DNA of 64,000 nucleotides from NCBI RefSeq assembly GCF_006345805.1, contig NC_042998.1:70928001-70992000 (forward strand). The letters run 5' to 3'. Shown here piece by piece: positions 1 to 64,000 of the stretch (positions are counted from its first letter, which is position 1; each line of letters opens with the position of its first letter). Origin of the DNA: Octopus sinensis. Its lineage: Eukaryota. The notes beneath the pieces were generated by a model. It saw nothing but the letters and a program-made list of their open reading frames with translations. It made no database searches and was not told where the DNA came from. The position numbers and the translations under genes are program-made.

Positions 1-2105
1 TTACGTTCGACCTATATTACCTATGATTGCTGTGAATGAAAATGGCTCCAAGTTTTTATATGCTGCTACTGTTACAAAAAAAAAGAAGTATTTTCTTAGT
101 TCTTCTGTAATTTCTTCCCATCAAGTGAACGCAATTTGTATAGTACAGACTTTTATATGCGAAGCAGCATTTTGCATCGCAATTTATTGGCCAGTTCGAA
201 CGATTTTTCGCTACATAGAAATATCGTTTGAATAAGAGGGAAGCAGTTACATCGAAAACAAATTAGACTTTTTTCTATAAAACTATCGATTATGAGACGT
301 TAATGCATTTCTGAAAAAAATAAAAGTTTCAGATGTAAAGAGAACGTAAATATTTCAACGGAGGGAAAGTATAAGCAAATACCTACATACTTGGCATTAC
401 TTCTCTACCCTGAACTATTCATCAATTCATTGCTATGTCAACAACATAACGGTTTTCTTTTTGCTTTTGTTGCTGAAGTGACCTTAATAATTATTGATTA
501 CTAAGTCTGAAAACGAATGATAATTTTGAAACCCGTTAAACTTTTACCTCGCAACCTGTAGCGACAGAAGTTCAATACGGAAAACTCATTAGTCCCATTA
601 ATTATTCATTTTTGCCTAATCACTTCATAACAACCACGGATTTATATGCAGGCGCTATACATGCTAGTAATGGCAGTTGCATCTCCTTGAAATCACTTTT
701 ACTGCCTTAAAAATAGTAATGGCACACAATATAATTTAAACTAGACGGATAATTTATACTAGTCTTATATATGAATACATGATGATCATGTCGAAAATGC
801 ATTTTGATTATAGTTCTGCTTCCACAAAGCTGATCTGAAGATAAACATCAACTTTATTTATTGATCGTATGTTGATCTCTTTCAAGAGGTTTATACCTTT
901 TTTTGAGACCATTAATGCTAAGTGAAACGAGATAACTAAACATAAATATTGTGGCACGCTTCTGGGTGGGCCAGCAATTGATTTTTTCTATGATGTCTGC
1001 TTTAAGTAGAGTAGGATACGATTCCTCATATTAATTCCAAGAAACGAACTGACAAAGACTAGAGTCTAGAGAATCGTCTACAGTTCATGATTACAAATAC
1101 TATCAGCACTAGAAAAGTGAAACAAAGTTGATTCAAATGCAATTTGAAACCGTAGTGTAAATAACGATCACAAGCCAATATCCACCTGGAGGAAAGTTAA
1201 ATTCTTCTAATTGTCAACTGCAAAAGCAATTAACAATCAATGAATAGCTCATATCATCCGCGTCATCAGCAACGTTTTTTTTTACTTATGAGGCGGCAGG
1301 CAAATACAGACATTAACCTATTTTATACAACCTCTGTCCATTAAGGACCTATATTTAATGTATTTCACATTGGCTTACTTTTAAATTTCTAAATGGATTA
1401 ATGTTTTATCGTTAGAGACTTATATTGTGTAGACACAATAACTTACGCTTTTGAAAAATTATGATTAAAATTCAGGAGAAATTCTGCAAATAAATACATC
1501 ATTTAATATAGTGAACGTTTTATGTTTTTACATCAAATTCTATGAAAAATTTCTCATATGTTTTCAAACTTTTTTCTTGTTATATATAATTTAATACCTA
1601 TATTGTTTATTTTACGTACTTAGAATTTACTATGCCATCAGCAGCGAGCTGATATAAAGTTATTTTTTTTAAATGAAATTATCCGTGAAATGCTGTGATA
1701 AGTTTTGTTGTTATAGATTTTTCAATTGTATTTATTTGAAAACATGGTGTCCTGGCTAACACACACTCTTACAGATAGAAATTACACGTATATATATATA
1801 TATATATAATATAATTGGAGTAAAAACCTCGTAACGGTAATTTAAGAGCTCTTTTGTCGCTGTTTGGCTGTCGCATGTTATCCGACAGTAGGATATATTC
1901 CGGGGCTAAATGCACATGTGGAACTCCTCCTTGCATTAGATCAATACAAGGATAATATAACACAAGGATGGAGGATAACAGGCTTTAATAGTAGATCACA
2001 AGATTTATTTCTGCTCCACACTGGGTATTCAGAAAGATCTCCAATTGGATGAAAATCCAGCACACAGCTGTTGCTAAAAAATATTCAAATATATTAGTAA
2101 GGGCA

Positions 2106-2260
2106 TGGCGTTAGGAAGGGTATCCTGCTGTAGAAATTCTCCCAGATCAAAATTGGAGACTGATGCAGTCATCTGGTTCGCCAGTCCTCAGTCAAAATCG
2201 TCCAACTCATGCTAGCATGGAAAGCGGACGTTAAATGATGATGATGATGATATGATGATA
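2106..2260 (+). mobile_element. 3' part of a SINE/RTE-type retroposon ending in (GAT)n
   Basis: ggcgttaggaagggtatcc...gctagcatggaaagcggacgttaaa followed by a (TGA)n tail; family recognised from memory. Confidence 0.55.
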
Positions 2261-2345
2261 ATATTAATCATAAAGGACGATCTTCCATAAAATCATCCTC
2301 GTGTTATACACACATATACACATGTATATATACATATATATGTAC

Positions 2346-2425
<80 letters not shown>

Positions 2426-5400
2426 CCATATATACAAGTATATATACATATATGCATGTACAGTTATCTTCTTTCTCTGAAAAATGTTCTTAAACAGTTA
2501 CTCTGAGTTTCACGCAGACAATGTATTACGTGAAGATAGATTCGGTGTCTTTCATATTTTAAATGACTAACGATCTTATCTTTTCAGTTTACTATGCTAA
2601 GTTTGCTAAAGTTGTCTCTACAAAATACATTTCCCATCCACCAAACTGTTATTTGTCAATGAGTGAAACAAAGTCAACAATATTCCAGGCGTTTTATCTA
2701 AGATTGTGCGATTGTCCAAAATTGTACTTATATTTACCTGATGAAGAGTGAAGTATTGAGTAAGGTAAGGTTTCACTCGAAAACCTTTTCTGTGCGAAGT
2801 ATCAACAGATTTTTAGCTGGATCTGATTTAGCCATTCATGCGGTTACATTTCAGCCGAAGTTCTATGGAGAATCGGATAGGTTGAAGTTTAAGTCATTGC
2901 AAAACTGTACGGAAAACCAAAAGTCACTTCTTTACAGGCAATAATTAGTACTGTTTAGGCTATTTCTCAACACGAATAATCTAATCGGGATGAGCTTAAA
3001 ATGAACCCCCTATCGTATTGTTCCTGTGATTGCAAATAGCCTTACTTACGAATCACAAACCCATTATATTATTAAAAAAAATATTTAACTCAAAATGACG
3101 TATTCAACAAACAACATATCCGAAACAAAAGAATAACGTACATTAGGAAAAGAAAATATTGTTCATAACGAGACAAGAAATAATAATATAGAGGAAGTGA
3201 CTGACTGACTTGTATTTAAAGGGAAAAATTTGACAAGTCAGTCAGTCACCGGCTGACACTCGCTGACCACACAGAAGAAAGAAATGCACCGAACACCAGA
3301 GCAGAAGACACCTCCGAAGGGGGGGGGGCACGTCAAAACGGTAGAGAATTAGGGGCGAAACCGGACGTGGTTCCTCCTGATGATGTCTTGAGCTAACTGG
3401 ATCCTATAAAGGAACTGTTGTGGTAGCAGACCACGAAACACGGTTGTAATTCCTCCTTCAGTTTACTTAACATATTTGTTATTTTCTTGTAATATAGCAA
3501 AATATTCAGTAACATTTGGAAACGCACCCAATCATAAATTTCTCTCGTGTAACATCTCAGTTAGTGATCAAAGCGCTCATCCATGACAAGTCGAGTGACG
3601 TTGAGGCAAATATCCTGATTCAAGTTAATCTTACTGATGGAAAACTGCGATGACCCGAATATACCACAACATAACTATCTGAGGATGTTACGGAACTCAA
3701 TGAATGAAATGAGTCTTCCCTGGGAACATTAGCTAGTGTACTAATCACTTTGCTACCTGGCAACAGAGCATGGGAATAGGTTTCAAAGAGACACAGAGAA
3801 TTAACGTGCATCAGGAGGCAAATTAACATGAACGTAGTTTGGGCTGGCTTTTAAGGGTTCAGTTTAGTTGATGAGAAAACAGAATCTGGATTTAATAGTT
3901 GGAAGTGAAATACCCTTAGAAGACCTTTTAGGATATTCAAAAATCCACCCATGAAAAATTTCAGCGGTGGCTTTGAAAATCAATAATCTCATGGAGTAAA
4001 GAGCTTTACGTATTAGAAACTTGTATTCACTTTCTGCAACGCAGTATAGCCGCATTATTAACTTGATAATACCAGTATTTCTTTCAGTTTCACAACTCAA
4101 AGTTGCGTGATAAGATGTGGTCTTACCAAATGCCACATGTCGATTACATAAGTAGGTTTTCACTGAACGGGACATGAATAAATTTCTTTCTGAACGAAAA
4201 GAAGTGGTACTCCACAAAACAAAAAAATATTGTCTTGACATTTCATGACAGCCGAGGATGTCATATCATTACAAGGAATAGCAAAATGAAATATGTGTCA
4301 GTAAAAGAAAGGTATGTTATGCGTGTGGTTGAAAAATAAACTTTCACGTCCATATTCAAATATACAAACTTTTATTTTGTTACGTATCTTTAATTAGAGC
4401 GTGATCACCTTTCTTATGAAATTGTGGTTTGTTCTCTGCTCAAGTAGAACAATTTGAAAAAAAACATTCTTGATGTCCTCAATAAAAGAGTATTGTCTTT
4501 TGCAGGAAAATACTGAGGCATTCTTACTTGACTTGTATAGAATCAACCTTTTAAATATATATGCAAGATATCAACAACGGGCGTAGCAATACAAAATACT
4601 TGAATAGATATTATCCGAACCAACACAGTCATTGTCTGGTCGTTATTGGTCAGAAAAACCAAAATTTTCAAATCCTAATCGCCATCCATCAATTTAAATA
4701 TTTCACTTTTTTTCTGCATCTGTCTTGCACGAATATGGTATGTTGCCATGAGTATGTTGCTACGAGTATGTTGCCACGAATATGGCTATGTTACTAAAAA
4801 TTATAAGGGCATGATTTAGTAGCAAATGACTTAAATACAGCTGAATAATGAATCTTGCTACCAGCAAACGCCCTTGACATGAACACTGCTTGCCTATCTA
4901 CTCAGCATAAATTAGTAGATGCAATCACGTCAGAGAGATATCGGACTTTGCAACAGAGAAGATGACAAGATGATGCGAAGAGTATGGAATTTAAGACATT
5001 TCTTCAAATTAGTAAATTCTGTGAATATTTTTGAACTAGAAGCGTCTTCTTGGCATAAGGAATGAATAGGCCTGTTACTTTTTAAAGAACCGAATAATCT
5101 TCTACACGGTGTCTATCTGGCAGCTGTGCGTTGACTTGCACAGACAGCTGAAGTGACCTCATCACATAGTAACAATACTGCTTCGGTCAGTGATATTTAT
5201 GCAATATGCACAAGCTGCTATTGAGCGTAACTTGCAAACGCAAGTGGTCAGATTGTCTTCTTGCCTTCATAATGAATAAAGCGTTTTTGGAAGATTGGAG
5301 TATTTCAAGTTTTATAAATAGATCTTTCGTTCCAAGAGATAAATTATTCATGTATATTCACTTATTTCTACATTTATAAACTTCCGTTATTGTAATTTAA

Positions 5401-5867
5401 CTCAGTAATCCGCGTTGAAATCTATTTTATATTTCTGTGTATTTTCAATAAGATGATCTAGAAGAGGAAAATGTTTATGTGACTCAAGGAAATTCACTCA
5501 ACTTGAATAAAAGAAAGATATAGCTTTTAACTTAATTGTTTTAGTGATTTAACGAAATCCCCGCATGGTGCCCGTTTGAAATATCAAGATAAATTCTTGG
5601 TTTCGGCAACAATTTCATTATATCGTTAATATTCATTTAAGTAAATGAAATCTATATCTTTCGAATCTTGCCTCTCGATTCGAAATATCTACGCAATTTT
5701 ATTATTTTTATCCAGTGAAAGACATTTAAAATTATATTTTTGACTTCAGAAGTCAAGGTTTCGCTTTACTAAACAGGTAGATAACAACACTGAGAAATGA
5801 GTATTTTCTGAATAACAAATAAATAAGTTCTCTTGTGTCTGGGGAGATTCATTTTCTTTTTGTGCCC

Positions 5868-7011
5868 TATAATATAACACACTCACCGGTAAAATTTCCA
5901 CTTTTTTCTCATTTTTATTTTCCTAAAATTTTCGTTGCGTCTTCCAACCTTTTCAATAGTTTTGACTCTGTCCGCTTTTTACACTGCGTTCCCTTTTGTT
6001 TGTTTGTGCGCATGTGTGTGTGCCTATACATGCATGCATGTATAGGCACACAGATCACAATTATGTAGGATATACCCCTGGCATTAACTGTTGAACTCGA
6101 AATGTAGTTTACAGCATAAGATGCATAGAAGGTGAACATGACGTACATAGAGGAAACATCTAGGTGCATTGCGGAACAAATAAATGAACATCTAAGACAA
6201 TATGACGTCAGGAAACAGTCCTCCATACTCTACCAACATACCAAAGACCACCATGGAGGTAACTTGGATCAACTTGACATCCGCATCTTATCCAAGCACC
6301 GAAAAGACCCAACACTCAGACAAATACGGGAGTACGTCCTTATAAATGAAACCTCTCCAATACTAAATAGGAAATATACATAGTAACTACCATACCTCCA
6401 TACCCACAGTTTACACAGGTAGAGGAGAATAGTTAGTGGACTGTTAGGTAGATAAATGTATGTAAGTGTGTGTGGATGTGAGTGTGTGTGTATGACCCCC
6501 CTTTAAAAAAAAATTATTATTATTATTTTTTTTTATGTATGTAAGCATGAAAATAAACAGATCAACATACAGACGGATAGGTACATAGGCTATAAGAACA
6601 GACACATATGGAGACACATATTCACACATATAAAGATGCACATCGATACATAGAAACATGGTACATTGTTGCATAACACACACACAGACAGACATGCACA
6701 CACAAGGACGCAGAGCTGCATACATATACAAACACATGCTCACACACACATACATACATACATATGCATACACACACATATATACATACATACACATGCA
6801 AACACACACAATCATACATACGTACATGTATGCATGTATAGGCACACACACACACTGACCCACACACATGCGTACAAACAAACAAACAAAAAGGAACGCA
6901 TTGTAAATAACGGACAGAGTCAAAACTATTGAAAAGGTTGCAAGACGCAACGAAAATTTTAGGAAAATACAAATAAGAAAAAAGTGGAAATTTACCGGTG
7001 AGTGTGTTATA
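5868..7011. mobile_element. Foldback/TIR element with ~170-bp imperfect inverted arms (5868-~6040 vs ~6840-7011; terminus resumes at 7395)
   Basis: tataatataacacactcaccggtaaaatttcc... at the left end is the reverse complement of ...ggaaatttaccggtgagtgtgttata|ttata at the right end. Confidence 0.7.
6101..6383 (+). pseudogene. Penelope-like element GIY-YIG endonuclease fragment (frameshifted)
   Basis: NVVYSIRC (6101) / TYIEETSRCIAEQINEH...SILYQH...R...E..I..TSPILNR matches the PLE GIY-YIG pattern VVY..C..C..YIG.T.R....R..EH....LN. Confidence 0.8.
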
Positions 7012-7394
7012 TCTTTATATATAAAAGTAAGGTTGTGTGCTGTCTGTCTCCTACGATTTAGATTCCTAACTACTGCCACATTTTGCGGTGCAGTTTAACC
7101 AAAACCGGGTATCTTATAGTCGTGATTCATATCGAGCCCTTCTGGGTATTAGCGCGCGTCTACGATGTGTCTACGATTTAAAAAAAAAATTACCATTTTA
7201 ATGCATTTTCGGCATATATAAGGGAAGTAACTCTCTAAAAATGTATTATTAAATCTCAGAACGTAAAAAGCCACAGTAACCCCCCACCCTTTGTGGTTAG
7301 CCATATTGAGATGGCTATTATACTTTACATCTCTAAAACTGCTTATATAGTTATTTCCCTTACAAACCCGAGCAACGCCGGGCGATACTGCTAG
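7012..7394 (+). mobile_element. Non-autonomous Helitron (383 bp)
   Basis: 5' TC and 3' CTAG termini, subterminal hairpin CCCG-agcaacgc-CGGG (7367-7382), inserted between A and T without TSD; removing it restores the TIR terminus gtgtgttata-ttata. Confidence 0.85.
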
Positions 7395-8260
7395 TTATAA
7401 TATAAAAAGAAAATGACTCAACGGACACAACAGAATATGCTTCAACACACGAACTCATATAAAGAATCTTGCAAACCAAATCCAAAAACGAAAAATAAAT
7501 AAGTATATAAATAAATAAATAAATGAATAAAGAGTTAAAATAAATAAAGAGTTAAAATTGCCAGCATAATATTTATTCTGATGGTAGAGCTATTATGAAA
7601 ACATATCAGAATAATTCCCATGACAAATAACTGAAGTGTTGATCTAGTTATTCTTTGACCCAGTAGACCTATGATAAAAGATATTCCAGCGTTAATCATG
7701 CCTTCATTTATTCAGGCATAATATATTGAAGAGAATAGGTTAGTATTTGGCTGGCAATATTTGTGGCTCTCCTTTTGGGTTTTACAGTTATAAGAAGTAG
7801 AATGTAACACGTCTCGCGTCCTTTGATAGAGGTGAACTTAGAAATGTGTAAGAAGGTTGCATGCAGAGCTGAGAAGTGTATCGAAATGTGATAAAATATT
7901 GGTGTTAGAGAACTAATGTCACTAGCTTAGATGAAAAGGAGAACGAAGTGAAATAATGACATTAGAATGAAGGATCAATGTAGTTGTAAAGTAATAAGAA
8001 ATGTATATATGTATGCATTGACGAAAGTGATAAACGCTGGAGACAAATTTGGGTGCGTAGAAGTAGGAACAGAATATATATTTAATTATTAATGTACTAA
8101 ACAACGTGTCGTCAATACTATGAAATTTGCATCAGGTTATAACTTTGTACAAATATTTAACTCGCTGTGATGTGAAATTGGTCCTCCTGGACAAAAAAAA
8201 TGTTATGTTTGTTCTCTCTGCATACACTCAGTGTATTTTCCAATATAATGTGTCTGTGAT

Positions 8261-8333
<73 letters not shown>

Positions 8334-8430
8334 TTAATCCAAACAAGAAAACACAAAGAGAAAACACAACAACGCGAGGACGTGGAACAAGTATAGTGTT
8401 ATTGGACGCTCAGAAAAGAAAAAAGAAGGA

Positions 8431-8461
<31 letters not shown>

Positions 8462-8692
8462 GTGTGTGTACATACAAATATACACGAAAGATCTACTTAC
8501 AAAAGTACAGTCGCATAACAGAGTGTAATATCATCACGGAAGAAGGATCAAAGAATTACAAATAAGAGAGCGTATAGTTCAGTTTTGAATATACCAAGTG
8601 TTGATTGGAAAATAACTCAGTAAGCGAAAATCATTGGAGGGACTAAAAGATACGCTAATAGTTTATAAGTGACTCAGTACGATATATTACAA

Positions 8693-8728
<36 letters not shown>

Positions 8729-9430
8729 AGCAAACAAACTTATAGTAATGGTTTCGATTCTCATCATGTGTTGTATATTTCAATGGACGCTATGATTCAT
8801 TGTCCGAGTGCAGTGACAAAGTCATTACATACAAATATCCGATATTTTATACGTCAAATAAAATAAAAATTGATAAAGAAGAGATATGATTTTCTAATGA
8901 GATTTCCGGTTGATTGACTCGCTGTCAATGAAGATTGAATGAAGTTTCTATAGGTTGTTAGTGAGTGACAGCTAATAACTCTACTTTCGGACATTGAGAA
9001 ATTTAGATTAATGTTTTAGGGAGACAATAATACATTTTAAGACGGTGATGGTAGCAAGTATTTGGAGTGCGGTATACATTTTAGGATGAACCTATTTCAG
9101 AAGTTCTTATAATTGAGTGATAAAAAACATAAACTTTTCACATAAATTTCTCTTCATAAAATATCTCTGATGTCATTTTTATGTAAATGTTAGAAAAGGC
9201 AAGAGGTGACCACAGAAAAGGATAGTTTCAATAAATACCTTTACATAAAAGCCTATGAAGATACTGCCACAAAACTAGTAGATCATTAATACTTCTCTGT
9301 GGAGGTAAGGCAGAATATTCCTATATTCACTACCCTCAAACATCTCTGCCTGTAAACATTCGGTGAAACTCTACATAGCTTACCGGCTGCTATTTCTAGC
9401 AAAGATCGTATTTTGTGTCCATTAGCTATG

Positions 9431-9483
<53 letters not shown>

Positions 9484-9534
9484 GCATATATTTATTTATT
9501 CATATTCAGAGAGAGGGAGAGAGAAAGAGAGAGG

Positions 9535-9602
<68 letters not shown>

Positions 9603-10323
9603 GAGTGAGTGAGTGAGAGAGGCGGGGAGAAAGGTATTTAGAATTAGATTAAAAAATAGTGGAGAACCTTTGATGAAACAGAACAAGTCAGGTGAGTCAC
9701 AATTATTTTTCTGCGCAGCTAAGAAAACAATAGGACGATTTTGCACTGTTTTAATCTTCACAAGTAGGGCTTTCAAGAATAACCACAGATACACACACAT
9801 ATATATGCACACATCACACAAACAGAAAAAAATTGCACATACAAAGCTATATATGTTTGTATGTATATGCATTTGATTGTGTATATGGGTATGATTAACA
9901 CACAAGTCTATCAGTTAAGGAGGAGATAAATAAACAAATAATACATGACGATATATAATAGAAATAGAGGACTGAAAAAATATGTAAAGTTGAAAAAAAA
10001 ACCCAGAAACAATGGAAGTAAATAAGTACGCCAATGAAGAAACAAGAGAATAACTGATCAGAAAGGAGTAGGGGGACGAAACAAAGACAAACCGAGAAAG
10101 CGATTGACGAGAAAAATAGAGGGAGTGAATTGGTATATATATATATATATAATATATATATATATATATACATATATACATACACACATATATATATATA
10201 CAAAGACTCTTTCTATTCCTGAGCGTTATACTAATACATCTGTTTGTTTTGTACACCACCTGTCTTCGTCTTTTGTTTTTTCGTAAACTCTCCCTATATA
10301 TACATATATATATATAAATCAAT

Positions 10324-10361
<38 letters not shown>

Positions 10362-10403
10362 AGAGAGAGAGAGAGAGAAGGTAAATAGATTTACATATAT
10401 ATA

Positions 10404-10451
<48 letters not shown>

Positions 10452-10457
10452 ATGAAA

Positions 10458-10505
<48 letters not shown>

Positions 10506-10559
10506 CTCTCTCTCTCCCTATATATATATGTATATTGATATGTGCATATGCATACATAC

Positions 10560-10605
<46 letters not shown>

Positions 10606-11551
10606 ATGCGTGTGTATGTGCGTGTGTGTGTTTGCGTGTGTTTGTATGCACGGGCGTCTAAGTGTGTGAATAATATAATCTTGAAATATGTTTTATCAGT
10701 TCGTGCAGCTAAAGTTTTAGATATCGTTTTATCTATAAATACAGAATTAAAGAATCGAATATTTAATCTATCACCAACTATACAGTTTTCCTTTCTTTAC
10801 ATTTTAAAACTTCTACAAATAACTTTTTATTGCAGTAAAGAGGATAATATATCTAAGCAACTACTATAGACTTCACTGTCTTGTAGGGAACAACAAAAAA
10901 AGAAATATGAAAAACAAAATGCTACTGATCATGTCTTCCAGCATTTTGTTATAAATACATCAATATATATGGCGTCCTGGAATTGGAATTACTTTGATGG
11001 TGTGAAAAACGCAATAATCTAAAGTTGATTTCTCATCGATAGATGGCGAGTTTTGTAAGAAAAAAAAATTAGAGATTAGTAGCTGCTAGGAGACGCAGTG
11101 CAGCATTCACGTTATAATTTTCTCCCTTTGATGCCAATTAATGTATTTGTCACTTCTTGTCAACAGCCTTAAGAGAGATAGATGGAGAGAGGTTGAGAAG
11201 AGACTTCGTTTAAACAAAGGATTTTGCTGCGCCAGTAAATATTAAATGATTTCAAGCAAAATAGATTTGTGAAGAAATGAATCAAAAGCAGAAACACAAG
11301 GAGAGGTCAAGTGAATGTATGTGCGTGAATATTTGTCTATGACTATGTATATCTGTGTATGTATATTAGTGTATGTATTTGTGTATGTATTTGTGTATGT
11401 ATAACAGAAAGGAAGTGATGAAAGGGGGTACTATGCAAGAGTTAAGCAAAATTAGACGAGGCGATATAAAAAGAGATTTTAAGGTAAGTTAATATAACTT
11501 GAAACTTTTGATGAAGTTCTTCGTCAAGGTGACGTGTTTGCATTTGATTCT

Positions 11552-11700
11552 CTTATTGAGACCGGGCTGCGTGTTGTGTTCTTGAGCAAGACACTTTATT
11601 TCACGTTGATCCAGTCCACTCAGCTGTAGAAATGAGATGCGACGTCACAGGTGCCAAGCTGTATCGGCCCTTGCCTTTCCCTTGGACAACATCGTAAAAC
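11552..11700 (+). mobile_element. SINE fragment (central gtgttcttgagcaagacactttatttcac block)
   Basis: Recognisable SINE core-type sequence; head decayed. Confidence 0.45.
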
Positions 11701-12491
11701 AGAAGCAGTCTGTGGCATGTATAAAAAACGAAAAGTGGATCGTGTATGGTGTGGAAAAAAAGCAATGTATTTGCGTCGAAGGTTATACACTTTTCCCATA
11801 TCGAAGTTACGAGGAAAGTCGATAAGCTGAAGATTTCTGTATAGCTCATGGTTACCAACTAGAGTTGCCCATGAATGCGAATAATAATCCAAATTGAAGC
11901 AAATATATATACCGATAGATAAATAGATTAATAGATATACACGCATGCACACATTATAGACTATCCCATCGTTAATTGACTGATGAGCGTTCCGTAATTT
12001 CTTGTTGAACAACGACATAGATGCATTGTTTATGGCGATCAAATGTTTGTCTTCACCTAAGCTCACGCCCTCCATCATATCGTCATTATCGTGAAATCTC
12101 GAAAAAGATTGCAGAGCGACGTGGAATGAGGAATTGTATTCGATATACTTCTTATAGTAACCGTGCAGAAAAAGTTCGGGTTGGTGAGCTTGTTTTGGAA
12201 TGGAGTAGTATAATGTAAATTAATTAAGTCAAACCATATTTTGAATGCATTTATTATGTACCTTTCAGACTATTGCGCAATAGATAAAAGGATATTAATT
12301 TCTTATGCGTGATCTTCATCTTTTAAGACGTTTCAAAATGAAAATGTCTTAAGTGAGGAAGATCTTGCGTAAGGGATGAATTGCCTCTTATCCATTGCGC
12401 AAGGATCTGAAACATATATACTAAATAAATTTATATGGTCATTACTTACTCTGGCGTCATTATACACGCACACACACACACACACCACACA

Positions 12492-12540
<49 letters not shown>

Positions 12541-14149
12541 CGAGTGTGTATGATTGTGTATAGAATATATTACTTAAAGAAATTCCAAGTTTGATGTTCA
12601 CGTTTTATTTACAACCTTATAATAATGTAATATAATATAATATATAATATAATATAATATGATATAATATAGTATAATATAATGAAATGATAGAATATTA
12701 AATGTCCGTTCTAGAATTTTCATGCATTACACTATGCAATCTTCAGGTTCATGTAGCAGTGGTGACAGTTATGTTTTACTATTTACAACTGTAGTGAGAT
12801 GGCTTACGGTACACAGTTTAGCCATCTCACTACAGCTTTATATAAAGAGTATATATATTCTGATCAAATATTCCATGTGTTAACATGTACCTTTGTGCCA
12901 CAATGTAAACTCTCATTTAATCAAGATACCCTTGATCTGAAGAGTAGACGCTGATGTACACCACACTTGGATATTTACCACTTACTGAGGTTCCGTTGGT
13001 TATGAAACACATGTAGCCCGGATCTTATCTACTCCATTCCTTAACGCTTGTATTTTTATTCACATACCCGGCAAACCTGGTCGCCTACCGTGATATATAA
13101 AAAAGAGCATTTTCCTGTTTATCGTACTTCGATATGAAAAGCTTCTGTGAATAAATCACTGTTGTGTCTGAAAGTTGTTTTTTATATTTATTACGGATTA
13201 CTTGAATATATATATAAGTGTGTACACACACACCACACACACATATACACACATATCTCTAGAGAGAACAGCATAGGGGAATACAACAGAAGCAAAAATG
13301 TAGATTAGAGCATTAAATACATCGAGTGTTTTAGGTTGCTTTTTAATATACAGATATCTACACGCTTATTTAAACAATAATAATTCTCTTTCCGCCCAAT
13401 CGCAACTGCCACGCTGTCCTCAAATACAATCTTTATTTCTCCCCCACAAATCCGAAGGGATATTAACTACGAATAATCATTTCAATATAAGAAATCAGCC
13501 TCAAAACCTGAAGCCTACCGTCCCCAATAATCGTAGCAGTATAAAAATTATCTCTCGTTCACTTGCAAGAACTGTAGGGCTAAATATATCGCATCAATCC
13601 CAACACTAACTATACAAACATATTCTATAATATGTTCTATAATGCTAACTTAATTGAAAACAGGTTTAGCAAGCACAATCATTCTTCACAGTTTTACAAC
13701 TGAAAATCTGATCTCTTATAACGGATTATGTTTGGTTACTCTAGTACTCTAGTAACGCCTTTAACTGGGGAATATTTCCTTTTGCTAAATCCTATTTCAG
13801 TACCACAATCTATGTCAGCTGTGTATATCCGAGTCTTTGTGATATTCCTCTCCTGTCTAATTCTGTTTAACATACAACCCAAGCCATAATCTGCAACCAA
13901 ACCGAAAGTATCCCAAACCAATTACATTACTAAATATGGAGTTCAGAAGCAACTTAATAAATTGAAGACAACTGGAATCTACGGCCAGCAACAAATCTTT
14001 GTACAGCACTTTCCTGGTTACAGTATTATTTACAATGTAACACTATTCTCTTATTTAATGAATAAAGTAATCAGCATAGTATGAAATATTGTCAGTATAA
14101 AATTAGGTACGCATTTACATTCGGGGACAAGCAAACGCCGCCAACATAC

Positions 14150-14181
14150 TACTATTACTACTACTACTGCTGCTGCTGCTG

Positions 14182-14250
<69 letters not shown>

Positions 14251-14262
14251 TTACTACTACTA
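14150..14262. repeat. (CTA)n/(CTG)n trinucleotide microsatellite
   Basis: Directly visible; source of the poly-Y and poly-V ORFs. Confidence 0.95.
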
Positions 14263-15344
14263 CGTGAATTATTAATAAATCTACACATTCAAGCATGTAT
14301 GGGCATATAACGAAGGCTCTAAACAACTGCCTTCATGTTAACAGATCTATAAACCTGCTAGCCTCCCATATTTTATTCAAGTGTGTCATTAGCCTGAATA
14401 AATAAATCTCTCAAGTTTACTCTCACACTTATAAAAGGGCTCAATATCTGTGAAGCCGTATACAATATATTGCAAACCCTTCAATAGATTTTTAATCATT
14501 GTCTATACAGTGCATATAGCACATATATAATATTTTACTTTGTGTTTAACTAAACTGTTAATTGCCACCAGGTGAACCTATACGCTCGTTCGGTAATTGA
14601 ATCCTTAAACGCAAAGTCAGAGTAAAATACTAGTGAATTGATAATTATGTTTAAGGTAATAATAGCCATTAATGATGTAATTAGTAGCGAGATAAGCTGC
14701 TATATATTTCTTATATTTTAGAGATCTATGCTACAATTGCAATTTAAATCTGCGGAATAAGAAATAACTCAGCAACCTGCAAATTATTGAAAATCACTAG
14801 AGCTTTTCGGTAGCGGGTGTCTAACCCTCATTTCATATAAAACTCATAGGAATTCCAATACATACACGCTTGCACATTCATACGCACATTTATAAGGCAT
14901 TTTCTAACAGATGAGTTTATAAATTAATAATCATTGATTACAAACAAATCTCAATCCACAGGATTATTAGATACTACCTCCTAGAATAAATTGGATTGCG
15001 AAACTTTTAGCATCCATTAGTTGATTTTCGATAACTCGATAATTCGATACCCCTTCTTTAACCTCTCATTAACCTTTATTGTCATATTTAGCCCCGCTGA
15101 TTTCTCATTTTACATAGCAGTAGACTAATAGCCTTCTTCACAAACAATTATTTAGCTCCTCATATCTCAAATCTCAACGAATCTTTAAATGTGTATTTCA
15201 TATTTTCGAATGCTGCTTGAAAACGACGCCAACTTTCGACGAAATATCTTACTTTCTCGCGAATTTTCTAAATTCTTATAACATAAACAATATATGTGGA
15301 TGAGTATACATTTACATGTCTGTATCAGTCTATATTTTCCCCAT

Positions 15345-15384
<40 letters not shown>

Positions 15385-15452
15385 GCGCGTACACACACGC
15401 ATGCACACACGCACGCACATATGCATATGCGTTTAGTTCAATAAGTTTGTGA

Positions 15453-15509
<57 letters not shown>

Positions 15510-15900
15510 TATGTGTTATCTGTATGTGAAGAAGTAGTTAGGATAAATAATGTACTCGTTGTCCTGTTAAGCTTACCACGTCCGATGAGATGGAGATAAT
15601 ACGTATTATAGTCATTCGTACATGATAATTTATCAGGATGGTATAGTTGTAGAATTACGATGTATGATATCAAGAAGATATGGTTCCTAGATACAGAGCT
15701 GTTGAAATATCCTCAGGTTAGGGATTGGTTATCATCTCAACTTTCAAACTGAGAAAAATACGCATATGATATTTTTCACGCGTATATTTGTAATTGTATT
15801 TGAGTAATAATATTTCAGCTTGAACTTTTTCCAGGCAAATTATTCATAACATATTGAAAATATAATATAATGTATGAACTAACAATAACATTAAATGGAA

Positions 15901-15994
<94 letters not shown>

Positions 15995-15996
15995 AT

Positions 15997-16035
<39 letters not shown>
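15901..16035. repeat. (ATCT)n + (TA)n microsatellite
   Basis: Directly visible. Confidence 0.95.
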
Positions 16036-16038
<3 letters not shown>

Positions 16039-16144
16039 AATATATACATATAAGTATATATACGCATATATGTAGATATATACATATACAGCTTTCTCAA
16101 TTGCCCCTCTCTCTTCATGCATATATGAATAATATATATATATA

Positions 16145-16338
16145 TTCTTTTACTTGTTTCAGTCATTTGACTGTAGCCATGCTGGAGCTCCGCCTTTTGT
16201 CGAACAAATCGACCCCAGGACTTATTCTTTGTAAGCCTAGTGCTTATTCTATCAGTCTCTTTTGCCAAACTGCTAAGTTACGTGGACGTAAACCCACCAA
16301 CATCGGTTTCAAGCGATGGTGGGGTAATAAACAGACAC

Positions 16339-16379
<41 letters not shown>

Positions 16380-16542
16380 CGCACGATGGGCTTCTTTCAG
16401 TTTCCGTCTACGAAATCCACTCACAAGGGTTTGGTTGGCCCGCCGCTATAGTAGATGGCAGTTGCTAAAGGTGCCACGCAGTGGGACTTAACCCGGAACC
16501 ATGTTGTTGGGAAAGAAGCTTCTTACTACACAGCCACTCCTG
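16145..16542 (-). mobile_element. tRNA-derived SINE, family 1 (two halves separated by an internal TA/TG microsatellite)
   Basis: Head caggagtggctgtgtagtaag...ggttccgggttaagtcccactg; tail ...gactgaaacaagtaaaaga; further copies at 42320-42890, 47078-47280, 58660-58957. Confidence 0.8.
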
Positions 16543-16785
16543 TGACTATATACATACATGCATACATTCTGAACTAATTGTTACTTTCTCAGATGCAGCA
16601 CGGAATTTTGTCAGTGAACAGGTCTGTGTTTCGAAGTCACGAAAGTATTTTGACAAATTAAATTTAAACGTTGAAGTGAATCTAACGGTTTTTGTGTTTT
16701 TAAATGGCTTATAAACCCCTTCCACGCTGTAATTCTTAATATAATTAAGATTCCGTTGAATTAGGTACATAAATTGAGGCACCAT

Positions 16786-17202
16786 ACTTATACAAAAAGT
16801 TTTTTTTATATATAATTATAACAATAAGGCTTTTGCAACAAGTTGCTTGACCACATACCAAAAATTTAGAAATTTTAGTCAGAAATATAAGGGGTAAGTT
16901 TTCTTAGCATTTCTAGATTTATTTATCGAGATATTATGTCGATGAAGGAGATGAATCTTATGATTCTAATCCACAAACGTACGTCCATAATTAATCGAAG
17001 ACCTTTTGATTTCATTATTTTTCTTCTTTTTTTTTGTCATGTGTGAGTTACAAATACTGTTGTCTGTGGAGACATATTTTTGTAGAAAAAGGAAATAGTA
17101 GTCCTTTGGCTGCTATTTCTAAAATTTTCGGTATGTGGTCAAGCAACTTGTTGCAAAACCCTTATTGTTATAATTATATATGAAAAAACTTTTTGTATAA
17201 GT
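16786..17202. mobile_element. MITE-like element with ~85-bp imperfect TIRs
   Basis: acttatacaaaaag...gaccacatacc vs ggtatgtggtc...ctttttgtataagt; internal segment duplicated at ~17453-17630. Confidence 0.65.
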
Positions 17203-18741
17203 TTTCACCAAATATGGTCCTTTTCCATACCGAAAACTACTAGGTGAAATTTGTTGATTTTATTAAATTAATTATCTTTCACCCTATATTTGTAATGATT
17301 ATTTCACTCCCCTATGACAAAACTACGAATCTTTTTTCGGCAGTACTATTTTGTAACTCACATGATAGAAAAATTTGGAGGGAAATACGAATTCACTCGT
17401 CTATATAAATGTGGATATGCTTATTAGCTTTTATATGTTCTGATGACGCTTGGTCAGAAATATAAGGGGTAAGTTTTCCTAGCATTTCTAGATTTATTTA
17501 TCGGAATATTATGTCGATGAAGTAAATGAATCTTATGATTCTAATCCAGAAACGTACGTCCATAATTAATCGAAGACATTTTTTGTAGAAAAAGGAAATA
17601 ATAGTCCTTTGGCTGCTATTTCTAAAATTGTTATATATATATTCGAAACGCGGAGTAGACGAAACAGGGACAGCTGAAGAAGGGGAATATTCCTCGTGTT
17701 GAATGTCTTGTACTCTGTTTTCTCGTTGTTTGAAAAAAAAGTTCGTTTCTATGTTTTTGTTTTTATGTTTTCGTTTCTCATTGTGTTCAACGTTTTTAGA
17801 TGTCCTGTACCCACATATGCATGTATATATATACATACAGACTATTTATATTATTATATACGTATATGTAGATTCACGTACATGCATCTATATGTATTTA
17901 TATGTTTATACATACTACGATATCTTAGAAAAAGGTGTAGGAGGGCAAAGAAGCCTGATCGACTTGGTTTATTTATTTCTTTCGTTCTGACTTGCTATCT
18001 GCCCTCCTCTCACCTCTAGTCTTATAGGACATTTTATTTTCTTCTGCGCTAGCAATATTCGTTTGTCTGGCAGCCGTACGGTCCTTTTGTTGTATATGTA
18101 TAATTATCATAATTATTTTATTTTGTCGTGTTTGCTTTCGTCTTTGTCATGTATGTTCATTAGCTATTCCAAGTTGCTTTTTAATACTGGCGCCACCGTA
18201 AGCAAACAGACGCAACGATTAAGGACGCGAAATTGTAAGGGTGTTATGTATGTAACTGTTGAAGAAACAGACAGTAGCGAAAGTATATTCTGTGTCACTT
18301 AAATGGCCATGTGCCACTAAAGGCCAAGACATCAAATAATGTGTAAAACATAAATTAAAGTAAGAAACGAAAGTCATTCCTTGCCTTAATATAAAACCAC
18401 GTATTTCCACTGTGGGTACTGGGGATTGTTTACAGTATAATTCGCCGGTACATATTTTATTGACCTTAGTAATATAGAAGGCAAAGTCAACTTCGACGGG
18501 TTTCGAAACCGGAGCTTAATAAGACTAGCTAAATGAAAATAAAGCATTACATTCGATAGTCTCTGAATTGTGATATACATTGCAGAGGGGGAAAATAACA
18601 ATTGTAATATAAATGCATGTATACAAACAGGTATATGGGCACGCGTATGTGTGTGTATATATGTATATATACACGTCTCGTTCTATGTGTATGTGTCTGT
18701 GCCTGTACATACATACATATGTGTGTAGATATGTATGTATA

Positions 18742-18784
<43 letters not shown>

Positions 18785-18868
18785 TATATATATGTACATA
18801 TATATGTATATATATATATATATATACGCATGCGTATGTATATGCGTGTGTATATGTACGTATGTAAG

Positions 18869-18900
<32 letters not shown>

Positions 18901-19377
18901 TGCCTGTGTGTATCTGTGTGTATGCATCTATGTGCGTGTGTATATGTACGTATGTAAGTATATATATATATATATATATATATATGCCTGCCTGTGTGTA
19001 TCTGTGTGTATGCGTCTATGTGTGTGTGTATAAAAGTATTGAGAGTAAAGACTTAGGAAATAATAGCCGTATGAATGCCATACTAATTTCTGCTCAGTAA
19101 CGAAAGACCATCGACCTAAAATAGAAGCAGCCCAGCAGAAGTTCTATTAAAGACTCCGTAAAAGAAAGTAGCCAAATCTATGCCTATTGACGTATAACAG
19201 TTAAAGAATGTTCTTAATGTAACCAATTGCCATTCTCTGACTGGTATATAATGGAAAGCATTAACACAATGAATATTGCATTGCTGCTACGATAATGAAG
19301 CGAGCTGCATATTTTTCTTAACCATTCGCTTTAAACCAGTTTTGTGTATAGAAAGAATATGGTTCTTGCGCGCACGT

Positions 19378-19428
<51 letters not shown>

Positions 19429-19804
19429 TACACACACACACTCATACATATACACACGCATGCATACATTGATACAAAAAGGACCCCAAAACGTGTACAT
19501 TATACAGCTAATATAGTAATAACAGTTGTTTAGTGAAACGATGAGTTATAAGAGAAATCAGCGGGGTATTTTCCAATTTCATTAAGTTTTTGTTGGGATA
19601 TGACGGCAGGGTTTCAGATAAAACGAAGGGAAAATATAACAATGGGTCAAGAAATAGAAAATAAGCAGAATAAGCAATATAATCACTCCTCTCCCACTAA
19701 CGGCACCAACGCCGCCGCCGCTACAATCACCACCACCACCACCACCACCGCTGATAACAAAAATACCAATAACCCCAACACTACCACGACCATTACAAAA
19801 TCAC

Positions 19805-19841
<37 letters not shown>

Positions 19842-20384
19842 GAATGAGAGAGCAGTGCATGCCATCAAATGACGCTGGGGTAAAATATACAAAGCCCTGT
19901 ATACCCATCATAATTACCCATCTGACTAGTGTCTATCAGGCACACGCATTTCAACCATATGTTCGCGATATGGTAATCTTATATCGAGATAAGCAGCCCA
20001 TGACCTTGCAGGTGGGGCCTATTTAGAATTTTCTTCATGTCAGTAGCCCATCCCGCTTAAATGGTCCTTGAATAAGGGTTGCTTAAGGATTTTGAATGAA
20101 ACACCCATGTTTCCAGAGGTGAATTATTCAAACCTCAAAGAATCCCTCTCAACACACGGTTATGATGCCCCCCCACTACTTCTGCTCGTGATCATATCGC
20201 GCACATATCATCAGCCAACAACGCACTTGCTCAACTGGTTAAGGTAAAAAAACTGACGAGCAAATTTGTGGTATTGAGCAGAATATTTGCTGTAGCCCAT
20301 CTTTTATACTAAGACAAAACAATATACATGATAACACTTCTAATCAGTTAAGATATCATCATCATCATCATATCGGGATCGATT

Positions 20385-21975
20385 AAATAAATGCTAGTTG
20401 AGAACTAGGGCCAATGTCATCGACTTGCCCCTTGTCACAAAATCTGAGGCATTGTACTTATCGCGGAAAAGATTACTGTTCATGTAGTGGCGTGGCAGGA
20501 TCGTTATCATGCCGGACAAAATGATTAGCAACATTACTCCTGTTCTTAGCTCACATGCCGCGTTTTACCCTTCAGGAGGCCAGAAAATAAGCCTCAGTTG
20601 AAACTGTGTACGATATAACAAACTTACTCTTTCCTTTAAAGATTACTGTTACGGCTCATTACACTCTACGTGCAAATTCTGCTGAGGTCTCCTCTGCCTC
20701 TCATACTTAGACCGTTGATAAAAGAATTACCAGTTGAGTACTGAGGGCGTGTACCAATGTAAAATGAATTTGAGTTATTAATATGACGACCTGGGAAAAC
20801 CGTTAGCATCTCACACAATGCTTTAGCATTCTTTGCAGCCGTTCAAACTCCGCTGATGTCAGTTTTACCGTTTACCATTTTGTAGATAAAATAAAGTATA
20901 ACTCGAATACTGGAGTCTATGTAATCGAAATGCCGCCTCGCCCTAAAACTGCTGGCCTTGTGCCAACACATAAAAACCATTATTACTATTAATTTCATAT
21001 CGTTCCGTGTCAATATAAATGTGCTTTTTTTTTACTTGTCTAAGTCTAGAATTACAACCAATTTATACTGTTAGATACTATTATTATAATCAGTCTATAC
21101 TGTTGGCTAACATTACAATTATTATTACTAAGGCGGCGAGCCGACGAATTGCTTACTGGTATTTCGCCCGTCGCTACGTTCTGAGTTCAAATTCCGGCGA
21201 GGTCGGATTTACCGTTCATCCTTTCGGTGTTGATAAAGTAAGTACCAGTTGAGTACTGGGGTCGATGTAATCGACTATCCCCCTCCTCCAAATTTCAGGC
21301 CTTGTGCCTATAATAGAAAAGATTACTATTAAGGTGGCAAGCTGGCAGAATCGTTAGCCCGGTGGACGAAATGTTTTCGCCAATCGTTACATTCTGAGTT
21401 CAAATTCCACCGAGGTCGACATTGCTTTCATCCTTTCGGAGTCAATAAAATAAATACTAGTTGAACACAAGGGTCGATGTAAATGACATATCGCCTCCCC
21501 CAGAATCGTTGTCCTTGTGGCAAAGTTTGAAACATTATTATTTTTAGTAAGGCGGCGAACTGGCAGAATCGTTAGCACACCATGCAAAATGCTTAGCCGC
21601 ATTTCGTCTGCCCTTACGTTCAGAGCTCAAATACCGCCGAGGTCGACTTTACCCTTTTACCTGTTGATCGTTGATGTCGATCGACTTATCCTTACCACAA
21701 AACTACTTATCGACTTATCCCTACCACAAAACTACCGGCCAAAATTTAAAAACATCATTATTGTTACTAAGGTTGTGAACTATCAGAACAGTAAGCACGC
21801 CAGGCAAAATACTTAGCGGCATTTCGTCCGTCTTTACGGTCTGAGTTCAAATGCCATTTGCCTTTCACCCTTTCGGTGTCGATAAAATAGATACCAGTTA
21901 AACACTGGAATCAATGAAATCGACTTATTCCTTCCCCGAAATTGCTGACATTGAGCCAAAATTTGTAACCAACAT
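20385..21975 (+). mobile_element. Head-to-tail cluster of ~7-8 tRNA-derived SINE family 2 copies
   Basis: Repeated ~200-bp unit ggcggcgagctggcagaatcgttagc...ctgagttcaaat...gtcgatgtaatcgac...(att)n at 21130, 21331, 21548 and 21768, plus older copies upstream. Confidence 0.8.
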
Positions 21976-24900
21976 TATAATTGTTCCCCCTCCTCCTCCT
22001 CCTACTGCTGTTGCTTATATGCCGCTGTTGTCATAGCGTTCCTGCTGCACTTACAATTGTTTGCTTGTAAAGGTATACTATTTTTCATAAACTTGAGTGC
22101 TATATAATGGATATTAGTTATATTCCCTTGACACAGAAATGTAGAATAACACCTTCACTTTCTGATACATATCGTCAACATTTTTAGTTCATCCCTTGTA
22201 CATTACCTACACTGTGGAGTTTTAGATAAGGTACAGTTTAATTTAGTCGGATTATTTTTTACACCCTAGAGGAATTTCTGCCCAAAATATACAATTGTTT
22301 CATTTCTCTAATATCTTGACGCTTATATGTTAGAATGGAATTTCATTTTCATACCCACGCTATGTATTTTTCCAGATCCAATCAATAAATGTTTCATTTC
22401 CTTCCTACATGTTAAAATATGCATCTATGTTCAGGACTTTAGAGTATCAGTTATAGTCATTTGTATGCAGCACGCATACATGGACAGTGTTTCTCCTATA
22501 CACACACAAATGTCATAGAATGGGAACCTCTACAAGAAATATTGTTATCTGTCTGGCAGGATTTTCTTGTTTGTGTGCCATTTTTAACTATCAAAGCATT
22601 TTCCTGCTAAAAATATCATTTCTGTCCTGCTATCTGGATTTTTAACATTGCTAAAAGGACATACCTCAAAAGTAGGGGACAACAGCAAACAGAATCGACT
22701 TCGGAGAAGTGAAAGGCAATTTAAGCCGCGCTGCGATTTGAACTCGAGAAATATGCTGTACAGTATTCATTCCTTTGTTCGACCATTTATGTTAATCCCC
22801 GTTTCTGGTAACATATTGATTTATTCTTACTCAGTATGTGTGCAAAAATAGCTGTGAATTCTCTATAGACTACAGACAGAGAACTATGATATTGTATTCG
22901 CTTTATTGCTATTTTTTTTTGAGTCATGAGAATTATGGTTGCTAAAGAGTTTTGGTCTTTTATCTCTTTTTCTCCATTATATTACTATATGAAATGAGAA
23001 TTTTGTCAATGCTGTTGAAACTATGAATCAGCTTTGCTTTCTCAGAATAGTGAAAGTGTGTTAAGGTTCGTTTTTTTTTTTCCTAGCATAGTTTCAGTGT
23101 TTTGCCGATTTTGCTTACTTTAGATATTGCTATGTTTATAATTCTGTTTTTAACTTTTATCTTTCCTATACAATATGATGTGGTATGAAGCTTTCCCTTC
23201 TCCATTTTTTTTTTACTATTTGGTTCTTGTTTGTTATTATAATTATACTATTTCTACGTCTGATGCATTTTATAATTTAAATAGTGTTTCTGTTTACATT
23301 GTTTCACTTGTTGGAGTCTAAATATGACATTTCCTACAGATACATCTGTGTTTTTCCCTCAAATAAATATATGTGTTTCATATTTATGTCGTTTTGAAAA
23401 CAATATTAGTCTGGGAAGACTAAAATAAGAAGTGGGGGTTACAGTTGTGGTGAAACATTAAGTAATTGCATACCCACGACGTACTATACAGCCAACCTCA
23501 GACGGCTTTATATGAAATACAAATCAACCTTTTAACCTTAGCTTCAATAATAGTTTTTTACTTTCAATTCTTTCAACTCAGTCATATATTTGAAGTTAAT
23601 GTTTTGAGATGATTTAATCTGTGCTTCGTTAACGAGTCAGAAACTCTGTGTTTATACTTCGTCACTAGACGTTAACAAGTGTAAATATTACTAATACTGA
23701 CAAGATTTTTACTTGAGAACTATTCTAATTGTGGTTTTATCAAGGTTTTCGACAATGTTTTTGTTTTCTAGTTTAACTCTTGTTTTCATGATGTTAATTT
23801 ATATTTATGATGCAGCACCATTTGATGATAGTATTTACCACTGTTTGTTGTTGTTGCTACAGTTGTTGTTGGTATTGATTTCGTTTTACTAGAAAAGAGG
23901 TATAGTCGATAAAATAAACGCACCAAAACGAAATAACGATCAGTAGGTGGAGCAAAACAACAACAACAACAACAACGGTAACAACACTAATGATTTCTTG
24001 TACTGGATGAAAGTCACACATTTTGTAGAAAGCTCGAGTCATTTTTGTAATTACAGTAGATCTTCCTTTTTATTTTTATTCTGGGTTGATAAAATGACTT
24101 CCATGATGGCCATAAGTTCGTTCAATCAGTATCTTACTGATTTTATCGGTGTTGGATGATAAAAATTTTAGTATACTTCAGCATAGAATCAAATTAGAGC
24201 AAACCAAATATGGTGATGGGTCAGGTTGCTTCTCTTTTGTACGTGGGTGATATATTTTCCCATAATTTCTATTCATTCCACTATAATCAAAGCAATGGTA
24301 TAATGTAGATTTTATTGTGCTTTTCTAAATCACTTAAAAAAGTGATAGAAATGCTAGAAATAGCAGCAGCCAAAATTCTCTAAATTCATCTCTACTGTTT
24401 TAGGAGAGAGAATTCTACATAATATATCCTGATAAAAATAACAGCTAAGTTGCTCTGAGACCACATATTTGCTATCTTATATAAAGAAAGAATATATTTG
24501 ATAATCTAGTCCCAGACACCACTGTAAATCAACGAAACAGGCACAGCTACAATGCCAGCAGTTTTTTGACTCGTTAATGTATCGCATAAATCTCGTAATG
24601 ATGCTCCACTTGATGGTTGTGATATATTGCTGTTCTGAAGGTTACAGTTATAGCTTTGTGCTTCAAGTTTTGAACTTTTCTTCTTGTCTACGTGCTGGAA
24701 AGAAGATTGGTGGTTGGCGTAATTTTGAAGTTATCTTCAGACAGCCCAATATATTTTCTCTTGCGGTTCCCTTATTTCGTCGGAGATAGATGGCCGTGGT
24801 TCTGCAGACATCGCTGTTAAAAATGCATACATGCTCTAAGAGACAAGTATTTCGAGTGGATATTTTATGTCGTTTACTTGAAATGATACACAAATTTAGT

Positions 24901-25084
24901 TCAGATTCCACCGAGATCGACTTTGCTTTTCTCAATCGACTGGAGCTATATGAGCCCCGGTTTCGATTTCTTAGTCATATCTACTTTTTAAAATTGCTGT
25001 CTTTGAGCCAAAATTTGAATTCATCATCGTGTTCATCATCTGATGCTAATAATAATTATTATAATAGTCATTTCTACTATAGGC

Positions 25085-25296
25085 ACAATGCCTGAAATTG
25101 GGGCAGGGGAATAGTCGATTATATCGACTCCAGTCGATACCAGTCGACTGGTACCTTTTCCTCGACCCCGAAAAGATGAAAGGCAAAAGAGACCTTGGTG
25201 GAATATGAACTCAGTACGTAAAGACGGACGAAATAACGCGAAGCATTTTTTCCGGCATGCTAACGATTCTATCATCTCGCCGCCCAAACAATAAGA

Positions 25297-25363
<67 letters not shown>

Positions 25364-25548
25364 ATAATTATAATGGCTTCAAATTTTGCCACAAGGGCAG
25401 CAGTTTTGGGGGAGAGGATGAATCGATTACACTGAAGCCGGTGTTCAGCTAGTACTTTTTTTTAACGCCCCCGAAATGATGAAAGGGAAAGTTGACCTCG
25501 GTGGAATTTGAACTCAGAACTTAGCGACGGGTGAAATGCTGCTAAGCC
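25085..25548 (-). mobile_element. Two SINE family 2 copies separated by a (CTA)n(ATA)n tail
   Basis: Reverse complement of the family 2 consensus; the copy at ~25375-25548 truncates Gag-like unit E. Confidence 0.75.
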
Positions 25549-27159
25549 CACTCGACTCCCGAAGTCGAGTGGTTGCATTTAGACGTTATTTTCTGAACAG
25601 TTTTTTTTTCCTTTTAAAGGTTCACATCTACATTTTTAAATATTCATATTTTACAATATTTTAAAATCTTCAAGAGTTTATGTTGAATAATCGGTGGGAA
25701 GGTATCAAACCCCATCGGTCCGCCAATTGAAATTATATACTTTGCATGTTTTTATAAACGTGTTGTATCTGTCTTCGTTCAATAATACACACTTTTATCC
25801 ATCCGTGAAATCCTCCATGGGTAGTTTCCTCCTTATTAAACCCTTCCACTTGCAAATCCTCTTTTCCACGTCCACATTCTTACCGTAGTAAACTACAAAT
25901 GCCTTATTTTTCCAAACCTGCTGTTTCAGTCCCTTCTGCCGATTCCCACTCCTTTTGTCCTGTTTCAATCGTCTGCATGTTTTTAAATATAGGCAGTTCC
26001 TTACCTTCTTAGAGCGTCTGATCCGGTTCGGCTGCTGGTCTTTCAGAGTTTACCTTTGTTGTCACCTTTTTCCTCTTTTTGGGGATGACAAACCCGTCAC
26101 TCCCCTTACTTGTCACTTTCGTTCTGCCTTTCTTTGACTCCACCTCTTCCGTATCCCTGGATACGGAAGAGGTGTCACTTGGTACTTTGGTCTCAACTGC
26201 TTCTAGGTCACTCTCCACAGCTTTCTCATTCTGAGGATGCTTGTACTTGGGGCACTGCGTCTTCATATGGTTTCTTATTCCACACTCATAGCAATTTGGT
26301 CTTCGTCCCTCAAAAATCCCGGAATCTCTATCTGGTAGGGGTCACTTTCGATGTCCTTGAAAGTGTCTAAAAGACACATCTCGACCCCGTGCCTCCACCA
26401 GTTCAACTTGATCGCTTTTCCCACTGACACTATTTCGAAATACTCCTCGGTGGTAGCCATAACAGCTGCTACCAACCTCTCTGGCTTTATTTCTGGTTGC
26501 ACCCTTCCAATACGAATGCGTACACTTCGGCTTCCCCTGTATGTGGGCAATAGCGTCATCTTTTCACTGCATAAAATAGTATGGAATGTGAGGCAACCTC
26601 TTCTTTTTCGCAAACCTCATTACCACCGTATCATATTTTTTCATCGGCTAACGTAAGTTGCCGTTTTCAAAAGGGATTCCAAACATGCCTCCACGTCACC
26701 CTTCCATAGATTCTCAGTTTTATTGGTGGCGACCGCTTGCGTGCGGTACACCACCGTCCTATCACTCTTATCCTCGGCCGTTTCTGCTGGAGGTACTAGC
26801 TTTATTGTGTCTCTCTCCTTTCGTATATATTGTTCACTCCTTCATATTTCCTCCTTATTCACTATTATCTGTTTTAGGTCCAACGACAGAGCTGCTCCTA
26901 CTGCAGCGATTTTTGCGTAGAAATCACCGTTTTCCATATTGAAAAACGAACTTTTCATCCTCACAATGAGAAGAAAACAGCAAAAAACTCACGCGCGAGT
27001 CGCTCAACGATAATCTTCAACAGTGATACACAACAAATTCTTCAACATCGGACAGTCTCGAAGAGAAAGCCTTCAACATGCAACAACAATCCAAAACCGT
27101 AGTCAAGAATGACGAACCTCAGAACCCAAACAAACAAGTTGTTAGTCTGCAACACCAAC
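25549..27159 (-). pseudogene. Gag/ORF1-like unit E (subfamily 2), decayed
   Basis: ATG at 26937 (MENGDFYAKIAA...); LLPTYRGSRSVRIRIGRVQPEI; knuckle CYECGIRNHMKTQC at 26252-26293; FVIPKKRKKV; C-terminal GFDTFPPII; stops and frameshifts. Confidence 0.75.
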
Positions 27160-27466
27160 GCCCTAATCTTTCTGTTACCCACCAAGTGGCGAACACAGAG
27201 GGGACAATACATCACATGTGGAGACACAAAGCATGGAAAAAATAAGAGAACGTATAAAAAACATGTAATGACAAGATGAAAATGAAAAATGTAATGAAGC
27301 CACTCGGTCCCACCTCTGAGCAGCTTTCATTTATACCTTTAATTCCTTTTATATCCTGTTCCCTACAAAATATCTATCCCGTGTTCTTTCAACATTTCCT
27401 CAAAAGTCACTAAGCCTGGCATTCCATTCCATTCCTATCCAGTTTCATCTCTGAGACGACAGCAAT
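27160..27466 (-). mobile_element. 3' remnant (unit X) of a further Gag-like unit
   Basis: Hairpin, pyrimidine tract and ...aacagaaagattagggc|gttggtgttg junction colinear with the other unit ends. Confidence 0.5.
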
Positions 27467-29188
27467 ATCCTGATTTCTTTTATTAGGTGCAAGGCCTCGA
27501 TAAAGATGGGACAACAAAAAAACAGACAAAACAATACAATGGGGTGCATAAAAACATATCGAATGAAATATGGGTACAATGAAAAATGAGGATGGAATAA
27601 CTTACCTGCCCCCCCCCCATAAGCAGGTAGTTTCACTTTACTGTTTTTAAATTAAGTTTTACTTAACAGTCCAATATCCTGTCTTGCATTTGTTGGTTTT
27701 CCTTTTTTTTCTAAGAAAGCAAAGTCACTAATTACACCATATATTCCAATATATTTTCGAATGCCACCACCGGCGGCAACTCATCGTAACGAAACTGTAT
27801 ATTGTCACATCTATTCTTTCCCCAAACAACTCCTTAAATCTTTCTAATCTTTCTCTTTCCAGCAGGATAGCTTTCATACCTTCATTGTACTCCTTGGGCG
27901 CCAATTTAATTCTAATTACGTTCTTTATCTTTGCAATCTTTTTTTCTATCTCTTCACTTTTTCTGTATTAAATCATATGTCTTAGATTTTTCCCTTTTGG
28001 TGTCACTCTTTGTTTTCTTTTACCAATCTCTTCTTCTGTTACTGGTATTCCTATCTCTGTATGTCTCATTCTCTCCTTCATTTTCCTTTTTTTTTCTTCT
28101 GTACTCTCTCCTGCTTGCTTGACCTTTCTTTTTTTTTTCTCTGCTCGTTCGTTTTTTCATGTTTTCCACTCTGCATCTCCTCTCCACTTGCCTTTCTTTT
28201 CTTCCTAAGACTCTTTGGTGGTGAGTTTGTGTTATTTCTTTCCTCTTTACCACTGTATACTGCTCTTCCATTTTTCCTCCTCTACGGTTAAACCCCTATT
28301 CTTCTTGATGTCCCTTCTCTATCTCCTCCTCTTCGTGTTTCTGGGGACACATGGCTTACAGATAGCATACAGGAGGTCTTCCTCTCACCACAATTCTCAA
28401 CCTCGTCTCGTCCGGTAGTATCAATTCTTCTGCAATTTTGCGGAGGTCTTATAAGCTTATATGAACCGATACCTCCGGTACATACCCACTCAGTTCACCT
28501 CCGTAGTTCTCTGTGTTATAAAGAATGGCCACGCCACGTAATGTCTGGGGGCACTCTACAATCCTTACTCTGGCCGCACGTTTGTCACAGTAGATTGGTA
28601 GTAGCAGCCCCTCAGTTGATCTCAAAGGCACAGTGGAGTGTTTTATCGTTTCTTCCTCACTCACGAAGCGTACCTCCACTGTGCTATATTACTTTTCTCT
28701 GGTGTAAAATGTTGTTAGCTCTTAAACTTCTTTTAAGCATTCTGCAACCGCCTCCACTCCTGCTATTTCCACTTTTATTGTTGTAAGGGACAACGTTCTA
28801 TATATTATTGTTTGTTTTTTCTCTGTTTATTTTCTACGACTTCTTTAGGCGGAGTCAGCCTCAGTCTCTCTCCTTCCTTTCTCACAAATTCGTTATACTT
28901 TTTGAAATTAGTTTCGTTTAGTTCAATTTCTCTAACTTGTAGTATATATGCTGTTAAACTCTTGCCAGTTACTGCACCGTGACTGCCTGCTAGTACTTGT
29001 TTTCTTTCGATAATATTATCTACAACTTCACCCATAAATGGGGAAGAAAAATTAAAATTCGAGCAACAATTCAGTAATATAACACTTTAACAATAACAAT
29101 GTAACATTAACAGACTCACGTGGAGCGAATACACATCAACTAAAACAGGAGTAAAATGACTCGGCACAACATTAAGGACAACACAACC
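27467..29188 (-). pseudogene. Gag/ORF1-like unit D (subfamily 1), decayed
   Basis: QVREIELNETNFKKYNEFVRKEGERLRLTPPKEVVE; EVRFVSEEE; GRPPVCYL with knuckle partly deleted; C-terminal GMKAILLERER...FRYDELPP...MV* (stop 27732-27734); 3' UTR with AATAAA. Confidence 0.75.
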
Positions 29189-30460
29189 GTCCTGATTTCT
29201 TTTATTAGGTACAAGGTTTCTATAAAGTAGGGACAACACAGAAACAGTCAAAACAGTATAATGGGGTACATAAAAACACGTATCGAATGAATTATGGATA
29301 TAATAAAAAATGAGGATGGAATAGCTTACCCCCCCATAAGCAGGTAGTTCCGGATTTCATTGGTTAAAATTCGAAGAATTAAACTACGTAAAAGTTACAA
29401 AATGCAATTTTCTCAAAAAAACTAATTGAAATTAATATTTTCTTTTGATACATTCTACCAGTATACGAAGTTTCAAATTATTTAGTTGAGTTGAAATTCT
29501 GTCCATCTTTTAGTAAAGATCCGGCAGTTCCATTTTACTCTTTTTCTTCTCTCCTCACCAATCCCCTCCTCTGTTGCTAGCATTTCTATCTCATTCTGTG
29601 TTGCTATCATCTCTCTTTCATTTTCCTTTGTCTTCTGTACTATATCCTCCTTGCTAGTTGATGGTCTCTGCGTTCGTTCCTCACTTTTGTTGACCTTTCA
29701 TTTTTTTCTCATCACATTCGTATTCTCTTCTTTTTAACTCTGCGTCTCCTCTCCACTTGCCTTTCTTTTCTTCCTAGGACTTTTTGGTGGTGAGTCTGTA
29801 TTACTTTTCCTCCTTTGTATCACAGTGTACTGTTCTTCCATTTGTTCCTCCTCAACGGTTGCACGCTCTTCTTCCTGATATTCCTTCTCTGTCTCTTTAT
29901 CTTCGTGTTTCTGGGGGCACTTAGCTTTCATGTGTCCCCTTACTCCACACAGAAAGCATACAGGTGGTCTTCCTTCCACCACTATTCTCAACTTTGTTTC
30001 GACTGGCAGTATCAGTTCTTCCGCAATCTTGTGGAGGACTGGCAAGCTTATATGAACTAATACCTCCAGTCCAAATCCTCATTTTCAATATTTGGGTGTC
30101 CTCCTCTGTATTATAGAGGATGGCTGCCATCAGCTGCGCCTCATCAATTTCTGGAGGCACTCTACCTATTCTTACACTGGCCGCACGTTTGCCACAGTAA
30201 GTCGGTAGTAGCGCTCACTTCACCGATCTCAAAGGCAAAATGGAGTACTTTCTCGCTTCTTCCCTACCCGCGAAGTGCACCTCCACTGTGCCGTACTTAT
30301 TTCCTCTGGTGTAGTACGTCGTTGAATCTTTAATCCCTCTCAAACACTCCTCAACCGCCTCCACTGCTGCTATTTTCACTTTTTAGTTGCAATATTTAGC
30401 TTTCTAAATATCATGGTACTTCTCTCTGTTTTTTCTATGACTTCCTTAGGATTTAAATTC
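29189..30460 (-). pseudogene. Gag/ORF1-like unit C (subfamily 1), 5'-truncated
   Basis: YYTRGNKYGTVEVHF; VPPEIDEAQL; knuckle CFLCGVRGHMKAKC at 29917-29958; SPRKKRK; shared 3' UTR 29189-29351. Confidence 0.75.
29352..29522. mobile_element. 171-bp insertion with 9-bp TSD (Mutator-like MITE?)
   Basis: Flanked by ggtagttcc (29343-29351) and ggcagttcc (29523-29531); termini GGAT.../...ATCC; absent from the homologous position in units A and D. Confidence 0.5.
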
Positions 30461-31547
30461 CTCCTCACCTTTCTGTGTCTCCTTCTTAGTTTCCATAGAC
30501 TTTTTCTTGCTTTTGCCTTCTTCCTTTTGGGGCTGATAAAATCATGACTCCCCTCTTTCACTTCATTCCTTTTCTTTATGTTGCTGACTCGCTCACTATC
30601 ACGTCTATCTTTTTTCTTTTCTTACTCTTGTTCCTCCTCTTTCTCATATAGCATAAATTCCGCCAAGGGGCATTGAGCCTTCATATAGCCCTGTGCTCCA
30701 CAAATGTAGCAATTGGGCCGTCTTCCATCTACTACTACACCTAGCCTTCCTCCTTCAATCTCAATCTGGTAGGGGATTTGCGCAATGTCTTTGACGCCGA
30801 ATCCCCACTAGCTGTTTTTGTTTGTCACTCCTACTTGACCCAGTTCAGGGCCGTCTTCGGTTGCCGCCAAAACTGCTGCAACCAACCACTTGGTCTTGAT
30901 TTCTGGTGGCACTCTTGGGATTCTCACTCTCACACTTCTACTTCCCTTGTGAGAGGGAAACAGCATACCTTGGTTCGTCTTCAAGATGTTGGTGGCATGC
31001 GAAGCCGCTTCTTACTTGGTAGCAAACCTTACCTCCAAAGTACCGAACTTTCTACTTCTGCCAATGAACTCTGTTTCTTCTACTATGTCGGCCAAACACT
31101 CCTCAATATCCTCATCCACAGTTTGTCAATTTTATTGATGGCGACCGCCAGCGTGCGGCACATCACCGTCTTCTCCTCCTTCTCCTTCATTGTCTTTTGC
31201 GGAGACACTAACTTGATGGTGTCTCCTTCCTTTTTCATCAGTTTCTCATTCTTCCTCACCTCCTCCATATTAACCGTTATTGCTGACACTTCCATTTGCG
31301 GTGTCGCCTTTGCCGCAGCGGCCTTTGCGTAGCTCGCCATAACACGGCTACTTTAAGATCACCAAAAATAGCAGCAAACTACACGCGCGATAACAATGAT
31401 TCAACAAAGTTCAACAATAAATTCACGTACTTCACAACAATTCTCAACTCTCAAGACAGTAAAAACCAAGGTGTTCAAAGAATACAACAAAATATCACAC
31501 TTCTTCAACAACAGATGACTCGATACGACACTAACAACAACACCAAT
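30461..31547 (-). pseudogene. Gag/ORF1-like unit B (subfamily 2), 3'-truncated
   Basis: ATG at 31340 (MASYAKAAA); RKFGTLEVRFATK; LFPSHKGSRSVRVRIPRVPPEI; knuckle CYICGAQGYMKAQC at 30670-30711 (His to Tyr); FISPKRKK. Confidence 0.75.
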
Positions 31548-33367
31548 GTCCTGATTTATTTAATTAGGCACAAGGCCTCATAGAGAAGGGACAGCACAAA
31601 AGACAGACAAAACAATACATTGGCGTACATAAAAACATATAACGAATGAATTATGAATATAAATGAAAATGAAGATGGAATGACTTACTTGCCCCCCCCC
31701 CCATAAGCAAATAGTTTCATTTTACTGTTTTTGAATAAAGTGCGTACTTATCAGTCTTGTATCTTGTTAGATTTCCTTTTGTTTAAAAAGCTACACAAAG
31801 TCACACCATATGTTTCGTCAAATCGTCAAATATTATCCATGGTGGCAATTCATCGTAACGAAATCGATTTCTTGTTATCACTATTCTATCACCAAATATT
31901 TCCTGCAACCTTCTTGCTCTTTCTTCCTCCAACAGCACCGCTTTCTCATCTCGATTGTGCTCACTGTCAGCCACTTTTAACCATTATTACATGTTTCATT
32001 TTCGATATTTTCTTTCCTATCTCTACAGATTTTTGTAACTTATAATAGTACTTTCGTATTTGCTCTTCTGTGGCTCTCTTTGCTTTTCCTCACCACTCTC
32101 TTCTTCTGTTGCTGGTATTCCCGTCACTGTTTGTCCTTCCTTCTCACTTTCATGTCTCTTCTTTTTCCGTCCTTCCCCCTCCTTACTAGGTGAAGGCAAC
32201 GGTCTTTGTGTTCGTTCCTCACTTGTCTCCTCATTCCTTCTTTTCCCATTCTTGTTCTTCTCTGCCTTTCTTTTCTTCTTCGGGCCTTTAGGTGGAGATT
32301 CTCCAATACTCCTCTTTCTTTCTGCCATTGTTTATTTTCCAACCATTTCCTCGTCAACCGCTGTTGCATCCTCTTCTTCCTGACGCTCCTTCTCCGCCTC
32401 CTCCTGTTCGTGTTTCTGGGGGACACTTTGCTTTCATGTGTCCCCTTACTCCACATAAATAACATACCGGAGGTTTCCCTTGCACCACGATTCTCAACCT
32501 TGTCCCATCTGGTAGCACCAGCTCTTCCACAATTTTGTTGAGGTCCGGCAGGCTGATATGGACCGACACCGCCAGTCCATATCCCCAGCAGTTCCTTTCC
32601 GTCGTTCTTGATATCTTCAATACCTGAGTGCCTTCCTCTGTGTTATAGAGGATGGGTTCCACCAGCAACGCCTCATCAATTTCTGGGGGCACTCTACCTA
32701 TTCTTATTCTTGTCGCACGTTTGCCTCAGTAAGTAGGTAGCAGTGCCCACTCGGCTGATCTCAAATACACAGTGGAGTATTTCCTCGCTTCTTCTTCGTT
32801 TACGAAGCGTACTTCCACTGTCCTGTATTTCTTTCCTCTCGTGTAATATGTCGTTATGTCAACTATCTTTTGTAGACATTCCTCTACAGCCTCCCTCGCT
32901 TCAATTTTTGCGTTGCTACATTCAACTTTCTATAAAAAATTATCTTTTTTTCCGTTTTTTCAAGTATTTCTTTAGGGGACGTCAACCTCAGGTTGCCCCT
33001 CTCTTTCTTTAGCCAACCGTTATATTTTTAAAAATTCTTTAATTCGATTTCTTGAACCTGCAGTACCTCTACTGATAGGCCTTTGTTAGCCACCGCAGCG
33101 TAACTGCCCGCTGGTTTACTTTCCATGACGATATTATTCATAACTTCAACCATAAATGAGGAAGAAAAATAAAAGCCAGTTAACAACAAAAATTTCAACA
33201 ATTCCAGTTAATAACAGTTCAAAAATTCAGTAAATTAACAATACAATACAACAAAAATCCCATGGAGCGAACACACTGCTAACACAGCTCCGAATCAAAT
33301 GATTCGAAAAACAACACTGACGACAACGCCGACATTCTTTAAACGATTAGCCGAATACAACACCAAC
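31548..33367 (-). pseudogene. Gag/ORF1-like unit A (subfamily 1), full length but decayed
   Basis: ATG at 33126 (MESKPAGSYAAVA); YYTRGKKYRTVEVRFVNEEEA; knuckle CYLCGVRGHMKAKC at 32423-32464; PKKKRK; FRYDELPP...MV* (stop 31801-31803); shared 3' UTR 31548-31730. Confidence 0.8.
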
Positions 33368-34079
33368 GTCCTCTCAGTGACTAACCAGGGATGATTTTTA
33401 AAATGAGAATATCTGAAATAAACTTGACTGTTCTCACAAACGAGAATATTAAAAATGAACCCGACCTCTCTCAAAAATTATGTAAAAAAAAACCTTGTCC
33501 GCTACCCAATCGATCCCAATGGTCCTCATTGAATGTGGGTGTACGGGCCGTGTTTGTAATGCTGTGTGTGTGTCATCTGCAATGGGAACAGAGACAGTTT
33601 TCTCTATGAAGGCCTTTTTTTTTAGTTTAAGTGTCTTTACGACCATTAAAGTCTATAGTGGAAAATTTATCCGTGCGTGAAAAAAAAACGGAAAGACCTG
33701 CGTACGGTGCTGTTAACGGAGGTTTATCAACATCGTTGCGCACAAAAACGAGAGTCCAAGACGTAAAGCGTCCTTCAAGGCAGAACTAGAAATGCAATTG
33801 TCTAGTAGGTAAGTGGTTTTAAACATGAGCCATATATTTAAAATTGGTAAAACTAAAACCTGTCGAGAATATATTAAATATATCAGTGTTACTGAATATT
33901 ATAGTGTTATTTAATTTCTGAACGGTTTTGCTGCCGTTTGTTTATATAGTTTGATTTCTTTATCCATCAGTTTCTACTAAGATAGAGATGTGAGTAAAAA
34001 TCAATAATAGAGAAGCGAAAATAAAACTTTAGGTACAGCAATGCCACCATAAATTACGTGGAAACCATGAGCGTGCTTT

Positions 34080-34351
34080 CTGGGGTGATAATCAGAGAAA
34101 GACTTGAAAGTCAACGTAAGATCGTAATACTGCATGTAAAGTAAATATAACAACTAATCCAGAATTCTTCTCCGATACCGGATCGATCCCAAAATATAAT
34201 CGGTTCGTGCTAGTCACAGGACCAAACATCCCTGAAAGTTCCATCCGAATCCATCCAGCGGTTCTTGAGATATCTTGTCCACGGAGAAACAAACACTCAA
34301 ACAAACAAATACGACTGAAACGATACCTCCACCTTCGCTAAGGTAGAGGTA
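34080..34351 (-). mobile_element. Short non-autonomous element with terminal hairpin and (GTTT)n (Helentron/DINE-like?)
   Basis: Hairpin tacctc-c-acctt-cgct-aaggt-a-gaggta at 34324-34351 with adjacent (AAAC)n; class assignment is inference. Confidence 0.35.
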
Positions 34352-34483
34352 CTACTACTACTACTGCTACTGCTACTGCTGCTGCTGCTGCTACTACTAC
34401 TACTACTACTACTATTACTACTACTAATAATAATAATCATAATAATCATAATAATAATAATTATAATTATAATCATAATAATA

Positions 34484-35150
34484 ATGTACCACCCGAAGGC
34501 TGATATAGAACGAATTTATCTGCCAAGAAACGAGGGAGTCCGTGGACTTTTACAACTGGAATTAACAATGAGGTTTGCCACAAATGGCGTAGACAGTCAC
34601 CTGAAAAACTTTGATGACTGGATGTTAAAACATATCTTAAAGCATGAATACAAGGAAGCATCACATTCCGTAACAAAAGAGGCAAAGGAATATCTAAGTG
34701 AATTCCAAAGAACGGCAGTAGCCCAACATGTCGTGTATGTCAACAAGAAAATGAAACCATTGATCATGTTGTCTCCGTGTGCAGTCTTTTGCTCCTATAG
34801 AGTATCTCAACATCTTAATAAAACAGCACAATATATTCACTGGGTAATTTGCAAAAACCTGGACCTGCCCCGTGATAAAACTGGTGGGGAACACAAAATA
34901 CCCCCTGTGCTTGAAAATCATCACATCTCACTCCTCTGGATCTTCACCATTCAAAATGACAGAAAGATGAATGCGAATAGGCCAGACATTATATTGAAAG
35001 ACTTCAGATAAAAACCATGATCCCTCATTGATATGACTGTCCCAATCGATATAAATGCCCCTGTCAAATTCTATCAAAAACTTAGCAAGTATAAAGATCT
35101 TGAAATAAAAATTGGTAAAATGTGGAACAGCAAAACTAAAACAATACCTG
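34484..35150 (+). pseudogene. C-terminal fragment of an RLE-type (R4/Dong-like) non-LTR retrotransposon ORF
   Basis: HPKADIERIYLPRNEGVRGL; alternate-frame CRVCQQENETIDHVVSVC (CX2CX8HX4C); AQYIHWVICK; ANRPDIILKD...IDMTVP...KLSKYKDL (PD-D/ExK endonuclease); internal deletion and stops. Confidence 0.85.
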
Positions 35151-35940
35151 ATCCTTTGAGCGAGTGTTGGTTTTTACTCTGGTTTATTTCTCTCTGATGA
35201 GTCATGCTGGATAATGTTCATAAAGTAGTTTTTTTATCCATACTTCACCATCTCACCAATTTTTTGGAAATCCATTATCATTTATTCTTTTGTCTTACTT
35301 TCATTCATTCTTTCAGTTTTCTTATTCTGTCTTATCAGATACACTTTGCTTGAAACTCAGTAGTTTTTAATCCTACTGTTGTTATTTGGTAGAAGTTCTT
35401 TATCATACCTTGATCCACATGAATTTTAGGTGCGTAAAATAAAGGGAAGACCAAAAGAAGATTTGATGTTTTACCTATATCATGTTATTATTTCTATTAT
35501 GTTGCTCATAATCTTTATTTTTTTTTATTTTATTCAATTTTAGAAAAATTGAATCATTCCTTTGACAACCTCTGAGCGTTTTAATCTTATATAGTGCGTA
35601 ACTTTTGGCCAACCCTGTATATCTGTATCAGCTTACTAACGGTGGCTGTGAAATTCTTTAAGAAGTTTCCAAGTCTTGTGTCTCAGATTTTCAATTCATT
35701 AAGTTCCCGATCTATAATTGTATTATGCTATTATGAATAAGTGTGTACATATATACGTAAACAACATACATACATAAAAATGCATATAAAGCATACATGC
35801 ATACACAGAATACATACATATATGCACACATACATACATAGGTCCAGTTGTACATACAGAGAAATGCATAACGATTGATACTTATATAAAAACACTGTTA
35901 ACTTTGTGTGTCTGAGTATATATATATATATATTTCTGTA

Positions 35941-35999
<59 letters not shown>

Positions 36000-36477
36000 A
36001 TACACTTATATATGTATATGCACATACGAACACCAGATACTTACATACACCATCCAAATCGAATCAATATGAAATGGAAGAAAGTAGAGCAAAATTGAAA
36101 CTTTTTGCTAAAGCTTGTCTAAAAATACAACTGTTTGGTTGGCGTTGAACAATAAGACGATAGTAAATCTTCATGGCTTGCACCGCAATAGAAGAATCTG
36201 GAAATAGCAACAATAAATGTCCGATTATAGCAGCTGCCAAGCACTGTAATTGTTTGGTATAAACAAGACAAGACTCTTTCAAAACTAATTCTTTCAGAAG
36301 AATTAATTGAATAGATGCAAGACAATCTACTATAATTGGTAGTAGATCTTTCCTTATATGGTGGATATATATGGCGTTATATATGATCAACTATATAAAT
36401 ACAAAACTACCAGAGTGTAAACAAAGGTTCGCACGCACAATGTAGAAACGCAAATACAGAACAAAATATATACGCAC

Positions 36478-36582
36478 ATATGTGTATGTATATATATATT
36501 ATGTATATGTATGTATATACGTATATATATATATATATATATATGTATATGTATATATGTATATACGTATATATATATATTA

Positions 36583-36634
<52 letters not shown>

Positions 36635-36823
36635 CGTATATATATATATGATATATATATATAATGTAGTATATATGTATGTATGTATATATATGTATAT
36701 ATGTATGTATATATACGTATATATATATATATATATATTATGTATGTATATGTATGTATATACGTATATATATATATGTATGTATATATATATGTATATA
36801 ATATATATGTATGTATGTATATA

Positions 36824-36856
<33 letters not shown>

Positions 36857-36959
36857 ATGTATGTATATGTATGTATATACGTATATATATATATGTATGT
36901 ATATATGTATGTATATATATGTGTATATATACATATATATATATATATGTATGTATATA

Positions 36960-37008
<49 letters not shown>

Positions 37009-37275
37009 ATGTATGTATGTATATATGTATATATGTATGTATGTATATATGTATGTATGTATGTGTATATATATATATGTGTATATATATATATGTGTAT
37101 ATATATGTATATATATATATATATATATTATGTATATGTAGTATGTATATATGTATATATGTATGTATGTATGTATATATGTATATATGTATGTGTATAT
37201 ATATATATATGTGTATATTATATATATATATATGGTATATATATGTATATATATACCTATATATATATATATATG

Positions 37276-37310
<35 letters not shown>
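36478..37310. repeat. ~830-bp (TA)/(TATG) compound microsatellite
   Basis: Directly visible; source of the 321-, 288- and 245-aa Y/I-rich ORFs. Confidence 0.95.
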
Positions 37311-37312
<2 letters not shown>

Positions 37313-37687
37313 TGCATGTGTGTGTGTGTATGCTTCTGTACAATAATAAATGACTTCCGTGTTTATATGCATTTGCGTTTATGGATTTGTCCATAACCGT
37401 GGTGTGTATATACACTCATATACACAATTTCATTCACTTAGGCAGAGACACGCTCGTTAGTATAGCCACATTATTTGATATCGCAACTCATATAGACACC
37501 GTCACAGAAGCATAGACATACATACATTCATACATATGCGGGTAGGTGCGTATCTACATATATGCATGCATAATGTATATATGTCTGTATTTATACATCA
37601 ATCAACACGCTCACAGACACACACACACATACAAAATACATATGTATAAGCACGTATCTTATATCATATCATTCGTATGTATATATA

Positions 37688-37732
<45 letters not shown>

Positions 37733-37733
37733 A

Positions 37734-37776
<43 letters not shown>

Positions 37777-38643
37777 ATGTATGTATATATGTATGTGTTT
37801 TGTTGTGTTTTTCGTTTCTCCGTATATGCAAGTAAGTTTCCATCGAGCAAGCACGTATATCCCACTTCATATGTGTGTTTATATGGGTGTATGTGTGTAT
37901 GTGTGTGTGTGTGTGTGTATGTGCGTGCGTGTATGTGTGTGGAATATGTTTATGTATGAGCGTATAAGTGTGAACATGTCTGGTTAATGAGTTCTATAAA
38001 TTCTTGTGTAGTATCTCTCAGCTTTTACAACAAATATAATTTGCTACAGACAACTTTTTTTTTACTGTGACATTTATAGTTAACACAAATATTACTGAAT
38101 TCACGATAGCTGCGTAGAAAGTGTTTTCTTTATTTAGCTTAAATAAAACAACTGGAAGTGCTTGGCTTAATCGATCTAAAGAGCTGCATTTAAATATCAT
38201 CGATTCTTCAAAGTATCCATTATGAGTTCGAACCCTGTTAATGCCGGTATACATGCATATTTGTACATATAATTATCACCTGGCCAAAAGAATGGTCAAT
38301 GCCATGATACTTTTTATGGCGTCTGAAACTGTTGAAAAGGCAGAGAAAAATATCCTTAAAGGAGAGACCTGTCAGGACACTAGTAATATCATGTCGTCCG
38401 TTAAAGACATCCAATAACCTGGTGATTGTGATAAGCCGAGCGATTCTCCCCATTGGTCTACTTTGTATATATATATATATATATATGTATGGTGGATCTA
38501 TTTCTAGCAAAAAGGTGTCCACATAGTTGTTTCCCTCTAATATGTATATAATACAATTTTACTGAACCTTCAGTTTTTTTATATGCTAGACCACTGGTAT
38601 AAAATCGATGTTAATTAAATAAATATCTAACTTTTCACGCTCA

Positions 38644-38678
<35 letters not shown>

Positions 38679-39212
38679 CGTCTGTGTGTGTGTGTGTGTG
38701 TAGTGAGGGGGCATCTAAGGAAATATTAATTTATTACTTAATATTTTGTGGGGGATTAATTTCCTTAACATAATAGGTTTGTATATAGATTGTAGTTTAT
38801 ATTCATGCAAAGGGAAAAAGAAAATGGAGTTTTTAAAGTTAATAAGAATTTATTACCAACAACAAATCGATCTTTGTCCCTTACAGCTGTTTCGAATATA
38901 CACTGTGAAATCAACTGAATATTAAATTCATATATCTGAGCATATAATTCCTTTAGAGGGAAAAAAATATACCCTTAAGATGTTATGTATTTTTGTTTGT
39001 AGATTCATCGCAGCATGAATCTACAAAAAAAAAACAAAACAACATCTAAGAGAATATTTTCCCATCTGAACAGATTATGCTCAGAAATATCAATTCAATA
39101 TCTAATTAACTTCACCGTGTATACTTGAAACAGCTGTAAGAAATAATGATTGAGTTGTTGCCGAAAATGATCTCTTATTAACTTTAAAATATCTATTTTC
39201 TTCTTTTTCTCC

Positions 39213-39337
39213 CTTTCTGTAGGAGAGTGTAGGCTCGAAAAGTAAAAGGCTTTTTCTATTCCTGAGCGTTATACTAATACATCTGTTTGTTTTGTACACC
39301 ACCAGTCTTCGTCTTTTGTTATTTTTCTTAAAACTCT

Positions 39338-39340
<3 letters not shown>
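39213..39340 (+). mobile_element. Penelope-type pLTR remnant with degenerate minimal hammerhead; its 3' part also occurs at ~10201-10295
   Basis: cttt-CTGTAGGA-GAG-tgtagg-CTC-GAAA-ag-TA-aaag, then ttctattcctgagcgttatactaatacatc..., shared with 10201-10295. Confidence 0.45.
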
Positions 39341-39373
<33 letters not shown>

Positions 39374-39380
39374 AAATATA

Positions 39381-39414
<34 letters not shown>

Positions 39415-39726
39415 ACGGTGGTGCATCAGCATGGCCGCAGCTCTGAGCTGAAACTAGAAAAAAAAATATATGAATGTATGTATAAATATATGTGTGTGTA
39501 TGTATTTATATATGTATGTATAATAAAAAATAATCTAGTATATATATATCTATATATATATATATATATATAATATATATATAATATATATTTATGTATA
39601 TATATATATATATATAATATATATATACTATATTTATGTATATATATATTTATGTATATATATATATTATTATATATATATATATAGATATTTATGTATT
39701 ATATATATATAAATGTATATATATAT

Positions 39727-39763
<37 letters not shown>

Positions 39764-39782
39764 TGTATCTATCTATCTATCT

Positions 39783-39825
<43 letters not shown>

Positions 39826-39885
39826 ATTATATATATATATATTATATATAATATGTATATATACATATAGTGTGTGTGTGTGTGT

Positions 39886-40173
39886 GGAGACGCAATGGCT
39901 CAGTGGTTCGGGCAGCGGACTCGCTGTCGTTAGGATCGCGGTTTCGATTCCCAGCCCGGTCGTTGTGAGTGTTTATTGAGTGAAAACACCTAAAGCTCCA
40001 CGAGGGTCCGGCAGGGGTGGTGGCGATCCGTGCTGTACTCTTTCGTCACAACTTTCTCTCACTCTTTTTTCTGTTGGCCTGCTCGCTTCGCCAGCGGGGT
40101 GGCGTCATATGAAGGCTAAAACAATGCGATGCGCATTGTGAGCAGCGATTTGCTGCAACGGTGATCACGGTGA
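39886..40173 (+). mobile_element. tRNA-derived SINE, family 3
   Basis: A box tggctcagtgg, B box ggtttcgattcc, tail ...ggtgatcacggtgat(at)n; copies at 50101-50411 (-) and a 3' fragment at 42514-42633. Confidence 0.8.
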
Positions 40174-41688
40174 TATATATATATATATATATCTATATAT
40201 ATATATATATATATAGAAAGCCCATCAGCCTTTAAGAGTTAGTTAATAGCTACAGCCTCTTGTGAATAGCAGTAATGTGATTAATGTGGCAAATACCTAA
40301 TCATATAAAACGGGATGATACCTACCCTCATTGTGTTCAACCATTGAAAAATTTATCGCCTGTGATATGAAATCATCTCCATTTCTCTGGAAATTTACAT
40401 CTAAACCATTGGAATTTGTTGCATCTATACAAAGGATTAATTCACCCTCTCTGTAATGCTAATAAGCAGGAATTGAGACCCACCTCGTTGTAATAACATG
40501 GATAAATGTGTTTGTGAGTATATAATCCCTCATCATATCTTGGAAATGCATTATGGATTAGGTCACCTTCTCTGTGATGCTATCAAACTTTTTTAAAATT
40601 CTGTGATAAGACTGTACATCATTTTTAAAGAACTTTAATGACTTTAGAAATCTGGTTTATGTTACTTAATTATCACATTACTTCATGAGTATAGCTCAAA
40701 CACTAGGATGTCTAGAGAACTCACATGTATTTTAGCTGATGAGTACGGGACTCGTTTATATGCTGTAATCTTTGCAACTTTTAATAAAACCTGTCCTTGT
40801 ATGAAACGATCGTACTAAAAACCTATCCATTCTTGTTGCTTCTTTCTCGCTTATATATATATATATATATATATATTGGGTTGCTAATGTATATATAAAA
40901 ATAAACAACTGTACCATGTGATACCATAAAGGGAAATATAATTGTCGCTAAACTTGATTAAGGTTGTCAAGATACAACACTATACATCTGCTAAATCATC
41001 CATAAATTTTTATAGTAAATACATATACACTGGCAGAGAATTGGTCCAGAATCTACCGAAGGAGCGGTTCTTACAGAAGACGGCTACGGAAATAGCCGAA
41101 ACTGAGCGTTGAGCTATTATAGAAGAAAGTGTCCCCTACTTCCATGCATAGTTATATATGTAAGTAGTCAAACCATGTATAGATGTAGATGAAATAAGAG
41201 GAAGAATGTTTATGCTTTTTCCGATATTGAATAGTTTCATAAATTGATGTGAAATAATGTACTTTTTCATGCAAAATTTCATGCCTTAAATTCATGAAAT
41301 ATTTCCGAAGCGTAGTATATTATTAGAAACAATGAAATGATAGAGACCAATCTTTCAAACCAGAGATTGTCTATCAGAGGAAGACATTTATTAGTAAGGC
41401 TATATTGAACTCACGCCCACATCATTACACGAACAGTGTGTTTTATGTGTGTGATCTCTTAAAGTGCGTCAGAATTGATAGAATCTTTAATATAAAATCA
41501 ATGTATATTTATTTTAGTTAGGATTTAAGAACTTCAGTTCTTATCAAAACACAAAGTAGAAAAATATAGTTATCTGTAATTATGTTAGTAACAAAAGGTG
41601 ATAAATGTTAATGTCAAACGCGATGCTATATATATATGTGTGTGCGCGCGCGTGTGTGTGTATGCGTGTGTTTTTGTACATGCATCGA

Positions 41689-41726
<38 letters not shown>

Positions 41727-42319
41727 GCTATCTCTATAATATATTGATACTCATGTACAGATATACAAAACACATATAACAGCATATATCCAGAAGTCCC
41801 TTGGGATCAGTACTACCTCTGGAATGAACAACTATGAGCACCAGAAAATCAATTTCATCTTTAAAAAAGCATTATCGATTTGTGTGGGAGTGAAGTAAGT
41901 GTTTGTACATAACAAATAATAGATTTTCACATGACTGAACAGAAATATTGATAAAAATAATGAAAAATGGTGATGAAATAATGCGTGTGTATATAAATGC
42001 ATTTATGAATACACGCAGTCTTATCCACCTATACATTCACATATATTCAATGGGGCGAAAAAATTAAAAAATTTCTTCAACATGTTCCAAAAGCATAATA
42101 CATATATATATGAGAAGAGGCGATGCTTTGTTTATTTATTTGCCATGCGTCCACAAAAATTTGAATGTAGAATATACTACGTCGTGGGTGTTTACGCCAC
42201 AGAACAACTCTCATTTACGACGACAGTGTACTTTTCTACTCTAGGTACAAGGCCCAAAGTTTTTGTGGAGGGAGCCAGTCGAATAGATCGACCCCAGTAC
42301 GAAACTGGTACCATAGGTG

Positions 42320-42633
42320 CAGGAGTGGCTGTCTGGTAAGTAGCTTGCTTACCAATCACATGGTTCCGGTTTCATTCCCACTGCATGGCACCTTGTGCAA
42401 GTGTCTTCTACCATAGCCTCGGGCCGACCAAAGCATTGAGAGAGGATTTGGTAGGCGAAACTAAAGAAGCCTGTAGTATATATATATAGTATATATATAT
42501 ATAACTATATATATTGGCCTGCTCGCTTAGCCAGCGGGTGGCGTCCCATTCAAATGCTAAACAATGCGAACGCATTGTGACCAGCGATGTGTAACAACAT
42601 CTGATGGTCTGGTCGGTCACGTGATCACGTGAG

Positions 42634-42689
<56 letters not shown>

Positions 42690-42890
42690 TTGTGTGTCTA
42701 TGTTTGTCCCCCAACATCGCTTGACAACCGATGGTGGTGTATTTACGTCCCCGTCACTTAGCAGTTCGGCAAAAGAGACCGATAGAATAACTACTAGGCT
42801 TATAAAGAATAAGTCCTTGGGTCGATTTGCTCGACTGAAGCCGGTGCTCCAGCATGGCCGAAGTCAAATGACTGAAACAAGTAAAAGAGA
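42320..42890 (+). mobile_element. SINE family 1 with a family 3 fragment nested in its internal microsatellite
   Basis: Head gcaggagtggctgtctggtaag; tail gactgaaacaagtaaaaga; insert 42514-42633. Confidence 0.8.
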
Positions 42891-43452
42891 CCTATTACGA
42901 CGACAGAGTATTCATAACACACTGGGTCGTGGACACAAGAGGTAGAAATATAGTCATATAAAGAACTGATTCTTTAATTTCTGTCACAACTGCCTACAAG
43001 TAAGGTCTGGTCTTCTTTCTAAAATAATGTTTAATTATATATATATATATAATTAAACATGAATCCTATTAACTTTTATATAAAATCCCCCCAAAACTGA
43101 TTCAAGCATTCGTCTCTCACCTTTGTCATTTTCTTCAGTTTCAATCAGGAAATGTCATTGTACGCACTCTAATTACACAAAGTTTACTCGCGCATTATAT
43201 CGTACGTAAGTTATTTTTATGCTTGAATATCTCATGACTACTTGCACTATACAAAACGGAAGATAGCGTATCGTAACAATTCCTAATATTCTTCCTTAAT
43301 GTCTTCGCCATTTTCATCTTCTTATCTACCTTATCTCTCAGTTTCTTATGTATGTTTATTTTCCATCTCCTTTATCTGTTCCATGCTCAGCTATATAGCT
43401 GTATTCTTTGCTATACGCTTAATCCTTGTTCTGATAATAAAATAAGCCGCAT

Positions 43453-43474
43453 ATGTGTATGCGTGTGAGTGTAC

Positions 43475-43505
<31 letters not shown>

Positions 43506-43565
43506 TGTATGTATGTATGTATGTATGTATGTATGTATCTGTCTATCTATCTATCTATCTATCTG

Positions 43566-43637
<72 letters not shown>

Positions 43638-43640
43638 CCT
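43453..43640. repeat. (TATG)n(TATC)n microsatellite
   Basis: Directly visible. Confidence 0.95.
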
Positions 43641-44928
43641 ACCTGTTTATCTATTTGTGTGTGTTTTAGAATATGTATATGCATATATGCATGTATATAT
43701 GTGCGTGTTGTATGTATGCACTTGATAATCTGGTTTTCTAAAATCTCTTACAACATACGAAGACACTTGTAAAAGTACGATCTCTGTGGATAGAAAACTC
43801 GCAAGATTCATATTTAATGAATCGTATTAACTACTAACTTTCTTTTTCTGAAGGTATTCTGTCTTTAATACGTTTCCTTAACAACATGCAAACATGAGAA
43901 ATATCTTATCTCTGGTAGCTATATAAATCGTTATAACCGACAAATAAATAAATGATCTTAGCAAGAAATATTTATTTCGTTTCTCTCTAACTAATGTGAA
44001 ATTTTGTATTTAAATTTATCAGTCGATTGGGCAATGTTGATTTTAATATTTGCACCTAATTTATCAAAGAATGTACCCACGAAACATTACATTAGCTACG
44101 GGGTTACGTACCATCTTCTATCTTCAATATACGTTTTTGACAAGAAAAGAGGCAAGCTGGCAGAATCGTAAGAACGCCGGTCAAACTGTTCAGCAGCATT
44201 TCGTTTGTCTTTTCGTTCTAAGTTTCATATAACGCCATCCTTCTGAGATCAATTGTGCCTTTCATACTTTCGGATGAGAACTGGGGTCAATGTAATCAAC
44301 TTGCTTCCTCTCCCGAAATTTCTGGTCTTGTTCCAATTTTGAAACCAATGTATATTTTAACAGACACGCACAATCCTTTGAAGATTTTGGTACTTACTTC
44401 AGGAAACTTTATTCATATCATATTTAGGTTTAGGATAGTAAGCATAACAAAATGAAGAATATTTAAGAATGATGTTATGTTACGAACTAATGAGTACGAA
44501 TGAAACTTCAAATTATCTCGGATTTTACATGATGAATCTTTGTATCTCTTACTTGTTTCCCACTAAAGTATTGGAGGGTGAAACTGTTGGCATACATGGC
44601 TGAGACCGAAATAAGGAAACTGAAATAAAAGAACGTACAGACAAAAATGCTGAACAGAGACATTCATGAAAAGAAGATGAGAGAAAGAATATGGTCCCTT
44701 AGAAATGAAACTATGACTTTACATGTATTGTTATCATTTAGAAAGACAACTATTCAAAGAGCGGCGAAATCCTGCTGGGTGGTATATGAATTATATTGCT
44801 TTCAAATTTTTGCAAAAGGCCTGCGATTTCAGGAGGGGGCGGTAGAGTTAGGACGCTTGCATCGATCACAGTATTCAACTGGTGCGGTCACATTATATAT
44901 TATTATATATAATATTATTATATATATA

Positions 44929-45208
44929 TTCAACAATATTAAGGAATTGCCCTGATAGGCCATTACCAAAGTGTCGAAATTATGCATAGTCCAAAGATGA
45001 TAAGGGTAAATGTTTTTATTTCTCCTTTGGTTTCAGAATTACAACTATTTAGCGGTTTGAGTTTGGCTGCTCTTTCTAGTGGGTCGAATGGCCTATCAGG
45101 CCCATTCCTTAATATTGTAGAATTTATATATATATATATAGTCTGTGACTATTTCTCTTTCTCACTAGACCGCTGGTGGCGAAAAATTTTTCTTGAATTT
45201 TTTGCTAC

Positions 45209-45212
<4 letters not shown>
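44929..45212 (+). mobile_element. Diverged, 5'-truncated and inverted copy of the hammerhead-bearing repeat family
   Basis: 44968-45212 aligns to the reverse complement of the 50.5-52.9 kb unit; retains the 3' half of the ribozyme (GAAA-ttatgcatag-TC); 44929-44967 is an inverted copy of 45087-45123. Confidence 0.75.
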
Positions 45213-45244
<32 letters not shown>

Positions 45245-45717
45245 GTGTCATTCATTTCAATGACAGTCCTATGTTATCTGTAAGTGATGTATATTCCCAA
45301 CAGGAATGCTATGTTACAGTCAAGCCTTCAATAATTTTTGTAGGATGTTGCGGTATATCACAAATATCTAAACATTTAGTCACGCTATTTCAAACAATAT
45401 TTGGTTCCACACATACACACACACCCATACATGCACATACACATACACACACACACAAACACACACGCACACGTACACACAAGCACACACAACACATACA
45501 CACACACACACAAACAAACCTATTCACTTTTGTGTGCACACATGCGCGAGCACAAATTAATTATATAAAATACATACATTATCTTTACCATGTATCAAGA
45601 CATACGAAGATGATTGAAGGTTTTAGTAAAAAAAAAAAACCGTCTTGGTCTAATACAGTAGCTATTTATAAAGCGGAGTTTCTTTGTCAGCATATAAAAA
45701 TATACACAGACACACGC

Positions 45718-45766
<49 letters not shown>

Positions 45767-46569
45767 TGCATATATTATGTATGGACCAAGCAACAGGTAT
45801 CTCGTTATCATAAGTGTTGTCTTCATCGACGGAGTAGAGAAAGACTGCTGCCATCAGTAAAGTCCTGCTATTATATACGAGTTTATACAAGGAGCACTAC
45901 ACTACAGTATATCCTAAATATGTGAGGCAGCTGTGATGTCAGTACAATCATTTTATATTCAAATTCACTATATTAACATACACCACTAGAAATGATATTT
46001 AATGTCAAAATACAACGAGGAGATATTCAACAGCTTCCACCAAGAGATATGATTGTTATATTTCAGACACATATCAACAGTCAAGGTACTAGCTTTTTTT
46101 TTTTTTTGTATGTTGACTTAATTTTACGAGAGTCGAATACACTAATAAACATGCCTTACATTTAGGCACTGCTTTAAATCATAGATATTTTGGTTGATTA
46201 CAATGTTTATGGCTTTGCTTTCTGGACTAGCTGGCGTATAGATATCATTTTTTTCTAAGACGATGTTTTTTTATAGACCATTGATGAAGGTGGTAAGAAA
46301 ACATAATTTTATATGTAAAGGTTACGCTTGAGAAAAATATTTTTAATTTGTGGTTATGGCGTCTTTGCAGTTAAAATAGTTTTATAGACGTGAGAAAATA
46401 CAATAGCTGACAATTATCCAATTATACGTATAAAAAATAATAGGAAAGTATACGAGACATTATGAGTTTTGTTGCTAATCTAGAGCTTCATATCTACCAG
46501 CATTGGTAACTGAGGTAACAGAGACATATAGAAACTTAGATATCTGTCTCAAACAAAGAAATAAAATGG

Positions 46570-47503
46570 GCGGAATTCTGGTTTAAGCCCTCCATAAAAC
46601 TCCTCATAATTTTAAAATTTCGGGTATTTTCAAAAAATCTTTGCGTATTTGTATTTTACTCGCGGGAATTCATACGAATAGGCATAAAAAGTTGTGTGTC
46701 ATTTAAGGGCTGTTTAGCTGTTGTTTATAGCACGTATCACGACCAACTGATACCCTCGTCATTTCTTTGTCACTCTGACGCATTGATGTTTTTCAATATC
46801 TTTCCTCCCATGGGGTGGCGAGCTGGCAGAATCATTAGGACGAAATATTTAGCGGTATTTCGTCTGACGTTACGTTCTGAGTTCAAAAGCCGCCGAGGTC
46901 AACTTTGCCTTTCATTCTTTCGGGGTCAATTAAATGAGTACCAGTTGCGCATTGGGGTCGATGTAATCGGACTTAACCCCTTTGTCTGTCCTTGTTTGTC
47001 CCATCTATGTTTAGCCCCCTATGGGCAATGAAGAAATAAATATCTTTCTCCCCATAAACACATTTAATGGTCTATTACTCTTTTACTCTTTTACTTGTTT
47101 CAGTCATTTGACTGCGGCCATGCTGGAGCACCGCCTTCAATCGAGCAACTCGACCCCGGGACTTATTCTTTGTAAGCCCAGTACTTATTTTATCGGTCTT
47201 TTTTGCCGAACCGCTAGGTGACGGGGACGTAAACACACCAGCATCAGTTGTCAAGCAATGCTAGGGGTACAAACACACACACTGAGATTTAAGCAAAAAA
47301 TTCAAAGTATCCTTATTCTAAACTCTGAGCTTTTTAAAAATCGAGATATTTAAAAAAAAATCAAAAAAATTCAGAAAAACTCTTTTTTCATAACCATATG
47401 AATTCTCATATGCAGAATACAAATAAGCAAAATTTTATGAAAATACTCAAAAAAAAAAAAACCTTATAAAATATTATACGGAGTGCTTAAAGCGGAATTC
47501 TGC
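46570..47503. mobile_element. Old TIR element (~110-bp imperfect TIRs) with nested SINEs (family 2 at ~46815-47030, family 1 at ~47078-47280)
   Basis: gcggaattctggtttaagccctcc...tgcgtatttgtatt vs aatacaaataagca...ggagtgcttaaagcggaattctgc. Confidence 0.55.
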
Positions 47504-48180
47504 TGTAAATTGACTGGTATTTGGATAGACAAATACATAGATAGGTAGACTGACGAATAGATGTTTTCCGGGAAAGGCATATTGGTATATACAGAGCACG
47601 CTTACCGGCCACTTTTAGAAAGAATTTTCAAACCTCTCTGATATACACGGTCTTGTTCTGAACACAGCAAGTCCGTAGATGTTGCTTCAGGACAAACACT
47701 GCAGTTAGTGGACTATCGGCAGGACAGTACGGCATCCAGATTAGTATTTTAATTAAATAGTGCCTGAATTGTGTATATCGGAATTCTAACCATCGGGCGG
47801 TTATTCACAACGTCAGTGAATGTTTTATTCACTTTTTCGATATATCAGAGACGAAGAATTCTCGCCCGAGCATCCATCAACCTGCGATTACCTACCATAG
47901 AAAAAAAAAATCCCTAAAAGCTAAAATGCATCTGGGCATATCACTGGCTGCCGCTGGCCGCCGCTCACCGCCACACAACGCTGATTACCGCTAGAATGGC
48001 TTCTCTCTGATATTTATTGTTTTAAACCTAATAAGATGTTCTCTAAGGAAAAATACTGCTGCAAATGGACCATCAACAGGGCGTATACATTATATATACT
48101 AGCAGAAAGACCGTCTTCTGGGCGGTTTCTGCTACTAAGATCTGGAATGTGTGTATCTTTATATTACAGAGAGAGAATGT

Positions 48181-48224
<44 letters not shown>

Positions 48225-49505
48225 AAGAGAGAGGGGGATAGAGATCATTGTAAACAATGAATGAAATAAACATGAAATAAAAAATCGTATAAATAAAATC
48301 TCGTTAAAAACTATCTTGTACCGATCATTTAAATTTGTGAACATCAAATGTTCAATAATAATAGTAAATTTTCCTGAAAACATCAATTTATAAAAGATTC
48401 TCATTTGCTTAGTAAATATTTCTTTTAGTAATTTATCGTAGTTTTAATATATCTGTAATTTAAACAAACTTCAAGTTTTAGCGTCCTAGAAATGGCAGTC
48501 TACATAGTTTATTGTAAGGCTTATAATATTCTAAACAACCCTACCAACAAAATCATTTGTTAATTAAAAAAAAAAAATCATACCTGTGTATTAAAAAAAA
48601 ATTCATTTCATCAAAGATAAGCCTCAGAATTATACAGCTATTTTGTCTGATAGCATTCATTCATTCAATAAATGTTTTTTTTACATAACGTATATAGAAT
48701 AAACTGTGGGTTTGCAAATAGCAAATTAAAACTTGAAATGGAAACATTGAGATGAATATATATTAAATTATCTACTGGAAGCACAAGGCCTCAAATTTGG
48801 GCGAAGGGATTAAGTCGATTAGATCGGCCCCAGTGCAGAACTGGTATTTAATTTATCGACCTCAAAATGACGAAAGTTAAAGTCGATCCCGCAGGCATTT
48901 GAACTCAGAACGTGATGACAGACGAAAATATATATTAAATTATCATTAATGAAAAAAGGAGGTGAGAGAGTGTGAAGGACTGTTGCATATGAAAACAGAA
49001 ATTTTCGCCTGCAACGAAGTAATATCGTTTATTAAATCTTCTCCACAGTAAATGCAACGAATATTTAAATTTGTGAAAAACCTGTAGTTCAAATATTCAA
49101 TAATCTTCAGAAATGATCTTTAGGAACATGAATGTATAGAAAATATTTCCAAACTGTCAAGCCTTTAATAATTGCTTTCTTTTAGTAACTGTTACATACC
49201 TAATTAATAAGCAGGTTTCTCCATCATAATTATATATATATATATATATATATACGTTTAAATATTTGTTGTGCAAGATTTATTGGCTAAACTGGCAATA
49301 TGACCATTCCTAAGTATAACAATATTGTAACGCCAATGGATTGTCAAATACCGTATCGGTAAACAAAACATATACTTATTCGTGTGAAAGGTTATCAGGC
49401 GAAAATTAAATTAACATATGTACTTGAAACAAACGCACATAGAGACACATATAAAGAAAGAGAGGGACGGAGAGATAGATAGATAGAGAAAGAGAGAGAG
49501 AGAGA

Positions 49506-49537
<32 letters not shown>

Positions 49538-49555
49538 AGGTATGTATATATGACT

Positions 49556-49619
<64 letters not shown>

Positions 49620-49629
49620 ATAATCCTTT

Positions 49630-49845
49630 CTACTATAGGTACAAGGGCTGAAATTTGGGGGGGGGGTGGAGGCCAGTCGATTAGATCGATCCTAGTACGC
49701 AACTGGTTCTTAATTTATCCGACCCTGAAAGGATGAAAGGCAAAGTCGACCTCAGCGGAGTTTGAACTCAGAACGTTGCAGCAGACGAAACACCGCTAAG
49801 CATTTCGGCCGGCGTGCTAACGATTCTGAAAGCTCACCGCCTTGT
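49630..49845 (-). mobile_element. SINE family 2 copy (others at ~44150-44345 + and ~48775-48925 -)
   Basis: Reverse complement of the family 2 consensus. Confidence 0.75.
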
Positions 49846-50100
49846 ATGTATTTATATATTTGTATATCTCTTGAGTAACAGAGCATTCAATAGAAGGTAA
49901 AGCAGAAAATATAAAAACATTATATTCTTGGATACTGTCAATACAATTTGCTTCGAACCCTTATCTGCAGGCCAGCTTTAAACATGGAACTCTGAGTAGT
50001 ACCCGTGTATTTAGTACTAATGCGTATTACCTCCATCCATCCATCCATACAGATTTATATATGCGTATATATAAATATAAATATAAATATATATATATAT

Positions 50101-50411
50101 ATCACCGTGATCACCGTGACCGACCAGACCATCAGATGTTGCTACACATCGCTGGTCACAATGCGCTTCGCATTGTTTTAGCCTTCGAACGACGCCACCC
50201 CGCTGGCTAAGCGAGCAGGCCAACAGAAGAAAGAGTGAGAGAAAGTTGTGGCGAAAGAGTACAGCAGGGATCGCCACCACCCCCTGTCGGAGCCTCGTGG
50301 AGTTTTTAGGTGTTTTCGCTCAATAAACACTCACAAGGCCGCTCTGGGAATCGAAACCGCGATCCTACGACCGCGAGTCCGCTGCCCTAACCACTGGGCC
50401 ATTGCGCCTCC
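50101..50411 (-). mobile_element. tRNA-derived SINE, family 3
   Basis: Reverse complement of 39886-40173. Confidence 0.8.
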
Positions 50412-50454
50412 ATATGTTGTATTAATATATATATATATTATATATATTATATAT

Positions 50455-50539
<85 letters not shown>

Positions 50540-50757
50540 TAATCAATTTAGGGTAGCAAAAAATTCAGTAAAAATTTATCGCTACCAGCGGCCTAATGGA
50601 AAAGAGAAAATAGTCAAAGACTAAATATGTATAAAATAACAATTTAGGAATGGCCTAGACAGGCATTCGTCCACTAGAAAGAGCAGCCATAACTCCAACC
50701 GCCAAGTAGTGTAATTCGGAAATAAGGTGAAAATTTAAAAACATTTACCCTAATTCA

Positions 50758-50857
50758 TCTTTTATACGATGCATCGTTTCAGTGTCTTTAATGATAGACC
50801 AGCTTAATAAATTAAATTAAGCTAGTCTACCATAGGTCACACTTCATCAGTAAAAGA
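50758..50857 (-). ncRNA. Type I hammerhead ribozyme, copy 1
   Basis: ucuuuua-CUGAUGA-AGUGU-[long hairpin]-ACACU-GAAA-CGAUGCAUCG-UA^uaaaaga; predicted cut between 50765 and 50764. Confidence 0.8.
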
Positions 50858-51228
50858 AACCTGGGAGAGACGGATATATACGAGGCGACTGTATCAATGC
50901 CTCGGAATATCTGTCTTAAAATTTTCAAGACCAACGCATTCGCGCCAAACTTATCGGCAGCAAATATAAACTGCCGATTCAATCTCAGAATTAGTCAGAA
51001 AATATCAATTAATCAATTTAGGGTAGCAAAAAATTCAGTAAAAATTTATCGCTACCAGCGGCCTAATGGAAAAGAGAAAATAGTCAAAGACTAAATATGT
51101 ATAAATATAACAATTTAGGAATGGCCTAGACAGGCCATCGTCCACTAGAAAGAGCAGCCATAACTCCAACCGCCAAGTAGTGTAATTCGGAAATAAGGTG
51201 AAAATTTAAAAACATTTACCCTAATTCA

Positions 51229-51333
51229 TCTTTTATACGATGCATCGTTTCAGTGTCTTTAATGATAGACCAGCTTAATTAATTAAATTAAATTAAGCTA
51301 GTCTACCATAGGTCACACTTCATCAGTAAAAGA
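51229..51333 (-). ncRNA. Type I hammerhead ribozyme, copy 2
   Basis: Same core and stems; predicted cut 51236/51235. Confidence 0.8.
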
Positions 51334-51706
51334 AACCTGGGAGAGACGGATATATACGAGGCGACTGTATCAATGCCTCGGGAATATCTGTCTTAAAATT
51401 TTCAAGACCAACGCATTCGCGCCAAACTTATCGGCAGCAAATATAAACTGCCGATTCAATCTCAGAATTAGTCAGAAAATTATCAATTAATCAATTTAGG
51501 GTAGCAAAAAATTCAGTAAAAATTTATCGCTACCAGCGGCCTAATGGAAAAGAGAAAATAGTCAAAGACTAAATATGTATAAATATAACAATTTAGGAAT
51601 GGCCTAGACAGGCCATTCGTCCACTAGAAAGAGCAGCCATAACTCCAACCGCCAAGTAGTGTAATTCGGAATAAGGTGAAAATTTAAAAACATTTACCCT
51701 AATTCA

Positions 51707-51807
51707 TCTTTTATACGATGCATCGTTTCAGTGTCTTTAATGATAGACCAGCTTAATTAAATTAAATTAAGCTAGTCTACCATAGGTCACACTTCATCAG
51801 TAAAAGA
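51707..51807 (-). ncRNA. Type I hammerhead ribozyme, copy 3
   Basis: Same core and stems; predicted cut 51714/51713. Confidence 0.8.
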
Positions 51808-52180
51808 AACCTGGGAGAGACGGATATATACGAGGCGACTGTATCATGCCTCGGGAATATCTGTCTTAAAATTTTCAAGACCAACGCATTCGCGCCAAAC
51901 TTATCGGCAGCAAATATAAACTGCCGATTCAATCTCAGAATTAGTCAGAAAATTATCAATTAATCAATTTAGGGTAGCAAAAAATTCAGTAAAAATTTAT
52001 CGCTACCAGCGGCCTAATGGAAAAGAGAAAATAGTCAAAGACTAAATATGTATAAATATAACAATTTAGGAATGGCCTAGACAGGCCATTCGTCCACTAG
52101 AAAGAGCAGCCATAACTCCAACCGCCAAGTAGTGTAATTCGGAAATAAGGTGAAAATTTAAAAACATTTACCCTAATTCA

Positions 52181-52280
52181 TCTTTTATACGATGCATCGT
52201 TTCAGTGTCTTTAATGATAGACCAGCTTAATTAAATTAATTAAGCTAGTCTACCATAGGTCACACTTCATCAGTAAAAGA
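52181..52280 (-). ncRNA. Type I hammerhead ribozyme, copy 4
   Basis: Same core and stems; predicted cut 52188/52187. Confidence 0.8.
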
Positions 52281-52878
52281 AACTGGGAGAGACGGATATA
52301 TACGAGGCGACTGTATCAATGCCTCGGGAATATCTGTCTTAAAATTTTCAAGACCAACGCATTCGCGCCAAACTTATCGGCAGCAAATATAACTGCCGAT
52401 TCAATCTCAGAATTAGTCAGAAAATTATCAATTAATCAATTTAGGGTAGCAAAAAATTCAGTAAAAATTTATCGCTACCAGCGGCCTAAAATGGAAAGGA
52501 AAATAGTCAAAGACTAAAATGTATAAATATAACAATTTAGGAATGGCCTAGACAGGCCATTCGTCCACTAGAAAGAGCAGCCATAACTCCAACCGCCAAG
52601 TAGTGTAATTCGGAAATAAGGTGAAAATTTAAAAACATTTACCCTAATTCATCTTTTATACGATGCATCGTTTCAGTGTCTTTAATGATAGACTAGCTTA
52701 ATTTAATTTAATTAAGCTGGTCTATCATTAAAGACACTGAAACGATGCATCGTATAAAAGATGAATTAGGGTAAATGTTTTTAATTTTCACCTTATTTCC
52801 GAATTACACTACTTGGCGGTTGGAGTTATGGCTGCTCTTTCTAGTGGACGAATGCCTGTCTAGGCCATTCCTAAATGT

Positions 52879-52915
<37 letters not shown>

Positions 52916-53549
52916 TTGTGTGTGTGTACACACATACGTGGACACATCCTCTTTCTTTATTATACGTGGACACATCCATGTATATACGTATAGTGGCAAT
53001 TATTCTTGTACATACCTCTATATGTATGATAATATGTGTGTTGTGCGTACATCTATGCATGTATGTTTGTGTGTATATTTGTGATTGTGAAGTAAGTTGA
53101 AAAGGCACTGCGTACATTCTAAATAAATTCAAAGGAAACTGTCTATATTATATATGACACTACATCACTGTCACCATTGAAGTGAGGATAAGTGATATTG
53201 TGAAGAACTAGATAATAAACAGGTGTAAATATATTCTATAAATATTATGAAACAAGTCACGCAATCCGAAGTCTAAACAGTAAATGTATCCGGACATGTC
53301 TATCCAATTTCCATAATGTAACAATCTGAAACTCGATTAATCTTTTATTCATTGCGTATATAACAAGATTTTCACCCATATCATGACTTGCACTGCTTTC
53401 TCTTGATTTGTTTCTCTGCAATTATGTTCACAAACGTTCATCTTTATTAAAACAGTACTATATAATGAATTTCACCCCACCCAAAAGACAATCGAACAAT
53501 ATCAAGGATATCATCCCCATAAGATAAGATAATGGTTTCAAATTTTAGC

Positions 53550-54600
53550 AAAACGCTTTGCATTTTAGGAACGAAGATAAATCGATTACGTCGACTGCAG
53601 TGCTCAACTAGTACTTAATTTATCCACTCAAAAACATGAAAAGCAAAGCAGTCCTCAGCGGAATTTAACTTCAGTGTGTAAAGAGCCGGAAGAAATGTTC
53701 CTACGCATTCTCTCCAAAGCATTAACGATTCTGCCAGCTCGCTTTTGCAATAATATTGGCTTTAAATTTTGGCACGAGGCCAGTAATTTCGGGAAGGAGT
53801 TTTAGTCGATTACATCGACCCTAGTGCTGGACTAGTATTTATTTTATCTACCCCCGTAAAGATGAAAGTGAAGTAGATTTCGGCTGAATTCGAACTCCAA
53901 ACATAAAGATGGGCTAACAAGTCTGCCAGTTCGCTGCCTTCGCTTTTGCAATAATATTACTAATGGTTTCTAATTGAGACAGAAGGCTAGGAATTTTGAG
54001 TGGAGTTAGCAAGTTAGTTACATCAACCTCGAAATGTGAAGTTGACCTCTGTACGATTTGGGTTGAGAACGTAGAAAACTGGAAGAAATGGAAATCAATA
54101 TTTTGTCCAACGCAATAACCATTCTGCTAGCTCACTTCCTTCTAATGAATAATAATACTGATTTCAAATTTTGGCACAAGTCCAGTAATTTAGGAGGAGG
54201 GGATAAGTCGATTACATCGACCCAAGTGTTTCACTGGTACTTATTTTATCGACCACGGAATGATGAAAAGCAAAGGTGATCTCGGCATTATTTGAGCTCA
54301 TAGCGCAAAGATCCGGACGAAATGTGGCCGAGCATTTTGTCCGACGCGTTAATGATTCTGCTAGTTCGCCACCATTTAATCAATGATAATATTAATACTT
54401 ATCTGTAACAAAGGCAGGAATTTTGAATTTTGTGAGGTTATTGAATACCATTGTTTCTAGAACAACATTTTATCGGCACAGAAGGCAGGAAAACAAGGTT
54501 GAAGTCGGTGAACTCAGACCATAAAATACTGTAATTTAACAACGTAAAATATTTTACGCGGCGATCTAAAAATTCTGCAAAAGGTGGGCTGTTGTTCATC
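53550..54600 (-). mobile_element. Head-to-tail cluster of ~5 SINE family 2 copies
   Basis: Heads ctgccagctcgc (~53735), ctgccagttcgc (~53925), ctgctagctcac (~54125), ctgctagttcgc (~54360); 18-bp TSD around 53758-53940. Confidence 0.75.
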
Positions 54601-57600
54601 TCAAAATCAATCCTGATTAAGGAGTTGATCAAGAATATAAGAATTATGGCATGTGCAGGCTGTTATATATATCTATCTTTCTATATGTATACCTGTCTGT
54701 CTATCTCCCAAGTTGCTGCAGAGCATTTATCATCCCATTTGTAGTTCTGTTTATTTAGGATAGGATTCTATATAAACTATAAAAAAAAATAGCATGGCAT
54801 TTGAAAGATAAAGATAAACGATAAATTGTTGACTAATTTATGAGATTAGGTAGAAATTTATGTTTCGTTTTTTAGGAAGTAATATCTCAGAGAGGGGTTA
54901 AATATACACTCTTTTTCTTCTGAACATCTTAGCATGTAACTCCGGAGATAGTTCAAAAAAGGAGAAAAAAAGAATCCTAGCTAAATTTCATTATTCTTAT
55001 GGTGAATCATATTTTATCACCATTTATATAAATAATGACAGCTGATATATAAGCAAACTCATCTCGAAAGTGATTTACTATGGAGATTTACATATGCTAC
55101 ACTCGTGTGATCATATACAGTCTTCCGTGTATAACGTACTCACACACGCCAACACACATACATGCACAGGCACAAATGCACAGACATATCTTTTCTCAAG
55201 CTATTTGCCCGAATTAATCGTTTACTGAATGACTGCTTTCATAGCTGTGAGTTTAATAATTCTTCTCAAAGCAAATATCAATCGTTTTAATCTCAAAATT
55301 ATGTTACAAATTAATTTAGCTATATTGCTGCAGAACCGAAAACAAATTGAAGAAAATCTTTATCTATTCTATATGCCAGAACAATAAATTATATTTGTCT
55401 TCCAGATTCCTTCAATGAATATCACCACCATGTCTATTCCCTCCCATTTCTTGGCCTCCCTCCCTCCCTCTCTCTATCTCTCTCTATCTGTCTATCTATC
55501 TATCGATCTATGTATCTATCCATCAATCCGCTTGTCTACCTGCCAAGCGGCTGCATAGAATTTCTCCTCCTTTACCGATCCAAGATATTTGCAAAGTACT
55601 ATTTGTGGAGTGGTGGAGTCCTCTATTTCAAATGCTATGTACCCTCCAACGAAGGGTGTTTTGGTTGGGTTCATCACCAACTTGCCATAAACAACCCTAC
55701 TGCAGCTCATTACTTCATATCCTGATTCACATTCCTTTCATATTCTCTTCATGCGTAAGCTTCTCTCAAATCAGGTATTTAAAATAAAGTAAGTACTGGA
55801 TTTGTTGATATCCCTTTCAACGCCCTCAAAATGTGCGTTCTGGAGTGAGCTTCGATGTTACCAAAAATGTTTTTCTTCCCATTTCTCGGTAGGTGCCTCT
55901 CGCAAACCTTACGCCATAATAGTTAAAGTAAAACAGACATTGGCCTTGAACTAACAAATAACACATTGACAACTGGAATTGTTCAAAAGCGAAGGAAACT
56001 ATTGCCGACAGTGACATCAATTTGATGATTTATCTCTGCATGCTTTGCCTACCACTCTGGCTTAGGTTTGTGTATTTCTACCATACATCCATACTCTCAT
56101 GACTTTAGGGACTTAATATTGAAAACTACGAGGAAAGAACGTGGCACTTGAAATCAGTAAGTTGTTTGATAATCTCCCTCCTGGCAATGTTAACTTCTTG
56201 TGAAGGGCCTTCGTTTCCAGCTCTTAAATTGGAAATCTCAGACTGTGTACTTGCAACGTGCATAGAAATGTGTTTCATACGTATACTCTACGAGAAATAG
56301 CAGCTAATTCTGTCTGAAATCATGCATTAAGATCTGTAGAAAAGAAGATATATCGGATAATGTAGTTCTGTATGACTTGAAAATAGGGATTGTATATTAT
56401 TTGAACAAGTGGTCTTTGATCAAGTGACTTTTCTTACATACATAGTGCATTATATAAACTCAGGTACGATTAACGATGGTTTTCAGAAATGGTATAAGTG
56501 TACTGTATAGACAAAGTCTGCGAACTAGGATGCTGAATATCAACACACAATCATGTCGTCGTTTCAGTATAGCGTAAATATGTCATTAACGATATAACTT
56601 CTTCACACGCTCCTCATTCGAATTAATTAAAAATGAATATTTTAACGGTGATGAGAATTTGCGTTTTGTTGCTGCGCAGATTTGATTTGAAACCTGGTGC
56701 AAGGATAGTCTGTTATCATTGTCTTTAGTAGAAAAGTAAACAAACGCTAAGGATTAGAATGATTACTGACTGTTTTTGAACTGCTCCAAATCCACTAGCA
56801 ATAGGAACGTGGCATTTCACCAAAATAGACAATAATTTTGTAAGATTCTTGACTCTGTATAAGTAGCCATTTGAAGTGTTTTTCTCTGATATGTCAAATG
56901 TTTATGAGATAAAGTCGCCATCTATCTCTCACTCTCTTCCTCTCTCTCTTTCTCCAAGTCCTTGTCTTTCTACCTCCCTCACCCCCTCTCTCTTACACTA
57001 TCTTCTGTGTGCCTTTCCGTGAGAGTACTTACACACATGGAGACATACATACATTCTTATATATATATATATATATAAATGTGTGAGTACGTCTGTGTGT
57101 GTACTTGTGTGCTTGTGCATAAGAGCGTGTGTATGTGTCTATGCATGGTGCACTCACATGGAAACACACGAAGATATACATTCACATTACATAGATCTTC
57201 AATATATCAAGGCAATTGAGAAACTTAACCTCATAGACTTACTTGCTCTCATTGTTTACCATCTTTCTCTTTCCGCACTCTCTCGGTCTTTCACTCATTT
57301 ATTATTTTCAATATCATTCTTCATATTTCTCTTTATGTCTCTTTATTATTCTCATAGTCTCTTTATGTCTCTAACAGTACAATACACATTGTTATATAAT
57401 AATATACTATGTATGTAGATGTGTATGTACACACACTGACATGCACACAGACGCCGCCCTCACACACATACTAGCATCTATTTATGTATGTATGTATGTA
57501 TGTATGTATGTATGTATCTATCTATCTATCTATCTATCTATTTATCTATCTGCCTGTCTGTCTGTCTATCTGTCTGTATATCTATCTATCTATATATGTA

Positions 57601-58182
57601 TATATATATAATTTTATATAATTAGGGTTCAGCCAAAAAAGTTTGGTTTACCACATACCGAATTTTTAGAAATAGCAGCCACAAAATTCTATTTCTTCCA
57701 CTGTAAGAAGAGTCTCCCAGACAATGTATACTCAAAAACAATTCACGCAGGCATAGAGGGAAAAATAACGAAAGTTCACTCGAAATTAGATCACTCGTGA
57801 ACGCGTTTCTGGGTTAGTCAGATATAGAGAAGCTAGAAATACATCCCTATTCTAACATTCCCGTCATCAGCACAGATATTTCATTAAATTGAAATTTGAG
57901 AGCACTAAAAGTCGAACATACCCATCTGATTTGAGTAACTTCAGACAAACCATCTCCGACATCCAGTACTAACGAATTCAAAACATACGAATGAGGCTCC
58001 ACATCTTCCCCTGTCCACCCACAGAAGAATCTGTAGTTTATCATCAGGGAGAGAATTATATTGTCACTAATAATAAAGGGCAAAATAAATTAATTAATTA
58101 GTAATTAATAATTTTACCAAGCAGTGTTCAGTATGTAAAAGGACCATTTACGGTAAATTTAAATGGTCCTTTATTATTATTG

Positions 58183-58224
<42 letters not shown>

Positions 58225-58771
58225 GTATGATCGAATAGTTAAAGTTTCTTCAGTGGCCACGAGATCTCGGCCTCGTCCTATTTCATATTTCTCTGATTTT
58301 CTTTAGCTCTGTTACAGTATAATACACACTGTTATACAATTTACAATGTATGTGCGCGCGCACACAAACACGTACACACACACACACATACAATCATGGG
58401 CACCTGATCGCGTACTTACGTATATCTATCTATCTAGTTAAAATATTTCTTCAGCCGCTACGAGATCACGGTTTCTTTCTGTTTCATACTTCTCTGACTT
58501 TCTTTGTCTGTAACAATACAATATACATTGTTATATACGTTCACTTTTGTTCTTTTATTTGTTTCACTCCCTATACTGCGACCATGGTGGGGGTCCGCCT
58601 TGGAGTATTTTTTTAGTCGAATGAAACGACGACCCGACACTTAGTTTTTAAAGATTGGTACATATTCGAGCACCTTTTTCACCGAACTGAAAAGTTAAGG
58701 AGACCTGAACATACAAGCACCGTTTGTGAAGCAGTGGTGATGGACAAACACAAAGACCCCCATCACCTCCC

Positions 58772-58804
<33 letters not shown>

Positions 58805-59126
58805 ACGGGCTTTCTTCTATTTACATCTACATAATCCACACTGACAAGGCTTTGGTAAGCCCGAGGCTATAGTAAAATACACTTCCCCAAGGTACTACGG
58901 AGTGGGACTGATCCCGGATCCATGTGATCGGGAAGCAAGCTGCTTCCCACACAGCCTGTGTATACGTAGGCGGCATGTGTATCTACACATATACATACAA
59001 ATATACACACATACATACATACGTACATACATACCTACATACATACATACATATACGTACACATACGTGCACATGTATTTATAAATATGCATGTGCACTT
59101 TAGCATATACGGATATTATCTGCCTA

Positions 59127-59157
<31 letters not shown>

Positions 59158-59170
59158 GTCTATCTATCTA

Positions 59171-59228
<58 letters not shown>

Positions 59229-59555
59229 AGTATCTTTCTATCTAATGGACTGAAGCTGGTCAAACCGGTTCCATGTAAGTTGGCTAGTTTTGTGCGTATA
59301 AAAGTTTTTATTGTCGAATACTTTGTGTTAAAGAACATACAATTCCAAACTTGATTAATATTTACATAGAATTTCGCCCCTCTGTGCGTGAAATTTCCAA
59401 AATTTTGAAGGGTTTCGTCGATTCATTTTAGCCATTTCTCGTTTCGAAAATATATTTCTTTATTACCCACAAGGGGCTAAACATAGAGGGGACAAACAAA
59501 GACAGACAAAGGGATTAAGTCAACTACATCGACCACAGTGCGCAACTGGTACTTG

Positions 59556-60290
59556 CGACTGCACACCACGAGGCCAGCACGCAAGTCATGCGGAACGCTA
59601 GCGATGCGCTAAAAACGGCCGAGGAAGAATTTCCTAGCCTCCCGCTACCATTAGCTGTTGAACCTGACTGCTTGAACGCCGCTGTCACCACCAGTACCAC
59701 TAGCACCACCAACACCACCAGCACTACCAGCACCGCCACCACCACCACAAGCACCACCACCACCACCAACAACAACAATAACAAAACTAATGTCTGAAGG
59801 CCATCCACCATCAATGCCAACTAAAACTTCAAGTCTACCGTTAACACTAACACGACTACTACAACAAATTCTGCTGCTACAAGTACCTCCTCTGCTGCCG
59901 ACACCGCCAGTGACAACAACAACAAAAACAAATCAAAATTTGCAGAAATCTTAAAACCAAAAAGACAATACTATACTTCACAACAAAACAAATAACACAA
60001 AGTCCCTCTTTACTCAACAAGGTTCAAATCTACACCTCAACATCCCACACAATATCATATACACCGCTCAAAAACGAACAATCGTTTATAAAGTCATTAA
60101 CTCGAAAACATGCAGACCAGAACAAACACCGCAGGAACTGATCGAAAAATAGGCATAGAAGAATTATGTGAACTGGTGGGTGTGATATGCGACAATACAA
60201 GTTCGCTTCAACAGCGAAGAAAAAGCCAAAGAACTCTCAACACTCACCCTACGGTCTAAGAAACTAATTTGATTCCGACATACCTTGGTC
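59556..60290 (+). pseudogene. Distant, truncated relative of the Gag/ORF1-like family with a Thr/Asn-rich N-terminus
   Basis: KSKFAEILKP (59930); KRTIVYKVINSKT (60072)...YATIQVRFNSEEKAKELSTLTLRSKK/LIPTYLG, aligning to RSTMIFRKLNIAT...YGTVEVHF...EEARKYSILPLRS...LLPTYCG of unit C. Confidence 0.6.
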
Positions 60291-60354
60291 AATGTGAAAT
60301 ATAAATATAAATATATGTATGTATATATATATTATATATATATATATATATTAT

Positions 60355-60590
60355 ATTTATATATAGAGGGCATTATACATACATGCCAGGAGGCATTCTA
60401 CATACACGCCATACGCCATGAAATCACTGTGATACAGGTCTATATATTTTTAAATGTCTTTCTTTGAAAAATTGCATTCGGTGGGATTAGTAATATTTTG
60501 TAGGTAGAATGACTGATTGTCCCTCTTAGCGTATGGCGTGTATGTAGAATGCCTCCTGGCATGTATGTATAATGCCCTCTATATATAAAT
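60355..60590. mobile_element. Young MITE with perfect 62-bp inverted arms in a TA context
   Basis: 60355-60416 is the exact reverse complement of 60529-60590; 112-bp spacer. Confidence 0.8.
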
Positions 60591-60765
60591 TAATATGTTC
60601 AATAAGAAATAATTATTTTCGAAATTTTTTCTCGTATGAGGTTTTTACGCTATCTACCTGACAATTTCTTGTTAAGTTTTCCTTATTAAGTAGTTGTCCT
60701 TAATTGCTATATATATATAGTATATAGATATATATTATATATGGATATATATAGATAATATGTAT

Positions 60766-60801
<36 letters not shown>

Positions 60802-60901
60802 NNNNNNNNNNNNNNNNNNNNNNNNNNNNNNNNNNNNNNNNNNNNNNNNNNNNNNNNNNNNNNNNNNNNNNNNNNNNNNNNNNNNNNNNNNNNNNNNNNN
60901 N
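60802..60901. other. Assembly gap (100 N)
   Basis: Run of N. Confidence 1.
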
Positions 60902-61565
60902 GCATAGACAGAAGGCAAAATTGAATAGCCACAAACAACAAGTATGAAAAATAGAATGCAATTAGATCAAGAGAACTGGAAATCAAATAGTTTGAATCAT
61001 AATGAGACTCTTTACAGTGAAAAAAATGCACCTCAGTAAATACTGGAAGCGACACTTGAGAGTTGGCACAGTAGAATCCAACTGTAAATATATTTTGGTA
61101 AGACTGGCATCAACCATGGTAGTTGTACAAACAGCTGTGTTTCTAGGTGGTTGGTATTATCTTGCGATGAGACTTTTAGGAGCTTATGGAGTCTCTGTAG
61201 ATGGAAATATTCGAAATTTGTTTTCTTGAGGCTTGAATAAATTATACATAGAAATATATAGAAGATACATGCTTCACAGATTGTGATCTTAGCTTTTCTA
61301 TTGTTCATATTATTCATTTTATGCAAACTTGTTAGCATTTCAAATTTGCACAGGTAACAAGTATTTATACACATCACTGCTTAGCACTTCAATTCACCAT
61401 ATTCTTCTCTTTGTACTTCTAGGCTCGTAGGTTTCTGGAGCTTCTACGTTTTCCCAACGCAGTGTCTGCCTTACCTATTTCAATCACGCTCTACTCATCT
61501 AGTGCCCAAATATAAATACATAAATACTTACCATGTGTTATACACGCGCACGCACACGTACACAG

Positions 61566-61661
<96 letters not shown>

Positions 61662-61841
61662 CAGAGAAAGAGAGCAAGAGAGAGAGAGAAAGAAAGAGCG
61701 AGAAAGAGGGCAAGAGAGGGAGAGAGGCAGATGCACACACACACACAGACAGATACACACATACACACATATCTATATATAAATGTATCTATAAACGTAT
61801 ATATATATATCCGTGTGTACATATAAGCATATTTATCTATG

Positions 61842-61872
<31 letters not shown>

Positions 61873-61885
61873 GTCTCTGTCTCTG

Positions 61886-61926
<41 letters not shown>

Positions 61927-62285
61927 GTCTGTCTTTCTGTGTCTATCTGTCTATATGTCACATCTATCACAGAACACTGTCCCATCAAGAGTACATAATG
62001 CTCGCAGCAACGATATTGAAAACATGTAATACTACAACCATTCAACAAAATACAATGTCTACATCCTATTACTGCGTAAGGCTTCATAGATCTCCATAAT
62101 GCATTCATATAAATTACTATTGTATATGTGAAAACAAACATATACGTATGCTGGTATGTGGTAGATATTTTCTACGTGCGGTCATTGCACACGGTATGTT
62201 GAACAGAACGGAATATTTGCATATGTGTTTTTGTGTGGTTGCAAGTGCATCAGAGCATGGGTGTGTGTAGGTGTGGGCTATGCCC

Positions 62286-62323
<38 letters not shown>

Positions 62324-62720
62324 ACAGGTTGCTTGAACACACGCATAAGTGCCTGTGATGGACTACTGTCTGGTAGCTTGCGTGTACAAGAATATTCGTT
62401 ATGCACATTTACTCATTTCAGAAAGCTCACTTCAGAGCTCCACTCATTTCAGAAAGCTGTGTAACAAACGATATAAATGTTTCCATCTACTCATTGACTT
62501 ATGAATTATTTTCCATTCTCATTCAAGACACTCTTCTCAGTTTTCTTTTCGCACGACTAGTAATGCATATATACATATATATATATATTCGACCTCGAAC
62601 ACACAAGTGCAAACAAGGGAGACAGAGAAAGGCAGAATGCCACTTATATTTGAACACTATACAAATATTCCTTAAAAAAACTGTTCTTTTAATTTTTCTA
62701 AATTTAATTATTTAATCGTT

Positions 62721-62760
62721 ACAGTTGAAAAGGTCTCAAAATGACCGAAACCGGTACTGA
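62721..62760 (+). ncRNA. Degenerate minimal (Penelope-type) hammerhead
   Basis: cag-TTGAAAA-GGTC-tcaaaat-GACC-GAAA-CCGG-TA-ctg; two core substitutions. Confidence 0.45.
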
Positions 62761-62807
62761 AATGTTCTTTATAAAATTATTTTAGCATTTTCTATCTTAA
62801 CTTGTTT

Positions 62808-62851
<44 letters not shown>

Positions 62852-62915
62852 CGAAATATATAACAACAACAATTAACAAAAACTTAGCAGCGCCTCCTCT
62901 AGCCGAAAAGTTATG

Positions 62916-62958
62916 CTGTGCTGATGAAGGGAAATAACCCAGGAATCGCGATACACAG
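62916..62958 (+). ncRNA. Near-intact minimal (Penelope-type) hammerhead
   Basis: ctgtg-CTGATGA-aGGG-aaataa-CCCa-GGAA-TCGCGA-TA-cacag; 5-bp stem I, palindromic stem III, GAAA changed to GGAA. Confidence 0.55.
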
Positions 62959-64000
62959 ATATTGTTTTGTGTTGGGTGGGGATGCTAAACTTACTTGTTC
63001 GAAAATATAAGGACACAGACAGTGTGTCGTATATCTAGCTGGGGACAATGTTTCCTGGGGCTAAATAACAGTAACATTCGTCCTGAACCAGAAATACCAC
63101 GTTGTGTTGGCAAATAATCTTTACTATATATAGGGGAATGGAAATCTTTTGGTATTTACTATAACTACCCACACTATATCATAAAATGTGAGGAGGTATG
63201 AAAATTAATATACTTATTTATCCACTTGTCATCCTTAGAAATATGGCCGTTTCACAGCATTCTACATTTCTGCACTAATATGCACGCTACGTATTATACA
63301 ATACAACTGCATTTATACAAATAATTGTAGATAAAGAAAGCTACCGTTTCAAAACACCAGAACATCTTCAACTCTAAGTATACAAACAAAATATTTCAGT
63401 ACTTCAACTCTAAGTATACATACAAAATTTTCTCTATATATACAATGAATGGAAAAATCAATACTACATTGAATTAGCTTGGCATTGTCATTAGAAATAA
63501 GTATATTTTGTTTCATAGCAATGAAAGTGTTGGATCTCAGTTAAGGGGATTAACCATCTTAATGTTAACAAAGCTCAGAAAGGGATAGAAGAAGAAGTAA
63601 AATAGTAAAGAAAAAATAAAGATATATAATAGTACATATAATATAAATAAAATTGGGAACAGACAGCTGGAAATAAAAAGAATATACGAAATATGAAGAT
63701 ATTATTGAACAACAGTAAATTTTAAATAAGATTAAAATGTTTTTGATCACACATGGAAGCCTATGGATCTTTATTTTATCACATTTTCTTAGTAAACCTC
63801 AAAGAATACCTCCTATCTTAATGAACTGTAGTGAAACCAAAACGATACTAACTCCTGCATAAAAGCATATATACATATATAAGCATTAACATACCAAGAA
63901 CAAACACATCACACACACTTGAACACTATTATACCAATTAATATACATATAGGCCGCATTAAGACAGACATTAATACACACGGAAACCTATATGTATACA

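What the first reader, a model, noticed from the sequence alone, without database searches (positions are those of the whole stretch)
25549..33367. Head-to-tail array of divergent Gag/ORF1-only elements with no reverse transcriptase
Seen: at least five co-oriented minus-strand units (A, B, C, D, E plus remnant X), 1.7-1.8 kb when complete. Each has a 5' UTR, then one ORF (SYA..A start, GT.EVRF..EEA and L.PTY.G.R...VRI.RVPPEI blocks, CX2CX4HX4C knuckle, E/K-rich linker with a PKK(R/K)K motif, conserved FRYDELPP-type C-terminus), then a ~260-nt 3' UTR with AATAAA. The next unit follows immediately, with no APE/RT ORF and no poly(A). Two clearly diverged subfamilies alternate (GRPPVC: A, C, D; GRRPNC: B, E), so this is not a simple recent tandem duplication. 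Established: RRM plus CCHC architecture is typical of L1/Tx1-type ORF1p; Gag-only head-to-tail arrays are known from Drosophila HeT-A; ZCCHC3 is a related host gene. Inference: a non-autonomous ORF1-encoding retroelement family that accumulates serially at one site, or a decayed tandem family of domesticated ORF1 genes.
Basis: partly seen in the sequence, partly recalled or inferred. Interest (0 to 1): 0.8.

Follow-up and report, generated by a model that had tools for sequence, protein, structure and literature searches.

The report
Decayed array of ORF1-only "half-LINE" retroelements
This octopus-like DNA holds five dead, head-to-tail copies of a retrotransposon that keeps only its RNA-binding ORF1 gene and has lost its reverse transcriptase; that is a known kind of genomic parasite, seen here in a new animal group and in an unusual arrangement.

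Summary
Five co-oriented minus-strand units and a doubtful remnant fill 33367-25580. Complete units are 1.72-1.82 kb, and all reading frames are broken.

The units are ORF1-only derivatives of an L1/Tx1-like LINE family of octopods. In four other loci, homologous ORF1s sit directly upstream of an endonuclease/reverse-transcriptase ORF2. One of these, in O. vulgaris, is intact. Closer relatives lack ORF2 and occur singly, one of them with a target-site duplication.

The units, the full LINEs and the local SINEs share a 3' hairpin (loop CUUGU) that is supported by covariation. Units diverged under purifying selection (dN/dS 0.17-0.42, dS 0.7 or more). U2 is closer to an O. bimaculoides copy than to U5. 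The array is therefore not a recent tandem duplication.

Every junction, and the flank before the first unit, carries AGGAC or a one-base variant. The same pentamer marks a tandem array of intact full-length LINEs in O. vulgaris.

Best reading (inferred): repeated insertion, using a partner LINE's enzymes, at one regenerated AGGAC site, followed by decay. The closest known cases are HAL1 (ORF1-only), HeT-A (arrays) and double-insertion tandems. This is a new variant of a known kind, of moderate interest.

The parts
33368..33372 (-). AGGAC pentamer between the unrelated upstream flank and the 5' start of U1 (GTTGGTGTTG...)
   Evidence: The 973 nt upstream (33368-34340) show no similarity to any unit.
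31553..33367 (-). U1, a complete ORF1-only unit, P-type (GKPPVC). CDS about 33153-31804, broken by at least 3 stops and at least 4 frameshifts. 3' UTR about 250 nt.
31560..31579 (-). U1 3' box GAGGCCTTGTGCCTAATTAA, a 4-bp hairpin with a CUUGU loop, followed by AATAAATC
31548..31552 (-). AGGAC at the U1|U2 junction
30454..31547 (-). U2, N-type (GRRPNC). Has a 5' UTR and an ORF from MASYAKAAAAK. It breaks off in the basic linker (KRKKAKARKS) and is fused to U3.
   Evidence: It is 60% identical in the core to O. bimaculoides P0003 but 42% to U5.
29194..30453 (-). U3, P-type (GRPPVC). Starts inside the ORF at about residue 58. The C-terminal region is replaced by an unrelated repeat at 29502-29377. 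The 3' UTR is intact.
29189..29193 (-). AGGAC at the U3|U4 junction
27472..29188 (-). U4, a complete P-type unit (GRPPVC). CDS about 29035-27735, with several stops and frameshifts.
27467..27471 (-). AGGAT at the U4|X junction
27165..27466 (-). X, a possible internally deleted remnant. It has a unit-like 5' start (ATTGCTGTCG) and a loosely 3'-UTR-like end.
   Evidence: MAFFT alignment only. Not significant by BLAST.
27160..27164 (-). AGGGC at the X|U5 junction, followed by GTTGGTGTTG
25580..27159 (-). U5, N-type (GRRPNC). ORF about 26925-25647, heavily broken. The C-terminus FDTFPPIIQHKLL is kept. The 3' UTR is lost, and the unit is followed by two SINEs.
   Evidence: 67% DNA identity to U2 over 387 nt.

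Best explanation
The region is a graveyard of ORF1-only ("half-LINE") retroelements.

What each unit is. Each unit descends from an L1/Tx1-like LINE family of octopods. It keeps the 5' UTR and ORF1. ORF1 comprises a long helix, two RRM-like alpha/beta modules, one CCHC knuckle, a basic E/K linker and a conserved C-terminal domain. The unit also keeps the family's 3' UTR, which ends in a small hairpin (NNNC-CUUGU-GNNN) followed by AATAAA(A)GAAAT. It lacks ORF2 (endonuclease and reverse transcriptase) altogether.

How it moves (inferred). Such elements cannot copy themselves. Their RNA would be recognised through the shared 3' hairpin by the ORF2 protein of an autonomous partner, such as the intact element in O. 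vulgaris locus L013. The partner would copy the RNA into the chromosome by target-primed reverse transcription. The abundant local SINEs carry the same hairpin, so they would use the same machinery.

How the array formed (inferred). Members of at least three diverged ORF1-only lineages (U1/U3/U4, U2 and U5) inserted one after another at the same AGGAC target. Each insertion leaves an AGGAC on both sides, so the site is regenerated and the next copy lands exactly head-to-tail, with no tail between copies. A later deletion fused U2 to U3. An unrelated repeat entered U3. SINEs replaced the 3' end of U5. All copies then decayed.

Shown: the anatomy, the homology to LINE ORF1, the absence of ORF2, the shared 3' hairpin, selection during divergence, and the AGGAC pattern.

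Inferred: mobilisation by a partner's enzymes, and repeated use of one site.
For: 1. Family size. A profile of the unit cores finds 728 representative proteins (223 at E<=1e-10), from O. bimaculoides, O. sinensis, O. vulgaris, Argonauta hians, unnamed read sets and one marine metagenome.

2. Relatives with ORF2.
- L013 has an ORF1 of 470 aa overlapping an intact ORF2 of 1132 aa. That ORF2 scores above the Pfam cut-offs for Exo_endo_phos, RVT_1 and zf-RVT, and aligns with human LINE-1 ORF2p over residues 3-868 at E=2e-71.
- L014 (Argonauta) has ORF1 plus ORF2 with a perfect 16-bp target-site duplication.
- L001 and L002 have the same layout.

3. Relatives without ORF2. L004 and L005 have no co-oriented ORF2 within 10 kb. 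The L005 copy is 1.73 kb and is flanked by a 17-18-bp imperfect direct repeat.

4. Tree. In a neighbour-joining tree, every member of known context in the units' half lacks ORF2, and every one in the other half has it.

5. Shared 3' end. In the hairpin, 87% of cells are paired against 62% in shuffles. Seventeen cells carry changes on both sides, and 0 of 500 shuffles reach that. Slid controls pair at 25-45%.

6. Selection. dN/dS is 0.17 (U1-U3), 0.25 (U1-U4), 0.42 (U3-U4) and 0.32 (U2-U5), with dS 0.7-1.4. The terminal 165-200 nt of the 3' UTR are 78-84% identical, against 42-55% identity at synonymous sites.

7. Lineages. U2 is 60% identical to P0003 but 42% identical to U5.

8. Junctions. 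AGGAC, AGGAT or AGGGC lies at all five boundaries, including flank|U1. In L013, AGGAC lies at each junction and at the end of the unique flank before the first unit.

9. Fold. The AlphaFold2 model of the U1 core has pLDDT 90. The best PDB matches are RRM and tandem-RRM proteins.

10. Published mechanism. Double insertion at one site, which preserves the target in the junction, is a described route to tandem retroelement arrays (PMC5932611).
Against: - No 3'-most junction with unique DNA is visible. U5 has lost its end, and L013 runs into an assembly gap. AGGAC therefore cannot be shown to be a duplication rather than part of the element's own 3' end.
- Two insertions of the family, L014 and L005, have other flanking repeats, so the target is a preference at most.
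- U1, U3 and U4 group together among the sampled sequences, so some local duplication cannot be excluded.
- The L013 array is 99-100% identical. That is easier to explain by unequal exchange, and it shows this route exists in the family.
- The fold matches are weak (no Foldseek E<=0.001), and there is no direct match to solved L1 ORF1p.
- dN/dS was computed only on in-frame, alignable pieces, which biases it downwards.
Confidence: 0.6

Rival explanations
1. One or two insertions were followed by local tandem duplication or unequal crossing-over. The array grew at the DNA level and the copies then diverged in place.
For: All junctions are in register. U1, U3 and U4 are each other's closest relatives among the sampled sequences. 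A tandem array of full-length relatives that is 99-100% identical (L013) shows that recent expansion at the DNA level, or homogenisation, does happen in this family.
Against: dN/dS of 0.17-0.42 at dS of 0.7 or more means most of the divergence accrued while the ORFs were under selection, not in dead copies. U2 and U5 belong to different lineages; U2 is 60% identical to an O. bimaculoides protein and 42% to U5. The order P-N-P-P-(X)-N does not fit a duplicated dimer whose partners are equally diverged.
Confidence: 0.22
2. A single integration event produced a concatemer. The reverse transcriptase jumped from the 5' end of one template RNA to the 3' end of another, joining RNAs of different family members in one cDNA.
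For: The junctions have no tail and join different lineages end to start. Template jumping is known for non-LTR reverse transcriptases (R2; from my own knowledge).
Against: Jumping gives no reason for an AGGAC at every junction and at the outer flank. Nothing here shows that all units are the same age. Rolling-circle copying of one template is excluded by the different lineages.
Confidence: 0.1
3. The region is a former cluster of host genes domesticated from ORF1, of the L1TD1 or ZCCHC3 kind, that later degenerated.
For: dN/dS below 1 between units. Some relatives elsewhere have intact ORFs and are annotated as genes (P0008, P0027, P0003).
Against: All five copies are dead and two are truncated. 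The units keep the LINE/SINE 3' hairpin and terminus, which are more conserved than synonymous sites. There are hundreds of scattered, mostly fragmentary relatives. One solitary copy has a flanking duplication.
Confidence: 0.05

Closest known systems
HAL1 ("half-L1") of mammals
   Same: A non-autonomous LINE derivative that encodes only ORF1p and depends on a partner's ORF2p. HAL1 has arisen more than once (PMC5753468). Here too, ORF1 and the LINE 3' end are kept and ORF2 is absent.
   Different: HAL1 derives from mammalian L1, whose ORF1p has a coiled coil, RRM and CTD and no zinc knuckle. It ends in poly(A) and is dispersed. The octopod elements have an ORF1 with RRM-like modules plus CCHC and no poly(A). 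They end in a hairpin followed by AATAAAGAAAT. They appear to form one old, diversified clade (neighbour-joining tree only) and here lie head to tail.
HeT-A of Drosophila telomeres
   Same: A Gag/ORF1-only element, dependent on another element's reverse transcriptase, found in head-to-tail arrays with 5'-truncated members.
   Different: HeT-A belongs to the Jockey clade, sits at chromosome ends and has oligo(A) at its junctions. Here the partner is L1-like. No telomeric repeats are present. Ordinary repeats flank both sides, and the junctions carry AGGAC without a tail.
Tandem retroelements made by double insertion at one target site (R1 arrays; McGurk and Barbash 2018)
   Same: The target sequence is preserved in every tandem junction. 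Junctions that involve truncated copies are explained by insertion or by later deletion (PMC5932611).
   Different: Those cases involve copies of one family, usually dimers that later expand. Here at least three diverged lineages of a non-autonomous element share one site, and the presumed target is only 5 bp long.
LINE-SINE pairs that share a 3' stem-loop (the stringent type, e.g. eel UnaL2/UnaSINE1; from my own knowledge)
   Same: The autonomous LINE, the SINEs and the ORF1-only units share a covarying 3' hairpin next to the 3' terminus.
   Different: Recognition of the hairpin was not tested here. The 3' ends differ among sub-lineages: (ATT)n in L001 and the SINEs, none in L014 and L005, and AGGAC in L013 and the window.

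Membership tests
ORF1 protein of a non-LTR (LINE) retrotransposon, the type with RRM plus CCHC | Homologues lie directly upstream of an APE-RT ORF2 in autonomous elements | tested here: met
   L013, L014, L001 and L002. The profile E-value for the most distant ORF1 (P0099) is 1.7e-15.
ORF1 protein of a non-LTR (LINE) retrotransposon, the type with RRM plus CCHC | CCHC zinc knuckle | tested here: met
   CX2CX4HX4C is present in U1, U2, U3 and U5. Pfam zf-CCHC is above its cut-off in P0003 and P0099, and just below it in the broken U1.
ORF1 protein of a non-LTR (LINE) retrotransposon, the type with RRM plus CCHC | RRM fold | tested here: inconclusive
   The model has pLDDT 90. The top PDB matches are RRM and tandem-RRM proteins (TAP, Pub1, UP1, HuD) with probability 0.9-1.0, but E is 0.007-0.06 and TM 0.3-0.4. 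There is no match to L1 ORF1p.
HAL1-like ORF1-only non-autonomous LINE derivative | Encodes ORF1 only, with no endonuclease or reverse transcriptase | tested here: met
   The unit length of 1.7-1.8 kb is filled by the UTRs and ORF1. No ORF2 similarity is found. The same holds in L004 and L005.
HAL1-like ORF1-only non-autonomous LINE derivative | Shares its 3' end with an autonomous partner | tested here: met
   The hairpin plus AATAAAGAAAT terminus is shared with the L001, L013 and L014 LINEs. The AGGAC end is shared with L013.
HAL1-like ORF1-only non-autonomous LINE derivative | Dispersed copies with target-site duplications and 5' truncations | tested here: inconclusive
   Solitary copies exist in L003, L004 and L005. 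L005 has a 17-18-bp imperfect repeat. L004 has odd 65-75-nt repeats and lacks the 3' box. U3 lacks its 5' end. Too few loci were examined.
HAL1-like ORF1-only non-autonomous LINE derivative | Mobilised by the partner's ORF2 protein | not testable with these tools
   Needs a retrotransposition assay.
HeT-A-type telomeric Gag-only arrays | Located at chromosome ends and built by end addition | tested here: not met
   There are no (TTAGGG)n repeats in the 64-kb window. SINEs, a foreign LINE fragment and unique DNA flank both sides.
HeT-A-type telomeric Gag-only arrays | Jockey-clade origin | tested here: not met
   The partner ORF2 is co-linear with human L1 ORF2p (E=2e-71) and has a zf-RVT domain. 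No formal RT phylogeny was made.
Domesticated ORF1 gene (L1TD1 or ZCCHC3 kind) | Intact ORF kept at a fixed locus | tested here: not met
   All five ORFs carry stops and frameshifts. Synteny could not be tested.
Strictly site-specific LINE (Tx1-clade or R1/R2 type) | The same target sequence at every insertion | tested here: inconclusive
   AGGAC is present at the window array and at L013. L014 and L005 have other flanking repeats, and L001 lies between (ATT)n runs.

The most novel reading that the evidence does not exclude
This sub-lineage of octopod LINEs, together with an old ORF1-only parasite of it kept under purifying selection, integrates preferentially at the AGGAC junction left by earlier copies. 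If so, it actively builds internal, non-telomeric head-to-tail arrays, which would be a self-seeding route from retrotransposon to tandem repeat. The ORF1-only clade would be a long-lived third partner in a LINE / half-LINE / SINE system that shares one 3' hairpin.
Probability: 0.3. Interest if true: 0.6.

Novelty: new variant of a known kind. Interest (0 to 1): 0.42.

Why it matters
ORF1-only LINE derivatives are well known only from mammals (HAL1) and from Drosophila telomeres (HeT-A). An old, diversified ORF1-only clade in cephalopods would show that keeping ORF1 while borrowing a reverse transcriptase is a recurrent and stable parasitic strategy.

The locus also bears on how tandem repeats arise from retrotransposons. 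It combines an intact autonomous partner, abundant SINEs with the same 3' hairpin, and arrays whose junctions preserve a 5-bp site. Octopus genomes are repeat-rich, and LINE activity in them has attracted interest. A defined LINE / half-LINE / SINE trio would help annotation, because many family members are currently called as "uncharacterized protein" genes.

Tried and rejected
- The word-indexed protein searches returned only 1-3 hits, because the E/K-rich linker swamped candidate selection. The exhaustive profile search was the one that worked.
- Genomic look-ups failed for proteins held only in UniRef: P0001, P0052 and P0071. As a result, a gene model that seems to span two units elsewhere (P0052) and the probable O. 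bimaculoides counterparts of U1 and U2 (P0019, P0003) could not be placed.
- A sequence search of the PDB found only retroviral CCHC knuckles.
- Pfam gives nothing beyond zf-CCHC for ORF1.
- I first read the (TAC)n(TAA)n runs at 25297-25374 and 34350-34485 as a duplicated target of the array. They are rejected: the first is the tail of a SINE, and the second lies 1 kb from U1 next to an unrelated LINE fragment.
- I considered that the repeat flanking L005 was a terminal redundancy rather than a target-site duplication. The perfect 16-bp duplication around the Argonauta LINE, which has the same 3' terminus, makes a duplication the simpler reading.
- The read-set contigs L006-L011 did not reveal transcript ends.
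- X and the 973 nt upstream of U1 show no significant similarity to the units.
- Rolling-circle amplification of one template is rejected, because adjacent units belong to different lineages.


Full report
**1. Observation**

The window is AT-rich eukaryotic DNA (about 35% G+C). It holds abundant microsatellites and tRNA-like SINEs. Every protein relative found comes from octopods, apart from unnamed read sets and one marine metagenome.

On the minus strand between 33367 and about 25580 there are five co-oriented copies of one element and a doubtful remnant:
- U1: 33367-31553.
- U2: 31547-30454.
- U3: 30453-29194.
- U4: 29188-27472.
- X: 27466-27165.
- U5: 27159 to about 25580.

Complete units are 1820 nt (U1) and 1722 nt (U4).
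- an N-terminal SYA..A motif;
- GT.EVRF;
- LLPTY.G.R..RI.RVPPEI;
- one CX2CX4HX4C knuckle;
- an E/K-rich linker with PKKKRK-type motifs;
- an FRYDELPP-type C-terminus.

Two sequence types occur. U1, U3 and U4 read G(K/R)PPVC. U2 and U5 read GRRPNC.

Further damage:
- U2 breaks off in its linker and is fused to U3, which starts at about residue 58.
- U3 has an unrelated repeat at 29502-29377. That repeat also occurs in L001 and L004.
- U5 has lost its 3' UTR and abuts two SINEs.
- X is not significantly similar to the units by BLAST.

No ORF2-like sequence exists in any frame (phmmer at E<=10). An intact ORF2 used as a tblastn query finds nothing in the whole window.

**2. What the ORF is**

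A profile of the unit cores was searched exhaustively against 1.84 billion representative proteins. It found 728 proteins at E<=0.001 and 223 at E<=1e-10. Those with names are from Octopus bimaculoides, O. sinensis, O. vulgaris and Argonauta hians.

Genomic context was decisive. Four loci carry a homologous ORF1 directly upstream of ORF2:
- **L013 (O. vulgaris).** A 470-aa ORF1 with the same core, knuckle, basic linker and C-terminal motif overlaps an intact 1132-aa ORF2. That ORF2 scores above the Pfam cut-offs for the endonuclease, RVT_1 and zf-RVT domains. It is co-linear with human LINE-1 ORF2p over residues 3-868 (E=2e-71), whereas R2 proteins match only the RT core.
- **L014 (Argonauta).** ORF1 plus ORF2.
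- **L001 (O. sinensis).** An intact 615-aa ORF1 with a damaged ORF2.
- **L002 (a marine-metagenome contig).** The same layout.

The ORF is therefore a LINE ORF1 of an L1/Tx1-like family. The clade was not placed by phylogeny.

An AlphaFold2 model of the U1 core is confident (pLDDT 90, pTM 0.78). It shows a long helix and two alpha/beta modules before the knuckle. Its best PDB matches are RRM and tandem-RRM proteins. Their E-values are weak and none is L1 ORF1p. I call the RRM assignment likely, not proven.

**3. ORF1-only is a property of a lineage, not of this locus**

Closer relatives in O. vulgaris (L004 and L005) have no co-oriented ORF2 within 10 kb. L003 in O. bimaculoides also shows none, but a 2.1-kb assembly gap follows its ORF.

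In a neighbour-joining tree of the core, all members of known context fall into two halves. The half with the window units (U1-U5, P0013, P0027, P0031) lacks ORF2. The other half (P0007, P0012, P0065, P0099) has it. This suggests one old ORF1-only clade. The tree has no support values, so this remains a lead.

The L005 copy is 1.73 kb, the same size as the window units. It is flanked by CTGGGTTCG(G/T)CTA(G)CTCT. The Argonauta full-length element ends in the same terminus (...CCCTTGTGGCGAATAAAGAAATG) and has a perfect 16-bp duplication, TCTTCAACTTATGTTT. The L005 repeat is therefore best read as a target-site duplication.

**4. Shared 3' end**

The units end ...TGTCCC.TCT....GAGGCCTTGTGCCTAATAAAAGAAATC. 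The same box is found in several places:
- in the 3' UTR of L005;
- at the 3' end of the full LINEs in L001, L013 and L014;
- at the 3' end of the tRNA-like SINEs that litter the window.

GGCCTTGTGCC with up to one mismatch occurs 9 times in the window, against 0.24 expected. Most of these hits are at SINE or unit ends.

The box folds into a 4-bp hairpin with a CUUGU loop. This was tested across 19 ends from LINEs, ORF1-only elements and SINEs:
- 87% of cells pair, against 62% in shuffles.
- 17 cells carry changes on both sides (GC/CG and AU/UA swaps).
- 0 of 500 shuffles reach these values.
- Slid controls pair at 25-45%.

The sequences are related, so this is supportive rather than conclusive. 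It is the pattern expected for a 3' signal recognised by the family's reverse transcriptase.

After the box the sub-lineages differ:
- (ATT)n in L001 and the SINEs;
- nothing in L014 and L005;
- a short extension ending in AGGAC in L013 and the window.

**5. How the units diverged**

On in-frame alignable parts (159-216 codons), Nei-Gojobori estimates are as follows:

| Pair | dN/dS | dS |
|---|---|---|
| U1-U3 | 0.17 | 1.0 |
| U1-U4 | 0.25 | 1.1 |
| U3-U4 | 0.42 | 0.7 |
| U2-U5 | 0.32 | 1.4 |

Between the two types, synonymous sites are saturated. The terminal 165-200 nt of the 3' UTR are 78-84% identical, while synonymous sites are only 42-55% identical. ORF1 and the 3' end were therefore both under purifying selection while these lineages separated. 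That cannot have happened in dead copies lying side by side.

U2 is 60% identical in the core to O. bimaculoides P0003 but only 42% identical to U5. At least three source lineages are represented. An old duplication followed by neutral decay is also disfavoured.

**6. The junctions**

All five boundaries carry a pentamer followed by a 5' start of the type (G/A)TTGGTGTTG:
- flank|U1: AGGAC.
- U1|U2: AGGAC.
- U3|U4: AGGAC.
- U4|X: AGGAT.
- X|U5: AGGGC.

The flank upstream of U1 is unrelated to the units.

L013 is an independent case. At least three full-length LINEs stand head to tail there with a period of 5279-5284 bp and 99-100% identity. Each junction reads ...ACTGATA-AGGAC-GTTACTTTGAC. The unique DNA before the first unit ends in ...CGACAGGAC.

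The family-level 3' terminus seen in L014 and L005 stops before this pentamer. AGGAC therefore behaves like target sequence kept at each junction.

That is the signature described for tandem elements formed by repeated insertion at one site, where the target is preserved in the junction. In that account, junctions between truncated copies arise from 5' truncation or from later deletions across junctions (McGurk and Barbash 2018, PMC5932611). The U2|U3 fusion fits the deletion case.

I cannot see the 3'-most junction with unique DNA in either array. AGGAC could therefore be the element's own last five bases, pairing with an AGGAC target during priming. Either reading predicts a preference for AGGAC sites, and earlier copies supply such sites.

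The head-to-tail SINE cluster at 20841-21971 has short ATT-type tails at its junctions. L001 is flanked by (ATT)n runs. Both show the same habit of inserting at the ends of earlier copies in the (ATT)n sub-lineage.

**7. Mechanism and rivals**

Best explanation: the units are non-autonomous half-LINEs. They were mobilised by an L013-type partner through the shared 3' hairpin and inserted repeatedly at one regenerated AGGAC site. They were later damaged by a deletion, a foreign insertion and SINEs, and are now all dead.

My confidence that the units are ORF1-only LINE derivatives is about 0.9. My confidence that repeated insertion built the array is about 0.55-0.6.

Rivals:
- Expansion at the DNA level after one or two insertions (0.22). 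The young L013 array shows that this happens in the family.
- A template-jump concatemer formed in one event (0.1).
- A degenerated cluster of domesticated genes (0.05).

**8. Comparison with known systems**

The closest in kind is HAL1, the ORF1-only L1 derivative of mammals (PMC5753468). The closest in arrangement is HeT-A. However, there are no telomeric repeats here and the partner is L1-like, so HeT-A is an analogy only. The array mechanism matches the double-insertion model.

What differs from all three:
- an ORF1 with RRM-like modules plus CCHC;
- junctions with no tail;
- a 5-bp junction site shared with an intact autonomous relative that also forms arrays;
- several old ORF1-only lineages stacked at one internal site.

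I rate this a new variant of a known kind and moderately interesting.

**9. Limits**

- Only seven informative outside loci could be fetched.
- No octopus genome could be searched by DNA, so copy numbers, the target preference and synteny are untested.
- The ZCCHC3 link was not tested.
- The species of the window is not identified. It is not O. bimaculoides, whose closest proteins are only 60-65% identical to U1 and U2.

Noticed in passing
window 20841-21971 (+): At least five tRNA-like SINE copies stand head to tail, with only short ATT-type tails between them. The SINE 3' ends carry the same CCTTGTG hairpin as the LINE family and the ORF1-only units.
   Followed up: partly
window 25075-25580 (-): Two SINE copies with (TTA)n(GTA)n tails lie directly after U5 and replace its 3' UTR. 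The microsatellite at 25297-25374 is a SINE tail, not a target duplication of the array.
   Followed up: yes
window 34350-35011 (+): A (TAC)n(TAA)n run is followed at once by a 175-aa ORF (MYHPKADIERIYLPRNEG...). It looks like the C-terminal part of the ORF2 of a different LINE. It has no Pfam hit and no similarity to the L013 ORF2.
   Followed up: partly
window 60000-60269 (+) and 59474 (-): A further short ORF1 fragment of the same family lies on the plus strand (33% identity to P0007). About 0.5 kb away, on the minus strand, lies a family-type 3' end (CCCCTTGTGGGTAATAAAGAAAT). How the two relate is not resolved.
   Followed up: partly
window 29377-29502 (-); L001 9113-9332; L004 11931-12038: A repeat of about 125 nt replaces the C-terminal coding part of U3. 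The same repeat occurs as an inverted pair in L001 and once in L004. It is probably a small non-autonomous element.
   Followed up: no
L013 4450-19184 (O. vulgaris OX597840.1): A tandem array of at least three full-length LINEs with a period of about 5.28 kb and 99-100% identity. ORF1 (470 aa) and ORF2 (1132 aa) are open in the unit examined (4450-9722). The elements look young and possibly active. An A28 run sits in the 5' UTR 30 nt before the ATG.
   Followed up: partly
L004 9716-9790 and 11716-11780 (O. vulgaris OX597815.1): A solitary ORF1-only copy is flanked by direct repeats of 65-75 nt and lacks the last 60 nt or so of the family 3' UTR, including the hairpin. Ordinary target-primed insertion does not explain this.
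   Followed up: no
L001 13308-13481 versus 13922-14092 (O. sinensis): The ORF2 of this LINE copy contains an inverted duplicate of part of its own RT region and is split into three ORFs, while its ORF1 (615 aa) is intact. NCBI annotates the ORF1 as a spliced gene, LOC118765946.
   Followed up: partly
window 36485-37308: A (TA)n microsatellite of about 0.8 kb creates several spurious long ORFs on both strands.
   Followed up: no
proteins P0051, P0136, P0012: Public gene models fuse ORF1-family fragments to host genes (WD40, LDL-receptor class A) or name them "EPM2A-interacting 1-like". This suggests the family is widely mis-annotated in octopus gene sets.
   Followed up: no
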